From: Holophagales bacterium
Lineage (GTDB): Bacteria; Acidobacteriota; Thermoanaerobaculia; Multivoradales; JAGPDF01
Reading direction: 5' to 3'
DNA: 64,000 nt
NCBI GenBank assembly: GCA_016699405.1
Contig: CP064972.1
Location: 4,172,130 to 4,236,129, forward strand
Shown here: one piece after another, positions 1-64,000 of the stretch
Numbering within the stretch: position 1 is the first letter of the stretch
Layout of the letters: each line of letters begins with the position of its first letter
Program-made: the position numbers and the translations under genes
The notes under the pieces: generated by a model
Told to the model about the DNA's origin: nothing
The model's input: the letters and a program-made list of their open reading frames with translations, nothing else
Databases searched by the model: none

Positions 1-665
1 AGCTGCCGTGGGGGGCGTGGGGAGCCTACGAGCTCCGCACCGCGCGACCGCCGCGCGAGCTCGACGGCTACCAGCCGCTCTGGGTCGACCGCGAACAGCT
101 CGAGCGGGCGCGGGTCGCGAACGGACGGATCCGCATCGGCGATCTCACCTTCCGACAGCTCTATCTCGACGTGGAGTACCTCGACCGCAACGCGCTCGCG
201 GCGATCGTGCGCCTGGCGAAGGCCGGCGCTCGCGTGACGCTCAAGCGCCACCCGCAGGAGCCCGGGCTCCGCCCCGCCGGCGACTACGCGTCGCTGCTCG
301 CCGAGCTCGCGGCGCAGCCCGGCGTCTCGTCCCGGCTCACGATCTCCGCGCCCCTGGTCGAAGGCGAAGGCCTCCCCGACTTCTGGGCCCGCGACGTCGA
401 CGGCGAGCTGCTGATCTTCTTCGCCCAGCCGCTGGCGCAGCACCTGACGCTGCCGCTGCGCTACGGACAGTCGCGGATGACCTCACCGCTCGAGCGCACC
501 GTCCGCATCCGCGCCAACGGCAGGTCGAGCGTCGTCCGGTTGGAATTCCAGCCGTACCAGTCGCTCCTGCTGAAGGTCGACCGCCGAGGAAGGGTCCGCT
601 TCGTCGACATCACCTTCGTACCCAAGTCGCCGCGAAGCGAAGCCGCCGCCGTGTCCCACCCGTAG
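1..665 (+). CDS. hypothetical protein, C-terminal portion (5' end lies upstream of window)
   Basis: Frame-3 ORF is open from the window edge to the stop at 663-665. Its amino-acid composition is balanced (…LPLRYGQSRMTSPLERTVRIRANGRSSVVRLEFQPYQ…), whereas the overlapping frame-2 ORF (8..680) is an R/A/P-rich artefact. Confidence 0.45.
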   Translation, partial: LPWGAWGAYELRTARPPRELDGYQPLWVDREQLERARVANGRIRIGDLTFRQLYLDVEYLDRNALAAIVRLAKAGARVTLKRHPQEPGLRPAGDYASLLAELAAQPGVSSRLTISAPLVEGEGLPDFWARDVDGELLIFFAQPLAQHLTLPLRYGQSRMTSPLERTVRIRANGRSSVVRLEFQPYQSLLLKVDRRGRVRFVDITFVPKSPRSEAAAVSHP

Positions 666-682
666 CCGGTAGCATCGGCACG

Positions 683-3241
683 ATGCCCCCGCTCGCCCCC
701 TTGCCGATCGACGAGGCGCTGCCGGCGCTGCTCGCCGCACTCGGCGGTGCACCGAACGCGGTGCTCCGCGCCCCGGCGGGGGCAGGCAAGACGACGCGGG
801 TGCCGCCGGCACTGCTCGAGGCGGGCCTCGTCGAAGGCCGATTGGTGATGCTCGAGCCGCGGCGCATCGCCGCCCGCGCCGCGGCGCGACGGATCGCCGA
901 CGAGCGCGGCTGGGAGGTCGGCCGCGAGGTCGGCTACCAGGTGCGTTTCGAACGGCGTGCCGGCCGCGACACCCGGCTGCTCGTCGTCACCGAAGGGATC
1001 CTCGTGCAGATGCTGCAAACCGACCCGTTCCTCGACGGGATCGGCGCGCTCGTCTTCGACGAAGTCCACGAGCGGTCGCTGTTCACCGACCTGGCCCTCG
1101 CCATAGCGCGGCGAGTGCAATGCGACGCCCGACCCGATCTGCGCCTGCTCGCCATGTCGGCCACGCTCGAGGCCGCACCGCTCGCCGCCTTTCTCGGCGA
1201 CTGTCCGGTCGTCGAGAGCACCGGCCGGCTCTTTCCGGTCGCCATCGACTACCTCGCACGACCCGACGAGCGACCTCTCGCGGCCCAGGTCGCCGGAGCG
1301 GTCCGACGCACCCTCGACGACCTCGACGGCGACCTGCTCGTCTTCCTGCCCGGTGTGGGCGAGATCCGTGCCGCCGAGGAGGCGCTCGCGCCGCTCGCCC
1401 TCGAACGGAACCTGGCGCTCGCACCGCTCTTCGGCGACCTTCCGGCCGAGCAGCAGGATGCGGCGCTGCGACCGCAGCGGCGCCGGCGGGTCGTCCTGGC
1501 GACCAACGTCGCGGAGAGCTCGGTGACCGTCGACGGGGTGCGGGCAGTCGTCGACTCCGGGCTGGCGCGGACGCTGCGCTACGACGCCGGGGTCGGCCTC
1601 GACCGGCTCGAGCTCGGCCGAGTGAGCCGTGCTGCCGCCGACCAGCGTGCCGGACGAGCCGGCCGGCAGGCGGCGGGCCGCTGCCTGCGGCTCTGGACCG
1701 AGAACGAACAGCGCGCACTGCTCGCCTTCGAACGACCGGAGATCGCCCGCGTCGATCTCGCCTGGCCGGCGCTCCAGCTCCTCACCTGGGGAGAACGGGA
1801 CCTCACGAGCTTCGGCTGGCTCGAGCCCCCCGACCCGGCCGCTCTCGCCCGGGCGCTCGACCTTCTCGCCGCCCTCGGGGCACTCGCTGACGGACACGTC
1901 ACGCCGCTCGGTCGGTCGATCGCCCGCCTGCCCCTGCACCCGCGACTCGCCCGGCTCCTGCTCGCCGGCCGAGCCCGCGGCGCGCTGCACGAGACGGCGA
2001 TCGCCGCGGCGCTGCTCGCCGAGCGCGACCCGTTCCGCGCGGAACGATCGCCGGGGCGCCGGCCCGATCTCGGCTCCCGGCGCACGGCGAGTCGTTCCGA
2101 TCTCGTCGACCGGGTCGAAGCGCTCGAGGCCTTCTCCCGCCGGCAGCGGACGAGCGACGAGTTGACGATCCAGGCCGGCGCGGCGCGGCAGGTCCTTCGC
2201 GCCGCAGAGCAGCTCGAATCCCTGGCCCGTCGCCAGGCCGACCTCGGTCCCCCCGAGGGGGACCCCTCGAGCAGCCCCGAAGAGGCGCTGCTCACCACGC
2301 TCGTCGAGGCCTATCCCGACCGGGTCGCCCGCCGACGCGAGCCCGGGAGTCCGCGGGCGGTGATGGTGGGCGGCCGCGGCCTGCGGCTCGCGCCGACCTC
2401 GGCCGTCGTCGAGGAGGAGCTCTTCGTCGCCGTCGACCTCGACGCCGGACGCGAGGGGCCGCAGAGCGAGGCGCTGGTCCGTCTCGCATCGGCCGTACGG
2501 CCGGAGTGGCTGCCGGCCGCCCAGCTCTCCGAGCGCGACGAGCTCGAGTTCGACGACCTGCGGGAGCGGGTCACCTGCCGGCGTCGCCGGCGCTTCGCCG
2601 ACCTGCTCCTCGACGAGCGGGAGGTGCCGGTCCGCGACGCCGAGGCCGCGGCCGAGCTCCTGGCGCGCGCCGCCACCGCCGACCCGCGTCGGGCGCTCGC
2701 CGTCACCGATTCCACCGCCGACCTCCTCGTCCGCGTCGCCTGCCTGCGCGAATGGCGGGGCGAGCTCGCCCTGCCCGCCTTCGACGACGCCGCGCTCGCC
2801 ACACTGCTGCCGGCCCTCTGCACCGGGCGACGCTCCTTCGCCGAGTTGCGGGCGCTCCCCCTGGCGGACATCCTGCTCGGGACGCTCACCCATGCCCAGC
2901 GTGAGGCGCTGACACGCGAAGCACCCGAGCGGATCGTCGTGCCGAGCGGCAGCGCCATCCGCCTGCGCTACGAGGTGGGGCGCCCTCCGGTGCTCGCCGC
3001 CCGCATCCAGGAGCTCTTCGGCCTCGCCGAGACGCCGCGCGTCGCCGGTGGGCGGGTGCCCGTGCTGCTCCACCTGCTCGCACCGAACTTCCGCCCGCAA
3101 CAGGTCACCGACGACCTGGCGAGCTTCTGGCGCACGACCTACCGCGAGGTCCGCCGCGAGCTCGCCGGTCGCTATCCGAAACACGCCTGGCCCGACGACC
3201 CGCTCGCTGTCGAGCCGCTGCGCGGTGCTCGTCGCCGCTGA
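683..3241 (+). CDS. hrpB: ATP-dependent RNA helicase HrpB (DEAH-box)
   Basis: Walker A APAGAGKTT, DEVHER (DEAH) motif, HA2 and C-terminal HrpB-type region (…LHLLAPNFRPQQVTDDLASFWRTTY…). About 850 aa. The upstream part of track ORF 8..3241 is a spurious N-terminal extension. Confidence 0.88.
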   Translation: MPPLAPLPIDEALPALLAALGGAPNAVLRAPAGAGKTTRVPPALLEAGLVEGRLVMLEPRRIAARAAARRIADERGWEVGREVGYQVRFERRAGRDTRLLVVTEGILVQMLQTDPFLDGIGALVFDEVHERSLFTDLALAIARRVQCDARPDLRLLAMSATLEAAPLAAFLGDCPVVESTGRLFPVAIDYLARPDERPLAAQVAGAVRRTLDDLDGDLLVFLPGVGEIRAAEEALAPLALERNLALAPLFGDLPAEQQDAALRPQRRRRVVLATNVAESSVTVDGVRAVVDSGLARTLRYDAGVGLDRLELGRVSRAAADQRAGRAGRQAAGRCLRLWTENEQRALLAFERPEIARVDLAWPALQLLTWGERDLTSFGWLEPPDPAALARALDLLAALGALADGHVTPLGRSIARLPLHPRLARLLLAGRARGALHETAIAAALLAERDPFRAERSPGRRPDLGSRRTASRSDLVDRVEALEAFSRRQRTSDELTIQAGAARQVLRAAEQLESLARRQADLGPPEGDPSSSPEEALLTTLVEAYPDRVARRREPGSPRAVMVGGRGLRLAPTSAVVEEELFVAVDLDAGREGPQSEALVRLASAVRPEWLPAAQLSERDELEFDDLRERVTCRRRRRFADLLLDEREVPVRDAEAAAELLARAATADPRRALAVTDSTADLLVRVACLREWRGELALPAFDDAALATLLPALCTGRRSFAELRALPLADILLGTLTHAQREALTREAPERIVVPSGSAIRLRYEVGRPPVLAARIQELFGLAETPRVAGGRVPVLLHLLAPNFRPQQVTDDLASFWRTTYREVRRELAGRYPKHAWPDDPLAVEPLRGARRR

Positions 3242-3376
3242 GACGACCGCACTACGCCTCGCGCCCGACGCGACGAAGCGCGCAAAAAGAGGCCTTCGCG
3301 CCGCTGCGACGACCCTGGCGCCGCATAGAATCCGTACCATCTCTTGGACAGTGCCCGAAGCGGGCAGGAGCGCGAC

Positions 3377-6300
3377 ATGTCGACCGATCTCGAGTGTGCT
3401 CTGTTGCGGACGAGAAGTGGCTGCGGCGCGGGGCGTCTCGCTCGCCTGACGCTGTTCGCCCTGACCTCCTGGCTCGCCGGAGGCATCGCCGCCGCACAGC
3501 CCGGCTCGCCCCCCACGGCGACACCTGCCGCTCCGCCGCATCTCGCCCAGGAGAAGCTCCCAGCCGCCGGTCGCCAGGCAACCGAGCTCGTCGTCGGCGA
3601 ATTCGGCCGCTATTCGATCCGTCTCGAGAGCAAGCAGGGCGTCGCCCTCCAGCTCGTCGACCGGATGAGCGGTCCCGGTGAGCTCACCGGCGAGACCGGC
3701 AAGCGCGACGGCCGCCTCGACCTCTTCCTCGATCGCGGCGCCGTGCGCCTGCTCACCTTCGGTCCGAAGCTCGGTCGCGGGGACGTGCGGATCGCCGTCT
3801 CCGGCTTTCGCGAGATCCACGCCCCCGAAGCGCCGCGTCTCCCAGAGCTGCGCCTGGTCACCGACGAGCTCGGCGACCTCGAGCAGGCCTCCTGGTGGAT
3901 CGAGCTGCCCGAACGCAAACAGGTGGTCCTCGAGGCGGCCGGGCGCTACCTCGCCGACCTGCGCCTCTGGCAGGGCGGCGCCTGGCTCGTCGACGCTCCG
4001 CCCGAGCACTCGCAGATCGAGCCGGTTGCCGGCCGCCCGCTGCACCTCTGCCGCCTGACGGCCGACCTCGAGCCCGGCCTCTATCGGCTCGTCGCCTACG
4101 GCGGCACGGAGACCGCCTGGGCGCGCGGCGGTCGCGAGAAGCCGCTCCTCCTGCGCTACGGCATCCCACGTCGCGGCGAGGCCGGACGCGAACGGATGAG
4201 CGTCGGGCCGTTCGGCTACGAACGCTTCCTGCTGCCCGGCAGCGCGACGCTCGCCCAGCTCGAGCTGCCGGAGGCCGGGAGCGCCACGCTCGAGCTCGCC
4301 GACTTCGACCCGGCACGGCCGTTCGAGGCCTGGGGACAGACCGGCGAGATCACCCCCGAGTCCGTGCCGCCGCTCGCGCAGCTCACCCGCGAGTCGACCG
4401 ACGGCAACGCGCTGCTGACCGTGCGCGGCGCGGTCGGTCAGGCCTACACCCTGCAACACTTCCGCGCCGAACGGCAGGTGGAGCTCACCGGGGACGGCGA
4501 CTTCTGGGTCGGCACCGTTCATTCCGGAACGGCGACCGACTCGATCGACGCCTCCGCCGTGATCTTCGAACGCGGCGCCAAGCGGACGAGCGCACTCGCC
4601 GGCTCGATGCCGGTGCTCTCGTCCAGCCAGGGTTGGGCCCGCCGCTTCAACCTGCTCGCCGAGGCGACGCTCTTCCTGCAGGTCGCCGAGCGCGCCGTGT
4701 ACGCGCTCGATCTCAACGGCGCGGCGCAAGTGCGCCTCGAGCCGCTGCTGCTCTCCGCGCCGGACGGCTATCAGGTGCCGCCGCTGCGCACCGCGCCGAC
4801 CACCTGGACGCTCGACAAGGGCCTCTACGTCCTGACCCTCGTGCCGACCGAGGCAGGAATCGTCGACGTCGCCATGCGTCGCAAGGGGTTGCTCGACCCG
4901 ATGTTCGACTGGGTCGGCCTGCACCAGGAGCCGCCGGCGACGGCGGCGCTCGGCGCGGCGCAGATGACGGCCATCCGGCTGTCCCGCAAGCTCGACTACA
5001 CCCTGCTGGTCGCCACCCAGCCCGGAGTCGACGTGGGACCGGTCGTGCGCAAGCTGCCGCTCGATCTCACCGAGCCGCTGCCCTTGTCGCTCGTGCCTGG
5101 GCAGGAGATCGAGGTGCCATTCCGTGCCACCTCGCGTGGCCGACTCACCGCACCCGCCGAGGACGGCACCGCGCTCGAGGTGGCGGTCGACGGCGCGGCA
5201 TTCGCCGGCATGGCGACCGTCGAGCCCGGAACCCATCGCGTCCGCGTTCGCTCCCGGGCCACCGACACGCTCGCCGCGTCGCTGGCGCTCGTGTCCGAGG
5301 AACAGGCGTCCGACACCCCGATGCCGCGACTCGACCCGGCCGCGCTCGCCGCACTCCCGGCCTTCACCACCCTCACCGAGCCGGCGCCGGCGGCCTTCGA
5401 CCTGGCGCGCGGCGAGAGCCGCACGATGCTGGTCGAGGCGGCGTCGCCTGCCCTCTACACGCTCGAGACCACCGGACTGCTCGCCACTTCGGGCGCCGTC
5501 CGCACACGGGTCCAGCCGCGCCTAGCGAGCGAGGAGAAGAACGGCAGCGGACGCAACGTCTCGCTGCGCTCCTATCTGCGCGAGGGCAGCTATCAGTTCA
5601 CCGTACGAGCGCTCGGCGAATCGGCGGGGCATCTCGGTGCCCGGCTGCGTCGCGCCGAGGTACGCGAAGGGGGACGGCTCGTCGACGGCATCGCCGCTCG
5701 CACCGAGCTTCCGGCCGGCGAGTCGATCGCTTACCGCTTCCGCGTCGATCGCGAGGGCGACTACCACCTCCACGCCGTGCGACTCGGCGGACATCTCGAC
5801 GTCCGGCTCGAGGACGACCAGGGCTTCCCCCCGGCGGCTCCGGTGATGTCCGGCGACTCGACGGTCCATCTCCTGCCGGGCGACTATCGCCTCTTCGTCC
5901 TGCCCCAGGCGGTGCCGACTCGCGCGGTCACGGTCGTCGAGCGCCGGGTCGAGGCGGTCGAACGGAGCGGACACGGCCCGTTCGAGCTCGCCCTGACGCG
6001 CGAAGACGGCAACCTCTGGCTCGAACCCGAGCAGGAGTCGTCGCCGCGCGATCCCGACCGCTGGCGCTTCACGCTGCCGGCAACCACCGGCGTGAAGATC
6101 TCGCTCGACGCCGAGATGGAAGGCGACCTCCGGCGCCTCGACCGCGCACCGGCGACCGGCGAACGCCTCGCCTTCGTCGCGCCGGGTCGCGGCTTCGCCG
6201 GCGAGCTCGCCGCCGGCCGCTACGAGCTCGCGGTTCGTTGCTCGCGACGCAACAGCCAGGTGCGCTACCGGCTGAGCGTCGCTCCGGACGCACTCGTCGA

Positions 6301-8770
6301 CGGTCTCTCGCGCCTGATCACCGCGCCGGCCGTCCTGCCGGTCGCGGTCGGCGAGGAGGGTCTCGTCGAGCTCGCCTCGTTCGGCGGCGCCGACGTGCGC
6401 GCCCGCCTGGTCGACGCCAACGACGAGCTCCTGGCGAGCGGCGACGACCGGCCGGGAGACTGGAACTTCGTCGTCGCCCGCAAGCTCGCGCCCGGCAACT
6501 ACCGCCTGCGCGTCGACCCGGTCGGTTCGGCGACCGCCGACACGACCGTCTCGATGCGCATGCCGCACGAGCGCGACGCCGAGACCTGGAAGCTCCCCGA
6601 GCCGCTGAAGATCGACCTCGCCGACGAGGCGGTGCGCATTCCGCTGCGACTCGGCAACGATGCCGACCTGCTGGCAATCGTGGCCGTCGCCGCCGAGCCG
6701 CTCGGTCTCGAGCTCGAGCAGCGCCAGTCTGGTGCCTGGCGGCTCCTCTCGAGCGCCGAAGGCACGACGCCGCGCCTGCTCCTGCCACTCGCCTCCGGCA
6801 GCCGACCGGAGCTCCGGCTCCGCCTGCGCTCCCTCGACCGTCGACCCGGCAGCGTCCGCCTCGCCGCCTTCGCCGGCCGCGCCCCACGCGCCAACGAGAA
6901 GACCCTGGCATCGGGTCTCGACTTGCCGCGCCTTCCCGGACTGCTCCCACCGGTCGCCGCCGCCGCGGTGACGCTCGACCGACCGGGATGCCTCGCCCTG
7001 GAGGCCGCACCGGAGGAGCTCCTGCACTCGCGGCGCGCCGGTGAGCCGCTCGCCGCACAGCCGGGCGCCCTCGTCGCCGACGGAACGCTCCTCTGGCTCG
7101 CCGCGCCGGCGGAATCCGCGGGTGCGATCCGGGTCACCGCGCGTCGCGCCGCGATCGGCCGCGAGGCGCTTTCGCTGCGGCTCGCCGCCGGCGAGCAGGT
7201 GCGCTGCGACCTCGCGCCCTCGAAGGGTCTCTCCTTCGTCGAGGCGCAGGCGCTCGCCGGCGAGCCGCTCGTCGCCGCACCGAGCGACGGTCAGCCGCCG
7301 GCGTTCGAGCGCGTCACGCTGACCGGCCGGCACCGGGCGTCCACCCTGGCCCGCTCCGGCAGTCACAGCGTGGTCGCGAGAAACGCCGGCAACACACCGA
7401 TCGAGCTGCGTCTCACCGCCGTGGCGCTCTCCTCGGCGCCAGCGCGGCCGTCGACTTCGCCCGGCGCCCACGAGCTCCGTCTCGCGGCTCGCAGCCTGCA
7501 GACGATCCCGCTCGGCAGTGCGGCGAAGTCGGTCCGTCTTGCGCTCGGCGAGGGCGCGGCGGCCTGGATCGGCAGCGAGAACGCTCCGGAGGCCTTCGGA
7601 TGGGCGTCCGACGAGACCGGGGAGGTGAGTCTCGCGACGACCGCACCGGCCCTCGTCCTGGTCAACCCGACCGAGGTCGAGATCGCCGCCCGGCTCGACC
7701 TGCGCGCGCCCGACCCGGACGACGCGAGCGTCGCGATCGGCCCCGGCGCTCGACTCGAACGGCGATTCCGTCGCGGCGGCGGCCTGCAGCTCCCCGTCCA
7801 GGCCGGAAGCGGTGCGGCCCGTCTCCACCTGCGCGGCGCCGAGGCGGTGCTGATCGGCGCCGACGGCTCGGTCGCCCGGGGTCACGAGCTGGCGCTGCCG
7901 GCCGGCGGCGGGACACTGCGGATCGAGCATCCGCCCGGACTGATGACGCTCTGGGTCGAGGGCAAGGACCACACCCTCGCCAGCTATGGATTCGCCGCCA
8001 GCGCTCCCCAGCAGGCGGCTCCGCCGCTGACCCTGGAGCTCGACGGCGCGGCCCGGCTCGTCGAGCTCCAGGTGGCGACCCCCGCCCTGCTGTCGCTGCG
8101 CTCGGCCTCGCCGCTCGCCGTCGCGCTGCTCGACGAGCACGGCGAGGTCCGACGCTTCGTGCCGTTCGAGCGGGAGGTCGCCTTCGATGCGCCTCTGGCT
8201 CCCGGCACGACACGTTTCGTCGTCCGGGCGCTCGCCGGCGAGCCGCTCACCGGACGACTCGAGGTCTCGCTCGGCGAGCTCGCGCCGCTCGGCGAAGGGC
8301 TCGGTGCGGCGACTCTCCTCGCCCCGGGCGAGGCCCGTGGCTATCGCTTCCAGGTCGAGCGTCAGGGACCTGTCGGTGTCGGCGCCCACGCGGATGCGGG
8401 GAACGTCGAGACGGTGGTCTTCGACTCGACGGGGACGCCGCTCGGCCGCGGCGTGGTGCAGTGGCTGGAGCTTTCGCCCGGCCCGTACACGATGGCGCTC
8501 GTCGGTCCGGCGGAGGCGAGCCCGGCGCTCGCCCGGCCGGCGCTCGTCGGCATCTCCAAGCCCGGGGAGGGACCGCCGGGCGATGTCGTCCGCAAGCTCC
8601 TCGAGCTCGACCGCGGCGGCCCGCCACCGGAGGGTCGTGGGGTGACCGGAGAGGAGGACGTGGCGTTCCCGTTCGGCCGCAACGCCAACCGTGAGATGGA
8701 ACAGGAACAGGAAGGCGAGACGGACGAGCCGTCCGCAGACGAGTCCGACGAGAGCGGAGGTGACCGATGA
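3377..8770 (+). CDS. large secreted repeat protein built from pre-peptidase-C-terminal-like β-sandwich repeats; function unknown
   Basis: ATG at 3377 is preceded by GGAG. N-terminal signal peptide (RLARLTLFALTSWLAGGIAAAQP). At least 10 degenerate repeats with the pattern D..(W/Y)RF.L…G.Y.L.V…, for example DPDRWRFTLPATTGVKISLD…GRYELAVRCS and GDYHLHAVRLGGHLDVRLEDD. Acidic C-terminal tail. The stop overlaps the next gene's start (ATGA at 8767-8770). Confidence 0.7.
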   Translation: MSTDLECALLRTRSGCGAGRLARLTLFALTSWLAGGIAAAQPGSPPTATPAAPPHLAQEKLPAAGRQATELVVGEFGRYSIRLESKQGVALQLVDRMSGPGELTGETGKRDGRLDLFLDRGAVRLLTFGPKLGRGDVRIAVSGFREIHAPEAPRLPELRLVTDELGDLEQASWWIELPERKQVVLEAAGRYLADLRLWQGGAWLVDAPPEHSQIEPVAGRPLHLCRLTADLEPGLYRLVAYGGTETAWARGGREKPLLLRYGIPRRGEAGRERMSVGPFGYERFLLPGSATLAQLELPEAGSATLELADFDPARPFEAWGQTGEITPESVPPLAQLTRESTDGNALLTVRGAVGQAYTLQHFRAERQVELTGDGDFWVGTVHSGTATDSIDASAVIFERGAKRTSALAGSMPVLSSSQGWARRFNLLAEATLFLQVAERAVYALDLNGAAQVRLEPLLLSAPDGYQVPPLRTAPTTWTLDKGLYVLTLVPTEAGIVDVAMRRKGLLDPMFDWVGLHQEPPATAALGAAQMTAIRLSRKLDYTLLVATQPGVDVGPVVRKLPLDLTEPLPLSLVPGQEIEVPFRATSRGRLTAPAEDGTALEVAVDGAAFAGMATVEPGTHRVRVRSRATDTLAASLALVSEEQASDTPMPRLDPAALAALPAFTTLTEPAPAAFDLARGESRTMLVEAASPALYTLETTGLLATSGAVRTRVQPRLASEEKNGSGRNVSLRSYLREGSYQFTVRALGESAGHLGARLRRAEVREGGRLVDGIAARTELPAGESIAYRFRVDREGDYHLHAVRLGGHLDVRLEDDQGFPPAAPVMSGDSTVHLLPGDYRLFVLPQAVPTRAVTVVERRVEAVERSGHGPFELALTREDGNLWLEPEQESSPRDPDRWRFTLPATTGVKISLDAEMEGDLRRLDRAPATGERLAFVAPGRGFAGELAAGRYELAVRCSRRNSQVRYRLSVAPDALVDGLSRLITAPAVLPVAVGEEGLVELASFGGADVRARLVDANDELLASGDDRPGDWNFVVARKLAPGNYRLRVDPVGSATADTTVSMRMPHERDAETWKLPEPLKIDLADEAVRIPLRLGNDADLLAIVAVAAEPLGLELEQRQSGAWRLLSSAEGTTPRLLLPLASGSRPELRLRLRSLDRRPGSVRLAAFAGRAPRANEKTLASGLDLPRLPGLLPPVAAAAVTLDRPGCLALEAAPEELLHSRRAGEPLAAQPGALVADGTLLWLAAPAESAGAIRVTARRAAIGREALSLRLAAGEQVRCDLAPSKGLSFVEAQALAGEPLVAAPSDGQPPAFERVTLTGRHRASTLARSGSHSVVARNAGNTPIELRLTAVALSSAPARPSTSPGAHELRLAARSLQTIPLGSAAKSVRLALGEGAAAWIGSENAPEAFGWASDETGEVSLATTAPALVLVNPTEVEIAARLDLRAPDPDDASVAIGPGARLERRFRRGGGLQLPVQAGSGAARLHLRGAEAVLIGADGSVARGHELALPAGGGTLRIEHPPGLMTLWVEGKDHTLASYGFAASAPQQAAPPLTLELDGAARLVELQVATPALLSLRSASPLAVALLDEHGEVRRFVPFEREVAFDAPLAPGTTRFVVRALAGEPLTGRLEVSLGELAPLGEGLGAATLLAPGEARGYRFQVERQGPVGVGAHADAGNVETVVFDSTGTPLGRGVVQWLELSPGPYTMALVGPAEASPALARPALVGISKPGEGPPGDVVRKLLELDRGGPPPEGRGVTGEEDVAFPFGRNANREMEQEQEGETDEPSADESDESGGDR

Positions 8771-11700
8771 ACGCCGAGACCTCGATCCACCCCGTTGACC
8801 GCGCGAGCGTCGCCGGTCCCTGGCGCGGAGCGACGTCGCGGCGCTCCGCCCGCGTCGCCCTCCTCGCTGCCGCGCTGGTGCTTACCAGCGGCCCGTGGCT
8901 CCAGGCCGCCGAATCCCCTGCGACGCCGCCGACGCGCCCGGCCCGTCCTGCGGCGTCCACCGGATCGACCGTCGTCGTGCCGGACCGCTTCCTGCGTCGG
9001 TGGGATCCGCTGACGGTCTTCTTCGCCGCCGATCTCGGCCCCTCGTCCGGCGGCCCCGAGGATCATCCCGAGCGCGTCGTGTCGATCACGCCGGCGCAGC
9101 CCGGCGCCTTCACCTGGCTCGACGCCCGCACCCTCCAGTTCCAACCCGCCGAGCCGTGGCCGGCGCTCGCCCGCGTCACCGTCAAGGCGGCGGAGGGGAC
9201 GTTCCGCCTGTCGACGCTGCTGTCGCCGCCGATCGCCTCGCAGCCCAGCGCCGGCGCGGAGGGTCTCGCGCCGGTCGACGAGATCGCGCTGACCTTCTCC
9301 GAGCCGCTCCCCGACGAAGCGCTGGCCCGCGCCCTCGCCATCGAGATCCGACCGCTCCCCGGCTTCGGTGAGGGCGGCGCTCGTGCTCTGGCGCGCGACG
9401 ACTTCGCCGTCAAGCGGCTGGAGCGCGGCAAGCCCTCGGATCCGGCAACCTACGTCCTGTCGCTGCGCCAGCCGATCGCCCTCGGCCAGCGCGTCACCGT
9501 GCGCTTCCGGCTCTCGCTCGACGAAGCGCCGGACAAGACCTTCGCCGAGCTCGTCTTCGCCACCGCCGAACCGTTCCGCGCCCTGCGTTTCGGCTGCCGG
9601 ATCGCCCAACTCCCGGTCGTCCCCGGCGGGGCGCGCTACACCGCCGAGCAGGCTCTCGCCTGTGAGGACGGCGACCCGGCGGTGGTCGTCGACTTCTCCG
9701 CCCTGCCGCGCGAGCTCGGTCCCGTGGCGGCACGCAATCTGGTGCGCCTCTCCCCCACCGTGCCGAACCTCGAGGCCAAGCTCTCGGGCAAGCGGCTCGA
9801 GCTGCGCGGCGACTTCGCGCGCGAAACCGCCTATCGCGTGTCGCTCGCGCCGACGCCGCTCACCGACGAGCGAGGCCGCAAGCTCGACCTGCAGGGACCC
9901 AACGAGCTCACCCTCGCCTTCCCGCGCGCTCCCTCCTATCTCCGATTGGCCTCGGGCTTCGGACTCGCCGAGCGGAACGGCCCGCAGATGATCCCGGTCA
10001 CCGGGCGCGGGGACGAGCGCGTCGACCTGCGCCTCCACCGCATCGAGCCGCTCGATCGCTCCTTCTGGCCGTTCGGCGACGTGCCCGTCGAGGTGGACGA
10101 GGGCGAGCGCCCGCCGGGACCGGGCGAGCGGCCCGAGCCGTGGAAGCGCGCCGACAGCGGTCCGCCGCAGGCCGAGCTGGCGCGGCGCATCGCCGCCCTC
10201 GGCTCGCCGCCGATCTCGGCGCTGGTCGACCTGCCGTTGCGTCGCGACGGAGGCACCGCGTCGTTCGGCCTCGACCTCGGGCCGCACCTCGCGCGGCTGG
10301 CTGGCGCCGGCGAGCCCGGCACCTATCTCGTCGGCCTGCGCCGCCTCGGCGCCTCGGAGAAGCGCTCCTGGATGCGCTTGCAGGTCTCCGATCTCGCGCT
10401 CACCACGCTCGAGGAGCCGCACCGCGTCGTCTTCGCCGTGACCTCGCTCGCCTCGGCGTTGCCGGTGGCCGGAGCCCAGGTGACCGTCGAAGGGACCGAG
10501 TGGGCAGGCAGCAAGGCGTCCTGGGTCGAGCTCTTCCGCGGCTCGACGGACGGCACGGGGCAGGTCGTCTGGACCGCCCCGGGACCGATGGAAGGGGGTC
10601 GCCGCAGCGTGCGGCGCATCGTCGTCAGTCGCGGCAACGACACTCTGGTGCTCGACCCCGAACAGGCGCCGGACGGCTTCGCCGACAACCGCTGGTCGCG
10701 CACCTACGGCGACTGGCTCGCCTGGACGCAGGAGTCGCTCGACGATCGTGGCGCCCACGCGGAGCGGCTCGCGCACCTCTTCACCGAGCGACCGGTCTAT
10801 CGCCCGGACGAACCGGTCCACGTCAAGGCGTTCCTGCGCACCCGCAGCGAGGGTCACCTCGAGCCGATCGCCGACGAGCTGCAGTTGGTGATCGAAGGAC
10901 CGGGCGATCTCGTCTGGCGCTATCGCGTCACGCCGAACGCGCTCGGCTCGGTCTACTGGAAGTTCGACGAGAAGGACCTGCCGACCGGCACCTACCGTGC
11001 CCACTTCGAGCCGCTCGACGGCGGCGAGGAGGTCTCCGGTGCCGTCGCGTTCCGCAAGGAGGCCTACCGTCTCCCGCGCTTCGAGGTGCGACTCGACGGA
11101 CCCGATCGCGCACCGCTCGATCGCGAGCTCGACGTCAAGCTCACCGCCACCTACTACGCCGGTGGCCGGGTCGCCGCGCGACCGATCGAATGGCGGGTCA
11201 CGCAGTTCCCCTACGATTGGTCGCCCAAGACGCGCCCGGGATTCCTCTTCTCGTCCGACTCGCGCTTCTCGCGCGAGAGCCGCTTCGAGTCGACCCCGGC
11301 GATCGAGCAGGCAGGGGTGACCGACGAAGACGGCGGCGCCAAGCTGACGATCAATCCGGCGATCGAACCGACCTCGCAGCCTCGCACCTACGTCGTCGAG
11401 GCGACGGTGGTCGATGCCGACGACATGACGGTCAGCGCCACGCGCCAGGTCGTCGCGCTTCCGCCGATCCTCCTGGGACTGAAGGTTCCGCGCTACGTCG
11501 AACGCGCCGGGACGCTGCGTCCGCAGATCCTCGTGCTCGGTCCGGACGACAAGCCGGTGGCCGGCCAGTCGGTGACGGTACGGCTCTCGCAACGGCGCTG
11601 GCACTCCTATCTGCGCGCCTCCGACTTCTCCGACGGCGTGGCGCGCTACATCACCGAAGTGGTCGACGAGAAGCTCTCGGAGTCCGTCGTCACCAGTGGC

Positions 11701-14676
11701 ACGGACGCCCTCGACGTTCCGCTCGAACTGCCCGAGGCCGGCGTCTACGTCGTCGAGCTCGAAGCGCGCGATCGGCTCGGTCGCGCCCAGACGATGGCCG
11801 TCGACCTCTTCGCCGGCGGTGGCGAGCCGGTGGCCTGGCCGAAGCCGGCGACCGCCGTCTTCCAGGTCACCCCGGACAAGGCTCGCTACGAGCCCGGCAC
11901 GACCGCACGACTGGTCCTGCAGAGCCCGTTCCAGAGCGGCGAGGCGCTCTGCGTCGTCGAGGCACCGGACGGCAACCGCTACTCCTGGCTGCCGGTGCGC
12001 GGCGGACAGGCGGTCTTCGAGCTCCCGGTCGACGGCAGCTTCACGCCGCGCGTTCCCGTTCACTTCCTGCTGCTGCGTGGACGCCTGCCCGGAAGCGCGC
12101 CGGTTCCCGGCAACGCCACCGACCTCGGGCGCCCGGCGACCTTCGGCGCCACCGTCTGGCTCGATGTCGAGCCGACGGCTCATCGGCTCTCCCTCGAGCT
12201 CGCCTACCCGGCGCAGGCACGGCCGGCGCAGGAGATCGACGTCGCCATCACCCTGAAGGACCCGGCCGGCAAACCGCTCGCCGGCGAGGTCACGCTCTGG
12301 CTCGTCGACCAGGCGGTCCTGGCGCTCGGTCGCGAGCAGCGGCTCGACCCGGTACCGAGCTTCCTCACCGCCGTGACGAGCTACTTCTCGGCTCGCGACA
12401 CGCGCTCGCTGGTCTTCGGCTACCTGCCGTTCGCCAAGCAGCCCGGCGGCGACGAGGGCGAAGAGAGCAAGTCGCTGCTCGACCGGCAGACGGTGCGCAA
12501 GAACTTCCAGCCGGTGCCGTACTACAACCCGGCGATCGCCGTCGGGCCGGACGGCGTCGCCCGCGTCAAAGTGAAGCTCCCCGACGACCTGACCAATTTC
12601 ATGCTGCGCGCCAAGGCGGTCGCCGGCAACGAGCGCCTCGGCTTCGCCACGGGCAAGATCGAGGTTCGCCAACCGGTCGTCCTGCAACCCTCGCTGCCCC
12701 GCTTCGTCCGGCCAGGCGACCTCTTCTCGGCCACCGCCGTCGGCCGCCTGCTCGAAGGGGCCGCCGGCGCCGGACGTGCCGAGGCGCGACTCGAAGGGCT
12801 CGAACCGCGAGGGGAGACGCACGCGACCTTCGAGTGGACGGCCAATCGCCCGACACGGCTCGACTTCCCGGTCTCCGTGCCCACACCCGGCTACGACGCC
12901 GAGGGCCGGCTGACGCGACGCGAGGTGGTCGTGCGCATGGGTGCCGAACGGACGAGCGATAACGCCGGCGATGCCTTCGAGGTCCGCCTGCCGATCCGCG
13001 ACGACCGCGATCGCGTCGTCCTGCGCGCCCTCGGCGAGCTCAAGGCGGGCGAGGCGTGGAAGCTCCCGGAGCCCACAGAAGCGACGCGACCCGGCTCGCT
13101 CAAGCGCAAGCTCCTGGTGTCGAACGACCCGGCGCTCGCCGCCATGTCCGCCGGCCTCGACTTCCTCCTCGCCTACCCCTACGGCTGCACCGAGCAACGG
13201 CTCGCCACCACGCGCGCCCAGGTGGCGCTCAAGCGGTTCCGCGAGTTGCTCCATCTCGAGGGAGGAGAGAAGCAGCTCGACCGCGCGGTGGCCGACACGA
13301 TGGCCTGGCTGCCGCTCGTCCAGCAGCCGAGCGGGCTCCTGTCGTACTGGCCGGGCGGCTCCGCCTCGGTGTCGCTGACCGCGTGGGCCGCCGAGTTCCT
13401 CGCCGAAGCGCGCGACGCCGGCTACACGGTCGATGCGGGCGTCGAGGAGCGGGCGCTGCGCGCACTGGCCCAGGCGCTGCGCTCCGACTACTCCGGCTTC
13501 CTCGACGGCGAGGCCTGGGCGGAGCGCACCTGGGCGCTACGCGCGCTGGCGCGTTCCGGCAAGTTCGACCCGGCCTACGGCAACGAGCTCGCGCGACGCG
13601 CCCAGATGCTCGACCTCGAGAACGTGGCGAGCGTGCTCACCGCGTTCGACCGCGCCGGCAAGGGCGACTCGCCGGCGCTGCCGCCGCTCGAAGAGACGTT
13701 GTGGAAGGGGTTCGTCGTGCGGCTCTGGCAGGGTCGGGAGACCTACGGCGGGCTGCAGACCGGCCGGCGCGCCGCAAGCTCGCTCATCCTTCCTTCGGAG
13801 ACCCGGACGATCGCCGAGATGACGCGCGCGCTCGTTCCGCGTGCTTCCGGAGCCGAAGAGGAGAAGCGGCTGGCCATCCTCAGCGACGCCCTCGTCGCGC
13901 TCGGGCGCGGCGATGGCTGGGGCTCGACCAACGCCAACGCCGCGGCGATCCTCGCCCTCTCCGAGCTCCTCGCGCACGGACGGCCCGGCGCACCGGAGGC
14001 GAGCGCGACACTGCGCACCGTCGACGGCGAGCGGCACCTCGCGCTTTCCGAGCGCGAGCCGACCGCCTACTGGACGTCGACGCGGCCGGGAGCCGCCGAG
14101 CTGATGCTCGCCGCGACAGGAGCCGGCAAGGTCCTGGCGCGCGCCGAGGCGAGCTACCTGCCCGCCGCCGACGGGAGCCAGGCGGCGGCACGGCGGGACG
14201 GCTTCGTGGTCACCCGCGAGCAGCTGGTGCTGCGCGGCGAAGCGGCCCCGGGCAGCGCGATCGTGCCGGAGCGGATCGCTCTCGACCAGCCGGGCAAGAG
14301 CGTGGCACTCACCGTCGGCGAGGTGGTCGAAGAGCACGTGCAGGTCGTCAACCCGCAGGACCGCACCTACGTCGCCGTGGCCGTGCCGCTCGCCGCGGGG
14401 TTCGAGCCGCTCAACCCGAACCTCGAGACGGCACCGCCGGAGGCCAAGCCCGCGGGCCAGCTCACCTTGGCGCCGACCTACGCCTCGTACCTCGACGACC
14501 AGGTGACCTGGTACTTCGACTCGCTGCCGAAGGGCACCTACGACTTCTACTTCCGCGTTCGTGCCCAGATCCCCGGCAGCTTCATCCAGCCGCCGGCCAA
14601 GGCCGAGGCGATGTACGACGCCAGCCAGATCGGCACCAGCCCCGGCGCGCGGGTGGAAGTGAGGCCGAAGCCGTAG
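8767..14676 (+). CDS. bacterial alpha-2-macroglobulin family protein (thioester-containing, YfhM/ECAM-like)
   Basis: 1,969 aa. GGAGG RBS. Signal peptide. Thioester motif GCTEQ encoded at 13183-13197 (…AYPYGCTEQRLATT…). Size and MG-domain-like N-terminal region are typical of bacterial A2M. Confidence 0.85.
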   Translation: MNAETSIHPVDRASVAGPWRGATSRRSARVALLAAALVLTSGPWLQAAESPATPPTRPARPAASTGSTVVVPDRFLRRWDPLTVFFAADLGPSSGGPEDHPERVVSITPAQPGAFTWLDARTLQFQPAEPWPALARVTVKAAEGTFRLSTLLSPPIASQPSAGAEGLAPVDEIALTFSEPLPDEALARALAIEIRPLPGFGEGGARALARDDFAVKRLERGKPSDPATYVLSLRQPIALGQRVTVRFRLSLDEAPDKTFAELVFATAEPFRALRFGCRIAQLPVVPGGARYTAEQALACEDGDPAVVVDFSALPRELGPVAARNLVRLSPTVPNLEAKLSGKRLELRGDFARETAYRVSLAPTPLTDERGRKLDLQGPNELTLAFPRAPSYLRLASGFGLAERNGPQMIPVTGRGDERVDLRLHRIEPLDRSFWPFGDVPVEVDEGERPPGPGERPEPWKRADSGPPQAELARRIAALGSPPISALVDLPLRRDGGTASFGLDLGPHLARLAGAGEPGTYLVGLRRLGASEKRSWMRLQVSDLALTTLEEPHRVVFAVTSLASALPVAGAQVTVEGTEWAGSKASWVELFRGSTDGTGQVVWTAPGPMEGGRRSVRRIVVSRGNDTLVLDPEQAPDGFADNRWSRTYGDWLAWTQESLDDRGAHAERLAHLFTERPVYRPDEPVHVKAFLRTRSEGHLEPIADELQLVIEGPGDLVWRYRVTPNALGSVYWKFDEKDLPTGTYRAHFEPLDGGEEVSGAVAFRKEAYRLPRFEVRLDGPDRAPLDRELDVKLTATYYAGGRVAARPIEWRVTQFPYDWSPKTRPGFLFSSDSRFSRESRFESTPAIEQAGVTDEDGGAKLTINPAIEPTSQPRTYVVEATVVDADDMTVSATRQVVALPPILLGLKVPRYVERAGTLRPQILVLGPDDKPVAGQSVTVRLSQRRWHSYLRASDFSDGVARYITEVVDEKLSESVVTSGTDALDVPLELPEAGVYVVELEARDRLGRAQTMAVDLFAGGGEPVAWPKPATAVFQVTPDKARYEPGTTARLVLQSPFQSGEALCVVEAPDGNRYSWLPVRGGQAVFELPVDGSFTPRVPVHFLLLRGRLPGSAPVPGNATDLGRPATFGATVWLDVEPTAHRLSLELAYPAQARPAQEIDVAITLKDPAGKPLAGEVTLWLVDQAVLALGREQRLDPVPSFLTAVTSYFSARDTRSLVFGYLPFAKQPGGDEGEESKSLLDRQTVRKNFQPVPYYNPAIAVGPDGVARVKVKLPDDLTNFMLRAKAVAGNERLGFATGKIEVRQPVVLQPSLPRFVRPGDLFSATAVGRLLEGAAGAGRAEARLEGLEPRGETHATFEWTANRPTRLDFPVSVPTPGYDAEGRLTRREVVVRMGAERTSDNAGDAFEVRLPIRDDRDRVVLRALGELKAGEAWKLPEPTEATRPGSLKRKLLVSNDPALAAMSAGLDFLLAYPYGCTEQRLATTRAQVALKRFRELLHLEGGEKQLDRAVADTMAWLPLVQQPSGLLSYWPGGSASVSLTAWAAEFLAEARDAGYTVDAGVEERALRALAQALRSDYSGFLDGEAWAERTWALRALARSGKFDPAYGNELARRAQMLDLENVASVLTAFDRAGKGDSPALPPLEETLWKGFVVRLWQGRETYGGLQTGRRAASSLILPSETRTIAEMTRALVPRASGAEEEKRLAILSDALVALGRGDGWGSTNANAAAILALSELLAHGRPGAPEASATLRTVDGERHLALSEREPTAYWTSTRPGAAELMLAATGAGKVLARAEASYLPAADGSQAAARRDGFVVTREQLVLRGEAAPGSAIVPERIALDQPGKSVALTVGEVVEEHVQVVNPQDRTYVAVAVPLAAGFEPLNPNLETAPPEAKPAGQLTLAPTYASYLDDQVTWYFDSLPKGTYDFYFRVRAQIPGSFIQPPAKAEAMYDASQIGTSPGARVEVRPKP

Positions 14677-14682
14677 CGAGCG

Positions 14683-14724
14683 GCTGGACGAGGGGCGTCG
14701 CTCGCGCGGGGCCTCTCGTCCAGC
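14683..14724 (+). terminator. 13-bp GC-rich stem-loop immediately after the A2M stop (terminator-like, no U-tract)
   Basis: gctggacgagggg…(16-nt loop)…cctctcgtccagc pairs with one G·U. It begins 7 nt after the TAG at 14674-14676. Confidence 0.35.
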
Positions 14725-14898
14725 ACCGCCGTCGCCGTGTCGCAAATGACTGACGTAGCTCCACTTGCCAAGTCCCTGGCACCTTTCTTGGCGGGCTGAG
14801 GTCGACGCTCGCGGTCACCTCCCGTCCCGTTCTCCAGCAACCCGGCCGATGCCGGTCACCTGGCGGAAGATCGCCAAGAAGGATCGAGGCCCGCGGCC

Positions 14899-15729
14899 TC
14901 AGACAATCCAGAATCTGACCTGCTGCTCCTCGAGGAAGCTCCGCGCTCCGCTGCCCTGGAGGTAGGCGAGGGTCGAGAGCGTACCGGCCTCGAGACAGGA
15001 ACGGGCGACGACGGTGACCGACCGCGGGGCGCCCTGGACCGGCCAGCCGGTGCGTGGGTCGAGGATGTGGCCGAGGCGCTTGCCGCGCCAACGCACGAAG
15101 CGTCGGGCATCGCCGCTGGTCGCCAACCCCGCGCAGGCGAGGTCGAGGCGAACCAGGGCAGCCCGGCCGGAGCGTTCCGGGTCGTCGATCCCGATGCTCC
15201 AGGTGCGGCCGCCCCGTCGGAGATGGCCGACGCAGAGGTCGCCGCCGAAGTTCACCACCGTCGAGGCCGAGGAGCGAGCGGCGAGCAGCGCCGCCACCCG
15301 GTCGACGGCGTACTCCTTGCCGAGGCCGCCGAAGTCGATCTCCATCCCCGCCGGCAGCGTGAGCTCGGGATCGCTCCAGCCGACCTTCGACCACCCCACG
15401 AGCGCGAGACACTCGCCGATCGCCCGCGCCGACGGGATCTGCGTGCCACCGTCGAACGACCAGATCCGCCGCAGGACTCCCGAGGTGATGTCGAACCGCC
15501 CGCCCGAGAGCTCCCAGCAGGTGGCGGCGTAGTGGAGCAACTGCGCGGTCTCCTCGTCGACGCAGACCGGCCGGCCCCCTGCGAGATGGATCTGGTGGAC
15601 GACGCTGTCATCACGATAACGGCTGAACTTGCGCTCGACGCGCCGCGCTTCCTCCGCCGCGATCGCGACGAGCGCCGTCGCCTCCTCGCGATCGTCGGTG
15701 TCGACGAGGACCGAGCAAGGGCTCGCCAT
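14899..15729 (-). CDS. apbE: FAD:protein FMN transferase (ApbE family)
   Basis: ApbE-like sequence throughout (…RRVERKFSRYRDDSVVHQIN… matches the conserved ApbE N-terminal region; …GGLGKEYAVDRV…). No hydrophobic signal peptide lies upstream of Met-15729, so the protein is possibly cytoplasmic or its start is mis-set. Confidence 0.75.
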   Translation of the reverse strand: MASPCSVLVDTDDREEATALVAIAAEEARRVERKFSRYRDDSVVHQIHLAGGRPVCVDEETAQLLHYAATCWELSGGRFDITSGVLRRIWSFDGGTQIPSARAIGECLALVGWSKVGWSDPELTLPAGMEIDFGGLGKEYAVDRVAALLAARSSASTVVNFGGDLCVGHLRRGGRTWSIGIDDPERSGRAALVRLDLACAGLATSGDARRFVRWRGKRLGHILDPRTGWPVQGAPRSVTVVARSCLEAGTLSTLAYLQGSGARSFLEEQQVRFWIV

Positions 15730-15831
15730 CGCCGAGAACCGTCCGACGAAGTAGTCCTCGACGCGCTCGGTCGCCGGAGGCAGCTCCGGCGACCGGGCGA
15801 CGTCGTGCGGGCGAGCGGACAGGAGCGGCCC

Positions 15832-17127
15832 TCAGAAGCGGCGCGAGTAGGCAACGACCAGCGCGACGCTGTTGACTCCCGGCGCCAGGTCGAATCGGCG
15901 CTGCACGCCGATCGCGCCGTCCGGCGAGCCGTCCCCCTGTTGCCGGATGTAGTCCGCCCGCACCGTCCATTCCCCGGGGCTCTCGAACGCCCGGAAGGTG
16001 AAGGCGGCTCCCAGGGTGACCGAGCTCAGCTTGCCCAGCCGGTAATCGGCGGTGGCGAACTCCGGCAGATCGGCCCCTTGGACCAGCCCGGCGGTGAAGA
16101 AGTTGGCCGCCGTCTGCTGATAGAGCCGCAGCCGCGGCTCGAGGTACCAGCCGTCGCCGAGGTCGTGTCGGTACTTCAGCTCGAGGGTGTGGGAGCGCAC
16201 GTCCCACGAGTCCCAGTAATAGCGGTAGGTGCTGTAGAAGATGTCGTCGGTCAGATGGTAGACCGAGCTCAGCAGCAGCGAGTTGCGGTCGCGCGTCGAC
16301 GGCCGCTTGTCGGTGAGCTGGCCGACCGGAACGCCGGTGCGCGGGTCCATCAGGCTGATCACTTTGTACGGCTCGGTGAGGTAGCCCCGCTCGGCGGTGC
16401 GCGAGGCGTCGAGCGCCACCATCCAGCGGCGCGAGAGGATGCGCGACAGGCCGAACAGCACGCTCGTCGAGCGCTTCGAGTTGTTCCGGTCGACGAGCAC
16501 GTTGCCGTCGGAAAGACCCTCGGGTGTCCCGCCGAGGGGCGAGACGCGGTCCTCGTTGACGCCGGCTCCGACGGTGAGGGTGAAGAGCTTCTGCATCAGG
16601 TCGAAGGTGACCTTGCCGTTCGCCCCGAGCGACTCGTAGTCCTTCTCGTGGGAAGCGTGCAACCCGATCGTCGAGGCCGCGAGCCTGCCGAGAGGCGCCT
16701 GCCATTCGCCGTCGAGCGCCACGCGCTGGTCCTGAAAGTCGTTCAACGGGATCTCTCCGGCGGCCGAGGTGGTGACGCGACCGGAGGCACTCGTGTGCGT
16801 CTGCACGCTGCCCGACGGCAGCGCGCCCGTCGGCGAGGCGCCGGTGATCACGTCCACGGTGAGCTGCCCCGAGAGCGACTGCCCGTTGCCGAACAGGCGC
16901 GACGCGCGCACGATCGGTTCGTAGACCTGCGCCCGGCCCTGCTCGCCGTAGAGCAGGGTCGTGATGTCGAGCTGGTTGGCCGGCTGCGTCGACTCGGCCG
17001 AGGCGGCCGCGGGAACCAGCAGCAACGCGAGCGCTGCCTTGCCCAGTCGGTCGCGGAGCGACGGCGTGACCTCGCCGCCCGGAGCCGGCGCGGTGGCGGC
17101 TGCGGCGTCTCTTTCCTCTAGTTGCAT
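15832..17127 (-). CDS. DUF3570-family protein (predicted outer-membrane β-barrel), carries candidate flavinylation motif
   Basis: Signal-peptide-like N-terminal region (LGKAALALLLVPAAASAES). Alternating β-strand pattern. C-terminal …VVAYSRRF with terminal Phe. DVITGAS is encoded at 16834-16854. Confidence 0.7.
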   Translation of the reverse strand: MQLEERDAAAATAPAPGGEVTPSLRDRLGKAALALLLVPAAASAESTQPANQLDITTLLYGEQGRAQVYEPIVRASRLFGNGQSLSGQLTVDVITGASPTGALPSGSVQTHTSASGRVTTSAAGEIPLNDFQDQRVALDGEWQAPLGRLAASTIGLHASHEKDYESLGANGKVTFDLMQKLFTLTVGAGVNEDRVSPLGGTPEGLSDGNVLVDRNNSKRSTSVLFGLSRILSRRWMVALDASRTAERGYLTEPYKVISLMDPRTGVPVGQLTDKRPSTRDRNSLLLSSVYHLTDDIFYSTYRYYWDSWDVRSHTLELKYRHDLGDGWYLEPRLRLYQQTAANFFTAGLVQGADLPEFATADYRLGKLSSVTLGAAFTFRAFESPGEWTVRADYIRQQGDGSPDGAIGVQRRFDLAPGVNSVALVVAYSRRF

Positions 17128-17348
17128 CCGCAGCCTCCGCCTCCGACGTCCTGACCGCCCATCGACGCCTCCTTGCTGAAGTAGATGTGGTCGTCGATGC
17201 CGCGCAGCATCGGGCAGGGATTGAACCGCATCCCCTTCTCGGCGAGCAGGTCACGGTCCCACGGACGCACGCTCGCGCACCCGGCGAGCGCACCGGCGAG
17301 AAGCAGCGTGGCGGCTGCACGCGGCAGCCAGGTCGACAGGTCTCTCAT
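17118..17348 (-). CDS. DUF4266-family lipoprotein
   Basis: 76 aa. Lipobox LAGC. Family-typical C-terminal GGGGCGCN. 10-nt overlap with the downstream DUF3570 gene. Its start overlaps the tlpA-like stop (ATGA). Confidence 0.7.
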   Translation of the reverse strand: MRDLSTWLPRAAATLLLAGALAGCASVRPWDRDLLAEKGMRFNPCPMLRGIDDHIYFSKEASMGGQDVGGGGCGCN

Positions 17349-17881
17349 CTCGCGACGGCCTCCTCGATCCGTCTCTCGATCGCTTCCTCGTCTCGCACGG
17401 CGAATCCGGCATGTTCGAACACGATCCGGCCGTGGCGGTCGACGACATAGCTCGACGGCATGGTCGAGACGCCGTACGCCTCCGCCGTCGTGCCTGCCGG
17501 GTCGAAGGCCACGGTGAAGCTGGGCGAGAACTCGCGCAGAAAGGCCGCGGCCGGCTCCCGCCGCTTGTCGAGATTGATCGCCACGACCACCAGACCGGAC
17601 GAGCGGTAGCGCTCGGCCATCGTCGACAGCCAGGGGAACGACTGCCGGCACGGTCCACACCACGAGGCCCAGAAGTCGATCAAGACCACCTTGCCGCGCA
17701 GCGACTCGAGCGAGACCGGTCCGCGCTCGGTCGGCAGGTCGAAGGCCGCCGCGGACGCCGGCACGGTTGCCGCGGCCCCCTCCGGAGGACGGCGGCGCGC
17801 CTCGGCGGGCGGCGCCAGGAGCGTCGTGAGGAGCAGGAGGGTGAGTCTGGCGAGCGAGCGGATCCCGTGGGCTTCGCGGCG
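17345..17881 (-). CDS. thioredoxin-like thiol:disulfide oxidoreductase (TlpA/ResA family)
   Basis: WCGPC active site (…VVLIDFWASWCGPCRQSFPW…). N-terminal membrane anchor or signal (IRSLARLTLLLLTTLLAPP). Start codon is uncertain; the ATG-based ORF extends to 18031 through an R/S-rich stretch that is probably not coding. Confidence 0.7.
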   Translation of the reverse strand, partial: RREAHGIRSLARLTLLLLTTLLAPPAEARRRPPEGAAATVPASAAAFDLPTERGPVSLESLRGKVVLIDFWASWCGPCRQSFPWLSTMAERYRSSGLVVVAINLDKRREPAAAFLREFSPSFTVAFDPAGTTAEAYGVSTMPSSYVVDRHGRIVFEHAGFAVRDEEAIERRIEEAVAR

Positions 17882-18078
17882 AAGCGATCGGGTGGAGGAA
17901 AAGAGAGCGGTGCGCACGGGTTGGCGCGGCGAGCAAGAGCGGTGCCAGGCCGACGACGCCGAAAGGGCACCGCTCGCGGGGTCCGATGTCGTCATCCCGG
18001 GACAGCTCCGTCGCTTTTCGAGACGGTGCATCGAGGGACAGCAGGTCGATCTCGCGATGGCGGAAGGGTCGAGCCGTC

Positions 18079-18107
18079 TTGACCGGATGGTGGTCCTCCT
18101 CTACGCT
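18079..18107 (+). promoter_or_regulatory. candidate sigma70-type promoter for proBA (TTGACC-17-TACGCT)
   Basis: -35 TTGACC at 18079-18084, a 17-nt spacer, then -10 TACGCT at 18102-18107. It lies in the divergent intergenic region between the tlpA-like gene and proB. Confidence 0.4.
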
Positions 18108-18217
18108 GATTGGCGATGTCGCCCGGGTCGCGCCCTCTTGCCGAGCTCTTCGCACCTGGTCCGCGGAGCCCAGGGCGAGCGGCAGGTTGACCATGCGGGC
18201 GATCGCGCCAATCGCAA

Positions 18218-18249
18218 CCCCCGGGAACGACGAGCACCCGGGGGTTTTT
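18218..18249 (+). terminator. intrinsic terminator/attenuator hairpin in the proB leader
   Basis: cccccggg-(11-nt loop)-cccggggg followed by TTTTT (18245-18249). It lies 23 nt upstream of the proB ATG. A 23-codon uORF (18193-18264) reads through it. Confidence 0.5.
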
Positions 18250-18271
18250 AGTTTCTCGGAGTGAACCCGAA

Positions 18272-19453
18272 ATGAACGGATCGGCAATCCCGAAAGCGGC
18301 GGACCGAGACCTGGCCGACCGCCCGGAGATCGCCGCCGCGCAGCGCGTCGTGATCAAAGTCGGCACGCGCGTGCTCACCGGCGACGACGGCGGCCTCGCG
18401 CTGTCGCGTCTCTTCGCCCTCGTCGAGACGGCGGCGCGGCTGCGACGTCGCGGGCGCGAAGTGCTGATCGTCAGCTCGGGCGCCGTCGGGCTCGGGCGCG
18501 ACGCACTGGGTCTCGCCACGAGCCCGCTCGAGCTCGCCGAGCGTCAGGCCTGCGCCGCCGTCGGCCAGTGCCGGCTGATGGCGCTCTACGACGCGGGCTT
18601 CGCCCGGCTCGGCCTGGTCTGCGCCCAGGTGCTGCTCACCCAGAGCGATTTCGACGATCGCGCCCGCTATCTCGCCCTGCGCGACACGCTGACCGCACTG
18701 CTGCGTCACGGCGTGGTGCCGGTGATCAACGAAAACGACACCGTCTCGACCGAAGAGCTCGCCTTCGTCGGCGCCGCTCACGGCGAACGCCCGGTGTTCG
18801 GCGACAACGACCGACTGGCGGCGCTCGTCGCCACCAAGCTCGGCGCCGAGCTGCTGCTGCTCGCCACCGACGTCGAAGGCCTCTACGACCGCGACCCACG
18901 AGAGCCCGGCGCCCGTCTCGTCGAACGGCTCGACGACCCGGCGACGCTCGATGGCGTCCTCCCGGGAGCGGCGAGCGGCGGCTCCGGGCGCGGCGGCATC
19001 CGTAGCAAGGTCGACTCGGCCTGGATCGCCGCGCGCTCAGGCTGCCACGCGGTGATCGCCTCGGGGCGCCGGCCCGGCGCGCTCGACGCGGTGCTCGACG
19101 GCGCGACGGTCGGGACGTGGTTCCCGGCTCACGCCGGGGCGCTGCCGGCTCGTCACCGCTGGCTGGCGTTCGCCACCGCGCCGCGCGGCGTCCTCCATCT
19201 CGACGCCGGCGCCGTCGCTGCCCTGCGCGAGCGCGGCGCGTCGCTGCTCGCTCGCGGCGTCACCCGCGTCGACGGCGAGTTCGAGCGCGGCGAGGCAGTC
19301 GACCTGGTCGGCCCGGACCGCCGCCGCGTCGGCCGCGGCATCGTCTACTGCGACGCCGCCGCCGCTCGCGCCTGGAGCGCCGGCCAGGCGCCGGATGGGG
19401 TGCGCAACCACCACGCGCTGATCCACCGCGATCATCTGGTGCTCGAGCCATGA
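18272..19453 (+). CDS. proB: glutamate 5-kinase (with C-terminal PUA domain)
   Basis: …VIKVGTRVLT…, …LIVSSGAVGLG… and an aspartokinase-type fold. 393 aa. ATGA overlap with proA. Confidence 0.9.
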   Translation: MNGSAIPKAADRDLADRPEIAAAQRVVIKVGTRVLTGDDGGLALSRLFALVETAARLRRRGREVLIVSSGAVGLGRDALGLATSPLELAERQACAAVGQCRLMALYDAGFARLGLVCAQVLLTQSDFDDRARYLALRDTLTALLRHGVVPVINENDTVSTEELAFVGAAHGERPVFGDNDRLAALVATKLGAELLLLATDVEGLYDRDPREPGARLVERLDDPATLDGVLPGAASGGSGRGGIRSKVDSAWIAARSGCHAVIASGRRPGALDAVLDGATVGTWFPAHAGALPARHRWLAFATAPRGVLHLDAGAVAALRERGASLLARGVTRVDGEFERGEAVDLVGPDRRRVGRGIVYCDAAAARAWSAGQAPDGVRNHHALIHRDHLVLEP

Positions 19454-20748
19454 GCCCGGCCGAGCTCGTCGCGCTCGCTCGTGACGCTCGACGCGCCCAG
19501 CGTCGGCTCGCCGCCGGCGGCGGCGAGCGGCGGACCGCGGTGCTGCGCCGCCTGGCCGAACGGCTCACCACGCACCAGGAGGAGCTGATCGCGGAGAACC
19601 GCGCCGACGTCGACGAGGCCGAGCGCCAGGGCCTGGCGCGGCCGCTGCTCGACCGCCTGCGGCTCGGCGCCGGCAAGCTCGCCGTCCTCGGCCAGGGCCT
19701 CGAAACCCTGGCGGCGGCTGGCGACCCCGTCGGTCGCGTCCTGCGCGCCACCGAGCTCGACGAAGGCCTCGTCCTGCGCCAGGTCACGAGCCCGCTCGGC
19801 GTGCTGCTGGTGATCTTCGAGAGCCGCCCCGACGCCGTGGTGCAGATCGGCGCGCTGGCGTTGCGCGCCGGCGATGCGGTCCTCCTCAAGGGGGGCGCCG
19901 AGGCCACGCGCTCCAATCGCGCCCTCGTCGGTTGCCTGCGCGCCGCGCTGGCCGACGAAGGGTTGGACCCCGCCGCCGTCACCCTCGTCGAAGGTCGCGA
20001 CGCCGTGCACGGCCTTCTCGCCCTCGACCACGAGATCGACCTGGTGATCCCGCGGGGCTCGAGCGAGCTCGTGCGCACGGTGCAGGCGGCCACCCGGATT
20101 CCCGTGCTCGGACACGCCGAGGGCATCTGCCATCTCTACCTCGACGCGGCGGCCGACCCCGACAAGGCGCTGCGCCTCGCCATCGACGGCAAGTGCGACG
20201 CGCCGTCGGCCTGCAATGCCACCGAGACGCTGCTGGTCCATCGCGCCTTCCTGCCGCTCCTGCCGGCGCTCGGTGCGGCGTTCGCCGCCCTCGGCGTCGA
20301 GTTGCGGGCCGACGACGAGGCACTCGCCGTGCTGCCGGTGGCCATGCCGGCCGGCGAGCGCGACGGGGCGACCGAGTACGGCGACCTGATTCTCGCCGTG
20401 CGCACCGTCAGCTCGCTCGACGAGGCGGTGGCGTGGATCCACGAGCACGGCTCGGCGCACACCGACGCGATCGTCACCGAAGACCGCGTCGCCGCCGCCC
20501 GATTTCTCGCCGAGGTCGACTCGGCCTCGGTCTTCGTCAACGCGTCGACGCGCTTCGCCGACGGGTTCCGCTACGGACTGGGCGCCGAGGTCGGGATCAG
20601 CACCTCACGCCTCCACGCCCGCGGCCCGGTCGGCGTCGAGGGTCTGCTCACCACGCGCTGGCTGCTCGAGGGCGATGGCCACGTTGCCGGCGACTACGCT
20701 CCCGGTCGACGCACCTTCCGCCACCGGCCGCTCGCGCCCGCACCGTAA
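19450..20748 (+). CDS. proA: gamma-glutamyl phosphate reductase
   Basis: Aldehyde-dehydrogenase-like protein with conserved catalytic Cys (…DAPSACNATETLLVH…). Translationally coupled to proB. Confidence 0.9.
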   Translation: MSPAELVALARDARRAQRRLAAGGGERRTAVLRRLAERLTTHQEELIAENRADVDEAERQGLARPLLDRLRLGAGKLAVLGQGLETLAAAGDPVGRVLRATELDEGLVLRQVTSPLGVLLVIFESRPDAVVQIGALALRAGDAVLLKGGAEATRSNRALVGCLRAALADEGLDPAAVTLVEGRDAVHGLLALDHEIDLVIPRGSSELVRTVQAATRIPVLGHAEGICHLYLDAAADPDKALRLAIDGKCDAPSACNATETLLVHRAFLPLLPALGAAFAALGVELRADDEALAVLPVAMPAGERDGATEYGDLILAVRTVSSLDEAVAWIHEHGSAHTDAIVTEDRVAAARFLAEVDSASVFVNASTRFADGFRYGLGAEVGISTSRLHARGPVGVEGLLTTRWLLEGDGHVAGDYAPGRRTFRHRPLAPAP

Positions 20749-20788
20749 CCTCTCGGTTGTCGAACGGCTCCCGCCGGCGCTGCGCCGC

Positions 20789-21265
20789 TTACTCGGCGAG
20801 GTCCTGCTCCAGTCGGGAGCGCCAGCCTTCGACGGTCGAGCGATCCGAGGCGCCGGGATAGAAGCGCCCCGGGGCGAACAGTGAGAGCTTCTCGCCACCG
20901 CGCAGCGTCAGGACCAGGAAGTGCTGCATGACGTCGCTCGACCGCTTCCCGAGCGAGCCGACCCCGACGCCGAGCACCTCCGAGAACTCGATCGTCCGGC
21001 GCTTCGTGGCGAAACGACCGCTGTCCTCGATGGTGATCCGACGCTCGCGCGGGTCGATCGTCACGCGCTGCCGACCTCCAGTGACGAGACCGGCGACACC
21101 GATCGCCAACAGGAGAAGACCCAGCGCGAATCCGGCACGCGCGTTCGGGCCTCCGGCGTCGAGGTGGCGAAAGCCGACCACCAGCAGGAGGCCGACCGCG
21201 GTCGACAGCAAGGCCGTGCCGGTCTGTTTGGCGGGACTGCTCTGCGCTCCCCAGGCCTCCCTCAC
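20789..21265 (-). CDS. small membrane protein, possible bacterial PH-like (bPH) domain
   Basis: Two N-terminal transmembrane helices followed by a soluble domain. Starts 22 nt downstream of the kinase gene on the same strand. Confidence 0.5.
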   Translation of the reverse strand: MREAWGAQSSPAKQTGTALLSTAVGLLLVVGFRHLDAGGPNARAGFALGLLLLAIGVAGLVTGGRQRVTIDPRERRITIEDSGRFATKRRTIEFSEVLGVGVGSLGKRSSDVMQHFLVLTLRGGEKLSLFAPGRFYPGASDRSTVEGWRSRLEQDLAE

Positions 21266-21286
21266 CGAGCCCTCCTCCGATCGTGA

Positions 21287-23254
21287 TCAGGTGCGCGCCG
21301 CGCCGGACGGCGGACCGCCTTTCGACCCGCCCGTCGGAAGCCACTGCGTGTGGGCAGCGGTGGCGAAGGCGTCGTCGGGCCGGGTCGAGACCGGAGAGGC
21401 CGGGAGCTTCCAGACGGCGTCGCGGACGCGCACCCAGTCGACGAGCTCGGCGACGGTCTCCGCCGCCTCGGGTCGCTTCTCCGGGTCGCGCTCGAGCAGG
21501 CGATGGACCAGCGACGCGAGCCGCGGCGGAATTCCGGGCACCAGATCGGCGAGCGGACGGATCCGCGCCGACAGCGTGCGCTCCATCACCTCCGAAGTGC
21601 GCGGCGCAGCGAACGGCTGCTCGCCGGACAGGGCGGCGTAGAGCACGACGCCGAGCGAGAAGAGGTCGCCGCGCGGAGTGAACGGTTCGGAGAGAAAGAC
21701 CTCGGGCGGCACAAAACCCGGCGTGCCGAAAATCCGTCCCGGCTCGGCACGGGCCGCCGAGGCGACGAACGCCGCGAGCCCGAAGTCGACGACCTTGATC
21801 GCGCCATCGCGCCCGAGCAGCACGTTGCCGGGCTTGATGTCGCGATGCACGACGCCCTGCGCGTGCGCCAGCTCGAGCGCCCGGGCAACGGCGAGGCCGA
21901 GGCAGGCGGCGGGATCGGCGCCGAGGCGGCCGACCTCCCAGAGCAGCAGCTCGAGCGTCTTGCCTTCGACGAGCTCCATGGCGATGAAGGCACCGCTCGG
22001 CGACGCGACGGCGTCGTAGACCGCCACGACGTGCGGGTGGGTGAAGCGAGCGATGGTCGTTGCCTCGCGCAACAGCGCGGCGATCCGCTCGTCGCGCTCC
22101 AGCTGGGCGACGGCCGAGTCGAGACGCAACGTCTTGAGGGCCACCGGTCGCTCGAGGCGCGGATCCCAGCCGCGATAGACCATCCCCATGCCGCCCACGC
22201 CGAGCGCCTCGACGACCTGGTAGCGGCCGAGGAAGACGCGCGAGAGGTCGTCGCGATCGGCCACGCCGCGCGCCAGCCGGGCGAAGCCGGCCTCGAGCTG
22301 CTCGATCTCCGAGCCGCTGGCCGCCGCGCCGCCGGCCGCCCGCTGCGCCTCGAGCATCCGCCGCACCGGGCGCACGATGGTGATCCACGCCCCCTGCGCC
22401 GCGAGCGCCACCAGCGCCAACGCCGCGGCGATGGCGAAGAGAGCGCGCCGCCGCATGCGCCACGCCGCCGCCTCGGCGACCGCGGCGCTCTGCCGCGACA
22501 GCACGACCCAGGAGGATCCGGCCACCGGCGCCCAGGCCCCGAGCTGACGATCGCCGCCCCGGCTCTCTGCCTGCTGGGCTCCGCGCGCCCTGCCGGCGAG
22601 CGCCATCTGAACCACCGTGGGCGGCATTTCGTCGAGCGTTTCCAGCGGCCCGGCGAGCACCGCCCCCGAGCGATCGGCGAGCACCAGCACCGCATCGTCG
22701 CCGAGCTCCTCGGGACGCAACAGGTCCCCGAGTCCGCCACCCGCGGCGACGAGACGCACCGCCCCGCCACCGCTCGGACGGTCGACGATCACCAGCAGGT
22801 CGGCGCGCTCGCCCAGCCCACGGACCCCGGGCTGGAGCGGCAGGCCGCGCACCCGTTCACCCGCCGCGCGAGCGACCGGCGACGCAAGCTGCGCCCGCAC
22901 CCCTTCCCGCCCCTCGCCATCGACCAGGGCGAGCGCGAGCGCGCCGAGGTCGGCCCACGACGAGAGGCTCTCGCCGAGAAGACGTCGCGCCGCCGTCCCG
23001 TCGGCCTCGGCGAGCTCCGGGCGCGCGGCGAGCGAGGAGACGAGGGCGGAGCGGGTGGCGAGCCAGGACTCGACCCGCTCGGCCGTCGCCCGCGCCGCCA
23101 CCACGTGACTGCGCAGGACCTGCTCGGTCATCGCCTCCCGGTTGAGCGAGACGAGCTGCCAGGAGACGAGCCCGAGCGGCAGCAGCGCGACGAGCGCGAG
23201 CGCCGCCGCGACGCGTGCGAGCAGCCCCGAACCCCGGCGCCGTGGCCAGCTCAC
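21287..23254 (-). CDS. sensor serine/threonine protein kinase (N-terminal TM-periplasmic sensor-TM, C-terminal Hanks kinase)
   Basis: GVGGMGMVYRG…VALK, HRDIKPGNVLL, DFGLA and GTPGFVPPE motifs. Two transmembrane segments flank a periplasmic domain of about 230 aa. GTG start with GTGA overlap onto the upstream FHA-EAL stop. The rest of track ORF 21287..26698 is read-through artefact. Confidence 0.8.
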   Translation of the reverse strand: MSWPRRRGSGLLARVAAALALVALLPLGLVSWQLVSLNREAMTEQVLRSHVVAARATAERVESWLATRSALVSSLAARPELAEADGTAARRLLGESLSSWADLGALALALVDGEGREGVRAQLASPVARAAGERVRGLPLQPGVRGLGERADLLVIVDRPSGGGAVRLVAAGGGLGDLLRPEELGDDAVLVLADRSGAVLAGPLETLDEMPPTVVQMALAGRARGAQQAESRGGDRQLGAWAPVAGSSWVVLSRQSAAVAEAAAWRMRRRALFAIAAALALVALAAQGAWITIVRPVRRMLEAQRAAGGAAASGSEIEQLEAGFARLARGVADRDDLSRVFLGRYQVVEALGVGGMGMVYRGWDPRLERPVALKTLRLDSAVAQLERDERIAALLREATTIARFTHPHVVAVYDAVASPSGAFIAMELVEGKTLELLLWEVGRLGADPAACLGLAVARALELAHAQGVVHRDIKPGNVLLGRDGAIKVVDFGLAAFVASAARAEPGRIFGTPGFVPPEVFLSEPFTPRGDLFSLGVVLYAALSGEQPFAAPRTSEVMERTLSARIRPLADLVPGIPPRLASLVHRLLERDPEKRPEAAETVAELVDWVRVRDAVWKLPASPVSTRPDDAFATAAHTQWLPTGGSKGGPPSGAART

Positions 23255-24390
23255 GGCAGCTCCTCCGGCAAGGGCGCCGGACGGCCGAAGTGGAACCCCT
23301 GACCATGGGAGAAGCCGAGCTCGGCGCAGCAGCGCGCCTCCCCGGCCGTCTCGATCCCCTCGGCGACGGTTTGCAGGCCGAGCCGGCGCGCCGCGTCCAC
23401 CAGGGCGGCGACGAACTGCCGCCGGGGCTCGCCGGCACGATCGATCCCGCGGACGAGCTGGAGATCGAACTTGAGAAACTGCGGCGGCACCTCGAGGATC
23501 TCCTGCAAGCGGGCGAGGCCGGCGCCGAAGTCGTCGTAGGCCAGGCCCATGTCGAGTGCCGCGAGCTCCTCGCGCAGGATTCGCAGGCGCTCGACCGGCA
23601 TCGCCAGCTGTTCGCTGATCTCGACGACGACACGGCGCCCGGGGTGAGCGCGCCGCATCGCGCGGAACGAGGCGACGAGACGGCGCGTCTCGAGCTCCCC
23701 GGCGTTGACGTTCAGGAAGAGCAGCGACTCCGGCGGGAGATGGCGGGCCGCATGAAACGCGTCCTGGCGGAGGAGCTCGGTCAGCTCGACGTCGAGGCCG
23801 ACCTCCTCGGCGATCGAGAAGAGCCCGAGCGGGGACTCCGGAAGGTCCTCGTCCCGTCCGAGGCCGAGCGCCTCGTAGCCGATCCGTTCGCCCTCCGGCA
23901 GCCGCACGATCGGCTGGAAGCGCGACTCGACCCGCCGCTCGTCGATCAGCCGGCGCAGGCTTCGCGCCTCTTCGATCCGGCTGCGCAGGCGCGGCATGGC
24001 GCAGGGCGGCGAGCTCAGCGTCGTCGTCTCGAGCCAGACACGATCCTGCTCGCCGGTCAACCGCCCGAGCCGGAACTCGAGATCGGCGAAGTGGACGATG
24101 TCTCCTTCGGCGAACACCGTCTCGCCGGTCAGCCGGACCCCGTTGAGGTAGGTGCCGTTCGTCGAGCCGAGGTCGCGCAGCAGGAGCGCGGCCGGGCCGC
24201 GACGGATCTCGGCATGTTCGAGCGAGACCTGCGGCGACGGCAGTGCGAGGTCGAGATCGGAACGACGACCGACGCGGCAGGGCAGGCGCGCCAGCGCGAG
24301 CCGCCAGAGCTGACGCGAGGAGGGCTCGATTCCCTCGAGGTACCACTCGAACGACGCGGGTCCGGAGCTCGTCATCGGAGGCTGCCACAC
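23251..24390 (-). CDS. FHA domain-EAL domain protein (c-di-GMP phosphodiesterase with phosphothreonine-binding FHA)
   Basis: FHA region (…LRDLGSTNGTYLNGVRL…), then an EAL domain with the EAL, DDFGAG and EGIET motifs. Confidence 0.8.
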   Translation of the reverse strand: MWQPPMTSSGPASFEWYLEGIEPSSRQLWRLALARLPCRVGRRSDLDLALPSPQVSLEHAEIRRGPAALLLRDLGSTNGTYLNGVRLTGETVFAEGDIVHFADLEFRLGRLTGEQDRVWLETTTLSSPPCAMPRLRSRIEEARSLRRLIDERRVESRFQPIVRLPEGERIGYEALGLGRDEDLPESPLGLFSIAEEVGLDVELTELLRQDAFHAARHLPPESLLFLNVNAGELETRRLVASFRAMRRAHPGRRVVVEISEQLAMPVERLRILREELAALDMGLAYDDFGAGLARLQEILEVPPQFLKFDLQLVRGIDRAGEPRRQFVAALVDAARRLGLQTVAEGIETAGEARCCAELGFSHGQGFHFGRPAPLPEELP

Positions 24391-24508
24391 GAGGTGAGCG
24401 AACGCTGCCCACGTCGATCGACTGGCTTATCATAAGGGCAACCGTTCGAGTCAGGCCGGGTGCCGGACCGCGCTTGCCGGTCCATGCTCCGACGACGAGG
24501 AGACCTCC

Positions 24509-26266
24509 ATGCGCCAAGCTCACGCGACGATCTGCCCGGCTCTTCTCCTCCTGCTCGGCGGAGCGCTCGCGGCCGGCGCGAGCGAGCTCCAGCCCCAGGG
24601 TTGGCACGTCGTGCGCCCCGGCGACACACTCCTCGATCTCACCCGCACCTACACCGGCTCGACCGACCCCTGGAGAGACAACTGGGGGCTCAACACCTTC
24701 GTGCAGGATCCCGACCTGCTGCAGCCCGGCTGGCGCCTGCGCCTGCTCCTCCAGCCGGCGCACTCGCGGCCCGCGGCACAGCTCGTCCAGCTCGCGCGAC
24801 GCGTCGAGAGCAAGCCCGCGCCGCAGCCGTGGGGTCCCGCTCAGGTGGGCGACCTGCTGCTCGACCGTGACGCGGTGCGGACCTTCGACGGCGCCTCGAC
24901 CGAGCTCGCCTTCACCGACGGCGGCCATCTGCGCCTGACCGAGCGTTCGCTGGTCTTCCTCGTCCGCCCCACGCAGTCTGTCGCCAGCGCCCGCCGCGGT
25001 GTCGAGATCGTCGAAGGCGAAGCCGACCTCCAACTCGGCGACGCCGGAGCGGCACGGCGCGAGGTCGAGGTCGTGGCCGGCAGTGCGCGCGCCGCGCTGC
25101 GCACGGCGCCCGGCTCCGAGGCCTCCTCGCGCACGCGACGCGCCGTCGCGGGCGGTTCGCAGTGGATGATCTACCAGGGTGACGCGACGCTCGCCGCCGG
25201 CGGCAAGCGCGTCGAGCTCGCCGCCGGCACCGGCAGCACGGTCGCCGCGAAGTCTCCGCCGACGCCGCCCGAGGCCCTGCTCCCGGCGCCGGCGCTGCGA
25301 CCGACCCACGGCTCGGCGACGGTCGCGGCCCATCTCGAGCTCGCCTGGGAGGCGGTGCCGGGCGCGGCCCGTTACATCGCCGAGCTCTGCCCGGATTCCG
25401 CCTGCGGCGTCGTCCTGCAACGCGTGACGGCCCTCGCCGAGCCGCTCTGGCGGCCGGAGCCGATCGAACCCGGCGACTACTACTGGCGCGCCAGCGCGGT
25501 CGCCCCCTCGGGGCTCGACGGCTTCGCGGCCCCGGCCCAAGCACTGAGCGCCCTCGACCACGAGCCCGACACGCTGGCTCCCGAGGCGCGCCTGGGAGTC
25601 GGCGGCCCCCACGTCGAGATCGACGGCGAACCGGTCTTCTCCGGCGAGGCGATCGTCCAGCTCACGGCGAGCGACGAGGGCAGCGGCGTGGCACGGCGGA
25701 CGCTTCTCGTCGACGGCACCGCAGCCGAGGAGTCGCGGCTGCGCGGACCGTGGGCGAGCGGCGAGCATCGGGTCGAGGCGCGCGTCGCCGACCGCGCCGG
25801 CAACGAAGCGGTCGTCGGGCCGTTGATCTTCACCGTCGACGCCGACGCCCCGCAGATCGAGCTCGAACCGGCGACCGCGGGATCCGACTCGAACGGCGTC
25901 TGGCGGATGCTCAGCGAGCTCTCGTGGACCGCCGATCAGGGATGGAGCGCCTGGCGCTGGATCTCCGGCGAGCGTCGCCTGCACCGCGACCTCGTCCGCG
26001 GGGCCTGGAGCCTCGGGGGCGGCGAGCCGACGCTCTCGCTCGCGTGGCGCGGCACGCCGCACGTCAGCGGCGATGGCACGCAGGCGATTCCCGGTGGCCC
26101 GTCGCTCGCCTTCACCGCACGCGATGCCGGATCCGGGGTCGCGACCTTCCGACTGCGGCCGAAACAGCGGCGTGAGGGCGATCGGCAGATCCTCGTGCTC
26201 CGTTTCGACAGCGCCGACCGGCTCGGCAATCGCCGGGTGCTGACGCTCGAAGTCCGTCCCGATTGA
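24509..26266 (+). CDS. secreted LysM-FecR domain protein with C-terminal Ig-like/β-sandwich region
   Basis: GAGGAG RBS. Signal peptide. LysM (WHVVRPGDTLLDLTRTY). FecR-like region (…DAVRTFDGASTELAFTDGGHLRL…). Confidence 0.7.
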   Translation: MRQAHATICPALLLLLGGALAAGASELQPQGWHVVRPGDTLLDLTRTYTGSTDPWRDNWGLNTFVQDPDLLQPGWRLRLLLQPAHSRPAAQLVQLARRVESKPAPQPWGPAQVGDLLLDRDAVRTFDGASTELAFTDGGHLRLTERSLVFLVRPTQSVASARRGVEIVEGEADLQLGDAGAARREVEVVAGSARAALRTAPGSEASSRTRRAVAGGSQWMIYQGDATLAAGGKRVELAAGTGSTVAAKSPPTPPEALLPAPALRPTHGSATVAAHLELAWEAVPGAARYIAELCPDSACGVVLQRVTALAEPLWRPEPIEPGDYYWRASAVAPSGLDGFAAPAQALSALDHEPDTLAPEARLGVGGPHVEIDGEPVFSGEAIVQLTASDEGSGVARRTLLVDGTAAEESRLRGPWASGEHRVEARVADRAGNEAVVGPLIFTVDADAPQIELEPATAGSDSNGVWRMLSELSWTADQGWSAWRWISGERRLHRDLVRGAWSLGGGEPTLSLAWRGTPHVSGDGTQAIPGGPSLAFTARDAGSGVATFRLRPKQRREGDRQILVLRFDSADRLGNRRVLTLEVRPD

Positions 26267-26312
26267 GCGCCGCGGGTTCGACGATCGGCGGCGGACGCGA
26301 GACGACCGCGGC

Positions 26313-28718
26313 ATGAAGACGGGCGCGCTCGCCCGCCTGCGGCGTCGTCTGCCGTCGCGTCGCGTGCTGGGACGCTCGGCGCTCGCTCTGGCCGGCGTCG
26401 GCGCCGCGGCGCTCGCGGCCCTCGCCTTGTCGCGCGCCCGGCTCGAGTCGCCCGCGCCGACCCTCCTCGCCCGCGACCGGAGCGGCCAGTACCTTGGCGA
26501 GTTGCCGGCCGGCGACGACGACCGGCTCGGCTTCTGGCCCGCGACACCGATCCCGGAGCGCGTCGCCGCCGCGACGCTGGCGATCGAAGACCGTCGTTTT
26601 CGTCTCCATCCGGGCGTCGACCCGCTCGCCCTGCTCCGCGCCCTGCGCCAGAACCTCACCGCCGGTCGCCGCGTCTCCGGCGCCTCGACACTCGCCATGC
26701 AGGTCGCCCGGATGCAGCGCCCCGGCTCCCGCGGCTACTGGCGCAAGGCGCTCGAGGCCGCCACCGCGCTCCTCCTGACGGCGCGCTACGGCCGCGATGC
26801 CGTGCTCGCCCACTACTTGAGGATCGTGCCCTACGGCAATCGCATCCACGGGATCGCCTACGCGGCGCGGCGCTACCTCGACAAGCCGGTCGACGACCTC
26901 TCGTGGGCCGAGGTGGCCTTCCTCACCGCCATCCCCCAGTCGCCCGCTCGGATGAACCCCTACGACCCGCGCGGGCGCCTGCGGGCGATCCAGCGCGGGC
27001 GAGAGATCCTCGGACGACTGGCCGAACGAGGCGACCTCCCGGCCCGGGATCTCGCCGTGGCGCTCGACGAGATCGAGCACCTGCGCCTGCCCTGGCGCGG
27101 CGAGCGACCGGCCGCGGCGATCCACCCGCTGCTTGCTCTGGCCCGCCAGGTGCCCGAGGCCTGGCGCGCCAGCCGTCCGCTCCTCGCCACCACGCTCGAG
27201 CTCGAGCTGCAGCGCGAGGCCGAATGGCTCGCCTACCGCACGGTGGCCGACGAGTCCGACCGCGGCGCCGGCAACGCCGCGGTGCTGATCGTCGATCGCG
27301 CGAGCTGGGAGGTGCGGGCGGCGGTCGGCTCGACCGGGTACTTCGACACGCGACGCGGCGGCGCCATCGACTACCTGCGGCTGCCCCGCTCTTCCGGGTC
27401 GACGCTCAAGCCGCTGCTCTTCGCCCAGGCGCTCGAGCGCGGGACGATCGCTCCCAACACCGTGCTCGACGATCTCGAGCCCGGGCCGGGGGGGATCCTC
27501 AACTCCGACGAGCGCTACCTCGGCCCGCTGCTGCCGCGACTGGCGCTCGCCAACTCGCGCAACGTGCCGGCGGTCGAATTGCTGTCGCGTCTCGGCCTCG
27601 ACGCCTTCTACGGCTTCCTCGCCGATCTGCGCCTGCATGCCCACGAAGAGACGGCACGGCACTACGGTCTCGGCCTGGCGATCGGCTCGCTGCCCGTCAC
27701 GCTCGAGCGGCTCGTCACCGCCTACACCGTGCTCGCCGGCGACGGACGGCTGCAGGAGCTGCGCTGGCTCGCCGGCGCCCCGAGCCCCGAGGCACCACGC
27801 CGCGTGAGCGAAGCGACGGCGCGGCGGATCACCCTCTTCCTCGCCGATCCGCAGGCCCGGCTTCCGACCTTCCCGCGGATGGGCTTCTCCGAGTACCCGT
27901 TCCCGGTGGCCGTGAAGACCGGCACGTCGTCGCGTTACCGCGACGCCTGGACCGTCGCCTGGTCGGAGCGCTACCTCGTCGGCGTCTGGGTGGGACACCC
28001 CGACGAGCGGCCGATGAGCGCGCTCTCCGGGTATCGCATCGCCGCCCGGCTCACCCAGACGCTGCTCGAGCGACTGCACCGCGACGAGCTCGACGGCCAG
28101 TCCGGCCGCTCGTTCCCGCCTCCCGCCGGCGAGCATGCCGAACGGCTCTGCGCGCTCACCGGCGCGCGCGCCACCGCGGCCTGCGATCGCGTGCTGCTCG
28201 AGTGGCTGCCCGACGGCATCCCGGCCCCGGGCGACTGCCGCGCTCACCGTCAGGTGGGGATCGATCGCCGCAACGGGGCGATCGCCAACGCCGCCACGCC
28301 GCCCGCCGAGGTGGAGATGCGCACCTTCGTCGACCTGCCGACGCGCTACGCCGCGTGGCTGATCCACCAGGGGGTGCCGAGCCTGCCGCAGGCGCTCGCC
28401 GACGCGGCGCATCGCGCCGAGGCCCAGGTGCTCGATCTCTCCGGCCAGCTGCCGCGGGTCGAGATCACCGCCCCCGAGCCCGGCACGCGCATGCTGCGCG
28501 ATCCGGAGACACCGCCCGAGCTCAACACGCTCCGCCTCGCGGCGGCGGTCGAGCCGCCGGTGCCGCAGCTCGTCTGGTATCTCGACGGCCGCCCCCTGGC
28601 GACGGTCGAGAGGCCGTACACGCTGCGCTGGCAGCTCGAGCCCGGCGAACACGTCTTCCAGGCCCGCGTGCCGTTCAGCGAGGCACGCTCGCCGCTGGTG
28701 CGGATCACCGTCGAGTAG
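26313..28718 (+). CDS. pbpC: penicillin-binding protein 1C (bifunctional transglycosylase/transpeptidase)
   Basis: Transglycosylase EDRRFRLHPGVD, transpeptidase SSGSTLKP, PbpC-type C-terminal domain. 801 aa. Confidence 0.85.
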   Translation: MKTGALARLRRRLPSRRVLGRSALALAGVGAAALAALALSRARLESPAPTLLARDRSGQYLGELPAGDDDRLGFWPATPIPERVAAATLAIEDRRFRLHPGVDPLALLRALRQNLTAGRRVSGASTLAMQVARMQRPGSRGYWRKALEAATALLLTARYGRDAVLAHYLRIVPYGNRIHGIAYAARRYLDKPVDDLSWAEVAFLTAIPQSPARMNPYDPRGRLRAIQRGREILGRLAERGDLPARDLAVALDEIEHLRLPWRGERPAAAIHPLLALARQVPEAWRASRPLLATTLELELQREAEWLAYRTVADESDRGAGNAAVLIVDRASWEVRAAVGSTGYFDTRRGGAIDYLRLPRSSGSTLKPLLFAQALERGTIAPNTVLDDLEPGPGGILNSDERYLGPLLPRLALANSRNVPAVELLSRLGLDAFYGFLADLRLHAHEETARHYGLGLAIGSLPVTLERLVTAYTVLAGDGRLQELRWLAGAPSPEAPRRVSEATARRITLFLADPQARLPTFPRMGFSEYPFPVAVKTGTSSRYRDAWTVAWSERYLVGVWVGHPDERPMSALSGYRIAARLTQTLLERLHRDELDGQSGRSFPPPAGEHAERLCALTGARATAACDRVLLEWLPDGIPAPGDCRAHRQVGIDRRNGAIANAATPPAEVEMRTFVDLPTRYAAWLIHQGVPSLPQALADAAHRAEAQVLDLSGQLPRVEITAPEPGTRMLRDPETPPELNTLRLAAAVEPPVPQLVWYLDGRPLATVERPYTLRWQLEPGEHVFQARVPFSEARSPLVRITVE

Positions 28719-28777
28719 CTCGGCCGCACCGCTCGCGGTTCGCCACGACGGGATGGGTCGGCTAGAGTTGCCGTGCC

Positions 28778-29602
28778 ATGGATCGCGCCGATCGTCCCTT
28801 CCTCGCCGCTGTCGTCCAGATGAGCTCGACCTCTTCGGAGGAGGGCAACTGGCGGCAGGTCAAGTCGCTCGTCGAGCACGCCGCGCAGCTCGGCGCCCAA
28901 CTCGTGGTCACCCCGGAGAACACCAACTACCTCGGACCCCACGAAGAGAAGGTGCGCCGCGCCGAACCGCTCGGAGGGCCGACCTGCGCGAAGTTCGCGC
29001 ACCTCGCCGACGAGCTCGACATCCATCTCCTCCTCGGCTCGTTCAACGAGCGCGGCTCGCAACCGGGGCGGTGCCGCAACACCAGCGTCCTGTTCGGCCA
29101 GGAGGGCGAGATCCTGGCGGTGTACCGCAAGATCCACCTCTTCGACGTCGACGTCGCCGACGCGGTGCGCTTTCTCGAATCGGCGACCGTCGAACCCGGC
29201 GGCGAGGTGGTCGTCGCCGAGACGCCGCTCGGCAAGATCGGCCTGTCGATCTGCTACGACCTGCGCTTCGGCGAGCTCTACCGCAAGCTCGTCGACGGCG
29301 GCGCGGAGATGATCGCCATCCCCGCCGCCTTCACCGCCGTCACCGGCAAGGCGCACTGGGAGCCGCTCGTCCGCGCCCGGGCGATCGAGAGCCAGTGCTA
29401 CGTCCTCGCTGCCGCACAGTGCGGCAAGCACGACGACAACGGCCTGCGCGAGAGCCACGGGCACGCGATGATCGTCGACCCGTGGGGACAGGTGGTGGCC
29501 TCGGTTTCGGACGGTCCCGGTGTGGCGGTGGCCGAGATCGACCTCGATCGTGTGGCTCGGGTCCGTTCCGGGATCCCGATGGCGCGCCACCGGCGGCTCT
29601 GA
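28778..29602 (+). CDS. carbon-nitrogen hydrolase (nitrilase superfamily, Nit/omega-amidase-like)
   Basis: Catalytic triad context: TPENT (Glu), YRKIHLF (Lys), GLSICYDLRF (Cys). Confidence 0.85.
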   Translation: MDRADRPFLAAVVQMSSTSSEEGNWRQVKSLVEHAAQLGAQLVVTPENTNYLGPHEEKVRRAEPLGGPTCAKFAHLADELDIHLLLGSFNERGSQPGRCRNTSVLFGQEGEILAVYRKIHLFDVDVADAVRFLESATVEPGGEVVVAETPLGKIGLSICYDLRFGELYRKLVDGGAEMIAIPAAFTAVTGKAHWEPLVRARAIESQCYVLAAAQCGKHDDNGLRESHGHAMIVDPWGQVVASVSDGPGVAVAEIDLDRVARVRSGIPMARHRRL

Positions 29603-29652
29603 CCGACAACCCTGGGCGGGCGCTCGCGTATCTCCCTGCGGGAGGACGACCG

Positions 29653-30996
29653 ATGCGCCGATCGACCCGCGCGAGCCTCGTCGCGCTACTGCTCGCTTCA
29701 CCGACCCTCGGGTTCGCCGAGGCGCCGATCCCGGCGCCGGTCGCCGCGCCGAGCCCGACTCCCGCCGCTCCCGCGCCGACGGCGCCGCAGGGGAGCGACT
29801 ACCGCGAGCTCTTCCGGCAGGCGATGGCCGCACGCGAGGCCGGCGATGCGGCAACCTACCTGGCACGGCTCGAGGCGGCGGCCCGCGTCCACCCCGAGCC
29901 ACGGCAGCTCGGCTTCCGGCTCGCCGGGGCGCTGGCGCTCAGCGGTAAGTCCGACGCGGCGATCGCGCGGCTCGAGGCGATCGCCGCACTCGGGATCTGG
30001 CGCGATCTCGCGGCCGAGCCGGACTTCGCACCGTTGCGCGGCTCGCCGCGCTGGAACGGGCTGCTGCAGCGCTTCGCCGCGCTGCGCCAGCCGTTCGGCC
30101 AGGGCGTCGTCGCCTTCCGGCTCGGCGAGCGCGACCTGCTGGTCGAGGGGATCGCCTTCGATCCAGCACGCCGCGACTTCCTCCTCGGCTCGGTGCACCA
30201 GGGCAAGATCGTGCGCCGCGACGCCAGCGGGGCGGTCTCGACCTTCGCCGTCCTCGCCGGCCTTGCGCCCCTCGGCCTCGCCGTCGACGCGGCACGCGAT
30301 CGACTCTGGGCGGTGGCCGCCGATCTCCCGCAACTGGCGAAGCGCGAGGCGACCCTGCAGGGTGCGACCTTCCTGCTCGCCTTCGACCTGGCGAGCGGCC
30401 GCGAGGTCGCCCGCATCGCCCCGCCGGCAGGTGACGGCCAAGCGCTCAACGACCTCGTCCTCGCGGCGGACGGGCGCGTCTACGTCAGTGACGGACAGAC
30501 CGGCGCGGTCTGGACGCTGGCACCGGGCGCAAGCCTTCTCGAGCCCGTTCTCGCCCCCAGGTCGTTGCGATCGGCGGGCGGCCTGGCTCTCGATGCCAGC
30601 GGTCGCCGCCTCCTCGTTGCCGACTGGTCGCGCGGGCTCGCGCTCGTCGAGCTCGCCGACCGCAGCTGGCACTGGGTCGAGACGCCGCCCGAGCTCTTCC
30701 CGGTCGGTCTCGACGGCCTGGTGGCCGACCGCGGAGGCTTCGTGGCGATCCAGAACGCCTTCGAGCCGGCCCGCGTGCTGCGCTTCGAGCTGACGCCGGA
30801 CGGTTCGGCCGTGGCGCGATTCGAGATCCTCGAACGCGCCCGTCCCGAGCATCGCGAGCCGACGCTCGGCGTGATCGTCGGCAACGACCTCTACTACGTG
30901 GCCAACAGCCAATGGGAAGCGTTCGGCGAGGCGGGACGACCGAGCGCCCCGGAGCAGCTCGTCGCCCCGGTCGTACTGCGCCTGCCGCTGCGCTGA
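29653..30996 (+). CDS. secreted protein with N-terminal TPR-like region and SMP-30/gluconolactonase/LRE-like β-propeller
   Basis: GGGAGGA RBS. Signal peptide. …EGIAFDPARRDFLLGSVHQGKIVRRD… and …VYVSDGQTGAVWTL… repeats. Confidence 0.6.
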   Translation: MRRSTRASLVALLLASPTLGFAEAPIPAPVAAPSPTPAAPAPTAPQGSDYRELFRQAMAAREAGDAATYLARLEAAARVHPEPRQLGFRLAGALALSGKSDAAIARLEAIAALGIWRDLAAEPDFAPLRGSPRWNGLLQRFAALRQPFGQGVVAFRLGERDLLVEGIAFDPARRDFLLGSVHQGKIVRRDASGAVSTFAVLAGLAPLGLAVDAARDRLWAVAADLPQLAKREATLQGATFLLAFDLASGREVARIAPPAGDGQALNDLVLAADGRVYVSDGQTGAVWTLAPGASLLEPVLAPRSLRSAGGLALDASGRRLLVADWSRGLALVELADRSWHWVETPPELFPVGLDGLVADRGGFVAIQNAFEPARVLRFELTPDGSAVARFEILERARPEHREPTLGVIVGNDLYYVANSQWEAFGEAGRPSAPEQLVAPVVLRLPLR

Positions 30997-31014
30997 AGCG
31001 GGCCCGGAGCGCCG

Positions 31015-32169
31015 TCAGCGCCCGACCAGTTGCGCCAGCAGCTCGACGCCACGCGCCACCACCGGCGGCGCGGCAGCCGTCGTGCAGATGCGGACGTGCG
31101 TCGGGTACGGCCCGAAGCTCGGACCGGGCGCGACGAAGAGGCCGCGCGCCGCACAGTCCTCGAGAAAGCCGAGCAGTCCGCGCTCGTCGAGCCGTGCGGC
31201 CACGTCGAGGAAGAGGAAGGTGCTCCCCTCCGGCTCCGGAAGGCCCAGACGGCGCGCCGCCCGCGCTCCCGTTTCGCGATAGGCCTGGCGTGCCTCGGCG
31301 ACCCAGGAGTCGCCGACCCCCTCGGCGAGCACTCGCGCCGCGGCGACCTGGGCCGCAGTCGGGGTCGAATAGAAGGTGTGGGTCGACACCTTGCGCAGCT
31401 CGCCCATCAGCGCAGGCGGCCCGACGACGTAGCCGCAGCGATTTCCCGCCATGCCGTAAGCCTTCGAGAAGGAGTGCACGGCGAAGGTGCGATCCGGCGC
31501 AAGCGGGCGCGAGTAGACGTGCGGCGCGGCGTAGGCGTAGTCCTCGTACACCTCGTCGGCGAGGATCCACAGCCCGTGGCTCGACGCCCAGTCGGCGAGA
31601 GCGGCGAGGACGTGCGGTGCGATCAGTCGTCCGGTGGGGTTGCTCGGCGTGTTCCAGTAGAGCGCCACCGTCTTCGGCGTGCGGTATCGCTCGACGATCC
31701 CCCGCGCGCTCTCCGGCGAGTCGGCGAGGCCGTGGAACGGCACCGCGACCGGCACGCCGTGGAACGACCGGACGATCCCTTCGATCAACGGCCAGTGCGG
31801 CGCCAGGATGAGCACCTCGTCGCCCGGATCGCAGATCGCTCCGACGGCCGCCCCGAGCCCGCCGGTCGCCCCGGCGGTGATCAGCAGGTGCGACCGCTCG
31901 GTCGGCACCCCGGTGAGGCGCCGCTGGCGCTCGACCACCGCGTCGAGCAGCAGCGGCATGCCGTGCGGCGAGGCGTAGCGGTGCAGTCCGGGGTACTGCT
32001 CGACCGTGAGGTCCTCCATCCGGCAGCCGGGCGCCGGCTCCATCCACGTGTCGCCGACGTGCAACGGATAGACCTCGCCGCGATAGCCCTCGATCCCGTG
32101 GGCGATCGTCGAGTAGATCGAACCGCGGATGGCGGTGACGCTGCGCGCGACCTCGGGGTGCTTCGGCAT
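31015..32169 (-). CDS. pyridoxal-phosphate-dependent aminotransferase (class I/II)
   Basis: AGGAG RBS. PLP-lysine motif SFSKAYGMAGNRCGY. Aminotransferase fold. Start at MPKHPE rather than the upstream ATG. Confidence 0.85.
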   Translation of the reverse strand: MPKHPEVARSVTAIRGSIYSTIAHGIEGYRGEVYPLHVGDTWMEPAPGCRMEDLTVEQYPGLHRYASPHGMPLLLDAVVERQRRLTGVPTERSHLLITAGATGGLGAAVGAICDPGDEVLILAPHWPLIEGIVRSFHGVPVAVPFHGLADSPESARGIVERYRTPKTVALYWNTPSNPTGRLIAPHVLAALADWASSHGLWILADEVYEDYAYAAPHVYSRPLAPDRTFAVHSFSKAYGMAGNRCGYVVGPPALMGELRKVSTHTFYSTPTAAQVAAARVLAEGVGDSWVAEARQAYRETGARAARRLGLPEPEGSTFLFLDVAARLDERGLLGFLEDCAARGLFVAPGPSFGPYPTHVRICTTAAAPPVVARGVELLAQLVGR

Positions 32170-32197
32170 GGGAGGCTCCTTCCGACGGGGCCCGATC

Positions 32198-32803
32198 CTA
32201 GCGCGTCGCCTCGGCTCGCCGGCCGGCGAGGAGCACCGCACCGGCGATGCCGAGCTGTCCGAGCCAGTAGAGGGTGAGGATCGCCACCTTGCCGTGCGGA
32301 ATCGGTGCGCGGAAGCGATCGAGGCCGATGAGCAGGTCGCTCACCGCGAAGAGCACCGCACCGACGAGCGCGGCGACGCGAGCCGTGCCGGACCGTCCCG
32401 GCACGCCGATGGCGGCGGCCGCTCGCCACATCATCGCGCCGATCGCCGCGACGTAGAGCGCGACCGGCACCGCCAGCTCGCCGACGCCGGGGCGCAGGGC
32501 GAGCCAGCCCGCAACGGCGAAGGTGACGAACGGCAGGGAGCGAAGCAGCGCCGCCCGACGGGCCTCGGCGAGAAACGCCGCCGCATAGGCCAGGTGGGCG
32601 CCGAGAAACACGCCGAGACCGAAGAGGAAGGCCCCGGGAAGCTCCATCAGCACGTCGCCTACCGCCGAGAGGGCGAGACCGATCGTGAGCCGGCGTGAAT
32701 AGGGAGTACGCTCATGGCGCGAGACGAGGCCAGCGAGGACCACGGCCGGCATCGGTTTTGCTACCAACCAGAGTACCCAGAGGACACCGGGGGAGATCGA
32801 CAC
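32198..32803 (-). CDS. YhhN-family membrane protein (lysoplasmalogenase-like), paralog A
   Basis: 201 aa, multi-TM, …WLVAKPMPAVVLAG…HLAYAAAFL…. Confidence 0.75.
   Translation of the reverse strand: MSISPGVLWVLWLVAKPMPAVVLAGLVSRHERTPYSRRLTIGLALSAVGDVLMELPGAFLFGLGVFLGAHLAYAAAFLAEARRAALLRSLPFVTFAVAGWLALRPGVGELAVPVALYVAAIGAMMWRAAAAIGVPGRSGTARVAALVGAVLFAVSDLLIGLDRFRAPIPHGKVAILTLYWLGQLGIAGAVLLAGRRAEATR
32294..32435. repeat. near-identical tract (about 140 bp, 2 mismatches) shared with 34746-34889; gene-conversion tract between yhhN paralogs
   Basis: Direct comparison of the two sequences. Identity decays on both sides. Confidence 0.8.
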
Positions 32804-32877
32804 TCCCCCAACCTATCGCGTCGACCGCTTCGCAGCCATCAGAGCTGTCTGAACGCGATCCGAATGATGGAGCCCAT

Positions 32878-34614
32878 ATGCCAACTCCCCTTCGACGACT
32901 CGCCGCCTCGCTCCTGCTCTCGCTGCTTCCGCTCGCTACCGGGGCCCAGACGCCACCTCCTCCCTCCTCGCCGATCTTCGGCGAGACGGTCGAGGTCAAC
33001 GTGGTCAACGTGGAGGTGATCGTCGTCGACAAGGACGGCCGCCCGGTCGTCGGCCTCGGTCGCAACGACTTCGAGCTCCTCGAAGAAGGCAAGCCAGTGC
33101 CGATCGAGTACTTCTCGGCGCCCGAGCCCGGAGCGGTCTTCGTGCCGCTTCCCGGCGCCCCGGCCACCGCCACCCCCGAGCCCGTGGTGGCGCCCTCAGG
33201 AGAAGTCACTCTCCCGCCGCAGCGTCCTCTCCTGGTGGTCTACGTCGACGGTCTCGACCTCCGGCCCGGTCCACGCAACGATTCCCTCAAGCGACTCGCG
33301 CGCCTGGTCGAGGACCGCATGAAGATCGGCCACCGCGCCCTCGTCGCCGCCTTCGATCATCAGCTCCGTGTACTCACCCCGGCGACGGACGACAGCAAGC
33401 TCGTCCAGCGGGCGATCGAGGAGATCAAGACGATCAACCCCGGCGGCACCGGGCTGCAACTCCGCCGGCGGACGTTGCTCGCCGAAATTCAGAGTACGTT
33501 CGCGGGAGATCCGACCGGCATCGCCCAGGCCGGACTCCTGCTCCACGACATCGAGTCCTACGCTGCGGCCGAGACCGTGGAACGGCGCGCGGCCATGGTC
33601 GCGCTCTCCGACCTGCTCGCCACGCTCGCCGGCGTCGACGGCCCCAAGGCCGTCCTTCACCTGAGCGGTGGCCTCTACGTGCAGCCCGGCGACGAGCTCT
33701 ATTCCGCCTGGCAGCGCCACTTCGGCTCGTTGGTCGCCAGCGATCTCGACCACCGGCGAGCTGGCGGCGACCCCGACGCGACCATGCTGCAGCGCGAGCT
33801 GACGCGCGTGACCCGCTCGGCGCAGGCAAGTCGTGCGGTGATCTACGCCGTCGATGGCGCCGATCGGCTGCCGGAAGGTTTCACCGCGGAAGACCAGGGT
33901 GAGGTCGAGTCGACCGGCGACATGCCGGGCGTGCTCGGCGCCGCCGAGGCAGCATCCAATCTAGCCAGCATGGCCGAGCGCAGCGGCGGCCGCAAGCTCC
34001 TCGCCGGTCCCGGCCTCGACGCCGAACTCGGCAACGTGGCGAGCGAGCTGGCTTCGGCCTATTCGCTCGGCTTCACACCGCATGGAACGGTCGATGACAA
34101 GTTCCACAAGGTCACTGTGCGGGTCAAACGCGAAGGCGTGAAGGTGCGCCATCGCGAGGGCTACCGACGCCGCAGCACGGAGGATCAACTTGCCGACACC
34201 GCGGTCGCCGCGGCCAGCCTCGGGGCGGCGCCGAACCCTCTCGCCGCACGACTCGAGGTGATCGTCGGCGCCGCGTCCAAGGGCAACGGCAAGGCAAGGA
34301 TCGTCCAAGCCCTCGCCAAGGTACCGCTCACCGAGCTGACGTTGATGCCGGCCAAGGACACCAAGACCGGCAAGCTCGTCCTCGAGTTCGCGCTGCGCGA
34401 CGAGGACGGCCGCGTGAGTCGCTTCGAGCGGCGCGAGCAGTCGTTCACCTTCCCTGCCGCCAACCTCGCCGCGGCGATCAACCGCCCGGTCGCCTACGGT
34501 GTGGAAATGCGGCTCAACCCGGGGCGCTACCGGCTGGCCGCCTCGATCCTCGACGGCATCGGCGGCAACCGCACGACGGCCACCGCCGAGTTCACCGTCC
34601 CGGGCAGACGCTGA
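32878..34614 (+). CDS. secreted VWA-domain protein (VWFA-related Acidobacterial-type), paralog A
   Basis: Signal peptide. …VVNVEVIVVDKDGRPV… Roughly 65% identical to the paralog at 35316-37082 and alignable with those at 43195 and 47021. Confidence 0.8.
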   Translation: MPTPLRRLAASLLLSLLPLATGAQTPPPPSSPIFGETVEVNVVNVEVIVVDKDGRPVVGLGRNDFELLEEGKPVPIEYFSAPEPGAVFVPLPGAPATATPEPVVAPSGEVTLPPQRPLLVVYVDGLDLRPGPRNDSLKRLARLVEDRMKIGHRALVAAFDHQLRVLTPATDDSKLVQRAIEEIKTINPGGTGLQLRRRTLLAEIQSTFAGDPTGIAQAGLLLHDIESYAAAETVERRAAMVALSDLLATLAGVDGPKAVLHLSGGLYVQPGDELYSAWQRHFGSLVASDLDHRRAGGDPDATMLQRELTRVTRSAQASRAVIYAVDGADRLPEGFTAEDQGEVESTGDMPGVLGAAEAASNLASMAERSGGRKLLAGPGLDAELGNVASELASAYSLGFTPHGTVDDKFHKVTVRVKREGVKVRHREGYRRRSTEDQLADTAVAAASLGAAPNPLAARLEVIVGAASKGNGKARIVQALAKVPLTELTLMPAKDTKTGKLVLEFALRDEDGRVSRFERREQSFTFPAANLAAAINRPVAYGVEMRLNPGRYRLAASILDGIGGNRTTATAEFTVPGRR

Positions 34615-35248
34615 GCGCCGCCGGCGCCCGCGAGATCACTGGTCGCCAAGGATCAATGGCAGCCCATCCTTGCCGGCGCCGACGATCACCACCTTGGCGT
34701 TCCGCGACTTGGCGACCTCGACCGTCGCTTCGATCCCCTTCCGCGCCGTGCGGAATCGGCGCGCGGAAGCGATCGAGGCCGATGAGCAGGTCGCTCACCG
34801 CGAAGAGCACCGCACCGACGAGCGCGGCGACGCGAGCCGTGCCGGACCGTCCCGGCACGCCGATGGCGGCGGCCGCACGCCACATCATCAGGGCGATGGC
34901 CGTGACGTAGAAAGCCACCGGCACGAGCAGCTCGCCGAGCCCCGGTCGCAAGACGGCGAAGGCGACAAGCGCGAACGCGGCAAACGGCAGGGCGCGAAGC
35001 AGCGCCGGCCGGCGCGATTCGGCGAAAAAGGCCGCGGCGTAGGTCAGATGGGCGAAGAGAAAGAGACCGAGCCCGGCCACGAACCCGCCCGAAAGCTCGA
35101 GGAGCAGATCGCCTCCGGCGGAGAGCACGAGGCCGGCGGAGAGCCGGCGAGCGAACGCGGTAGGCTCCCGCCGTGCCACGACGCCGGCGAGCAGCAGGGC
35201 CGGCATCGGTTTTGCTAACAACCAGACGACATCGACGAGTCGGGACAT
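34592..35248 (-). CDS. YhhN-family membrane protein, paralog B; C-terminus replaced by an out-of-frame SPFH-remnant sequence (chimeric, possibly pseudogene)
   Basis: Aligns with paralog A through …RFRAPIPHG, then diverges into AEGDRSDGRGRQ…, read from the SPFH fragment. Lacks the last TM helix. Start at MSRLVDVVWLLAKPMP. Confidence 0.5.
   Translation of the reverse strand: MSRLVDVVWLLAKPMPALLLAGVVARREPTAFARRLSAGLVLSAGGDLLLELSGGFVAGLGLFLFAHLTYAAAFFAESRRPALLRALPFAAFALVAFAVLRPGLGELLVPVAFYVTAIALMMWRAAAAIGVPGRSGTARVAALVGAVLFAVSDLLIGLDRFRAPIPHGAEGDRSDGRGRQVAERQGGDRRRRQGWAAIDPWRPVISRAPAALSVCPGR
34623..34738 (-). pseudogene. remnant of the 3' end of an SPFH/band-7 gene (about 35 codons), copy of 37142-37250
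   Basis: …ccttgccggcgccgacgatcaccaccttggcgtt.cgcgacttggcgacctcgaccgtcgcttcgatcccctt matches the 3' end of the SPFH gene. It encodes …KGIEATVEVAKS.NAKVVIVGAGKDG…*. Confidence 0.6.
34746..34889. repeat. second copy of the near-identical tract (see 32294-32435)
   Basis: Sequence comparison. Confidence 0.8.
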
Positions 35249-35315
35249 CGGCTCAACCGATCGCGCCGGCTCCCGCCAAGCCATCCTTGCGCCACGTCAC
35301 GACCAGGAGCTCTTC

Positions 35316-37082
35316 ATGAACCCGCTCATCCGACCCCACGTCGCGCGCTTCGCCCGCGCCCTGGCCCACCTCGTCGTCGCGTCCGGCCTGATCGTCGTCT
35401 CCACGCACGCGGCCGCCGCCCAGACCCCTCCCCCTTCGGCTCCGGTCTTCGGCGAATCGGTCGAGGTCAACCTGGTCAACATCGACGTCGTCGTCGTCGA
35501 CAAGGACGGCCGACCGGTCGTCGGGCTGACGCGCGACGACTTCTCCCTCTTCGAGGAAGGCCGGTCGGTTCCGATCGAGTTCTTCTCCGGCCCCGAGCCG
35601 GGCGCCGTCTTCGTGCCGCTGCCGGGGGCCGCAGCCGCTCCCGCCGCCCCGACGCCGACCGTCCAACCCACCGCCGCGCCGGTGCCGCCGATCCAGCGCC
35701 CGGTGCTGGTGATCTACGTCGACGGGCTCGACCTGCGCCCCGGTCCGCGCAACGACTCGCTCAAGCGCCTCGCCCGGCTGGTCGACGATCGGATGATCAT
35801 CGGCCACCGCGTGCTGCTGGCGGCGTTCGACCGGAACCTGCGACTGCTCACCCCGGTGACCGACGACCGCAAGCTCGTCCGCCGGGCCTTCGACGAGCTG
35901 GCGACGATCAACCCGGGTGGCATCGGCATGCAGACGCGACGCCGGACGCTGCTCGCCGACATCCAGAGCACCTTCGCCGGCGACTCGGCCGGGAACTCGC
36001 AGGCCGAGAGCCTCCTGCACGACATCGAGGCCTACGCCACCTCCGAGACCCAGGAGCGTCGCGCCGCGATGGTGGCGCTTGCCGACCTGCTCTCCACGCT
36101 CGCCGGAATCGACGGGCCGAAGGCGGTCTTCCATCTGAGCGGAGGCCTCCCGGTGCAGCCGGCCGACGACCTCTACTCCGCCTGGCAGCGCCGCTTCGGC
36201 TCGTCGGTGAGCAGCGACCTCGACCATCGCCGCACCGGTGGCGATCCCGACGCGCAGATCCTGCAGCGGGAGCTGCAGCGCATCACCCGGGCCGCCCAGG
36301 CCAGCCGCGCGGTGATCTACACCGTCGACGGCGCCGACCGCCTCGCCGAAGGGCTGAGCGCCGAGGACCAGGGTGAGGTCGAATCGAGCGGCGACGCTCC
36401 CGGCGTCCTCGGCGCGGCCGAGGCGAGCTCGAACCTCGCCAGCCTCGCCGAGCGCAGCGGCGGCCACAAGCTGATGGCCGGTCCGGGCCTCGACGGCGCT
36501 CTCGGCGACGTGGCGAGCGAGCTCGCCTCGACGTATTCACTCGGCTTCACGCCTGCCGGAACGGCCGACGACAGGTTGCACTCGGTCACCGTGAAGGTGA
36601 AGCGCGAAGGGGTGACCGTGCGCCATCGCGAAGGCTACCGCCGGCGCAGCACCGAGGATCAGCTCGCCGACGCGGCGATCGCCGCCGCCAGCTTCGGGGC
36701 CACGCAAAACCCGCTCGCCGCGCGGGTCGACGTCGCGGTGGGCGGCGCTGCCAAGGGGAAGGCGCGCATCGTCAAGGTGCTCGCCAAGGTTCCCCTGTCG
36801 TTGATCACCTTGATGCCGAACGGCACCTCGCAGTCCGGCAAGCTGGTCTTCGATTTCGCACTGCGGGACCCGGACGGGCGTGTCACGCGCTACGAGCGGC
36901 GCGAACAGGCGTTCAAGCTCGCCGCCGACAAGGTGGCCGAGGCGCTTGGCCGCCCCGTCGCCTACGGCATCGAGATGCACCTCGTGCCGGGAACCTACCG
37001 GCTCGCGGCGTCGATTCTCGACGCGGTCGGCGGCACCCGCACCACCGCGGCTGCCGAGTTCACCGTCCCCGGCAGTCGCTGA
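35316..37082 (+). CDS. secreted VWA-domain protein (VWFA-related Acidobacterial-type), paralog B
   Basis: Signal peptide (HLVVASGLIVVSTHAAAAQ). Collinear with paralog A. Confidence 0.8.
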   Translation: MNPLIRPHVARFARALAHLVVASGLIVVSTHAAAAQTPPPSAPVFGESVEVNLVNIDVVVVDKDGRPVVGLTRDDFSLFEEGRSVPIEFFSGPEPGAVFVPLPGAAAAPAAPTPTVQPTAAPVPPIQRPVLVIYVDGLDLRPGPRNDSLKRLARLVDDRMIIGHRVLLAAFDRNLRLLTPVTDDRKLVRRAFDELATINPGGIGMQTRRRTLLADIQSTFAGDSAGNSQAESLLHDIEAYATSETQERRAAMVALADLLSTLAGIDGPKAVFHLSGGLPVQPADDLYSAWQRRFGSSVSSDLDHRRTGGDPDAQILQRELQRITRAAQASRAVIYTVDGADRLAEGLSAEDQGEVESSGDAPGVLGAAEASSNLASLAERSGGHKLMAGPGLDGALGDVASELASTYSLGFTPAGTADDRLHSVTVKVKREGVTVRHREGYRRRSTEDQLADAAIAAASFGATQNPLAARVDVAVGGAAKGKARIVKVLAKVPLSLITLMPNGTSQSGKLVFDFALRDPDGRVTRYERREQAFKLAADKVAEALGRPVAYGIEMHLVPGTYRLAASILDAVGGTRTTAAAEFTVPGSR

Positions 37083-37141
37083 CCGGCCGCACCGCGGACG
37101 AGAGCCGATCGCCGCTCGGCGGCGGTCGGCTCTTCTCGTCT

Positions 37142-38026
37142 CTACTGCCCGCCGAGGATGAGCGGCAGACCGTCCTTGCCGGCGCCGACGATCACCACCT
37201 TGGCGTTCTGCGACTTGGCGACCTCGACCGTCGCTTCGATCCCCTTCCACTTGAGCAGTTGCTCCGAGATCCCCTGCGAGACGATGCGCTGGAAGTCGGC
37301 GACACCCGAGGCCTCGATCCGCTTGCGCTCGGCCTCCTGCTTCTCCTTGGTGAGCACGAACTCCATCCGCTGGCTCTCCTGCTCGGCCGAGAGCTTCTCC
37401 TCGATCGCCGCAGCGAGCCGATCAGGAAGGGTGAGCCGGCGCAGCGGCGTGTTCTCGACCGCCAGGCCTCGCTCGCTCACCAGGTCGCGCAGGTCCTTGG
37501 CGATCGTGTCGGCGAGCTGCTGCCGCTCCGAGGTGTAGAGCGCCTTGGCCTCGTAGCTCGCGGTCACACCGCGGACCACCGAGCGGAACTGCGGCTGCAG
37601 CAGCACCTCGACGAAGGACGGGCCGATCGTGCGGTAGATCTCCGGCGCCTTCTCCGGGTCGAGGTGGTAAAGCACGCTGATCTCGAGCTGCATGGTCAGC
37701 CCCTCCTTCGAGGGCACCTCCATGACCTCCTTCAGCTCTTCGGTCTTGATCGACATCTTGATCACGTGCGCCAGCGGGTTGACCAGATGGATGCCCGACT
37801 TCAAGCTTCCCGGGCGCACCACGCCGAAGACGTCGACGACACCGACGTGCCCGGCAGGCACGACGGTCACGCACTGCACCAGGGCAATCAGTCCCAGCAC
37901 CACCGCCGCGACCAGCGCCCCGGCCCGCCCGGCCGCCGCCACCGACGGCACACCGGCACGACGAGCCACGGCGAAGAAGACGACGACCACGACCGCCAGC
38001 AACACGAGGTTGACGAAGAACGCCAT
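37142..38026 (-). CDS. SPFH/band-7 (stomatin/prohibitin-like) membrane protein
   Basis: N-terminal TM. SPFH core (…IHLVNPLAHVIKMSIKTEELKEV…). Coiled-coil C-terminal region. Confidence 0.8.
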   Translation of the reverse strand: MAFFVNLVLLAVVVVVFFAVARRAGVPSVAAAGRAGALVAAVVLGLIALVQCVTVVPAGHVGVVDVFGVVRPGSLKSGIHLVNPLAHVIKMSIKTEELKEVMEVPSKEGLTMQLEISVLYHLDPEKAPEIYRTIGPSFVEVLLQPQFRSVVRGVTASYEAKALYTSERQQLADTIAKDLRDLVSERGLAVENTPLRRLTLPDRLAAAIEEKLSAEQESQRMEFVLTKEKQEAERKRIEASGVADFQRIVSQGISEQLLKWKGIEATVEVAKSQNAKVVIVGAGKDGLPLILGGQ

Positions 38027-38108
38027 GAGAGCCTCCGATCCGTCTCAGGTTGTTCCTTCGTAGCCTAGCGCGTCGCCGTGACGAAACTGCGACATCGACG
38101 CGGCGACT

Positions 38109-39344
38109 TCATTCGTAGCGGAGAGCGTCGATCGGGTCGAGGCGAGCGGCGCGGGCCGCGGGATAGAGCCCGGAGAGAACGCCCACCGCCGTTGCCACGC
38201 CGCCCGCCAGCAGCATCGACGCGGCAGAGACGACCGTCGGCCAGCCCGCCGCGGCCGCCACCGCCGCGGAAAGCAGGACGCCGAGAAGGATCCCGGCAAT
38301 TCCCCCGGCAGCCGCCAGGGCGAACGACTCGAGAAGAAACTGAAATCGGATGTCGCGTTCGCGGGCGCCGACCGCACGCCGCACGCCGATCTCCCGGGTG
38401 CGCTCGAGGACGCTCGCCAGCATGATGTTCATGATGCCGATGCCGCCCACCAGGAGCGAAATGCCGGCGATTGACCCCATCACCACCCGAAACAGCCGTT
38501 GCGTCTTGCGCCGCTGCTCGAGGAGCGCTTCCGGGACGACCAGCTCGGTGTCTTCCGCGCCCGCATGGAGGCGATCGAGGAGCGTCGAAACACCCACCGC
38601 TGCCGCCGGCACATCGGCGGTGTCGTCCAGCTCGACGATCAGCTCGGCAAGCGCCGGCTTCGTCGTATCGCGATCGAACTTTCGCTCGGCCGTGGAGAGC
38701 GGCACGAACGCGACGCGCGCGCTCGGTCCGAGCGCCACGCCTTCGAAACGGTCCTCGTCGCCGCCGCGGGCGGCGAGCACGCCGACGACCCGCAGCCAGA
38801 CGTCGTTGACCTTGACAAGGTTGCCGACTGCCGGGGAGTAACCGAGCAACTCACGGCGTGCGCCCGCGCCGAGCACGACGACCTGAGCATGCTCTCGCTC
38901 GTCGCGCGCATCGAGAAACCGGCCATCGGCGAGCACCAGACCGGCCAGCGCGGCGTAGATCGGCTCGACACCGAACACTTCGACCTCGGCCTTCCGCTCG
39001 CTCGAGGCCACGCGATAGGTCGCGACCTTCGCCTTGGCGCTGACGCGCGCCACGCCGGGAATCGCATTGGCGATCGCTTCCCCGTCGCGGCGGGCGAGAC
39101 CGGCCGAGCGCTTGAGTTGTTCCTGGACTTGGTCGGGGCGCGCCTCGCGTGCTCGCACCAGGAGATTCCGTCGCCCCAACCGGTCGATCATCTCGAGAGC
39201 CTGCCGTTCCGCTCCGGCGCCGATCGCCAGCATGGCAATCACGGCGCCGACGCCGAAGACGATCCCGAGCATGGCCAATGCCGACCGCAGCGCATGAGCC
39301 CGCAAGTTGCCTAGAGCCGAGCCGAACGCCTCGCCGAAGGTCAT
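38109..39344 (-). CDS. ABC transporter permease, FtsX/MacB-type (no fused ATPase)
   Basis: TM1, a periplasmic domain of about 230 aa, then three C-terminal TMs (…LLVGGIGIMNIMLASVLERTREIGVRRAVGA…). ATGA overlap with the upstream HlyD gene. Confidence 0.8.
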   Translation of the reverse strand: MTFGEAFGSALGNLRAHALRSALAMLGIVFGVGAVIAMLAIGAGAERQALEMIDRLGRRNLLVRAREARPDQVQEQLKRSAGLARRDGEAIANAIPGVARVSAKAKVATYRVASSERKAEVEVFGVEPIYAALAGLVLADGRFLDARDEREHAQVVVLGAGARRELLGYSPAVGNLVKVNDVWLRVVGVLAARGGDEDRFEGVALGPSARVAFVPLSTAERKFDRDTTKPALAELIVELDDTADVPAAAVGVSTLLDRLHAGAEDTELVVPEALLEQRRKTQRLFRVVMGSIAGISLLVGGIGIMNIMLASVLERTREIGVRRAVGARERDIRFQFLLESFALAAAGGIAGILLGVLLSAAVAAAAGWPTVVSAASMLLAGGVATAVGVLSGLYPAARAARLDPIDALRYE

Positions 39345-40645
39345 CCGCCACCTCCCGGCAGGCGCAAGCCACCGGTGCCCGACGTCGCTCCACCCGGTCC
39401 CGGCGAGCCGCGAAGGCGGGCCGGCGCGCCGGGGTCGCACAACGCGATCTCGTCACCCTCGTTGAGCCCTGCGGCCACGACCACCACCCCGAGACCCTGC
39501 GCGCCAATCTCGACGGGGACCGTCTCGAAGACCGAACGACCGAACGGCAGGTCGCGGCGGCGGAAAACCACCAGGCGCCCTTCCCGTTCGACGATCGCCT
39601 GGCGCGGCACCGCCAACGCCGACTCGACCCCGGCGAGACGGATGCGCGCTCGAACGCGCTCCCCTGGGTGCATCCGCTCGCCGTCGGCCGCCTGCACCGC
39701 CAGGGTCGCGCCGAAGTACTGCACGGGAACGCCCCGCTGCCGCGGCTTGGCGACGGCGTCGACGCGGGTGACCTTCGCCTCGAGCGACAGAGCCGAGGCG
39801 GCCTCGCGCACGACCGTCGCAGACTGGCCGACGGAGAGCCCGCCGGCGTCCGCCTCGAGCACCCAGACTTCGGCGTCCAGCACGGCGAGGTCGGGGATCT
39901 CGGCGAAAGCCTGGCCGGGCCAGAGAGTGTCTCCCTGGCGTGTCGAATTGCCTCGCCAATCGGTGCGCAGCGCGAAGATCCCGTCATGTGGCGATCGAAT
40001 GGCAAGCGAGGAAAGCCCCTGCTCCGCGCGGGAGATCTCCAGGCTCCATTTCTCTCTTTCGAGCGCGAGCAAGCGGTCGTCCGACGCCACGACGCGGGCT
40101 TGCGTCTCCAGCACACGGCGCGCCGTCGATTCACGCACGGCCGCCAGCTCGCCGTCGATCGCTGATTCGATCCGCTGATGGCGCGAGAAGACGACCTCGT
40201 CGGTGGCGGCGAATCGGCTGGCCGCTTCGAGCTCGCTACGCGCCAACTGCGCGTCCCGTTCGAGATCGTGCGCACCCGCCGCAGCTGCTGCCCGTTGCTT
40301 GGCTTGTCGCCACTCGACGTCCGAATAGCCACCGCGTGCGTCTGCCAGGGCCTGCGTCCACTCGCTCCCGTCGAGCGAGGCCAGGAGGTCGCCAGCGCGC
40401 ACCCGCGTCCCGTCGGCGAGCAACCAGGAGACACGCATCGGCCTGGCGGCCTCTGCCGGCGCCTGGATCGCTGTCGCTTGGCGCGCCTTGAGCACGCCCT
40501 CCGCCGCGACTTCGTGGACGAAGGGCGCCCGGACAAGGCGCATCGTCGGCACTCCGGCATCCCGTGAGGGAAGCCGCCATGCTGCGGCCGCCGCGAAGGT
40601 CAACGCCAGCGGTCCGGCGAGCCACCACCGCCGGATGCGTCTCAT
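39341..40645 (-). CDS. HlyD-family periplasmic adaptor (membrane fusion protein) 1
   Basis: N-terminal TM, coiled-coil, β-barrel/lipoyl-like regions. Gly-rich C-terminal tail. Confidence 0.75.
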   Translation of the reverse strand: MRRIRRWWLAGPLALTFAAAAAWRLPSRDAGVPTMRLVRAPFVHEVAAEGVLKARQATAIQAPAEAARPMRVSWLLADGTRVRAGDLLASLDGSEWTQALADARGGYSDVEWRQAKQRAAAAAGAHDLERDAQLARSELEAASRFAATDEVVFSRHQRIESAIDGELAAVRESTARRVLETQARVVASDDRLLALEREKWSLEISRAEQGLSSLAIRSPHDGIFALRTDWRGNSTRQGDTLWPGQAFAEIPDLAVLDAEVWVLEADAGGLSVGQSATVVREAASALSLEAKVTRVDAVAKPRQRGVPVQYFGATLAVQAADGERMHPGERVRARIRLAGVESALAVPRQAIVEREGRLVVFRRRDLPFGRSVFETVPVEIGAQGLGVVVVAAGLNEGDEIALCDPGAPARLRGSPGPGGATSGTGGLRLPGGGG

Positions 40646-41868
40646 CGCTGCCCCTCCGATCGCGGGTCGACCAGGGCGACCTGATCGCCGACTTCCAGCC
40701 CACCGAGCACTTCGACCTGACGTGAGCCTCGACGACCCAGGCGCGGCGCCACCTCCGCGAAGCCGGTAAGACTTCGGCGAAAGACCCGCGCGCCTTCCGG
40801 CGTGTCGACCAACGCCGCCAACGGCAGCAACAGCGCTCCGACGACTCGATCCACCTCGATCTCGCCGCGGAAGCGCATCCCTGGGCGCATCCGCTCGACA
40901 TCCACCCGATCGAGTGCCACTTCGGCGCGGGCCACCTTGAGTGGGCTCGTGGGTGAGGCCCGCTGGACGGTCTTGCCCACTGCCGAAACCGTCGCCCGGA
41001 GCTCCACGTCAGGATGCGCATCCAGCCGGAAGCGGAGCGGCTGGCCGGTCGCCAGGCGCCCGGCATCGCCTTCGTCGACTTCGGCCTGGGCACGCAGGCG
41101 CGACAGATCGGGAACCGACATGACCTTCTCCGAGCGCCAGCTCGGATCGCCGACCTTCTTCTTCTCGCCACGCCAGTTGGCCAGGTAGACGACCGTGCCG
41201 TCACGGGGCGCTCGGACGTTCACCGCCTCGACAGCAGCGCTCAGCTCAGCCACGCGGAGCTCGGCCCGCTCGAGCCGATGGCGGAGAGCCGCCAGTTCCG
41301 CCGCACGACGGCGCTCGAGCGCTTCGACCTGACCGCGACGGAACTCCACCTCCCGGTCGGCGAGTGCGGCGTCGTTTCGCGCCTTGGTCATCTCGCGCCC
41401 CGCCAGCAGGTCGGCCGGGATGTCCACCTTGAGCGAAGCCTTGCGCTGACGCGCCATCGCTTCGGCTCGCGCCAGGTCGCGACGCTGCTCCTCGACCTCG
41501 AGGTCGGCCTCCTTCTTGGCGATCTCCTGGCGCGCACTCTCGGCTTCATTTCGGCGCTCCGCCAATTCACGTTCGAGATCCGACGAGTCGAAGCGCAACA
41601 CGCTCTCGCCCGCCTTCACCTTCTTCCCTTCCGGAACCATGAATGCGATCTTGAAGTCCCACTTGTCGGCCACCGCCGGCGGGCCCAGGGACGAGTCGTC
41701 GACGGCCTCGAGCGTCCCGGTGACCGGAACCGTCAGGGGCAGGTCGCCCCGCTGCACCTCGCCAAGCGGAACGTCGCGACCGAGCCCGCGCGAAGACAGG
41801 CCCGCGACGAGGAGACAGGCCGCGGCGATGCCGCTCCCGACGAGCGCCACCTGTGTCCGGGAGCTCAC
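40642..41868 (-). CDS. HlyD-family periplasmic adaptor 2
   Basis: Long coiled-coil (…AERRNEAESARQEIAKKEADLEVEEQRRDLARAEA…). Probable GTG start, with GTGA overlap onto the stop of adaptor 3. The ATG-based ORF would overlap it by 76 nt. Confidence 0.7.
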   Translation of the reverse strand: MSSRTQVALVGSGIAAACLLVAGLSSRGLGRDVPLGEVQRGDLPLTVPVTGTLEAVDDSSLGPPAVADKWDFKIAFMVPEGKKVKAGESVLRFDSSDLERELAERRNEAESARQEIAKKEADLEVEEQRRDLARAEAMARQRKASLKVDIPADLLAGREMTKARNDAALADREVEFRRGQVEALERRRAAELAALRHRLERAELRVAELSAAVEAVNVRAPRDGTVVYLANWRGEKKKVGDPSWRSEKVMSVPDLSRLRAQAEVDEGDAGRLATGQPLRFRLDAHPDVELRATVSAVGKTVQRASPTSPLKVARAEVALDRVDVERMRPGMRFRGEIEVDRVVGALLLPLAALVDTPEGARVFRRSLTGFAEVAPRLGRRGSRQVEVLGGLEVGDQVALVDPRSEGQR

Positions 41869-43049
41869 TGTCCGCTTCCCATCGCGAGCCGCTCGCCCTC
41901 GGCGAGGCCCTTCTCGACGGCGCACCTCGCGGCATCGCACAGTCCGAGTTGGATGGCACGTCGTTCACCCGTCGCCAAGAGCGCGGCGGCCGGATCGCCG
42001 GTCAAGTCCAGCGCCGAGCGCGGTACCGTGACGACATCGACCGCCCGGCCGATCGTGATCTCCGCTCGCACCGACTGCCCTGGCCGCATCCGACCCGGGT
42101 CGACTCGCGCGAGCACCAGCCGCGCCAGGAAGGTGCGCCGCAACGACTGGCGATCGGCTTCTCGTGCCAACGGGGAGATGTCGGCGACTCGGCAAGGGAT
42201 CGGTTCTCCGGGAAACGCGTCGAGCGTGCAGGTACCCTCCTGCCCGACCTCCAACACCTCGCGATCGACGTCGAAGAGCACGGCGCGCACACGAAGCGAG
42301 CCGAGGTCGGGCAGTGCGCCGACCTCGAGGCCCGGATAGAGATCGTCTCCCACCTGCACCTTGCGCGCCTCCCATGGATGGCGGCTGACGACGAAGACTC
42401 CTGCCCGCGGTGCGCGGCCGATCAGCGACGACAAGGCCGACGCCGCCGTCGCCCGCGCCCTCTCCGCCTTGGCACGCTTGAGGTCGGCCACGCTTCGATC
42501 CGCTTCGATCTGCACTCGAGTCACGCCGAGCCCACCCTCGGCTTTCTCGAGCGCAGCCCGCGCACGCGCCAGCGCCAACTGGCGCTCTTGGAACGTGCGG
42601 GCAGCGAGCAACTCGGCCGGAACCGCGGCGTCGAGCTCCGCGGAGGCCGCCCGGGATCTCGCCTCGTCCACGGCGAAGCGCTTGACCGCGTCGTCCTGGG
42701 CCGCTTCGGCCGCGAGACGGGCGAGATCCTCGCGCGCCTGCGCTAGATCGAGCTCCGCGTCGGCGAGGCGCCGCGTGAGGTCACCGCTGTCGAACTCTGC
42801 CAGGCGGTCGCCGGGCGCGACGTCGATGCCGTCCTCGGCAAGCCAGCGGAGCTGGATCTGCCAGGAGGGCGTGACCGGGACGACGATCGGCTCCGACGAC
42901 GCCGCTTCGATCTCGCCCGTGAGCAGGAAGGTCGAGGTGATCTCTCCTCGCGTCACGGCGCGAGAGCTGACGGAACGGCGCCCCTCCCGGCAGGCGGTCG
43001 TCAGAGGGATCAGCAGCCCCACGAGTATCCACACGAACAAAGATCGCAA
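41865..43049 (-). CDS. HlyD-family periplasmic adaptor 3 (lipoprotein-like N-terminus)
   Basis: Hydrophobic N-terminal region LRSLFVWILVGLLIPLTTAC. Coiled-coil and β domains. The start codon is non-ATG and approximate. Confidence 0.65.
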   Translation of the reverse strand: MRSLFVWILVGLLIPLTTACREGRRSVSSRAVTRGEITSTFLLTGEIEAASSEPIVVPVTPSWQIQLRWLAEDGIDVAPGDRLAEFDSGDLTRRLADAELDLAQAREDLARLAAEAAQDDAVKRFAVDEARSRAASAELDAAVPAELLAARTFQERQLALARARAALEKAEGGLGVTRVQIEADRSVADLKRAKAERARATAASALSSLIGRAPRAGVFVVSRHPWEARKVQVGDDLYPGLEVGALPDLGSLRVRAVLFDVDREVLEVGQEGTCTLDAFPGEPIPCRVADISPLAREADRQSLRRTFLARLVLARVDPGRMRPGQSVRAEITIGRAVDVVTVPRSALDLTGDPAAALLATGERRAIQLGLCDAARCAVEKGLAEGERLAMGSGQ

Positions 43050-43194
43050 GCTACATGACAATACGACGCCGACGCTCCGCGCGTCCAAGCCGGCGCCTCC
43101 GCCGGGCGGCCAACCGCAAGAACCTTGGCGACGACCCGCGCGTACACCGACTATCATGGGCTCGTCGTGCACTCGCACGCGGGCTGGAGATTTC

Positions 43195-44886
43195 ATGCAG
43201 CGCTTCCCGATCCTCCTTCTTGCCGCCGTGGCATGCCTCGGCTCCTTGGACAACTCGATCCTCCGGGCGCAGACCCCGACGCCGCGCCCTCCCGAGAGCA
43301 GCTCTCCGCCGGCCGACGAGCTCTTCGAAACCGTCGAGGTGGAAGTGGTCAATCTCGACGTGCTGGCGCTCGACGGCTCCGGTCAGCCGGTGACCGATCT
43401 GACGCTCGACGACTTCGATCTGCGGGTCGACGGCGCTCCGATGTCGATCGGCTACTTCGCCGCGCCGAACGCGCCGCAGCCGGCCGCGGCCGCGCCGGTG
43501 GAAAACGCGGCGATCCTGGCGCTGCTCGTCGACCTCGAGGACATGCGACCGGGACCGCGTAACGACGTGCTGCGCCAGGTCCGCCCGCTCGTCGCCGCGC
43601 GCCTGACGTCCGGCGACCGGGTGCTCGTCGCGGTCTTCCAGGGCTCGCTGCGCCTGCTGAGCGACGCGACGAGCGATGCGGCGGCGGTCGAAGCCGCTCT
43701 CGCCGAGATCGAGCGCAGCGCTCCGAAGGCGCTGCACGAGCGGATCCAGAGTCGCAACCTGCAACGCGAGATCGAGATGGTCGACCTCGACGATCCCAAC
43801 GCTCCGAACGAGGCCCAGCGGTTGCAGGGCGAGCTCGAAAACCTGGCGACGGCCGAGACCAATCGCTACCAGCGCGTGCTCGGCGCGATGACCGACCTGC
43901 TCGGCACCCTTGCCGCGGTCGACGGTCCGAAGACCGTCCTCTGGGTGGGCGAGAGCGTGCCGGACCGCCCGATCACCGCGCTCGCCAATCGCTGGGAGCG
44001 TCGCCTCGCCGACCTCATCCAGATCGGTTCGCGCACCATCGACGTCGAGCCTGACGTCCAGCGCCTGCGGCGCGCCCGGCTCGCCGTGGCCCGCGCCGCC
44101 CAGGCCAGCCGCTCGACCTTCTTCGTGCTCGACGACCCGGACAACGCCAGCGGCGGAGTCAACGCCGAGGCCGAGCGGAGCGACACCAGCGTCGGCGGCG
44201 AAGCGACGCGCAGCCTCGCCGATCTCGCCGAGGGCAGCGGCGGGCGGCAACTCACCCTCTCCCCCGAGCTCGGGACGACGCTGACCAAGGTGTCCGACGA
44301 GCTCTCGACCCGCTATTCGCTCGGCTTCACGCCGAGCGGGCCGACCGACGAGCGCTGGCACCGCATCGAGCTGCGCTGCCGCCGGCCGGGGATCACGCTG
44401 CGCCATCGCGCCGGATTCCTGCGCCGCGGCGAGGGCGACTCGCTCGCCGAGGCGGTGCTCGCCGCGGCAAGCCTGGGCGCACCCGAGCAGAATCCGCTCG
44501 GCTTCACCGTGGAGATCAAGCCGCTCCCGCCGGCCGAGAGCGGCAAGGGAAAGAAGAGTGGCGGCGCCCGGCGCGTGCCGGTGGTCGTCCGCATTCCGCT
44601 CGGCCGCCTCACCCTCGTTCCGGAGAGCGCGCAGCACGTCGGCCGTCTCGAGCTGCAGTTCGCCACCCGCGACCGTTCCGGGCAGCTCACCCGCTACGAC
44701 GCACGCGAGCTGCCGCTCCAGGTGCCGAATGCCCGACTCGCCGGGGCGCTGCGGCAGGCGCTCGCCTACGAGATCGAGCTGCAGCTCACGCCGGGCTCCT
44801 ACCGTCTCGCCGTCGCCGTGCAGGACCGGATCGGTGGCGTGCGCGGCGCGGCGGCGGTCAACGTCGAGATTCCGGAAACACCGTGA
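43195..44886 (+). CDS. secreted VWA-domain protein (VWFA-related Acidobacterial-type), paralog C
   Basis: Signal peptide MQRFPILLLAAVACLGS. …TVEVEVVNLDVLALDGSGQPV… Collinear with paralogs A and B. The start coordinate is approximate (±2 nt). Confidence 0.75.
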   Translation: MQRFPILLLAAVACLGSLDNSILRAQTPTPRPPESSSPPADELFETVEVEVVNLDVLALDGSGQPVTDLTLDDFDLRVDGAPMSIGYFAAPNAPQPAAAAPVENAAILALLVDLEDMRPGPRNDVLRQVRPLVAARLTSGDRVLVAVFQGSLRLLSDATSDAAAVEAALAEIERSAPKALHERIQSRNLQREIEMVDLDDPNAPNEAQRLQGELENLATAETNRYQRVLGAMTDLLGTLAAVDGPKTVLWVGESVPDRPITALANRWERRLADLIQIGSRTIDVEPDVQRLRRARLAVARAAQASRSTFFVLDDPDNASGGVNAEAERSDTSVGGEATRSLADLAEGSGGRQLTLSPELGTTLTKVSDELSTRYSLGFTPSGPTDERWHRIELRCRRPGITLRHRAGFLRRGEGDSLAEAVLAAASLGAPEQNPLGFTVEIKPLPPAESGKGKKSGGARRVPVVVRIPLGRLTLVPESAQHVGRLELQFATRDRSGQLTRYDARELPLQVPNARLAGALRQALAYEIELQLTPGSYRLAVAVQDRIGGVRGAAAVNVEIPETP

Positions 44887-47024
44887 CAACCGCCCTGCGC
44901 TCTCCGCACCGCGCTGCTGCGCCAGGCCGCTCTGCCCGGGCGCCGCTCGTGGCGCTCGCCCTGGCCGCGGTGGGCGCCTCGCTCGCCGCCCAGGCGCCGG
45001 AAGCTCCGGCGCCCTACGTTCCGCGCCCGCTCGCCGCGCTGCGCGCCGACTCGGCGGCGCTGCTGCTCTCCGGCGGCGAAGGCGGGCCCGTGCGACTCGC
45101 GCTGCTCGCCCTGCCCGGCTACCGCGCCAACGGCGCCCCGCGGCTCTTTCTCTACGCCGAGCTCGCCGGCGAGAGCCTGCTGCGCGACGCCCCGCCCGGA
45201 CCGCTCGGCGTCGAGCTCTCGGCCTACGTGCTCGACGGCGAGGGCAAGGTGGTGACCCACGCGAGCGAGGGCATCCGCCTGCCGCCGCCCGAGGAACGCG
45301 CCGCCCTCGCCGGCAGCGGTCTGCGCTACGCCACGGCGTTCGACGTGCCCCCGGGCGACTACAGCGTGCGCCTGCTCGCCAAGCTCCGTCCGAGCGGCGG
45401 GTTCGGCCTGCGCGCCACCCAGGTGCGCCTGGCCTCCGCCGCCCGACCCGGCGGGCCGGGGACGCCGCTCTTGGCGATTCCGATCTGGCCGGCATCCTCG
45501 GGCCCCTGGATCGACGTTCGTTCTCCCTCGCTTGCCGCCGACGAGCCGCCGCACCTGCCTGGCGGAGGATGGCCGTCGGCGTTCCCGGTGCGGGCGCTCG
45601 ATCCGAAGATCACCCTGCGCCTGGCCGTGCCGCAGAAGACCCGCCCGGCGGCCACCCTGCCGGCCCGCCTTGCGCCCTTCGCCGGTGGCGAGGAGCGCAT
45701 CGTGGCGATCGAGGTCGGCAGCGCCTCGAGCCCGCTCGGTGGTGGGCTCGAAGCCATCGACGCGACGCTCGACGCCGAGGATGCCCCCCCCGGCGGCTAC
45801 GCGCTTCGCGTGGCGAGCGAGGCCGACCCCGCCGGCCGCGGAGCGGTGCGTCTCGTCCTGCTGCGACCCGCCGCCGGTGAGCGACTCCCTTCCTCCTGGA
45901 TCGCCGCCACGCGCAGCGGCTCCTCTCCTTCGAGCGCCGCCGCCTCGACGGCCCAGGTCGAGCCCGAGCCACCGGCCGAGCGCCGGGCCGAACGCGAGCA
46001 GGAGGTCGCCCGTCTGCGCGCCGGACTGGCGCGCGGGTTCCGCCTGGTCGCCGACGGCGACCTCGACGGGGCGACGAGCGCCCTGCTCGCCATCGAGACC
46101 GCGGTCCTCGAGCGCACCCCGCGACGCGCCCTGACCTGGATCGAGGAGGCTCACACCCAGCTTCGCAAGGCGGTGATCGCGACCGATCCCGAGACGCTGC
46201 TGCCGCTCTCGACCGCCTACGCCGAGCTCGCCGAGAAGGCCGCCCTCGCCCGGCGCCCGGCGCTTTCGCGACTCGCGCAGGAGACCGCGGCCGAGCTCGC
46301 CGAGGAGTACGCCAAACGCAGCCGCGGCGAAGGCGCCTCGGCGCTCGCGGCCCGCACCGCCTTCGCCCTGGCCGGACGTCTCTACGACCTCGGGTCGCCG
46401 CGCCGCGCCCAGCGTCTCTTGGACCAGGCCGACAGTCTCGACCCGGGCGACGGCACGGCGGCGCGACTCGCCGCGTTCATCGACGAACGGCACGACGCAC
46501 GGGAGGAGGCGGCGCGGCGACTGCGTCGGCTCCTCGAGCGGCGCCCGACCGACCGCGAGGCGCGCCTGCGCCTGGCGCTCTGCGACCTCGCCCTCGGCGA
46601 GTCCGGCGGACTCAAGGCGCTGCGGACGCTCGTCGCCGAGCCGGGCGCCGACTGGGTCGGCGCCGTGGCCGCCCAGGAGCTGGTGCGGCGCGACCTCGCC
46701 GACCGCCGCTTCGACGAAGCCGCCCAACGCGCCCGCGAGGCGTTGCGCCGCCTGCCCGGCGACCCCGGGCTGCGCCTCCAGCTCTCCTGGGCGCTGCAAC
46801 AGAGCGGCCACCCCGGCGACGCGCTCGCCGCCCTCGACCCGTTGCTCTCCGCCGCTTCCGTGGCCCCGCCGCGGCGGCGCTACAGCGCCTGGCCGCGCGA
46901 GACCTTCCGCGAAGCCCGCCGCGAAGCCGAACAGGCGGCGCAGACCCGTCTGCGGGCGCTGCACGAGGCCCTCTCCCGACTCCCCGAGGGGATGCTCACC
47001 GACGACGCGAAAGGCTCGCGATGA
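44883..47024 (+). CDS. secreted TPR-repeat protein
   Basis: Signal peptide. C-terminal TPR-like repeats (…RLRRLLERRPTDREARLRLALCDLALGE…). ATGA overlaps at both ends couple it to the flanking VWA genes. Confidence 0.7.
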   Translation: MTTALRSPHRAAAPGRSARAPLVALALAAVGASLAAQAPEAPAPYVPRPLAALRADSAALLLSGGEGGPVRLALLALPGYRANGAPRLFLYAELAGESLLRDAPPGPLGVELSAYVLDGEGKVVTHASEGIRLPPPEERAALAGSGLRYATAFDVPPGDYSVRLLAKLRPSGGFGLRATQVRLASAARPGGPGTPLLAIPIWPASSGPWIDVRSPSLAADEPPHLPGGGWPSAFPVRALDPKITLRLAVPQKTRPAATLPARLAPFAGGEERIVAIEVGSASSPLGGGLEAIDATLDAEDAPPGGYALRVASEADPAGRGAVRLVLLRPAAGERLPSSWIAATRSGSSPSSAAASTAQVEPEPPAERRAEREQEVARLRAGLARGFRLVADGDLDGATSALLAIETAVLERTPRRALTWIEEAHTQLRKAVIATDPETLLPLSTAYAELAEKAALARRPALSRLAQETAAELAEEYAKRSRGEGASALAARTAFALAGRLYDLGSPRRAQRLLDQADSLDPGDGTAARLAAFIDERHDAREEAARRLRRLLERRPTDREARLRLALCDLALGESGGLKALRTLVAEPGADWVGAVAAQELVRRDLADRRFDEAAQRAREALRRLPGDPGLRLQLSWALQQSGHPGDALAALDPLLSAASVAPPRRRYSAWPRETFREARREAEQAAQTRLRALHEALSRLPEGMLTDDAKGSR

Positions 47025-48244
47025 ACCCCTTCCGGACGCTCCTCCGCGCCGCGCGATCTCGCCGCAGCTTGGCCGTCGTCGCGATGGCTCTCGCGCTTCT
47101 CGGCGGCGGCGGCACTGCACTGGCGGAGCCGGCGCTCGAGGTCGGGATCCTCAGCCCGGCCTCCGGGGTCCCGGCCTTCGGGCGGATCCGCTTCATCGCC
47201 ATGCCGCGCGGCACCGAACCGATCGTCCGCGTCGAGTTCCTCCTCGGCGGTCGGAAGGTGGGCGAGCGCACGGCGCCTCCGTGGGAGATCGAGATCGACA
47301 CCGGCGAGACCAACAGCGAGAAGGTCTTCCGCGTCGTCGCCTACGGGCGGGACGGCGCGCGCGCCGAATCGACGCTCACCGCCCCGGCCGTGCGCGTCGA
47401 CCTGGCGATGGACCTCGAGCTGCAACAGCTCTACGTCACGGTGACCAAGGGCGGGGAGCGGGTGCTCGACGTGCCGCGCGAAGAGTTCGAAGTGCGCGAC
47501 GACGGCGAGACCCAGACGCTGGTGACGTTCGAGCACGGCGACGTGCCGATCGCCGCGGTGCTGCTCGTCGACTCGAGCCAGAGCATGCAGGGCGACCGGC
47601 TGCGCGCCGCCCTCGGCGGCGTGCGCGCCTTCGCCAAGGGGATGGCCGGGCTCGACGAGGCCGCGCTGCTCCTGTTCGGCGACCACATCGTCCACCGCAC
47701 CGCCTTCTCCGGCGACGCACGGGCCCTGCTCGACGGCCTCGATCGCATCCAGGCGGAAGGGGGAACGGCCCTCAACGACCACCTCTTCCTCGCCCTGCAA
47801 CTGCTCGAACGGCGGCAGGGCCGGCGGGTCGTCGTGCTGCTCTCGGACGGGATCGACGTCGAAAGCGTGCTCGAAATGTCGCAGGTGCTCTCGTCGGTCC
47901 GGCGCAGCCAGGCGATCGTCTATTGGCTCCGGCTGCGCGATCCCGCCGCGGCGACCGGCGATCGGCACCTCTCCGTCTGGCACGGCGCGTCCTTCCACGC
48001 CGCCGAGCTCGCCCAACTCGAGAAGGCCGTCGCCGACAGCGGCGGTCGGATCCTCGAGCTCGCCCGGGTCGAAGACTCGGAGTCGGCCTTCCGTGAAGTG
48101 CTGCGTGAGCTGCGCGAGCAGGTCGTCCTCGGCTTCTATCCGGCGAGCTCGAAGAACGACGGCAAGTGGCACGACATCCAGGTGCGGCTGCCGCACCGCA
48201 GCGGCTACTCGCTGCGCACCCGCGCCGGCTACTACGACTACTGA
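47021..48244 (+). CDS. secreted VWA-domain protein (VWFA-related Acidobacterial-type, short form), paralog D
   Basis: Signal peptide. VWA core (…AAVLLVDSSQSMQGDRL…, …VVLLSDGIDV…). C-terminal …GKWHDIQVRL…GYYDY resembles the C-termini of paralogs A-C. Confidence 0.8.
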   Translation: MNPFRTLLRAARSRRSLAVVAMALALLGGGGTALAEPALEVGILSPASGVPAFGRIRFIAMPRGTEPIVRVEFLLGGRKVGERTAPPWEIEIDTGETNSEKVFRVVAYGRDGARAESTLTAPAVRVDLAMDLELQQLYVTVTKGGERVLDVPREEFEVRDDGETQTLVTFEHGDVPIAAVLLVDSSQSMQGDRLRAALGGVRAFAKGMAGLDEAALLLFGDHIVHRTAFSGDARALLDGLDRIQAEGGTALNDHLFLALQLLERRQGRRVVVLLSDGIDVESVLEMSQVLSSVRRSQAIVYWLRLRDPAAATGDRHLSVWHGASFHAAELAQLEKAVADSGGRILELARVEDSESAFREVLRELREQVVLGFYPASSKNDGKWHDIQVRLPHRSGYSLRTRAGYYDY

Positions 48245-48245
48245 G

Positions 48246-48920
48246 TCAGGAGCGCTCGACGCTGCGGATGGCGTCCGCCGCCGAGCGATGCCGGTCGATC
48301 CCCCAGGCGAGCGCGACGGCGATCCAGCTCGCCTGCCCCGCCCAGGCGACGGTCTCCACGTCGGGTGGCGGCGGTCCGAAGAGGGCACCGAGGTAGGCCG
48401 CGAGCAGCAGGCCGACGAGCAGCGCCGGACCGAGGCGGCCGAAGCGGTCGAGCGCCCGGGTCGACTTCAGGTAGAGCGCGAGACCGACCGCGAAGAGCGC
48501 CCCTTCGACGACGAGCGTCGCCCCGAGGCTGCGCCAGAGCTCGAGCCCGATCCACGGCCCGGAGGGCAGGACCGGCATGTCCGGGCGATGCGAGACGACG
48601 TCGAGGACCCAGTGGCTCAGCACGCCGAATCCGAGGACGAGCGCGGCGCGCCGGTCGTGGCGCAGGAGCCACCAGACGACCGCGAGAGCGACGGCCCAGA
48701 GCAGGTCGAAGAGGAGACTGTGCGAGTAGGGGTAGCTGACGAAGTCGAGCGGCGTGACCACCGTCGTCCCCGGCACGATGCGGAAGTGCTCGACCCCGAG
48801 GAGCACCAGGGTCGGCCAGAGGAGATCGGGCAGCTGGACGGCGAGCAGGAGAGCCCACAGGGGGGCCGAGGGGGCCCACCGCTTGCCGGCCAGACCGACG
48901 GCGTAGTGTCCGATGAACAT
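48246..48920 (-). CDS. membrane-bound metal-dependent hydrolase-like protein (DUF457/YdjM-like)
   Basis: MFIGHYAVG…SHWVLDVVSH… Multi-TM. Confidence 0.55.
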   Translation of the reverse strand: MFIGHYAVGLAGKRWAPSAPLWALLLAVQLPDLLWPTLVLLGVEHFRIVPGTTVVTPLDFVSYPYSHSLLFDLLWAVALAVVWWLLRHDRRAALVLGFGVLSHWVLDVVSHRPDMPVLPSGPWIGLELWRSLGATLVVEGALFAVGLALYLKSTRALDRFGRLGPALLVGLLLAAYLGALFGPPPPDVETVAWAGQASWIAVALAWGIDRHRSAADAIRSVERS

Positions 48921-48986
48921 CGCTGAATCGCCGAAGTCGCTCGACGACGCCGCAGTCCGCGGCGCGGATCCGGACGCGGGCCCTCG

Positions 48987-49433
48987 TCAGAGCCCGCGCT
49001 TGCGCGCGCGGATGTTGCGCCGACTGCCCTTCGGCTTGCCGCCACCACCGAACGGCGGCTTGTTCGCGCCGAAGCCGCCCCCACCGCCGCCGAAACCGCC
49101 CCCGCCGCCGAAGCCGCCGCCACCCGAGTAGCCGCCGCTGGCGAAGCCGCCGCCGCCGAAGCCGCCCCCGGCCGGACGGCCCTCGGCGACGTTCACTCGC
49201 AACGCCCGTCCGGAGAGCTCATGACCGTTGAAGCGCTCGATCGCCTGCTCGGCCTCTTCCTCCGTCTCGAACTCGACGAAGGCGAAACCGCGCGGACGGC
49301 CGGTGGCGCGATCCGTGGGCAGGAACACGTCCCGGAGCGTGCCGACCTGACCGAACAGGGCCTCGACCTCCGCACGCGTGGTGTTGAAGTCGAGATTCCC
49401 GACGAAAACCTTCGAAGCCATTCGAGCTCCCAC
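48987..49433 (-). CDS. RNA-binding protein (RRM domain with Gly-rich C-terminal tail)
   Basis: RNP2 KVFVGNL and RNP1 RGFAFVEF motifs. C-terminal GGGFGGGG repeats. Confidence 0.85.
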   Translation of the reverse strand: MGARMASKVFVGNLDFNTTRAEVEALFGQVGTLRDVFLPTDRATGRPRGFAFVEFETEEEAEQAIERFNGHELSGRALRVNVAEGRPAGGGFGGGGFASGGYSGGGGFGGGGGFGGGGGGFGANKPPFGGGGKPKGSRRNIRARKRGL

Positions 49434-49537
49434 TTTCTGCGGCCGCGCCGCGCCGAGGCATCCAGCGTAGGCGTCGTGCCCACCGGTTCGCCTGAACTCC
49501 GGAGTGTATCGCAGGACCGACTGCCTGCCGGCGCTGC

Positions 49538-49706
49538 CTAGTCGGCGGCCGGAGCGCCTTCGCCCTCGGCGCCGGCCGACTCGGTCGGCTCGCCATCCTC
49601 ACCGACGTCGCGACGCTCGGCCCGACGCTGCTGCTTCTCGAGCTTCTTGGCCTTCTTCGCCAACTCCTTCTGCCGCTTCTCGTGCTGGTAGTTGCGTGTG
49701 GCCACT
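49538..49706 (-). CDS. candidate small basic/acidic protein (55 aa, GTG start)
   Basis: AAAGGGAG RBS 7 nt before the GTG. Encodes (M)ATRNYQHEKRQKELAKKAKKLEKQQRRAERRDVGEDGEPTESAGAEGEGAPAAD. It lies 105 nt upstream of the RRM gene on the same strand. Absent from the ORF track because the start is non-ATG. Confidence 0.3.
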
Positions 49707-50075
49707 AGTCTCCCTTTCCCAATTTGTCCGATGCTCCGACGGGGTCTCCCCTCCGGGCAGCCCCCGCCCTACCGACTCGACCGGCCGACCGCTGCGACCG
49801 GGAAGACCCGACACCCCGGAGAGAACCGTCCCGAACCGACGGCGGGCTCTGATCCCGACGCCCCGGCCGATCGGGCGGCGGCACGACCCTCTCCCGGGCA
49901 ACCGTTGGGCGAATCGTACCAGCTACGCCGCGCAGATGCCTCCCGTCCGACCTCCCGCCTTTACTCAGCCGCGAGAGTCGGGCTAGATTGAGGGCATCGG
50001 CGGAGCGCCTGCCGCACTTCCAGCCCGGCCCGGCCGGGCCGATCAGCCTCGACGACCCCTGTACGGCCAGAGACC

Positions 50076-50798
50076 ATGGGACGCATTTTCGAAACTCGCA
50101 AGCACACGATGTTCGCCCGCTGGGACCGGATGGCGAAGCAGTTCGCCCGGATCGGCAAGGAAATCACCATCGCCGTGAAGGCGGGCGGGCCCGAGCCCGC
50201 CGCCAACCCGCTCCTCCGCCGGGTGATCCAGAATGCCCGCGCGGTCAACATGCCGAAGGACAAGGTCGAGTCGGCGATCAAGCGCGCCGCCGGCAAGGAG
50301 GCGGAGAGCTACGACGAGATCCTCTACGAGGGTTACGCGCCGCACGGCGTCGCCGTTCTCGTCGAGACCGCCACGAACAACCCGACGCGCACCGTTTCGA
50401 GCCTGCGCACCCACTTCAACAAGCACAACGGCAACCTCGCCACCCCGGGCAGCGTCGCCTTCGGCTTCAAGAAGATGGGTGTCTTCCGCCTCCATCCGGC
50501 AGGGCTGCAGCAGGAAGAGCTCGAGCTCGAGCTGATCGACCACGGGCTCGAGGAGATGGGCGAGAGCGTCGGCGAAAAGGGCGAGCCGCTCCTGGTGATC
50601 CGCTGCGCTTTCGCCGAGTTCGGCCAGTTGCAGAAGGCGCTCGAGGACCGGCACATCACCCCGATCTCGGCCGAGTCGGAGTGGATCCCCAACACCCCGG
50701 TCGAGCTCTCCGAAGCGCACGCCACCGAGGTGCTCAAGCTCATCGACGTCATCGAGCAGGACGACGACGTCCAGAAGGTCTTCCACAACCTCGGCTGA
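50076..50798 (+). CDS. yebC: YebC/PmpR-family transcriptional regulator
   Basis: Strong family match across the full length ([35 protein letters not shown]…). Confidence 0.9.
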
Positions 50799-50802
50799 CG
50801 CG

Positions 50803-51498
50803 CTAGAGCGCGATGCCGAAGAGCTTCCCGACCCCGGCGGTCAGGGCCATGGCGAGCGCCCCCCAGAAGGTCACCCGGAGGGCTCCGCGCGCCACCGAGG
50901 CGCCCCCGGCGTAGGCCGCGACGCCGCCGAGCAGCGTCAAGGCGACGAGCGTCGTCGCCACCGTCAGCTGAGTCACCCACTCGGCCGGCGCGACGATCGC
51001 CGGCACGACCGGCAGCACCGCGCCCACCGCGAATGCCGCCGCCGACGCCAGAGCGGCCTGGACCGGCCGGGCGCGCAATGTCTCGGTGATTCCCAGCTCG
51101 TCGCGTGCGTGCGCAGTCAGCGCGTCGCCCGCCGTCAGCTGCGCCGCCACCCGGCCGGCGAGCTCGGCGTCGAGACCCCGCTCGACGTAGATCTTCGTCA
51201 GCTCCGCAAGCTCCGCCTCCGGCTCGTCGGCGAGCTCGCGCCGCTCGCGTCCGAGGTCGGCCTCTTCGGTGTCGGCCTGCGACTGGACCGACACGTACTC
51301 ACCGGCGGCCATCGACATCGCCCCGGCCGTGAGCCCGGCGATGCCGGAGAGCAGGATTCCCGATCGTGGGGCGCCGCCGGCGGCGACACCGACCACCAGG
51401 CTGGCGACCGACACGACGCCGTCGTTGGCCCCCAGCACCGCAGCACGCAGCCAGCCCACGCGGTGCGCGCGATGGGTCTCGAGATGAACGGAACGCAT
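50803..51498 (-). CDS. VIT1/CCC1-family iron/manganese transporter
   Basis: …LRAAVLGANDGVVSVASLVVGVA… plus C-terminal TMs. Start at MRSVHLE rather than the upstream ATG. Confidence 0.75.
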   Translation of the reverse strand: MRSVHLETHRAHRVGWLRAAVLGANDGVVSVASLVVGVAAGGAPRSGILLSGIAGLTAGAMSMAAGEYVSVQSQADTEEADLGRERRELADEPEAELAELTKIYVERGLDAELAGRVAAQLTAGDALTAHARDELGITETLRARPVQAALASAAAFAVGAVLPVVPAIVAPAEWVTQLTVATTLVALTLLGGVAAYAGGASVARGALRVTFWGALAMALTAGVGKLFGIAL

Positions 51499-51568
51499 GC
51501 GGACCTCTCTGACGGGCGACACCGCCCGTCGGCGGTGCGCCGACGACGAGCCCACCCGGGTCAGTATC

Positions 51569-52477
51569 TCACCGCGTCTCTCGCGCCCCTGCCCGCCGCG
51601 CGAGCAGGCCCTGGGCGAAGGCGACACCGACCGCCGCGAGGGCGACGCCGGCCACCTGCGGCGGACCGAGCCGCTCCCCGAGCGCGAGCCAGCCGAGAAC
51701 GGCCACCTGCACCAGCATCGTGTTGTTCAGCAGGCTCGAGTCGGTCGCCGAGAGGGTCCGCTGCGTGCGGTTCCAGAGGGTGAAGGCGAAGGCCGTGTTC
51801 ACCGTCGCGAGCCAGGCGACGATCGCCCATCCCGTCGCCGTCGGACGAGGCAGCCCTTCGCTCGCAAAGCCGACGGCGAGCAGGGCCGCGGCGCCGCAGG
51901 CCATGCTCACCGCGGTGACCGCGAGCGGCGAGAGCTCCCGCCGGCGGTTCACGGCGCGACCGAGCAGCGCCGCCGCCGCGTTCGCGACGAGGCCGACCGC
52001 CGCGATCGCGAGCCCCACCCCGTGTCCCGCCGAGAGAGCCCCGGGGCCGAAGTACAGGCTCGCGCCGAGCAGGAAGACGGCGATCCCCCCCCACTGACGA
52101 CGCGCGAGGGGCTCGCCGAGCAGCGGCGCGCTCGCCAGCGCCACGGCCAGCGGCGTGAACGCCAGCACCAGGCTCACCGAGGCCGCCGGCAGGCGCGCGA
52201 GCGCGGCGAACTGCGCTCCCTGGGTGAGGGCGAAGAGGATCAGGCCGAGGGCGCCGAGACGCAGCCAATCCCGCCCACCGAGCCCGCGCAACGCCGCCCG
52301 CTCCGACCGGTCGCACAGCAGGAGCGACAACAGCAGCAGGGCGCCGAGGCCGTAGCGCAACCCGGCGAAGGCGAGCGGCGGCAGGCCGCGCAGCCCGAGC
52401 TTGATGAAGACCCAGGAGGTCGACCAGAGGAAGGTGACGAAGAGCGCCTGGGCGACCGCGGCACGACGCGACGACAT
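51569..52477 (-). CDS. EamA/DMT-family transporter
   Basis: 10-TM profile with duplicated EamA-like halves. Confidence 0.7.
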   Translation of the reverse strand: MSSRRAAVAQALFVTFLWSTSWVFIKLGLRGLPPLAFAGLRYGLGALLLLSLLLCDRSERAALRGLGGRDWLRLGALGLILFALTQGAQFAALARLPAASVSLVLAFTPLAVALASAPLLGEPLARRQWGGIAVFLLGASLYFGPGALSAGHGVGLAIAAVGLVANAAAALLGRAVNRRRELSPLAVTAVSMACGAAALLAVGFASEGLPRPTATGWAIVAWLATVNTAFAFTLWNRTQRTLSATDSSLLNNTMLVQVAVLGWLALGERLGPPQVAGVALAAVGVAFAQGLLARRAGARETR

Positions 52478-52597
52478 CCGCCTATTCTGCCGGGAATCGT
52501 CCGCGCCGCGCCGAGGCGCGGCATCGGACGCCGCCCCGCGCGAGGCCGAGGAGGGTCGGCCTCGTCTCGCCGGACGCTCCGCGACCGGGCGGCCCGC

Positions 52598-53068
52598 TCA
52601 GATCCCCGGCAGCCGCGCGAAGGAACAGGCGAGCCCGAGCCCGCGAAGGGTCCCGGGGAAGGTGTGCCAGAACCCTCCGGGGTCGTCGTCGACCCGCACC
52701 ACGCCGTCACGCCGCATCAGCTCGAGCCGCGGGCCCTGGGTGAAGTGAAACAGCGCGTCGCCCGCCGTGGCGCGCAGCGCCGTCCCGACGACCAGGGCGA
52801 TACGCCGGTGGATCGGTGCCGGATCGAGCTGTTTGGCCTGCGTCAGGAGCATCTCGACATCGGCGGCGACGCCGTGCCGCGCCGCCCAGGCGCGACTCGA
52901 CTCCTCGAGGTCGTCGTTGACCCAGACCGCCAGACCCGGCCCGGACAGACGCAGACCGAGACGCGCCTCGCTCGCCGACTGCAGCTCCAGGCCGGTGTCG
53001 CGAACGAGCCGCTCCGCACAACTCGCCGCCGTGAGACCGGCGACGCAGAAGTAGTAGTCGAGAGACAT
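52598..53068 (-). CDS. hypothetical cytoplasmic protein (156 aa)
   Basis: ORF with balanced composition nested in the R/A-rich track ORF 52598..53893. Start at MSLDYYFC. Confidence 0.45.
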   Translation of the reverse strand: MSLDYYFCVAGLTAASCAERLVRDTGLELQSASEARLGLRLSGPGLAVWVNDDLEESSRAWAARHGVAADVEMLLTQAKQLDPAPIHRRIALVVGTALRATAGDALFHFTQGPRLELMRRDGVVRVDDDPGGFWHTFPGTLRGLGLACSFARLPGI

Positions 53069-53100
53069 CCCCGTCCTCCTCCCCGGCGCCAACGGCGCCG

Positions 53101-53547
53101 TCAGCCCCCCGCCAGGCGCCGGAAGGTGCCGCGCACGTCGCGTTCGTACACGATGGCGAGCTGCCGGCGGAAATCCCCCTCCTCCCCGGAGAACGCCAGG
53201 GCGAACGCCCGCTCGATCTCCGGACGATCGACGAACACGCCGGCGAGCCAGGCCACCCTCGCTCCTTCGACGATCGGCCAGGCCGGTTGCGCCGCGTCGC
53301 CCTCGTCCATCCAGTCGACGATCGCACAGAGCAGCGCGATCGCCGCCCCGTTCCGAAGCAGGTCGAGGTCGAGGGCGAGACGCTCGCCGGTCGCCAGGCG
53401 CGCATCGACGAAATCGAGCGGGGCGAAGTACCCGGTGTCGATCCCGTGTCCGAACCCGCCGTAACGCTCGACCATGTCGGCGTAGAGGAAGAGGATGTCG
53501 CGCAGCGCCCCTTCGGCGGCCACCTGTCCCGTGAGCGTGATCTCCAT
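53101..53547 (-). CDS. hypothetical protein (148 aa)
   Basis: GGAGGGAGG RBS before the ATG at 53547 (MEITLTGQVAAEG…). Confidence 0.5.
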   Translation of the reverse strand: MEITLTGQVAAEGALRDILFLYADMVERYGGFGHGIDTGYFAPLDFVDARLATGERLALDLDLLRNGAAIALLCAIVDWMDEGDAAQPAWPIVEGARVAWLAGVFVDRPEIERAFALAFSGEEGDFRRQLAIVYERDVRGTFRRLAGG

Positions 53548-53744
53548 CCTCCCTCCGATGCCGCACGCGGAGAGAGAACCTGCCGTGGCACCGCCACCGG
53601 ACCCGACCCCGACCGACGTGCAGCGACCGGCTCTCCCACCCCGCCCTCTGATGCGCCGCGGCCGGCGATCGGGGGACAGGCGGTCGCGCATCGGGAGGAG
53701 CGGCTTGTCGCGGAGGGCGCCCCGGTTGCGCCTCGGGTCGTTGC

Positions 53745-54104
53745 TCAGCGGGCCAGCCAGGTGGCAGCCAGCGCGATCGCACCGGGGAGGGCCTGGACCC
53801 AGAGAATGGTGCGCTTCGCCGTCGCCGCACCGAAGAGACCGGCCACGACCACGCAGACCAGGAAGAAGACCCGCACCGCCTGCCCCGCCGCACCGAGGGT
53901 CACACCCCAGACGAGGCCGGCGGCGAGGAAGCCGTTGTAGAGACCCTGGTTCGCGGCAAGCGGAGCGGCCGCGGACATCACCTCGCGCGGCAGTCCGAAG
54001 ACGCGACGGCCGATCGGCTTCGTCCAGAGGAACATCTCGAGCACGAGGAAGCCGAGATGCAGCGCAGCGACGACGAGCACGGCAACGGTGGCGAAGGTCG
54101 ACAT
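53745..54104 (-). CDS. DUF1304-family small membrane protein
   Basis: MSTFATVAVLVVAALHLGFLVLEMFLW… Four TM segments. Confidence 0.55.
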   Translation of the reverse strand: MSTFATVAVLVVAALHLGFLVLEMFLWTKPIGRRVFGLPREVMSAAAPLAANQGLYNGFLAAGLVWGVTLGAAGQAVRVFFLVCVVVAGLFGAATAKRTILWVQALPGAIALAATWLAR

Positions 54105-54150
54105 CGACTCTCCCTTTCGGTCTCGGCCGCGACAGCGGTCGCGTCCGATG

Positions 54151-54894
54151 TCAGAGCATGGCGGCGAATTCGGCGGCCAGGCGATGCGCGTCGCCGGGCC
54201 AGCGGGCCGAAAGATAGTGCCCGTCACGGACGGTGAACCCGCGGTCGAGCTGGCCGGGGGCGTCGCGTCGCAGGCTCGCCGGACCGCGCTCGAAATGCGC
54301 CGGCGCGGCAAGCGCCTCCGTCACCTCCCCTTCGACCGTCACGGGGTAGGTTCGGTAGTAGCTCCCCAACCAGGCGCGAGTGAGCCACCACGCGGCGAGC
54401 TCCATCCGTCGCGGCAACGCCGTCGTCCGTCGACCATGGAGGACCGAGCGACCGTCCGTCCGGCGGGAGCGCGCCGCGAGCACCACCCCGTGACAGATCG
54501 CCGCCACCGGCTTGCCCGCGGCGAAGCTCTCGGCCACCGCGCGTTGCAGGAGCGGCGACTCGAGGTAAGGGCGCATCCCCGGCGCGTGCCCGCCCGGGAG
54601 CAGCAGCGCGTCGTAGGCGAGCGCAGCGATCGCCTCCCAGGGGAGCGGCGCGGCGAACTCCCGGCTCGCCGCCATCGCGCGGTACGCCTCCCGGCCGTGG
54701 CGATCGGCCACGAGAAACGGCGCGAACGGGCCGAGCCCGCGGCCGGTGAGCATCCGCGGGTCCGCCTGCGCCGGTCGTCCGTCGGGGGTCGCGACGACGA
54801 CGTGGTGTCCGCGCTCGGAGAGCGTGCGCCACGGCACCCCGCTCTCGGTCGGGTCGACGTCGGCCGCCGGCAGCGGCAGGAGGACGACAGCCAT
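54151..54894 (-). CDS. DJ-1/PfpI (class I glutamine amidotransferase-like) family protein
   Basis: …GKPVAAICHGVVLAA… nucleophile-elbow Cys context. Confidence 0.7.
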   Translation of the reverse strand: MAVVLLPLPAADVDPTESGVPWRTLSERGHHVVVATPDGRPAQADPRMLTGRGLGPFAPFLVADRHGREAYRAMAASREFAAPLPWEAIAALAYDALLLPGGHAPGMRPYLESPLLQRAVAESFAAGKPVAAICHGVVLAARSRRTDGRSVLHGRRTTALPRRMELAAWWLTRAWLGSYYRTYPVTVEGEVTEALAAPAHFERGPASLRRDAPGQLDRGFTVRDGHYLSARWPGDAHRLAAEFAAML

Positions 54895-54903
54895 GAGCGG
54901 AGC

Positions 54904-55605
54904 TCAGATCCCTGCGGCGAGCGAGGCGGCGATCGTCGGCGGCTCGACCGCCGCGGCGAGCCGCGCCAGCCGCTGTCGGGCCGACTCCGCGGCGCTCGCC
55001 ACCTCGGACTCGCCGGTGAGGCAGAGGTCGAGGTCGCGCAACAGCCCGTCGCTCAGCGCATAGAGCCAGCCGTGGACGGCCAGCTCCTGGCCGCGCGCCC
55101 AGGCGTCGCGCACCACCGTCGTCTGTGCCACGTTGACCACCTGCTCGATGACGTTGAGCTCGCAGAGGCGGTCGTGACGTGCCCGTTCGTCGGGCAACGC
55201 GTCGAGGATCGACCGACTCTTCGAGCAGACGTCCTCGACGTGCCGCAGCCAGTTGTCGGCCAATCCGAGCTTGGTGCCGCGCAGAGCGGCGAGCACGCCG
55301 CCGCAACCGTAGTGGCCGCAGACGATGATGTGACCGACATGCAGCACGTCGACGGCGAACTGGATCGTCGACAGACAGTTGAGATCGGTGTGGACGACGA
55401 CGTTGGCGATGTTGCGATGGACGAACATCTCCCCGGGCAGCAGGCCGACGATCTGGTTGGCCGGCACGCGGCTGTCGGAGCAGCCGATCCAGAGGTAGCT
55501 CGGCGCCTGCTGCCCGGCGAGGCGGTCGAAGAACTGCGGATCGCGCCGGCGCAGCTCGTCGGCCCAGGCGCGATTGCCGGCGAAAAGGTGTTGCAGTCGT
55601 CGCAT
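54904..55605 (-). CDS. beta-class carbonic anhydrase
   Basis: CSDSR and GHYGCGG zinc-ligand motifs. Confidence 0.85.
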   Translation of the reverse strand: MRRLQHLFAGNRAWADELRRRDPQFFDRLAGQQAPSYLWIGCSDSRVPANQIVGLLPGEMFVHRNIANVVVHTDLNCLSTIQFAVDVLHVGHIIVCGHYGCGGVLAALRGTKLGLADNWLRHVEDVCSKSRSILDALPDERARHDRLCELNVIEQVVNVAQTTVVRDAWARGQELAVHGWLYALSDGLLRDLDLCLTGESEVASAAESARQRLARLAAAVEPPTIAASLAAGI

Positions 55606-55685
55606 GGTCTCTTGGGCTCCTCGCGGTCGAATCCCAGGTCCGGCGGAGTTGGCGAACGATACAGGAATTCGCGCCGACGTCGGCG

Positions 55686-56300
55686 TCAGGCGAGCAGACG
55701 CTGGCCGGCCGCGCAGGCGGCGATCAACCGCGCGAGGCGGCGCGCTCGCGTGGCCGGTTGCTTGGCGCTCACTACCCAGTAGGTCAACGTCCGCCGGTAG
55801 CTCGGCGGGGCGGCCGCGAACCAAGCCCAGGCGGCCTCGTGCCGCTGGAACTCGGCAAGCAGCGCCGGCTCGAGCTCGAGCGCCCCGGCCTGCTCGTAGG
55901 AGTAAACGCTCGACCTGCGCTCGATCCGCTGATCGAAGGCGGCTCGACCGGCCTCGGTCATCCTCCCGGCGGCGATCAACGCCTCGGCACGCGCGATATT
56001 GACCGCGCTCCAGATCGACCCGTCGCGGCGCGGCGTGAACCGGATCTGGTAGGCCTCGTCGTCGATTCGCTGCCGCACGCCGTCGATCCAACCGACACAG
56101 AGCGCCTCGTCGACCGACTCCGGCCAGGTGATGCTCGCTCTTCCCGACCCGACCTTGTAGAACCCGGCGACGAGCTCCGGCGCGGTCGCCGCGTGCTCGA
56201 CGAACCAGGCGCGCAGCGCCGCGGCATCGCGGAAGAAGCGCGGCGTCGCGCGCGCCGGCGTGCGCTTCTGCCGTCTTCCGATCGACGGTCGCTCGCTCAT
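55686..56300 (-). CDS. YdeI/OmpD-associated (DUF1801-like) family protein
   Basis: Family-typical N-terminal region (…FFRDAAALRAWFVEHAATAPELVAGFYK…). Confidence 0.6.
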   Translation of the reverse strand: MSERPSIGRRQKRTPARATPRFFRDAAALRAWFVEHAATAPELVAGFYKVGSGRASITWPESVDEALCVGWIDGVRQRIDDEAYQIRFTPRRDGSIWSAVNIARAEALIAAGRMTEAGRAAFDQRIERRSSVYSYEQAGALELEPALLAEFQRHEAAWAWFAAAPPSYRRTLTYWVVSAKQPATRARRLARLIAACAAGQRLLA

Positions 56301-56755
56301 CGCGGAGGTCTCGTCCCCGGCCCGATCGGCTCGTCGCGCGGAGCACCCGAGCTCTCCTCTCCGTCGGCCGGCACGACGTGCGCTCCCCGCTCGGCGAGCA
56401 GAGCTCGCAGGACGCTGCGGTGACAGCGGCTCTCGTCGGCGCAGTAGCAGCCGAGCGAGAGGCTCGCGGAATGGGAGAGCGCTGCCAGCAGGTCGAGAGC
56501 GTGCTGGGCGGCCGGCTCCTTCAGCTCGGCGCGGAAGCGGCGCAGGAACGCCTGCCACTCCGCCGGCGTCGTCGCCACCTGACCGAGCTTCATCGTCTCG
56601 GCGCTCGGCGCGAGCGTGGGAAACCAGACGTCGTACCAGTCGCCCGAAGCGAACTCCTGCTTCGGCACGCCGCGCGGCGGGCGGCGCACGGTGCCGATCC
56701 TCGTCCCTTCGCCGGCGGCGCGTGGACTTCCCAGTCGGACGATTCGCAAGGCCAT
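56297..56755 (-). CDS. DUF488-family protein
   Basis: …DWYDVWFPTLAPS…LLAALSHSASLSLGCYCADESRCHRSVL…. Confidence 0.7.
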   Translation of the reverse strand: MALRIVRLGSPRAAGEGTRIGTVRRPPRGVPKQEFASGDWYDVWFPTLAPSAETMKLGQVATTPAEWQAFLRRFRAELKEPAAQHALDLLAALSHSASLSLGCYCADESRCHRSVLRALLAERGAHVVPADGEESSGAPRDEPIGPGTRPPR

Positions 56756-56815
56756 CTCGACCTCCTCCCGGGCTCGCCGCCCGGCACGCCGTGTCGCGCG
56801 AGCGCGCCCCGGCGC

Positions 56816-57235
56816 CTACTCGAACGAATGGAGGTATTCGGCGAAGCGCTCGTTGAAGAGCGCTCCGGGCCGACAGGCGCGCAGGCGGGTCACCGCCTCT
56901 GCGCCACTCATCCCGAAACGGCAGAGGGTCAGACCGGCGACCAGCGCCGAGCGGTTGAACCCCATGCCGCAATGCGAGAGCACCCGATGCCCGCCGCGGA
57001 TCAGCGACGCGGCGAGATCGGCCACCGCATGCAGCTTCGCCAGGTTGGGCAGCTCCTCGTCGTAGATCGGGAAGTAGAGGTAGAGGATCTCGTTCGGGAC
57101 CGTCGGCACGCCGTGGTCCAATCCGCCTTCGAGGTCGATGATCACGTCGATCCCTCGCTCGGCGAGCGGTGTCCAATCGCGAATGGCGGGCGAGATGAAC
57201 AGCGCCCCGTCGTCGTCGACCTGGAAGAGGTGCAT
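56816..57235 (-). CDS. dual-specificity/tyrosine protein phosphatase
   Basis: HCGMGFNRS (HCxxGxxRS) P-loop. Confidence 0.75.
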   Translation of the reverse strand: MHLFQVDDDGALFISPAIRDWTPLAERGIDVIIDLEGGLDHGVPTVPNEILYLYFPIYDEELPNLAKLHAVADLAASLIRGGHRVLSHCGMGFNRSALVAGLTLCRFGMSGAEAVTRLRACRPGALFNERFAEYLHSFE

Positions 57236-57408
57236 TGCCGGGATTCTATCCGCGACCCGTCACGAGGGGGCCAGGCTGCGGCTGTCCGCTCGCTGACCGG
57301 GGTGCGCCCCCGACCGCGCGACTCGGGACATCGCCGCCCGGCGCCGGGCGCGGACGACCCTCGCCGTCCTCGTCCCGGCCGCGCGGGCGGCGAACGATCT
57401 CCAGACCG

Positions 57409-58050
57409 TCAGATGACCCGCATCACCGTCGTGCTCAGGAAATCGGCATGCGGCGGCTTGCTGGCGACCTTCTCGCCATACGCCCGCCACTTCGGGTCCG
57501 CCGCCAGGGTCGACCAGTGCTTGGCCCACTCCGTGAAGTTCCGGTAGTAGGCCATCGTCGCCGTGACGCCGTGCGGGTCACTCGCCCCCGAGCGCAGCAT
57601 CCGCACCTTGGCGCCCAGCCCTTCGCTGATCGCCTTGCCTTCGCGCATCCACCCATGCACCTCCGACTCCTTGCCGTGATGGACCCGGTAGGTCCCCAGG
57701 GCCACGACGCCGTACGAACCGATCGCGTCGCCGGGCAGCTCGAACCCCGGGATCTCCCAGTAGTCCACGGCGCCAGCCGGGACGAGCGCCTGCGCGCCGC
57801 GACCGCGCTCGACGAAGGCCTGGGCGTCGCGGTGCGCATAGGCCGCGTCCAGAGCGCCACCGTAGGTTGCAGCGCTCTCGAATTCCAGCACGAGGCTGAG
57901 CGTGTTCTGGACCCCGCCGAGGACCAGCGTGCTTACGTGACCCCGTGCACCGAAGCCCTTCATCATCTCGAGCGCTTCCTTCAGGAGCGCCTCGGCATCG
58001 CCTTCCTTTCCCTGCACGGGCAAGTAGCTCGAAACCGCCAGAACCGCCAT
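57409..58050 (-). CDS. hypothetical protein, two internally similar ~100-aa halves (possible tandem dimeric α+β-barrel domains)
   Basis: Balanced composition. Internal repeat (…HVSTLVLGG… and …YGVVALGTYRVHHG…). Confidence 0.5.
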   Translation of the reverse strand: MAVLAVSSYLPVQGKEGDAEALLKEALEMMKGFGARGHVSTLVLGGVQNTLSLVLEFESAATYGGALDAAYAHRDAQAFVERGRGAQALVPAGAVDYWEIPGFELPGDAIGSYGVVALGTYRVHHGKESEVHGWMREGKAISEGLGAKVRMLRSGASDPHGVTATMAYYRNFTEWAKHWSTLAADPKWRAYGEKVASKPPHADFLSTTVMRVI

Positions 58051-58264
58051 CGCCTTCTCCTTTCGATGCTGTTGTCTGCCAACGACCGTGCCGGCGCGAC
58101 GGGCGCTCGAGCGAGCCCCGGCTCGTCAGCCGGACTTTCGTGTCACGACGAATTCACCCGGCCCGGAGCGGAGGGGGCGGCCCCCGGGGTCGGGCGCTCT
58201 CGAGCCGCCACCCGCGGCGTTCGTCCGGTACGCTCTCGCCGTTTGCCATGTCGGTGCCCGCGAC

Positions 58265-61093
58265 TCAGAACCGGCGCGTCAGCTCGACGCCGAACATCCG
58301 GGGCGGACCGTAGGTCGCGGTGCCGAAGCCCAGCGAGAGCACCTGCGCCGTCGTCCCGACCTTGTAGACCCGGTCGCCGACGTTGTCGACGAAGAGTCCG
58401 ACTCCCCATCGGCTGCCGCGGATGTTCGACCAGCTCGCCCGCAGGTTGAGGATCGAATACGGATCCTGCGAGTACGCCTGCAGCGCGCCGGGGCCAAGGA
58501 TCTGCAGCTCGCGGTGGGCATCGCTCTGGAAGTAGACGCGCGTCTGGCCGTAGAGCGTGGCGGAAAGGTCCAGCTTCCCCAGCGCGAACGCGAGCGGCAC
58601 GCGGTAGACGAGCGTCAGGTGACCCTGGTGCGGAGGCATCCCGACCGCGGGGTTATTCCGCAGGTCGAGGAAGCAGTAGCCGGCCGGGGAGGTCGGGACG
58701 CAGATCGCGTCGCCGGCCTGGGCGACGTTGGCCGGATCCTGTCCGGTCCACCGTGTGTAGAAGAAGTCGTTGTAGTTGTAAGCCAGGCGCAACTCCCACG
58801 ACGACGACGGAACGAACGTCACGCTCGTCTCGAAGCCCCGGTGGGTCGCCGCGGCGATGTTGGCCGTGTAGAAGAAGCCGACGTTGTTGAACGTCCCCGA
58901 GAAGTTCTCCTGGATGTCGCGAAACGCGTAGTGGTAGACGTCGGCGTTGATCCGCCCGGCGCCCTTCGCCAGGGTGAAATCCCACTTGACGCCGAGCTCC
59001 GTGGCGAACACCTTCTCCGGTCCGTACGTCGGGGCGAAGTTCGGGAGCGCGCTCGCGGGGTCGCCGCCAGCCTGGCCCGAGTCGTAGACGTTGACGCCGC
59101 CGGGCACATAGGCGCGCGAGAACGACAGATAGGTCATCAACTTGTCGCTCAGCTCCTCGCTGAGGGCGAGATGCACGTTCGGGCCGCTCGACTTCGTCCT
59201 CACGACGCTCGTCGAGGGGCCGGGGGAGAACACCCCGGTGAGGCTGTCGGTGACCGCGGGACGCGAGGCGAAGGTCGTCCGCGTCCAGGAGAACCTGTAC
59301 CCGGCGGTGAGCTTGAGACCGCGGATCCACCGCGCGAGATCCGTCGTCGCCTGCGCGTAGATCGCCGTCTCGCCGCCGCTCCCTCCGGCGGAAAATCCCA
59401 GGGCCGAGTTGTAGCCGAGGTTTTCGTTGAAGACGCCGCCGAAGATCTGGTAGACGTTGCCCGTTCCCAGGGTCGTCGCCGGCTGCCGCGAGTGGTTGTA
59501 GAAGAGCCCGAAGGTACCGACGATCAACCCGTCGTGAGCGTCGACGTGCAGTTGGAGCTCGTTGTTGAAGGTGTCGGCACGCGGTCCGAGCCGGGCGACG
59601 ACGTGGCGCCCGCTCTGGTTGTTCGACCCGAGGCCGCTGAGGGTCGACGCACCGCCCTGCTCGGCCAGGCCCCCGATGCCGTCGGCGGGACTGCTCGCGA
59701 CATCCGCCGCCGACTCGAAGGAGAAGATGTTCTTCAGCCGGAGCGCGAGAGGTCCACGGTCGGTCAGATCGACTTCGGCAACGTCGACGACATTGAAGTT
59801 GCGCAGCCGCAGTCGTGCCGGATTGCCGTTGACGGGGGTCGGCTCGAAGCGCACCGCGCGTCCCCCTGCCGACACCCGCGCGTACTCGGCCAGCAAGGCC
59901 GTCCGGATCGCGACCAGGTGGTTGTAGCGCGAGGTCACGCAGGCGCTGACGCTGCTCTCGAGCCCGAGCGCGACGGCATTGGTGCAGACCGCACCGAAGA
60001 CCGCCGAGGCGGCCTCGGCCGGCAGGTTGTAGAGCCCACCGGCGGCACCCGGGTACACCCCGCTCAGGATCTGGTTCGTCGCCGACTGATCGAGATCGAC
60101 GTAGGTCGCCACGACGTAGTTCTCGAATCTCCCGACCTTGGCCGTCGCCCCCAGACGGAAGGTCCGATTCGCCTGCTCGTCGAACCGCAAGCGCGAGCCG
60201 ATCGCCTCCGTGTAGCCGTCGACGTGATGGAAGCTCGCCGCGACCCGGACGGCCAGCCGGTCCTTGAGCAGCGGCACGTTGATCCCGCCGCTGAGCTGGG
60301 TTCGCCCGAAGTTGCCGACCCGGAGCTCGACGAATTCGCCATAGCGGGTCAGGTCGGGGTGGACCGGCCGAATCAGGATGGCGCCGGAGGCGCTCGACCT
60401 GCCGAAGAGCGTCCCTTGCGGGCCGTTGAGCACCTGGACGGATTCGATGTCCGTGAAGGGGATCGACGCGTTGCCGGAGCAACAAGGGGACTCCGAGAAG
60501 TAGGTAGCCTGACCGGCCGAGAGGCCCCGGATCGAGTAGGAGTTGGTCAGGGTGTTGAAGTAGGGATGAATCGTCAGCGAAGGCACGGCGTAGGTGAGGT
60601 CGCTGACCCTTTCGATCCCTTGTTGCTTGAGCTGCTCGGTGTCGAGGAGGCTGACGGTGATCGGGACCTTCTGCGCGTTCTCCTCGATCATCCGCGCCGT
60701 CACCAGGATCTCCGGCGCGGTGAAGACCGCCTGCGGCGCCGTCTCGTCGACCGGCGACGACGAGGCCACCGCGGGGCTCGGCACGGCGACGGCGGCCTCC
60801 GTCTCTGGACGCGGGGAGACGTCGACCGCGGCGGGCATGCCATCCGCGCTGTCCGGGGAGCTCGACGCGGAGACCGTTGCGGGGGCGCACGAGCCCGTCG
60901 ACGCGGAGTCGCGTTCGTCTCCACCTGCGGCGGGCGACCGGACCAGGAGGAGCGCCATCGCCAGGACTCCGACGACCGACAGAGCCCGCCGACGACCCGG
61001 CTCGTCACCGACGCGGTGCCCCGGATCGTCTCCCTTCGTGCCACCGGAATCCGACGTGGAGCTCTCGACGGACCGCGCGCACTCTCCCCACAT
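58265..61093 (-). CDS. TonB-dependent outer-membrane receptor
   Basis: Plug domain (…VPITVSLLDTEQLKQQGIERVSDLTYAVPSL…). β-barrel ending …GVELTRRF with C-terminal Phe. The start (MWGECAR) is approximate. Confidence 0.8.
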   Translation of the reverse strand: MWGECARSVESSTSDSGGTKGDDPGHRVGDEPGRRRALSVVGVLAMALLLVRSPAAGGDERDSASTGSCAPATVSASSSPDSADGMPAAVDVSPRPETEAAVAVPSPAVASSSPVDETAPQAVFTAPEILVTARMIEENAQKVPITVSLLDTEQLKQQGIERVSDLTYAVPSLTIHPYFNTLTNSYSIRGLSAGQATYFSESPCCSGNASIPFTDIESVQVLNGPQGTLFGRSSASGAILIRPVHPDLTRYGEFVELRVGNFGRTQLSGGINVPLLKDRLAVRVAASFHHVDGYTEAIGSRLRFDEQANRTFRLGATAKVGRFENYVVATYVDLDQSATNQILSGVYPGAAGGLYNLPAEAASAVFGAVCTNAVALGLESSVSACVTSRYNHLVAIRTALLAEYARVSAGGRAVRFEPTPVNGNPARLRLRNFNVVDVAEVDLTDRGPLALRLKNIFSFESAADVASSPADGIGGLAEQGGASTLSGLGSNNQSGRHVVARLGPRADTFNNELQLHVDAHDGLIVGTFGLFYNHSRQPATTLGTGNVYQIFGGVFNENLGYNSALGFSAGGSGGETAIYAQATTDLARWIRGLKLTAGYRFSWTRTTFASRPAVTDSLTGVFSPGPSTSVVRTKSSGPNVHLALSEELSDKLMTYLSFSRAYVPGGVNVYDSGQAGGDPASALPNFAPTYGPEKVFATELGVKWDFTLAKGAGRINADVYHYAFRDIQENFSGTFNNVGFFYTANIAAATHRGFETSVTFVPSSSWELRLAYNYNDFFYTRWTGQDPANVAQAGDAICVPTSPAGYCFLDLRNNPAVGMPPHQGHLTLVYRVPLAFALGKLDLSATLYGQTRVYFQSDAHRELQILGPGALQAYSQDPYSILNLRASWSNIRGSRWGVGLFVDNVGDRVYKVGTTAQVLSLGFGTATYGPPRMFGVELTRRF

Positions 61094-61731
61094 CTCGACA
61101 CCTCCTCGAGCCAAGCTGCAGCCGTTCCCTGGAGACAACTCTTCCGAGAAGTAAGTTCCCGCAGGATGGCTCGGCGTGACAGAGATCGACGCTTTCGCCA
61201 GCAATCGACGAGCACGGCGAGCGGACGGCAGGGCCTTCGATCGAGGCAAGGAGACCGCGACGCGCGTGGGCCGCCGCACCGGCAGCGGATCGACCTCGCG
61301 CGGCGATCGAGCGAAGCCGACGAGGCCGTCGGCCCGGCGCCAGCGCCGGTCACCGAGTCGATCGGTGCCCGGAGCAGGACGAGGGCCGCGAGCCGCGAAA
61401 GGTCAGGTCGAGAACGAGAAGAGCACGCCGTCGTCGGTCGACGTCTCGCGCAGCGAGGCACCGGCGTGCTCCGGGAGCACGGCGCGCCAGAAACGCAGCG
61501 CGGGGGCGTTTTCGTGCAGAGCGAAGGGCTCGCCGAGCGGGAAGCGGACCCCTGGCATCCTGATCGGGAACGGTGATACCCCGGCGACGGTGGCGCCGCG
61601 CCGCACCGGCTGGTCGAAGTGCGGTGTTTCGCACTGCTCGATCAGCCGGTCGCGCGCACCGGGCGTGGTCGTGTCGTCGTGCAGACCGAGGATGGCCCTC
61701 AGCTGCTAGCTCCAGCAGGCGGTCGGCCGGC

Positions 61732-63750
61732 TCAAGCCCCCTTCGTCGCGCCCGCCTCGGGCGCGGCGGGCGGTGCGGTCCGGCCACGCTCGAGACCACC
61801 GAGGAACTTCATCAACTGCGCCCCGACGCCGTTGGCGAGACCTCCGCCTTCGCCGCCGACGATGAGGATCTCCGGCACGAAGCGATTCGCCCCTTCGGCG
61901 AGCTTGCTCACCACGTTGACCACCGTGGTTCCCACCTCGCCCACCGCGTCGCGCTGGGCCTTGAGTCCGGCGGCGAGCGCGAGGCCGCGGGCCTCGGTCT
62001 CGACGGCGCGGGCGCGACCGACCTGGGTCAGGTAGCTCGCCTCGCCTTCCGCCTCGCGGATCCGCGCCTTCGCCCGGTTCTCGTTGATGCCGATCGAGAC
62101 CTGCGCCGCCGCGAGCTCCTTCTGCATGTCGGCCGTGCCGGTCGCCGCCTCCATGGCGATGCGCTGCTCCTCGGCCTCGCGGCGCTTCTGGAAGGTGGCG
62201 ATCTCCTGGTTGGCGATCTCGCGCTGCTGCAACACGGCGACGAGGTTCGGCGGCAGGACGATGTCCTGGATGTAGGCGCCCGGCGTTTCGACGTCGTAGC
62301 TCCGGAGGTGCCCGGTGATGTACTCCTGGGCCTCGCTCTGCACGGTGCTACGCGCCTGGATGAACCGCACCGCGGCCATGCCCTGCAGCTTGTCGCGGAA
62401 GTAGTTGCCCACCGCTGCCTGCAGCACCTCGTTGATGAGATTCGTCATCGACCCGACGCGCGAGATGACGCGCGGGGCCATCACGTCCGAAACGTGGATC
62501 TGCACCTGCAGGTCGATGCTGAACTCGAACCCTTCCTGGCTCTTCGCACCGATCGTCGACAGGCCGCTGTCGAGGTTGTGCGCCTGGCTGTTCGCCGCGC
62601 CCCAGTTGAGCGTCAGGATGAAGGTCGGCACCATGACGACCTCGTAGACGTGCGGGTTCAGCGGGTACTTGCCGGTGCGCAGCGGCTCCTGCCAGAGCCC
62701 GCGATGCCCGGGCCGCACCAGCGAGCCGTGCTTGAACTCCGAGCCCGAGGTGTCCTCGGTCGGCAGGCCGACGTACGACTTGACGACCGCGACCTCACCC
62801 TGCTTGACCGTCTGCATCGGCACCGTCTCCACCTTCACCAGGAAGGGGTTCAGGTTGTAGGCACCGGGCAGGAGCGGGTCGTGCTGTCGCCCGATACGAC
62901 CACCGGCGTCGAGGAAGGCCTGGAAGTCCTGGTAGTTGTTGTGTAGCGCGTTCTTGCTGCCGAGCACCAGCTCGATGAGCTGCTGGTCGGCGCGGCGGAT
63001 CTCCTCCGCCGAGCTGCCGGGAGGGGACTTCCGCTCTTCCTCCTCGATGTCGTCGAAGCCGCCGAGCCGACTGGCGATCTGCCCCGGCTCGACGGGTGGC
63101 CCGTCCAGAGCGGTGACGACGCCGATCATGTCGACGCCGTTCTCCGCCGCACCGATGCGGGTGACCATGAGGTCGGAGCGCTCCAGGTTCCAGGCCGCGC
63201 AGGTCAGGCTGCCCTTGAGCGTCTTGCGCAGCAGCTCCTTGTCGATCGGCTCGCCGTAGACACGGTCCGCCGTGATGACGAGAAATCCGATGGGATGGAT
63301 CGGCGCCACCGTACCGCCGGGAAGGACCGGCCGTTGCGTGCCCTTCTGGCCACCGCCGCGGACGAAGGCGCGCAGGTCGGCGAAGTTGCCGAACTCGCGC
63401 TTGTACTGGACGCTCTTGGCGCCCGTCGGCGGTGCCGCACCCACCTGGGCGATGACCACCCCGATCTGGCCGGCGGGCACCTGCGGCAGCGGGTACTTGA
63501 CCACGCTGTACAACGGCCAGAACTTGAACCGGAGACCGGGCATGAGCAGATCGGCCTGGTAGCCCGCCTCGCCGTCGAAAGCGATGACGTTCTCGTTGCC
63601 GAGCCGCGACAGGCTCCACTTCTTGATCACCAGGCCGATCTCCGTCGGCCCGATGCGGTGCGTCGATACCAAGAGGACGAGGGCGAGGATGACCAGCACG
63701 GCGGGCAGCCAGGCATAGCCGACGAGCAGGCTGAGGAGAGTGGAGGACAT
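61732..63750 (-). CDS. flotillin-like SPFH protein (FloT/YqiK-like)
   Basis: N-terminal TM, SPFH domain, long EA-rich coiled-coil (…QKRREAEEQRIAMEAATGTADMQKELAAAQ…). 672 aa. The upstream part of track ORF 61732..63978 is an extension artefact. Confidence 0.8.
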   Translation of the reverse strand: MSSTLLSLLVGYAWLPAVLVILALVLLVSTHRIGPTEIGLVIKKWSLSRLGNENVIAFDGEAGYQADLLMPGLRFKFWPLYSVVKYPLPQVPAGQIGVVIAQVGAAPPTGAKSVQYKREFGNFADLRAFVRGGGQKGTQRPVLPGGTVAPIHPIGFLVITADRVYGEPIDKELLRKTLKGSLTCAAWNLERSDLMVTRIGAAENGVDMIGVVTALDGPPVEPGQIASRLGGFDDIEEEERKSPPGSSAEEIRRADQQLIELVLGSKNALHNNYQDFQAFLDAGGRIGRQHDPLLPGAYNLNPFLVKVETVPMQTVKQGEVAVVKSYVGLPTEDTSGSEFKHGSLVRPGHRGLWQEPLRTGKYPLNPHVYEVVMVPTFILTLNWGAANSQAHNLDSGLSTIGAKSQEGFEFSIDLQVQIHVSDVMAPRVISRVGSMTNLINEVLQAAVGNYFRDKLQGMAAVRFIQARSTVQSEAQEYITGHLRSYDVETPGAYIQDIVLPPNLVAVLQQREIANQEIATFQKRREAEEQRIAMEAATGTADMQKELAAAQVSIGINENRAKARIREAEGEASYLTQVGRARAVETEARGLALAAGLKAQRDAVGEVGTTVVNVVSKLAEGANRFVPEILIVGGEGGGLANGVGAQLMKFLGGLERGRTAPPAAPEAGATKGA

Positions 63751-64000
63751 GGTCTGTGGGGCTCCTGTCGCAGCGCTTTCGGAGCGCATCGCGCGTCGAC
63801 CGGTCGGCCGCTCCGAGGCTCGAGGGGTCGGAAGGCTCCTCGATCTTCTCACGTGGCCGCCCCCAGGGCCCCCGCGTTCGATGCGGCCCACCACCCGGTT
63901 CCGACCCGCCCGCCGGTGCCCCGCCACTGCAGCGGGAGCGCGCTCCCCCCGGGCGGAGCCAGCCCACCCCGCCGCCACGTCACCGCGGGCGGCGCGGGAT

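Follow-up and report, generated by a model that had tools for sequence, protein, structure and literature searches.

The window analysed here, a stretch of 64,000 nucleotides from the genome of a Holophagales bacterium, carries on its minus strand four co-oriented genes in the order tlpA, DUF4266, DUF3570 and apbE, which constitute one further orthologue, of the Thermoanaerobaculia type, of a flavinylation system that is already known. We consider it likely that the module as a whole comprises an exported barrel flavinylated by ApbE on Ser98 and a thiol relay running through the TlpA-like and DUF4266 proteins. A Sec signal peptide would export the DUF3570 protein to form a 16-stranded outer-membrane β-barrel, while the ApbE encoded downstream would move FMN from FAD onto Ser98 as the sole acceptor. 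The TlpA-like thioredoxin, with its CxxC motif, and DUF4266, with its C-terminal CxC, would act as donors or acceptors of electrons through thiol-disulfide exchange. At the outer membrane, the flavin of the barrel would turn the two-electron chemistry of these thiols into that of a flavin, with a presumed direction of electron flow and a presumed final acceptor.

The DUF3570 protein has been named as a substrate of ApbE before (Méheust et al. 2021, eLife 10:e66878, PMC8238504). In that study the DUF3570 protein of Chlorobium luteolum was covalently flavinylated upon co-expression with its cognate ApbE, Ser-to-Ala mutants of the motif abolished the modification, for which two sites were reported, and gene clusters combining ApbE and DUF3570 with a thioredoxin-like protein and DUF4266 were enumerated, 227 with DsbD and 316 without it. 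A thiol/flavin relay was also proposed there for the four-gene cluster; the original prediction had suggested a redox relay from the presence of a thioredoxin and a Cys-rich lipoprotein. The prediction had further presented the flavin-bearing barrel as a new class of extracytosolic flavoprotein, a novelty that the work published in 2021 (PMC8238504) removes; its underlying idea, that a protein without an FMN_bind domain can serve as ApbE substrate, is supported. The window cluster resembles that of C. luteolum and the other members of this so-called DsbD system in having the same four families, the [S/T]GA[S/T] motif and the C-terminal CxC of DUF4266, and falls in the subset of 316 clusters that have no adjacent DsbD.

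Pfam profile searches matched each of the four genes to the family that had been named for it. The reading frame of apbE spans positions 14899..15831 (PF02424 of the FAD:protein FMN transferase family, E 2e-65), and is preceded by the gene for the DUF3570 protein of 431 residues (15832..17127; PF12094, E 1.5e-86), that for the DUF4266 lipoprotein, given 76 residues by the gene caller (17118..17348; PF14086, E 1.4e-17), and that for a TlpA/ResA-like periplasmic thioredoxin with the WCGPC signature (17345..17995; Redoxin, AhpC-TSA and Thioredoxin_8 profiles, E 1e-21 to 1e-15). These gene positions agree with the original prediction, except that the cluster had been taken to end at 17881, which is an Arg codon within tlpA, for which ATG starts are found at 17995 and 18031. 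The tlpA and DUF4266 genes overlap by 4 nucleotides (ATGA) and the DUF4266 and DUF3570 genes by 10, overlaps that suggest translational coupling. A GC-rich, terminator-like hairpin at 14885..14901 on the same strand, with a stem of seven pairs (five of them G-C) and a T-rich tail, overlaps the stop codon of apbE and is the probable end of the operon. Beyond apbE lies a large convergent ORF of the plus strand that ends at 14676, and the other flank is formed by a divergent proB. A promoter scan of the locus found none, a result that is uninformative given a G+C content of 72%. The VIT1 gene, 33 kb distant, was ruled out as a member of the cluster.

The arrangement of the four genes recurs: the order tlpA-DUF4266-DUF3570-apbE was kept in essentially all of the 80 genome loci compared, and apbE and DUF3570 are strictly adjacent across phyla. 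All-against-all clustering of the flanking ORFs in the same 80 loci retrieved no flank family present in more than six of them. No match to DsbD (PF02683) or to another membrane electron donor was obtained with Pfam in the flanks and among 30 further ORFs of the window, taken from a crude GC3-based gene call that left gaps, and the source of electrons at the inner membrane would thus be encoded elsewhere in the genome. The haem-biosynthesis operon that lies upstream of the cluster in the closest relative is absent from the window.

The two putative partners of the thiol relay are conserved in their reactive cysteines. DUF4266 (64.8 bits against PF14086, cut-off 27) has the LAGC lipobox of the lipoprotein it had been taken to be and a Gly-rich tail, the last residues of which are C-G-C-N, with CGC encoded at 17124-17132; all but one of 79 loci (78) have this C-terminal CxC, and 59 of them share the very end of the window protein, GGGGCGCN. 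The TlpA-like protein has the WCGPC originally described, located at 17662-17648, and an N-terminal hydrophobic segment when read from the start at 17995 chosen by the gene caller, the alternative ATG lying at 18031. W-C-x-P-C is found in all 76 loci having a tlpA match. NCBIfam contains no model specific to DUF3570 or DUF4266, and the ResA, DsbE and TlpA models match the thioredoxin below their equivalog cut-offs (86.8 vs 170 bits for ResA); judged from its sequence, the protein is a family member to which no named orthologue can be assigned.

The predicted flavinylation motif of the DUF3570 protein is the heptapeptide D92-V-I-T-G-A-S98, encoded at 16854-16834 on the minus strand, in agreement with the original prediction. 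Since the last residue of D-x-x-[S/T]-G-A-[S/T] is the one that takes FMN (PMC12052999), the predicted acceptor is Ser98 and not Thr95; the seven residues are sufficient for the action of ApbE, even as a peptide tag (PMC12052999). The motif is no chance match: Dxx[ST]GA[ST] is present a single time among the ~16,800 residues in coding-like ORFs of the window, its rate computed from composition is 0.007 per protein, and it arose in 143 of 20,000 shuffled versions of the DUF3570 sequence. Its conservation extends throughout the family: among 143 DUF3570 representatives, at most 50% identical to one another, the extended pattern D-x-[LMIV]-[TS]-G-A-[ST]-P-x-G-A is near-invariant, with D92 and G96 in every sequence, [TS]95 in 139, A97 in 125 and [ST]98 in 142, and the motif is also near-invariant among 120 close homologues. 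The whole protein contains no second [ST]GA[ST], the tandem x-G-A-x at residues 100-103 reading TGAL. This second position is S or T in only 31 of the 143 representatives, as in DSLSGASPSGAS of P0222, a pattern from which we would place the second site of C. luteolum at the tandem x-G-A-x. Two sites had to be removed to abolish labelling of the C. luteolum protein, whereas the window copy would have a single acceptor, its second position being T-G-A-L.

Regarding the localization of the substrate, the DUF3570 protein covers positions 3-426 of the 427 in PF12094 (291.3 bits, cut-off 25) and is modelled by AlphaFold2 as a 16-stranded outer-membrane β-barrel. The model is moderately confident, with pLDDT values of 55-63 in the loop past the motif. 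The protein displays the features by which such barrels are recognised, namely a signal peptide, an even number of strands, short periplasmic turns, long external loops and a C-terminal aromatic residue; the terminal Phe and the barrel-like appearance noted in the original prediction thus stand, the latter as a modelled structure. The N-terminal region with the signal peptide (16993..17127) has the hydrophobic core AALALLLVPAAASA followed by ES, and a hydrophobic N-terminal segment, defined by a maximal KD(11) of at least 2.0, is found in 63 of 78 homologous loci, while 112 of 120 homologues have F or Y as their last residue. Residues Q2 and L3 are invariant because the overlap with the end of DUF4266 is conserved. 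In the model, the flavin site would lie at the extracellular end of the barrel or in its lumen. The predicted placing of the motif at the extracellular end of such a barrel is a detail that appears to be unreported; the word barrel and the location of the DUF3570-linked ApbE are absent from the previous study (PMC8238504).

Comparison with other barrels and flavoproteins helps to define what is peculiar to this protein. It shares only 5-14% identity with the 16-stranded barrels CdiB/FhaC, PelB, BcsC and PgaA and, compared with these and with MtrAB, has no POTRA domains, TPR repeats or haems. The porin-cytochrome conduit MtrAB is a functional parallel, in which respect DUF3570 would differ in carrying its cofactor covalently on the barrel itself. 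With NqrC and RnfG the protein has in common the recognition motif, the last S/T as acceptor and the family of the modifying enzyme, but the substrate fold is FMN_bind in those proteins and a predicted outer-membrane β-barrel here. The enzymes differ too, for the ApbE acting on NqrC and RnfG is a periplasmic lipoprotein, whereas that of the window has neither a lipoprotein signal nor the Asp equivalent to D280. In lacking a signal peptide, the window enzyme resembles the cytosolic ApbE of Klebsiella pneumoniae, the target of which is a soluble fumarate reductase (PMC12052999); that substrate is cytoplasmic, however, while the only neighbouring candidate in the window combines a Sec signal peptide with an outer-membrane fold.

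The missing signal of ApbE had been raised as a caveat in the original prediction, and our analysis extends it. The sole canonical start of apbE is the ATG at 15729, upstream of which the frame continues without interruption to the stop codon of DUF3570 and contains no ATG, GTG or TTG. This Met is internal to the ApbE fold, as the upstream codons encode a conserved part of it: the stretch DYFVGRFSAM aligns with residues 17-26 of the ApbE TM1553, whose structure is solved, third-position variation in codons -13 to -1 is of the coding type across 73 loci, and the conserved Met is replaced by Leu in six of these. In most loci apbE has a start codon of its own, 15-35 codons ahead of the conserved Met, and in the window two CTG codons on the minus strand, at 15822-15820 and 15783-15781, are candidate non-canonical starts. 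Up to 70 codons upstream of the domain, no hydrophobic segment was detected in any of 72 loci, the same test being positive in 63 of 78, 72 of 75 and 73 of 75 cases for the three neighbouring genes taken as controls. The ApbE sequence also contains no twin-arginine motif or hydrophobic stretch, and the signal is equally missing in three distant clades (L083-L085). An ApbE apparently devoid of export signal is the second detail that seems to be unreported for this system.

These enzymes keep the active-site blocks of the ApbE family. The blocks T-S-G-D-A-R-R and G-H-I-L-D/N-P-x-T-G are invariant, as are T204, G206, R210, H221, L223 and G228 in 69 sequences. In an alignment with FmnB chain 7esa, H221 falls opposite H253 and R210 opposite R242, and we infer that they correspond to His273 and Arg262 of FmnB (PMC12052999), assuming a numbering offset of +20. 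At metal site 1, the Thr equivalent to E. coli T284 is retained as T253 in all 69 DUF3570-linked ApbEs, and the Asp equivalent to D280 of E. coli Ftp is Gly in all 69, within the motif [E/Q]-A-G-x-L-[S/A]-T. The ApbEs of the three distant clusters have Gly at this position too, besides lacking the signal, and both traits therefore look general to DUF3570-linked ApbEs.

A cytoplasmic ApbE paired with an exported DUF3570 had been expected to speak against flavinylation. The sequences appear to indicate precisely this pairing, which cannot refute the modification because flavinylation was demonstrated for a DUF3570 homologue; the question becomes where the reaction occurs. Given the absence of a signal peptide in the ApbE subfamily, flavinylation would take place on the unfolded chain, probably in the cytoplasm and before export. 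The finding that C. luteolum DUF3570 was flavinylated though it resided in the insoluble pellet (PMC8238504) is consistent with a modification that occurs while the chain is unfolded. We tentatively extend this idea to a complete scheme, the combined steps of which are possible rather than probable. DUF3570-linked ApbEs would form a dedicated cytoplasmic subfamily, marked by the Gly variant, which flavinylates the unfolded precursor ahead of Sec export; the FMN-bearing chain would then be translocated and folded by BAM, so that the flavin comes to lie in the lumen or at the extracellular end, and the Gly-rich CxC tail of DUF4266 would feed electrons to it from the periplasmic side of a haem-free outer-membrane conduit.

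Alternatively, ApbE could reach the periplasm without an N-terminal signal, by a non-classical or piggy-back route, and modify DUF3570 there before its BAM-dependent folding. This is in line with the modification of all characterised extracytosolic substrates outside the cytoplasm and with the requirement of a periplasmic location for the function of Salmonella ApbE (PMC12052999), yet the enzyme lacks any twin-arginine or hydrophobic element that might support it and cytosolic ApbEs are documented, as in K. pneumoniae (PMC12052999); we thus regard such export as unlikely. Somewhat less likely still is that in this clade a structural role maintains the motif and that the ApbE-like protein does not transfer flavin to DUF3570 but might bind or hydrolyse FAD in the cytoplasm, or serve a cytoplasmic substrate. 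Besides the lack of an export signal, the replacement of the metal-ligand Asp by Gly across the whole subfamily and a score of 95.7 bits, far under the cut-off of 498 for the NCBIfam ApbE equivalog, would fit a protein that is not a transferase for DUF3570. Against this stand the strict adjacency of apbE and DUF3570 across phyla, the near-invariance of each position of the recognition motif (142 of 143 sequences keep the acceptor hydroxyl), the invariant His and Arg blocks of the enzyme, the sharing of the Gly variant and missing signal by three distant clusters, and the experiment in which an ApbE of a DUF3570 cluster flavinylated its cognate DUF3570 (PMC8238504).

An exported DUF3570-ApbE fusion, produced by a TGA that is read through, or missing in some genomes, directed outwards by the DUF3570 signal peptide and flavinylating in the periplasm as in classical systems, is very improbable and was rejected: the two frames are indeed the same in the window, with one TGA between them, an internal Met as the next canonical start and 34 intervening codons of coding-like composition (GC3 0.91 and GC2 0.53 by hand count), and a metagenome contig encodes a 717-residue ORF (P0134) with both PF12094 and PF02424, but no more than 16 of 73 loci have the in-frame arrangement with the same stop, fewer than the third that chance would give, the remaining loci having apbE in another frame or overlapping DUF3570 and most loci the separate upstream start described above, a C-terminal extension would bury the conserved terminal aromatic residue, and P0134 is the sole fused ORF in 150 representatives and may be an artefact of sequencing or gene calling.

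Returning to the reading of an exported barrel that is flavinylated by its neighbouring ApbE, what retains interest is the route by which a signal-less ApbE meets an exported substrate and the role that a flavin would play at that end of the barrel which faces outwards. Flavinylation ahead of Sec export would call for a revision of the view of ApbE-type modification of envelope proteins as a periplasmic event and would be, if true, the first case of its kind. Should the flavin be located in the lumen or at the outer end, the DUF3570 module would also be a candidate for a cytochrome-free route by which electrons cross the outer membrane, for instance in iron reduction.

Four co-oriented ORFs lie on the minus strand of the window (G+C ~72%) within 14899-18031, and their Pfam matches bear out the gene order originally predicted: a thioredoxin-like protein, TlpA (17345-17995 or 18031; Redoxin/AhpC-TSA/Thioredoxin_8), DUF4266 (17118-17348; PF14086, E 1.4e-17), DUF3570 (15832-17127; PF12094, E 1.5e-86, the profile being covered almost in full) and ApbE (14899-15729; PF02424, E 2e-65). 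The sequence features claimed for these proteins were all found, namely the WCGPC of TlpA (17662-17648), the C-terminal end GGGGCGCN of DUF4266, which also has a LAGC lipobox, the last residue of DUF3570 (Phe) and its DVITGAS motif (residues 92-98, 16854-16834); the cluster end earlier set at 17881 must be dropped, since this position is no start codon. An ATGA overlap joins tlpA and DUF4266, a 10-nt overlap connects DUF4266 and DUF3570, and a hairpin resembling a terminator overlaps the stop codon of apbE. A 5.5-kb public contig is an exact copy of the locus, and gene calls there give the same four genes.

Clusters of this kind have been described before. Méheust et al. (2021; PMC8238504) added DUF2271 and DUF3570 to the ApbE substrates, reported [S/T]GA[S/T] motifs conserved in 228 ApbE-associated DUF3570 proteins and showed that the DUF3570 of C. 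luteolum was flavinylated on co-expression with its cognate ApbE, the label being abolished only when both motif serines were changed to Ala. [quoted passage not shown] Because the system was thus already described and tested, the idea of an ApbE-flavinylated DUF3570 with redox partners was correct biology but not new, and the locus adds a further orthologue to a known system. The word 'barrel' is absent from that paper; a follow-up from 2024 hints that flavinylated domains may be located at the outer membrane and does not treat DUF3570, and a 2023 preprint merely lists the three neighbours in passing. VIT1 was reported inside 25 DUF3570 clusters (PMC8238504); the VIT1-family ferrous-iron transporter gene of the window (50803-51726, minus strand; PF01988, E 8e-66) lies 33 kb from the cluster, so that no link can be claimed.

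The four-gene synteny recurs: the order is kept wherever the contig permits in 80 genome loci drawn from Thermoanaerobaculia, Eisenbacteria and a scatter of further bins, and also in three clades with DUF3570 only 30-33% identical. Further flanking gene families were found in no more than six loci each. The window cluster lies between a large convergent ORF and a divergent proB gene, and a scan of 30 further ORFs gave no DsbD; the cluster therefore falls in the published class without adjacent DsbD. In the closest genome relative (L082, 1-7091 of a 949-kb contig) the cassette is co-oriented with, and directly 3' of, a haem-biosynthesis operon (hemC, hemD/hemB, hemE, hemN and a protoporphyrinogen-oxidase-like gene), an arrangement not conserved in the window or most other loci. 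Elsewhere in the window, 3329-14676 (plus strand) carries a 1,969-aa ORF with a GCTEQ thioester-like motif, which looks like an alpha-2-macroglobulin, and, ahead of it, a 1,813-aa ORF that gave no Pfam match; a PBP1C-type penicillin-binding protein (Transgly, Transpeptidase and BiPBP_C; 26244-28718, plus strand) lies 11.5 kb beyond the former, and one ORF combines FHA and EAL domains (cyclic-di-GMP phosphodiesterase; 23251-24426, minus strand).

The motif D..[ST]GA[ST] in the window DUF3570 does not match by chance: the coding-like ORFs, ~16,800 residues in all, contain it a single time, and only 0.7% of shuffled versions of the protein have it. Its conservation holds at two depths. Among 120 close homologues (56-70% identity), the nearest being annotated Thermoanaerobaculia, D92, G96 and S98 are invariant (120/120), T95 is present in 119 and position 97 is A in 104 and S in 16. 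A profile search over 1.84 billion representatives returned 2,734 relatives, from which 143 full-length representatives with <=50% mutual identity show the pattern D-x-[LMIV]-[TS]-G-A-[ST]-P-x-G-A, with D, G96 and G101 in all 143 and S/T at the acceptor position in 142. Since the seven-residue motif suffices for the reaction and takes up FMN on its final S/T (ApbE review), the predicted acceptor is Ser98. A tandem x-G-A-x at residues 100-103 is also conserved, with S/T at its last position in only 31/143 representatives; it reads T-G-A-L in the window and DSLSGASPSGAS in one representative; the latter would be in line with the report of two serine sites in C. luteolum, a mapping that is inferred.

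DUF3570 had been said to look like an outer-membrane β-barrel, and structure prediction agrees. The AlphaFold2 model from a 26-sequence alignment (pLDDT 70.8, pTM 0.70) has 16 long strands, with even-numbered connections of 2-7 residues and odd-numbered ones of 3, 28, 2, 21, 29, 4, 28 and 19. The model alternates short turns on the periplasmic side, where both termini also lie, with long external loops, as is usual for outer-membrane barrels; Phe or Tyr ends the protein in 112/120 homologues. DUF3570 is thus predicted to be an outer-membrane barrel, and its single acceptor to sit at the outer end of strand 3: from strand parity and topology alone, residues 92-98 would lie at the extracellular end of this strand, where the 28-residue loop 2 starts. 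Model confidence is low for this loop, which could be folded into the lumen. A separate 1,045-aa ORF (58265-61402, minus strand) has a TonB-dependent receptor Plug domain (PF07715), with no barrel-domain match at the threshold used.

The apbE gene shares its reading frame with DUF3570, a single TGA lying between them, and a read-through DUF3570-ApbE fusion is a rival but unlikely reading. No ATG, GTG or TTG occurs in the apbE frame between this TGA and Met-15729, and the 102-nt 'spacer' (15730-15831, minus strand; GC3 ~0.91, GC2 ~0.53 by hand count) resembles coding sequence. It encodes a conserved N-terminal segment of ApbE: DYFVGRFSAM, upstream of Met-15729, aligns with residues 17-26, which are structured in the solved ApbE TM1553, and in 73 loci the amino acids of codons -13 to -1 are conserved (for example R in 67, G in 65, F in 70 and A in 72) while third positions vary. 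The 'Met' itself is Leu in 6/73 loci, and in most loci a start codon is found 15-35 codons before it, which is not so in the window or in L007, L019 and L024. Met-15729 is thus not the general start of ApbE. Translation may begin at a CTG, either 15822 (GAGGG six bases upstream) or 15783 (near the ATG start of locus L004; both minus strand), or by re-initiation after the DUF3570 stop. One DUF3570 representative (P0134; ENA sample ERZ27301951, 9.7-kb contig) is a 717-aa ORF with PF12094 and PF02424 together, with thioredoxin-like and DUF4266 genes upstream of it; the fusion may be natural, or else reflect loss of a stop codon or an artefact.

Another rival reading, also unlikely, is that the ApbE of the cluster is not a transferase. 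D280, a metal-site-1 ligand of E. coli Ftp, aligns with Gly in 69/69 ApbE sequences (motif [E/Q]-A-G-x-L-[S/A]-T), and this Gly, preceded two residues earlier by Glu or Gln, is present in every DUF3570-linked ApbE examined (the 69, three from distant clades and the fused one), including residues 247-253 of the window protein (LEAGTLST), whereas solved ApbE/Ftp proteins have Asp. The paired Thr of the metal site is retained, and the blocks T-S-G-D-A-R-R and G-H-I-L-D/N-P-x-T-G are invariant.

The caveat that ApbE has no obvious signal peptide upstream of Met-15729 is upheld, for within 70 codons upstream a hydrophobic segment is found in 0/72 loci, whichever start holds; such a segment is present in DUF3570 (63/78 loci), DUF4266 (72/75) and TlpA (73/75). 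The ApbEs of the three distant clusters are short (273-301 aa) and likewise without signal. Signal-independent export of ApbE is a further rival reading, likewise improbable; cytosolic ApbEs that serve cytosolic substrates do exist (ApbE review).

The published reading is the best supported: ApbE would attach flavin to DUF3570, and the thioredoxin and the CxC lipoprotein DUF4266 would pass electrons by thiol relay to or from the flavin. Because ApbE lacks a signal peptide and could not reach the site in the assembled barrel, the most economical reading is flavinylation of the unfolded DUF3570 chain, probably in the cytoplasm ahead of Sec export. Precursors bearing dyes of similar size pass SecYEG. 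Compatible with such flavinylation, a seven-residue tag is enough for ApbE action (ApbE review) and C. luteolum DUF3570 was labelled although insoluble (PMC8238504). The residual interest of the locus lies in this compartment paradox, the changed metal site of ApbE, the start codon of apbE and the predicted position of a flavin at the outer membrane.

Follow-up and report, generated by a model that had tools for sequence, protein, structure and literature searches.

A conserved promoter and terminator before proBA in Holophagales-like Acidobacteriota, a candidate leader-peptide transcription attenuator

What is a transcription terminator doing directly before the genes of proline biosynthesis? 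Intrinsic terminators are rare in genomes of ~72% G+C, and outside Firmicutes, in which a T-box governs these genes, proline biosynthesis is usually described as ruled by feedback inhibition of ProB. In a 64-kb stretch of DNA at 72% G+C (hereafter the window), a promoter-like sequence is followed by a terminator-like hairpin with a T-run and, 22 nt further on, by the ATG of proB at 18272. The ProB encoded there is identical to QQR73213.1 (MAG: Holophagales bacterium; Acidobacteriota). The arrangement raises two questions, whether the terminator is a genuine part of the proBA operon and, if so, what would decide between stopping and reading on.

Comparison with relatives settles part of this. 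The cassette is conserved, and so is the position of a short leader open reading frame (ORF) within it. We consider it probable that the cassette functions as a cis-acting leader terminator. Our leading reading of how it works is put forward tentatively: the proBA leader may be a cis-acting, trp-type leader-peptide transcription attenuator, possibly proline-sensing, of a narrow clade of Holophagales-like Acidobacteriota. A mechanism that runs through the ribosome or through proline is, for this attenuator, possible rather than probable.

A conserved cassette directly before proBA

The cassette consists of a sigma-70-type promoter, a GC-rich hairpin with a T-run and a ribosome-binding site. The elements of the window discussed below, all on the strand of proBA, are as follows.

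18079..18084, + strand: −35-like hexamer TTGACC, by direct reading
18102..18107, + strand: −10-like hexamer TACGCT after a spacer of 17 nt, by direct reading
18108..18213, + strand: long GC-rich leader helix around uORF1, predicted by folding and not shared among variants
18116..18190, + strand: leader ORF uORF1, 24 codons plus TGA, MSPGSRPLAELFAPGPRSPGRAAG, with its ATG 8 nt past the −10
18149..18179, + strand: apex hairpin within uORF1 (codons 12-21), predicted by minimum-free-energy folds
18193..18264, + strand: 23-codon ORF reading through the terminator hairpin, translating to MRAIAPIATPGNDEHPGVFSFSE and a stop; not conserved
18216..18246, + strand: intrinsic-terminator hairpin with a 10-bp stem (8 G-C pairs) and an 11-nt loop, by reading and folding
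18245..18256, + strand: T-rich tail TTTTTAGTTTCT, starting with TTTTT at 18245-18249
18258..18261, + strand: Shine-Dalgarno sequence GGAG of proB, by direct reading, adjoined by the U-rich stretch
18272..19453, + strand: proB, glutamate 5-kinase, 393 aa (Pfam AA_kinase and PUA)
19450..20748, + strand: proA, glutamate-5-semialdehyde dehydrogenase (Pfam Aldedh), overlapping the proB stop

Direct reading confirmed every coordinate of the layout that a preliminary description had given for 18079-18271, comprising the promoter, its 17-nt spacer, the stem, TTTTT, the proB start and the hairpin-spanning ORF. The G-C stem pairs cccccggg at 18218-18225 with cccggggg at 18237-18244, two A-T pairs lengthen it to 10 bp, and the hairpin has a computed energy of −20.8 kcal/mol. 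Consensus scans missed both signals: TACGCT matches three of six consensus positions, which is under the threshold of the promoter scan, and the 11-nt loop exceeds the 8-nt limit of the terminator scan. The 5' neighbour of the leader is a divergent gene of the redoxin family, so the hairpin cannot be that gene's terminator. A longer proB enclosing the hairpin was ruled out for the window, where 18272 is the first start codon past an in-frame stop. A scan of the window found no tRNA or tmRNA genes.

Within the window the hairpin stands alone. The + strand of these 64 kb contains no T5 run besides TTTTT at 18245-18249, and on neither strand does any other stem of 8 bp or more have a T-run behind it. 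The exact arm pair recurred in none of 100 shuffles. Generic hairpins (stem of 8 bp or more, then T4) are expected ~0.6 times per shuffled 64-kb window over both strands, so the window sequence alone is suggestive, not decisive. The hairpin occurs once in the 64 kb, with no further REP/BIME-like copies there, which led us to reject a repeat or mobile palindromic element for the window.

The same cassette precedes proB in close relatives. These were drawn from a large protein database, their DNA being reached via exact-protein matching, and they supplied, with the window, four distinct leader variants (window, L171, L162 and L163; ProB 82-97% identical), of which the window and L171 are close. 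The window leader recurs identically in L161, L170 and L173. L171 shares its leader with L172 (ProB 93% identical to that of the window), and L162 shares its own with L174 and L175, both from an activated-sludge metagenome (ProB 97%); the ProB of L163 is 82% identical to that of the window. L173, L174 and L175 gave no further leader variants. A called gene in L173 maps onto the proA coordinates 19450..20748.

All four variants keep the promoter hexamers, the hairpin with its T-run and the ribosome site, and in all four the terminator lies 22-26 nt from the proB ATG. At the −35, CTTGACCG is invariant in 4/4 leaders, though the sequence around it cannot be aligned in L162 and L163. Three of the −10 hexamers (window, L171, L162) read TACGCT, and that of L163 is TAACCT, after an 18-nt spacer, which makes the pattern across variants CTTGACCG, 17-18 nt, TA(C/A)(G/C)CT. 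The terminator hairpin has a C5:G5 core throughout, with loops of 11, 10, 11 and 4 nt (window, L171, L162 and L163, respectively). In L163 the 11-nt loop is wholly swapped for GAGA with the hairpin retained, and the pair beside the C5:G5 block has changed from A-U to G-C, the first T of the tail being altered to match. MAFFT misaligned the 5' arm of L163, and pair conservation was therefore read straight from the sequences. Folding predicts for every variant a GC-rich stem-loop of −17.7 to −22.1 kcal/mol with an immediate T-tract of 3-5 T, then a second T-run. The T-rich tails of the other variants are TTTCTAGTTTTT, TTTTTCGTTTTC and CTTTTCGTTTCC, and the proB Shine-Dalgarno sequence aligns as GAG/GGAGG in each. 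The promoter and the intrinsic-terminator-like hairpin that had been placed directly before proBA are thus borne out, and they are kept in relatives.

The surroundings of these elements vary widely. The ~100 nt between promoter and hairpin are nearly unalignable among variants, and the upstream genes change from a redoxin gene (window, L171) to an A2M-type gene and small ORFs (L162) to a co-directional gene (L163). From about codon 17 on, proBA of L162 is 98-100% identical to that of the window, whereas the leader is just 51-68% identical, pointing to a diverged leader allele brought into L162 by recombination. Since the same order of promoter, hairpin, T-run and Shine-Dalgarno sequence precedes proB in three other diverged leaders, the cassette is non-random. 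It is linked to proB and not to the changing neighbours, and with a gap of 22 nt this means that RNA polymerase has to pass the terminator in order to transcribe proBA. That leader and terminator are kept in close relatives suggests that they probably form a real on/off switch.

The cassette is narrowly distributed. It was seen solely where ProB identity is 82% or higher, in each case in uncultured organisms. Relatives whose ProB identity is 73% or lower do not have it, and their proB either abuts the upstream gene or has a hairpin-less leader; P0003-P0006 and P0009 (ProB 69-73% identity) are without such a leader. ProB scans of one-genome-per-species and metagenome collections returned 160 loci, none above 70% identity and none with the cassette. 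The hairpins that precede proB in Pseudomonas loci are unrelated and belong to the end of a co-directional upstream gene.

Two short reading frames in the leader

The ORF first proposed as the proline sensor is not the one that relatives keep. In the preliminary description, a ribosome stalled at the Pro codons of 18193-18264 would physically block the terminator, with Pro-10 (ccc, 18220-18222) in the 5' arm and Pro-16 (ccg, 18238-18240) in the 3' arm. Five consecutive C yield a CCN codon whichever frame is read, and the arm codons, which C5/CCCGG forces in any frame, are therefore uninformative. An ORF that ends past the terminator melts the hairpin with or without scarce proline, and its translation therefore does not discriminate between the two states. 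When relatives were aligned for both elements, the hairpin proved to be kept and the ORF did not. In L171 the loop is 1 nt shorter and a T has been gained, changes that fuse the counterpart in frame with proB and leave no separate stop; the corresponding ATG of L162 lies 17 nt nearer the hairpin in another frame; and L163 has no ATG, GTG or TTG ORF of this kind. As a proline sensor, 18193-18264 thus fails the check for conservation in relatives that the preliminary description had itself set.

Some features do speak for a sensor of this kind. The ORF is present in the window with a weak AGG 7 nt 5' of its ATG, that ATG lies 2 nt past the uORF1 stop in the window and L171, so that reinitiation is conceivable, and in L162 the stop of a hairpin-spanning ORF overlaps the start of proB as ATGA. 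There is also a parallel in E. coli pyrBI, whose leader ORF reads through the terminator hairpin of its attenuator and senses UTP via polymerase pausing; 18193-18264 resembles it in spanning the hairpin, but the hairpin-spanning ORF here is not conserved. With the ORF not kept as a unit in L171, L162 or L163, we regard a blocking ribosome on 18193-18264 as very unlikely.

A different leader ORF, uORF1 at 18116-18190, has a conserved position. In 4/4 variants its ATG follows the −10 by 8-11 nt and its stop precedes the terminator stem by 25-28 nt. Codon 17 is CGG in all four, at exactly 48 nt from the ATG, and the lengths of 24, 24, 21 and 21 codons (window, L171, L162, L163) differ in frame, by 9 nt. 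The peptides outside the window are MSPGSRPLAELFAPGPRGPGRVAG in L171, MSTPRSRIAVFLSPSLRGTAG in L162 and MTAAARRRPCPCPRPHRGADA in L163, and the L163 leader contains, apart from the proB start, a single ATG, which aligns with the first codon of uORF1. L171 differs from the window in the uORF1 frame by five silent changes (four synonymous and TGA>TAG) and two replacements, against silent:replacement counts of 1:5 and 2:4 in the other two frames; this bias comes from seven changed codons, and RNA pairing on the same bases confounds it. The leader has no Shine-Dalgarno sequence for uORF1. From the spacing between −10 and ATG, the transcript is predicted to start 0-5 nt before the AUG, which would make uORF1 leaderless or nearly so. 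Drawn from few changes, these features are hints of a translated leader ORF.

Proline codons occur in every uORF1 without being enriched. They number 5/24, 5/24, 2/21 and 4/21 (window, L171, L162, L163), against ~13% expected for CCN at 72% G+C. Tandem Pro codons are found in no variant; loose clusters occur in L163 (PCPCPRP) and the window (APGPRSP) and none in L162, which holds just two Pro. The only Pro position common to all variants is codon 13/14, and this may merely reflect a C-rich strand needing a G-rich partner. A proBA attenuator that senses Pro-tRNA through a (near-)leaderless ORF of 21-24 codons, with one to four scattered Pro codons, is a specific proposal that we hold to be doubtful.

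Leader folding and the rival readings

Folding points to a shared hairpin inside uORF1. An apex hairpin spanning codons 12-21 (18149-18179 in the window) is predicted at the same place in 4/4 variants. In the window its C-rich 5' strand holds Pro-14 and Pro-16 and its G-rich 3' strand is CCCAGGGCG (18169-18177); the predicted 5' strand, likewise C-rich in the other variants, holds Pro-14 in L171 and L162 and Pro-13 and Pro-15 in L163. The long helix at 18108-18213 is not a shared feature, because the stability of the leader fold, at z of −3.1 in the window and −3.3 in L171, is near −0.5 in L162 (−0.55) and L163 (−0.48).

The G-rich 3' strand of the apex hairpin may also pair with the terminator. 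In L171, L162 and L163 this strand, at codons 14-19, is the strongest partner predicted upstream for the 5' arm of the terminator (−13.6 to −19.7 kcal/mol); in the window the corresponding site (−13.6 kcal/mol) is surpassed by one at the beginning of uORF1 (−14.7 kcal/mol). We modelled co-transcriptional folding with only the RNA downstream of the ribosome, before the terminator 3' arm is made. This replaced an earlier mask that permitted pairing across the ribosome and gave inconsistent results. For a ribosome placed on the stop codon, the model leaves the terminator 5' arm free in 4/4 variants (pairing probability at most 0.22); with the ribosome at codons 11-14, it predicts that the arm is sequestered (probability 0.50-1.0). 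The putative antiterminator was no better than in dinucleotide shuffles (fraction reaching the observed value 0.43, 0.20, 0.36 and 0.095). In equilibrium folding the terminator wins in every case, also with a ribosome mask. Classical attenuators likewise lose their antiterminator at equilibrium and depend on kinetics.

These elements could be assembled into a trp-type switch. Transcription would start at the conserved sigma-70-type promoter, a few nucleotides 5' of (or at) the AUG of the 21-24-codon uORF1, and would meet the intrinsic terminator (18216-18249) ~25 nt past the uORF1 stop and 22 nt before the proB ATG. Under smooth translation the ribosome would run to the stop codon and leave the terminator 5' arm free, the hairpin would form, and a ~135-nt transcript would end before proB. 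A ribosome delayed on the C-rich side of the apex hairpin (its 5' strand, with Pro-14 and Pro-16 in the window) would free the G-rich strand at 18169-18177. That strand could then pair with the C-rich arm of the terminator before the 3' arm is made, and the polymerase would enter proBA. We infer uORF1 translation, the Pro-tRNA signal and antiterminator formation, all three. Judged by its layout, the cassette is an attenuator in the structural sense, and a transcription-attenuating leader is the most economical reading.

The terminator might instead answer to a trans-acting factor or small molecule, such as an RNA-binding protein, a ligand, or NusA/NusG/NTP status, with the short ORF incidental. 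This would suit a leader whose conservation centres on the terminator and the place where it stands, whose ribosome-linked antiterminator does not rise above chance and whose Pro codons are unenriched, and the unusual stability of the window and L171 leaders fits as well. Many predicted attenuators are also without a visible antiterminator, and those of Acidobacteria are essentially unannotated (PMC2965389). Yet between promoter and terminator there is no conserved core; the stable fold is missing from L162 and L163, and the terminator loop is freely replaced. Nor does this reading explain the conserved ATG, the in-frame length changes and the retained stop of uORF1. No Rfam family, T-box included, matches the window at gathering scores or the four leaders at permissive E (up to 10 for the window leader and up to 1 for those of L162, L163 and L171). 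The sole Rfam match is a spurious snoRNA on the opposite strand, at E 6.7. We judge control in trans to be rather unlikely. A riboswitch or protein-binding aptamer in the leader is unlikely too: in a metabolite riboswitch the core is better conserved than the genes, whereas here the stretch from the ATG to the terminator varies most and proBA is the constant part. A factor acting directly on the terminator is more conceivable.

The leader may also be no conditional switch. It could be the gene of a ~135-nt sRNA, or its hairpin could be a constitutive leaky terminator or a 5' stabiliser, with the U-tail serving as a translation enhancer of proB or as an Hfq site. The unit does have its own promoter and terminator and, in the window, a highly structured body; the U-rich stretch abuts the Shine-Dalgarno sequence; and freed attenuator RNAs can work in trans, as does rnTrpL of Sinorhizobium (PMC6614838). 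The unit is, however, always tied to proB and never to the varying upstream genes, the 22 nt behind it leave no room for a separate proBA promoter, the putative sRNA body is hardly conserved, and the unit is single-copy in the window. These points make an unswitched leader improbable. A functionless GC-rich hairpin that happens to lie by a T-run has in its favour the ~0.6 generic hairpins expected per shuffled window, but the same distance to proB in four diverged leaders, the compensatory change, the replaced loop and the failure of 100 shuffles to yield the arm pair all speak against it. The conservation of the cassette already refutes it, and we give it next to no weight.

Relation to known leaders

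The cassette has the order of the E. coli trp, his, leu, thr, pheA and ilv attenuators: promoter, short ORF, stop, intrinsic terminator, biosynthetic gene. As in trp/his-type leaders, the ORF stops before the terminator, a hairpin predicted over its 3' part is shared as well, and the spacing fits the 1:2 / 2:3 / 3:4 scheme. Unlike them, the proBA leader is without a run of cognate codons, Pro being unenriched; its ORF is without a Shine-Dalgarno sequence and starts ~0-5 nt from the predicted transcript start; and its antiterminator is without statistical support. Because the defining cluster of cognate codons is missing, we do not file the cassette as a proven member of the trp/his type.

Attenuation of proBA has a parallel in Bacillus. 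The preliminary description called it unusual, which is only partly right: a passage of PMC9245794, citing Brill et al. 2011, describes a tRNA-Pro T-box that governs proBA and proI of B. subtilis by termination/antitermination. As that passage presents it, the T-box acts on the same operon, through conditional leader termination and with proline supply as the signal, as may the leader described here (PMC9245794). Our leader differs from it in being ~135 nt long and unconserved in sequence, and the T-box model found no match, specifier loop or T-box sequence in the four leaders. Literature searches found no leader-peptide attenuator of proBA, and we know of none.

Should the trp-type switch exist and sense Pro-tRNA, then to our knowledge no leader-peptide attenuation of proline biosynthesis would have been described before it, and no attenuator of Acidobacteriota characterised. 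Such a case would also mean that a strand order of C-rich (Pro), G-rich, C-rich and G-rich can make such a switch in high-G+C genomes. A conserved terminator leader before Acidobacteriota proBA would add a transcriptional layer to the control of the pathway, in a phylum where hardly any predicted attenuator carries an annotation (PMC2965389). The leader would be a compact test case for leader-peptide switches at ~72% G+C. Given a narrow clade and uncultured hosts, its impact is modest unless the mechanism proves unusual.

Leader ORFs that read out proline supply, and leader ORFs that start at the transcript end, are each known from other operons. In Salmonella, the Pro-codon uORF mgtP senses Pro-tRNA, and in mgtP (mgtCBR) and mgtL (mgtA) the Pro codons of a leader ORF report Pro-tRNA and switch leader structures, as those of uORF1 might (PMC3641672). 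The mgtP and mgtL leaders serve Mg2+ transport and virulence genes and have conserved, clustered Pro codons, whereas the leader here has few Pro codons and stands with its intrinsic terminator before the proBA operon. Control by the mgtA leader acts through Rho.

In mycobacteria, leaderless leader ORFs attenuate cysteine operons (bioRxiv 10.1101/834739). These polycysteine short ORFs contain Cys codons in series and are not typified by an intrinsic terminator; uORF1 differs on both counts, and its own leaderless start comes from the −10-to-ATG spacing only. The candidate proBA attenuator would share with them a 5'-terminal ORF, a response to an amino acid and a high-G+C host (bioRxiv 10.1101/834739).

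Breakpoint within proB of a relative

Alignment of L162, a relative's proB locus, with the window (L162 2700-3050 against window 17970-18320) revealed a sharp switch in identity within the 5' part of proB. The proBA DNA of the two is 98-100% identical from around codon 17, whereas before that point L162 differs from the window (51-68% identity) in its leader, in the initial ~50 nt of proB and in every upstream gene. Upstream of proB, L162 carries an A2M-type gene and small ORFs in place of the window's redoxin, DUF4266, DUF3570 and ApbE genes. This switch marks a recombination breakpoint. Three contigs share the L162-type sequence. L162 itself belongs to one ENA assembly; L174 and L175 derive from run ERR1076074, in its ENA and Logan assemblies.

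Leader ORF junction and neighboring genes

Two short ORFs meet within the leader, one conserved and the other, running through the hairpin, proposed in the preliminary description. Two features upstream of proB are of note:

Window 18188-18195 (L171 857-864): stop of the conserved leader ORF and ATG of the downstream ORF
Window 14899-17995, minus strand: divergent cluster of ApbE, DUF3570, DUF4266 and redoxin genes

In both the window (GGT TGA CC ATG) and the relative's locus L171 (GGC TAG TC ATG), 2 nt separate the stop from the downstream ATG, a spacing that could allow reinitiation after termination. The downstream ORF of L171 continues in frame into proB.

The conserved divergent cluster adjoins the proBA leader. 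In the window, a long N-terminal extension precedes the signal-peptide-like segment of the redoxin ORF, and the L171 redoxin gene is called at 160 aa. As in L171, the true start probably lies downstream of 17995, so the redoxin-proB intergenic region may be ~440 nt.

Hairpins in other loci and elsewhere in the window

Other hairpins occur in loci returned by ProB scans of genome and metagenome collections, and one more in the window:

L038, L054, L138 and L148 ~2421-2454, L053 2448-2469: Pseudomonas-type 9-11-bp hairpin AAACGCCGC...GCGGCGTTT plus T-run
L060 2267-2369 (Anaerobiospirillum MAG): three tandem hairpin-plus-T units upstream of proB
Window 36708-36728, minus strand: hairpin GACCCGCGCGGCGAGCGGGTT, 7-bp stem, then TTGCG

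The Pseudomonas-type hairpin and T-run end at, or at most 8 nt from, the estimated proB start, which they overlap by 16 nt in L053. Most likely this hairpin terminates a co-directional upstream gene and has no relation to the Holophagales cassette. The L060 units, with 11-bp stems at 37-nt spacing, resemble REP-type repeats or an array of stacked terminators. Besides the proB-leader hairpin, that at 36708-36728 is the sole hairpin plus T-run within the window.

Follow-up and report, generated by a model that had tools for sequence, protein, structure and literature searches.

The window (the entire 64,000-nucleotide stretch of DNA analyzed here) derives from a Holophagales (Acidobacteriota) genome and contains a probable envelope-signaling module of three genes, which encode a receptor kinase, a secreted LysM-FecR protein and an FHA-EAL protein. 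The first-pass annotation had recognized these three genes together with two neighbors, a small ORF and pbpC, and had placed an A2M gene farther upstream. The same layout was returned by a plot of third-codon-position GC, by Pfam and by the independently called genes of identical contigs in public databases, all of which agreed on the five genes. The features are as follows.

8767-14676, plus strand: A2M, 1969 aa, with a GCTEQ thioester motif
20789-21265, minus strand: small ORF (small membrane protein), 158 aa
21287-23254, minus strand: receptor kinase, 655 aa
23251-24375, minus strand: FHA-EAL protein, 374 aa
24376..24508, no strand: divergent intergenic region between the FHA-EAL and LysM-FecR genes, 133 bp
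24509-26266, plus strand: FecR-type (LysM-FecR-Ig-like) secreted protein, 585 aa; signal peptide, LysM-like 33-78, FecR 121-199, Big_13/OmpL47-type 375-444
26313-28718, plus strand: PbpC, 801 aa; Transgly, Transpeptidase, BiPBP_C

The finer positional claims of that annotation were also borne out. The stop codon of the FHA-EAL gene and the start codon of the kinase gene overlap in a GTGA, the kinase gene and the small ORF are separated by 21 nt with a Shine-Dalgarno sequence (GGAGGAGG), and 11,636 nt separate the A2M stop from the start of pbpC, in line with the proposed distance of 11.6 kb. The arrangement of A2M, module and pbpC is real and was also found in a sister contig (L085). The notion that the module by itself splits A2M from pbpC stood for L085, where the three genes are the only thing separating the two; there, A2M (86% identical) ends where the kinase gene ends, and the two are convergent. 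It did not stand for the window, in which ca. 10 genes intervene; about seven of these, including ApbE, DUF3570, redoxin, proB, proA and a small ORF, lie between A2M and the module.

Both outlying genes carried the hallmarks of their families. PbpC is a PBP1c-type bifunctional peptidoglycan synthase in which all three expected domains were present in Pfam; its score against the NCBIfam model PBP_1c (TIGR02073) was 456.7 bits over a full-length alignment, just below the equivalog cutoff of 494.2. A2M is of type I, with GCTEQ (an instance of CXEQ) at residue 1474 and the macroglobulin and bait-region domains MG2, A2M_BRD, A2M and bMG10 identified by Pfam.

In the divergent intergenic region, alignment to L085 revealed a 22-nt AT-rich block (24420-24441; palindrome CTTAT-C-ATAAG) that was conserved amid diverged flanks. 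Scans for sigma-70-like promoters found none, and the count of predicted intrinsic terminators was at chance level, with none between the LysM-FecR gene and pbpC.

The FHA-EAL protein and the receptor kinase

The domains and motifs of the two proteins are listed below.

24088..24276, minus strand: FHA domain, residues 34-96
24016..24027, minus strand: linker motif T117-T-T-L120, candidate phospho-acceptor and FHA ligand (pT-x-x-L)
23278..23964, minus strand: EAL domain, residues 138-366
22448..23155, minus strand: periplasmic sensor region of the kinase, dCache-like, residues 34-269
Kinase residues ~11-33 and ~270-292: TM1 and TM2
Kinase residues 293-340: HAMP-like linker
Kinase residues 345-601: Hanks kinase domain (Pfam Pkinase, PF00069; 5.6e-48, 164 bits)
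Kinase residues 637-641: QWLPT, in the C-terminal tail

Pfam identified both domains of the FHA-EAL protein (FHA, PF00498, at 4.7e-17 and 62.6 bits vs. a cutoff of 20.7; EAL at 1.8e-41), the architecture is common to more than 1500 homologs, and the mean pLDDT of the AlphaFold2 model was 89.6. The phospho-threonine-binding residues of the FHA domain, which make up its G-R, S-x-x-H and N-G-T pocket (G36, R37, S51, H54, N73, G74 and T75), were invariant among 120 family members. Between the domains, the T-x-x-L motif opens a linker (117-128) that is predicted to be disordered (pLDDT<50 in the AlphaFold2 model). Position 117 was Thr in 99 of the 120 family members and Ser in 8, and the position +3 from it was L, I or V in 90. 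The motif was absent from the FHA-EAL proteins of other phyla that were compared.

The EAL domain had originally been described as having apparently intact motifs. EAL, DDFGAG and EGIET are present, and so are conserved metal-binding and general-base residues (E168, N222, E252, E255, D281, D282, K302, E339, E342 and Q359). From work on RocR and TBD1265, an active EAL phosphodiesterase is expected to feature the substrate-contacting Arg of EALxR and a loop 6 that conforms to DFG(T/A)GYSS. The window copy reads EALGL, with Leu172 at the position of the Arg, although 90% or more of family members retain the Arg. Its loop 6 is DDFGAGLARL (vs. DDFGTGYSSL in MucR), and the non-canonical form DDFGAG(L/Q)ARL is found family-wide. 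Because of these two departures, catalysis by the window EAL is not assured. In structure comparisons, the fold resembled those of the active phosphodiesterases PA3825, MucR and RocR.

The missing Arg and the altered loop would also be expected if the EAL domain were a c-di-GMP receptor and not an enzyme; the FHA-EAL protein would then serve as an adaptor for the kinase, docking on its phosphorylated form, and c-di-GMP would modulate or localize kinase signaling rather than be its output. The non-catalytic EAL receptors LapD and FimX were among the structural matches. However, all of the metal-binding and general-base residues are conserved, the Arg is retained in most of the family, and the best matches in both structure and sequence were active phosphodiesterases; a receptor role is unlikely.

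The kinase (AlphaFold2 model with a mean pLDDT of 88.9) is predicted to be an active Hanks-type Ser/Thr kinase. The VAIK Lys (K374), the alphaC Glu (E397), the elements of HRDxKxxN (HRD470-472, K474 and N477) and DFG490-492 were invariant across the family, as were G354/G357 of the Gly-rich loop and P517-E518 of the APE-type motif. Foldseek returned M. tuberculosis PknB as the nearest solved fold, and the top structure was that of PknB with its FHA substrate GarA.

The periplasmic domain of about 230 aa that had been noted at first pass was recovered as predicted residues 34-269 (about 236 aa), and its fold appears to be dCache-like. In the window kinase, dCache_1 (PF02743) scored 30 bits vs. 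a cutoff of 45 and was aligned over profile positions 1-79 only; 12 of 13 kinase family members matched this profile (best 1e-11). The secondary structure in the AlphaFold2 model, in which a long stalk helix leads into two alpha/beta modules, is compatible with dCache. A Foldseek search with the full-length model returned kinase matches alone and no independent structural match for the sensor fold, and a profile search of the PDB with the kinase family yielded only weak HAMP and chemoreceptor matches for the sensor. Pfam found no PASTA repeats in the kinase, and the sensor is N-terminal, not C-terminal, to the kinase domain. For the HAMP-like region, PF00672 was matched by 6 of 13 relatives (best 1e-5), the Af1503 HAMP domain was matched by the family profile at a weak E=0.04, and helices were predicted by AlphaFold2 at 258-308 and 316-337. 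As judged from these profiles and models, the kinase appears to be built as a chemoreceptor or histidine kinase would be (TM, dCache-like, TM, HAMP), with a Hanks Ser/Thr kinase as its output.

A C-terminal motif, [QR][WFY]-x-x-T-x-x-[LVIM], occurred in about 75 of 120 kinase homologs and was folded as a short strand by AlphaFold2. It was considered as an FHA-specific docking site and rejected because it is equally common in the kinases linked to response regulators, which are described next.

Genomic neighborhoods in related bacteria

In 10 non-redundant loci, including that in the window, the FHA-EAL gene adjoins the kinase gene directly upstream and in the same orientation, although the proteins are only 35-50% identical. 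In 20 loci, the same slot is occupied by an OmpR-type response regulator. The kinases of these 20 loci form one derived clade, and the FHA-EAL-linked kinases branch more deeply. The proposal of a three-gene operon was therefore upheld for the FHA-EAL/kinase pair and not for the small membrane protein, a homolog of which was absent from every related kinase locus; the conserved operon comprises two genes, not three. The small membrane protein is the product of a real gene, which is probably co-transcribed with the kinase here and has a coding-type third-codon-position GC, the Shine-Dalgarno sequence given above and 198 representative homologs. Its candidacy as a module member was rejected: a 55%-identical homolog adjoins accBC and P-II genes, an unrelated context.

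Other acidobacterial FHA-EAL genes adjoin different kinases (L090, L006, L021 and L050), and no kinase was found within 10 kb of FHA-EAL in L086, L088 or L091. The 657-aa gene that follows FHA-EAL in L086 was examined as a degenerate kinase and discarded, as it had neither similarity nor a Pfam match. The FHA-EAL genes of Planctomycetota, Gammaproteobacteria and Desulfobulbia mostly had no kinase within 10 kb. Because the genes of other phyla mostly have no kinase nearby and their proteins have no linker T-x-x-L, the kinase coupling is clade-specific.

The many FHA-EAL genes with no adjacent kinase, along with the further kinase-domain matches in several of the fetched loci, could be taken to mean that adjacency reflects co-expression only, such that the FHA domain reads the phospho-threonine of another kinase or protein while the dCache kinase acts on other substrates. 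Ser/Thr kinases are generally numerous in the genomes of these phyla. This explanation is nonetheless very unlikely: an abutting or overlapping arrangement, suggestive of translational coupling, has been retained in 10 loci that are deeply diverged, and another signaling output, the response regulator, takes exactly the slot of FHA-EAL. Since the pair is conserved and the FHA and kinase residues are invariant, phospho-threonine control of the EAL protein, as proposed at first pass, is the best reading of these sequences.

The LysM-FecR protein belongs to a family of ~600-aa proteins and includes a domain with conserved Cys294/Cys299. In the window copy, FecR (PF04773) was marginal in Pfam (24.9 bits vs. 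a cutoff of 24) and Big_13 was also matched; FecR was found in 18 of 19 orthologs. The LysM assignment was below threshold for the window copy taken alone, which spanned the full profile (PF01476) at 14.6 bits vs. a cutoff of 20.9, but was clear at the family level, with matches in 16 of 19 orthologs (best 3e-9) and a match of the family profile to the LysM domain of TsaP at 4.9e-11. The LysM domain of the window protein thus appears to be homologous but divergent.

The earlier pairing of the LysM-FecR gene with pbpC was not supported. Among 29 informative loci, 25 have its ortholog beside the kinase, and where an output gene is present too, the two genes are neighbors in every case (22/22). 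Of 43 kinase loci, just two have PbpC; it and A2M accompany the module in the window genome and in L085 only, and neither turned up in the flanking sequence (up to 10 kb) fetched for the remaining 41. In evolutionary terms, the LysM-FecR gene is a partner of the kinase and not of pbpC. That the protein mainly serves PbpC, e.g. by binding peptidoglycan and activating or scaffolding PBP1c in an A2M-PBP1c periplasmic defense unit with the kinase incidentally adjacent, would suit the shared strand, the short gap (46 nt in the window and 51 nt in L085), the lack of a predicted terminator in it and the binding of peptidoglycan by LysM domains, but is largely refuted by this synteny and is extremely improbable. 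We infer instead that the LysM-FecR protein is a co-receptor or ligand-presenting partner of the kinase.

Proposed signaling route

The reading that we favor, and hold to be moderately probable from the sequences, is that the receptor kinase, its LysM-FecR partner and the FHA-EAL protein constitute a module in which phospho-threonine controls the EAL domain and c-di-GMP. The LysM-FecR protein, the dCache domain or both would capture a periplasmic signal, possibly a glycan that contains GlcNAc, e.g. peptidoglycan fragments. Transmitted via the HAMP region, the signal would switch the kinase on. The kinase would then generate phospho-threonine, for which Thr117 in the linker T-x-x-L of FHA-EAL is the favored candidate site and the kinase itself an alternative. 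The FHA-EAL protein would be cytoplasmic and would share its mRNA with the kinase. Its FHA domain would bind the phospho-threonine in cis or across a dimer, and the dimer state, activity or location of the EAL domain would be altered, with a consequent change in c-di-GMP hydrolysis, whatever its direction. The majority of relatives would use this sensor pair to drive an OmpR-type response regulator instead.

Cell-wall state had been suggested as the input. We retain it as a hypothesis that draws on the presence of LysM in the partner protein and on the nesting of the module between A2M and pbpC in two genomes only. It could be extended to damage sensing, a scenario that we consider quite doubtful. 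The LysM-FecR protein would capture peptidoglycan fragments and act on the dCache-HAMP kinase, and the pair would have been recruited into an A2M-PBP1c defense locus; an envelope breach would then be met jointly by protease trapping (A2M), peptidoglycan repair (PBP1c) and a kinase-driven change in c-di-GMP via FHA-EAL. If this were true, the module would supply a signaling arm for bacterial "periplasmic immunity" and the first EAL phosphodiesterase controlled by a Ser/Thr kinase. A literature search found no paper describing an FHA-EAL protein or the control of an EAL protein by a kinase.

The input of Ser/Thr phosphorylation into c-di-GMP signaling is poorly understood, and no kinase is known for DgcB, the one structurally studied case. 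Here, neighboring genes encode a kinase, its probable extracellular partner and an FHA-tagged c-di-GMP enzyme, and Thr117 is a candidate phospho-site; the question is therefore directly testable with three recombinant proteins. In addition, a chemoreceptor-style input (dCache-HAMP) appears to be wired to a Hanks kinase, and the exchange of FHA-EAL for an OmpR-type response regulator on one sensor pair amounts to a natural experiment in pathway rewiring.

Relation to known systems

The closest studied case to FHA-EAL is DgcB (Bd0742) of Bdellovibrio bacteriovorus, an FHA-GGDEF diguanylate cyclase that is gated by binding of its FHA domain to a phospho-threonine in the tail of the same protein (PMC6733907). 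Both proteins join a consensus FHA domain, at the N-terminus, to a domain that metabolizes c-di-GMP; the output is synthesis (GGDEF) in DgcB and degradation (EAL) here. The ligand in DgcB is located in the N-terminal tail, whereas residues 1-10 of FHA-EAL are not conserved and its candidate T-x-x-L (117-120) follows the FHA domain, in the linker. No kinase has been assigned to DgcB (PMC6733907), whereas a receptor kinase is encoded immediately downstream of FHA-EAL.

In the Actinobacteria, the small FHA proteins GarA and OdhI are phosphorylated by Hanks kinases (PknB/PknG) at a Thr-rich motif, and the FHA domain binds the protein's own phospho-threonine. The motif in GarA, ETTS, compares with ETTTL in the FHA-EAL linker, and the FHA domain here has weak similarity to OdhI. 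GarA and OdhI bind and regulate TCA-cycle enzymes and have no enzymatic domain, whereas FHA-EAL carries its EAL. PknB, for its part, senses via PASTA repeats at its C-terminus, and its membrane topology is opposite to that of the window kinase. PASTA receptor kinases (PknB, PrkC and StkP) are likewise transmembrane Hanks kinases and are thought to read extracytoplasmic, peptidoglycan-derived signals; here, by contrast, the sensor is N-terminal and comprises dCache-like and HAMP regions, and LysM resides on a separate secreted partner.

In the type I A2M-PBP1c periplasmic defense locus, as in the window, a PBP1c-type synthase and an A2M with a CXEQ thioester share a neighborhood (PMC5764988). 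The two genes are not adjacent here; the module lies between them in L085, and in the window the further genes intervene as well.

Finally, RocR and PvrR (REC-EAL) similarly have a stand-alone EAL domain that is preceded by a small domain of the receiver type, dependent on phosphorylation, and the EAL domain of RocR is a close structural match to that of FHA-EAL. Their input is aspartate phosphorylation by a histidine kinase, whereas that of FHA-EAL would be FHA recognition of phospho-threonine from a Hanks kinase.

Gene content of the window

The G+C content of the window is 73%, and long spurious ORFs therefore occur in every frame. Genes were called from the G+C content of third codon positions, and the calls were cross-checked against independent calls on public contigs encoding identical proteins. 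Domains were assigned using Pfam.

Genes of the window, with Pfam domains
8767-14676, forward strand: A2M (thioester alpha-2-macroglobulin), 1969 aa; MG2, A2M_BRD, A2M, bMG10
20789-21265, reverse strand: small ORF (membrane protein), 158 aa; no Pfam match
21287-23254, reverse strand: receptor Ser/Thr kinase, 655 aa; Pkinase 345-601
23251-24375, reverse strand: FHA-EAL protein, 374 aa; FHA 34-96, EAL 138-366
24509-26266, forward strand: FecR-type (LysM-FecR) protein, 585 aa; FecR, Big_13
26313-28718, forward strand: PbpC, 801 aa; Transgly, Transpeptidase, BiPBP_C

The layout given in the first-pass annotation was borne out by third-position G+C, Pfam and the independent calls, and its GTGA is indeed the overlap of the FHA-EAL stop with the GTG start of the kinase. 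In GenBank (exact-sequence look-up), the kinase is labeled “protein kinase”, the FecR-type protein “FecR domain-containing protein”, and PbpC “transglycosylase domain-containing protein”. A 21-nt spacer, containing GGAGGAGG, separates the kinase from the small ORF. The small ORF encodes a genuine two-TM protein of a conserved, uncharacterised family (proteins of ca. 160 aa, 198 representative homologues) that has no Pfam model. The proposed three-gene operon survived in part: co-transcription of the small ORF is probable here, but the small protein was rejected as a member of the conserved module, as no homologue was found at any related kinase locus and a 55%-identical one was found in an unrelated context.

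The interval from A2M to the kinase holds ApbE, DUF3570, a redoxin, proB, proA and the small ORF. The first three genes (a flavin transferase, DUF3570 and a redoxin/thioredoxin-like protein; 14899-17917, reverse strand, between A2M and proBA) look like a periplasmic redox-maturation cassette. Elsewhere (44949-48244, forward strand), the gene for a TPR protein of 691 aa is overlapped by the start of the next gene, which encodes a VWA-domain protein of 407 aa; large ORFs lacking a Pfam match are located nearby at 33001-34614, 35316-37082 and 42361-44886.

Kinase loci and their neighbors

A profile of the kinase sensor region only, which avoids generic kinase motifs, was scanned against metagenome contigs. 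With look-ups, 43 non-redundant kinase loci were obtained, the window included.

Same-strand gene immediately 5' of the kinase
FHA-EAL: 10 loci
OmpR-type response regulator: 20 loci
Neither output, flank sufficient: 10 loci
Flank too short for judgement: 3 loci

The co-occurrence of kinase and FHA-EAL was thus recovered in relatives (10 of 43 loci, counting the window). The more constant neighbor was the orthologue of the 585-aa protein, which adjoined the kinase in 25 of the 29 loci with sufficient flank and in all 22 informative loci having either output gene. The kinase, rather than pbpC, is the evolutionary partner of the LysM-FecR gene. This gene is divergent and upstream of the kinase in the window, in its sister contig (L085) and in L087, and convergent and downstream in the other loci. 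The four informative loci in which it is missing belong to a kinase subclade that is more remote and has neither output. The earlier interpretation was kept in part, its center shifted to a sensor pair of kinase and LysM-FecR protein whose outputs are interchangeable. In a rough neighbor-joining tree, the response-regulator-linked kinases formed one derived clade and the FHA-EAL-linked kinases several deeper branches; because of this, the FHA-EAL wiring looks old and the response regulator a later replacement.

In the response-regulator loci (L092, L093, L095-L137; 20 non-redundant), the regulator retains the receiver Asp. All other copies of it share 76-84% identity with that of L092, whereas the kinases are only ca. 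45-50% identical to that of the window. In L092 and L093, the regulator has stand-alone REC, Hpt and Hpt-REC-GGDEF genes as neighbors. These loci look like a hybrid circuit of a Hanks kinase and two-component elements.

The neighbors of FHA-EAL genes were also inspected. Among the closer relatives (45-72% identity), the dCache-like kinase lies immediately 3' of FHA-EAL in L085, L087 and L089. Kinase and FHA-EAL are linked in another way in L090 (6392-11120), where a cyclase is also present: a different, cytoplasmic Ser/Thr kinase precedes FHA-EAL and a GAF-GGDEF gene follows it, all in one direction. Kinases occur upstream on the opposite strand in L006, L021 and L050; none was found near FHA-EAL in L086, L088 or L091, and in other phyla a kinase is rarely within 10 kb. 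In three of the kinase-linked loci (L102 2854-3558, L111 223-927 and L116 7977-8702), FHA-EAL is immediately preceded by an EAL-only paralogue, ca. 30% identical to the EAL half.

The window A2M carries a GCTEQ thioester motif and is therefore of type I, a type usually reported adjacent to pbpC (PMC5764988). PbpC resembles PBP1c along its entire length (457 bits vs. an equivalog cutoff of 494 bits). The proteins of L085 are 64-86% identical to those of the window, and the gene convergent on the kinase 3' end is an A2M (86% identical, GCTEQ retained). The order in L085 is A2M, kinase, FHA-EAL, LysM-FecR, PbpC, CN-hydrolase; thus, the three-gene module is the sole content between A2M and PbpC there, which supports the described separation of these two genes by the module. 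Beyond the window and L085, no kinase locus had PbpC or A2M within the flanks inspected (up to 10 kb). Possibly, the module was functionally recruited into an A2M-PBP1c “periplasmic defence” unit, a nesting seen in one lineage only. Upstream of A2M, a secreted ORF of ca. 1800 aa (3344-8770, forward strand) had no match in Pfam or NCBIfam. Its stop overlaps the A2M start (ATGA, 8767-8770, with GGAGG upstream), and this ORF is a possible, hitherto undescribed operon partner of the type I A2M.

Features of the three module proteins

All Hanks catalytic motifs of the kinase were invariant in 120 homologues, and M. tuberculosis PknB was the closest structure to the kinase domain. The protein comprises an N-terminal TM1, a ca. 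236-aa periplasmic region, TM2, two helices and the kinase domain (AlphaFold2, mean pLDDT 88.9), a topology inverted relative to that of PknB-type kinases. The periplasmic region scored 30 bits against dCache_1 in the window, below the cutoff of 45 bits; 12 of 13 relatives matched this profile, the best at 1e-11. For the helices after TM2, a HAMP match was obtained with 6 of 13 relatives, and the Af1503 HAMP domain was a weak match in the PDB. A structure search with the full-length model returned only kinases and no sensor-fold match. A C-terminal motif, [QR][WFY]-x-x-T-x-x-[LVIM] (residues 637-644; 21323-21346), is predicted by AlphaFold2 to be a short strand and lies 0-13 residues from the end in ca. 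75 of 120 homologues (P0121-P0240). It was rejected as an FHA-specific docking site: it is equally common in response-regulator-linked and FHA-EAL-linked kinases, and therefore does not explain FHA specificity.

The FHA-EAL architecture is widespread: over 1,500 proteins, 360-410 aa long and mostly metagenomic, have it. No curated NCBIfam family, no solved structure (structure and sequence searches) and no paper on such proteins (literature library searched) were found. The FHA pocket residues and the EAL metal-binding and general-base residues are invariant in the family. Phosphodiesterase activity is likely but not assured, because the Arg of EALxR, kept in at least 90% of the family, is replaced in the window protein (L172) and its two closest relatives, and because loop 6 is DDFGAG(L/Q)ARL family-wide vs. 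DDFGTGYSSL. In the AlphaFold2 model (mean pLDDT 89.6), the linker 117-128 is of low confidence (pLDDT<50). It begins with T117-T-T-L120, which fits the classical FHA ligand pattern pT-x-x-[L/I]; of 120 members, 99 have Thr at position 117 and 90 have L, I or V at +3. The motif is not present in FHA-EAL proteins of Planctomycetota, Gammaproteobacteria or Desulfobulbia.

Aligned orthologues of the 585-aa protein have a signal peptide, an N-terminal LysM, FecR, a domain with two invariant cysteines, and Ig-like domains. The LysM of the window copy is sub-threshold (14.6 bits); the name LysM-FecR is nonetheless right at the family level, since 16 of 19 orthologues gave a significant LysM match and the profile of the family hit the TsaP LysM domain at 5e-11. 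Within the otherwise diverged FHA-EAL/LysM-FecR intergenic region, a 22-nt AT-rich block (24420-24441, GACTGGCTTATCATAAGGGCAA) that includes the palindrome CTTAT-C-ATAAG is shared with L085 and is a candidate operator or promoter element.

Proposed signaling route

In the best-supported reading, every functional step of which we infer, the LysM-FecR protein and the dCache-like domain would jointly read a periplasmic signal, and the HAMP-like linker would relay it to turn on the kinase. GlcNAc-containing glycans are the leading guess for the ligand because of the LysM domain in the partner protein. Kinase activity would yield phospho-threonine, either at Thr117 in the linker of FHA-EAL or at a site in the kinase; its binding by FHA would alter the activity, oligomeric state or location of EAL. 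Hanks-kinase-to-FHA signaling is the known part; no description was found of the EAL output or of the dCache-HAMP/secreted-partner input attached to it here, whose functions are putative. The proposed route is paralleled by GarA/OdhI, in which FHA binds a phospho-threonine of its own polypeptide. It is also paralleled by Bdellovibrio DgcB, whose FHA domain does likewise (PMC6733907).
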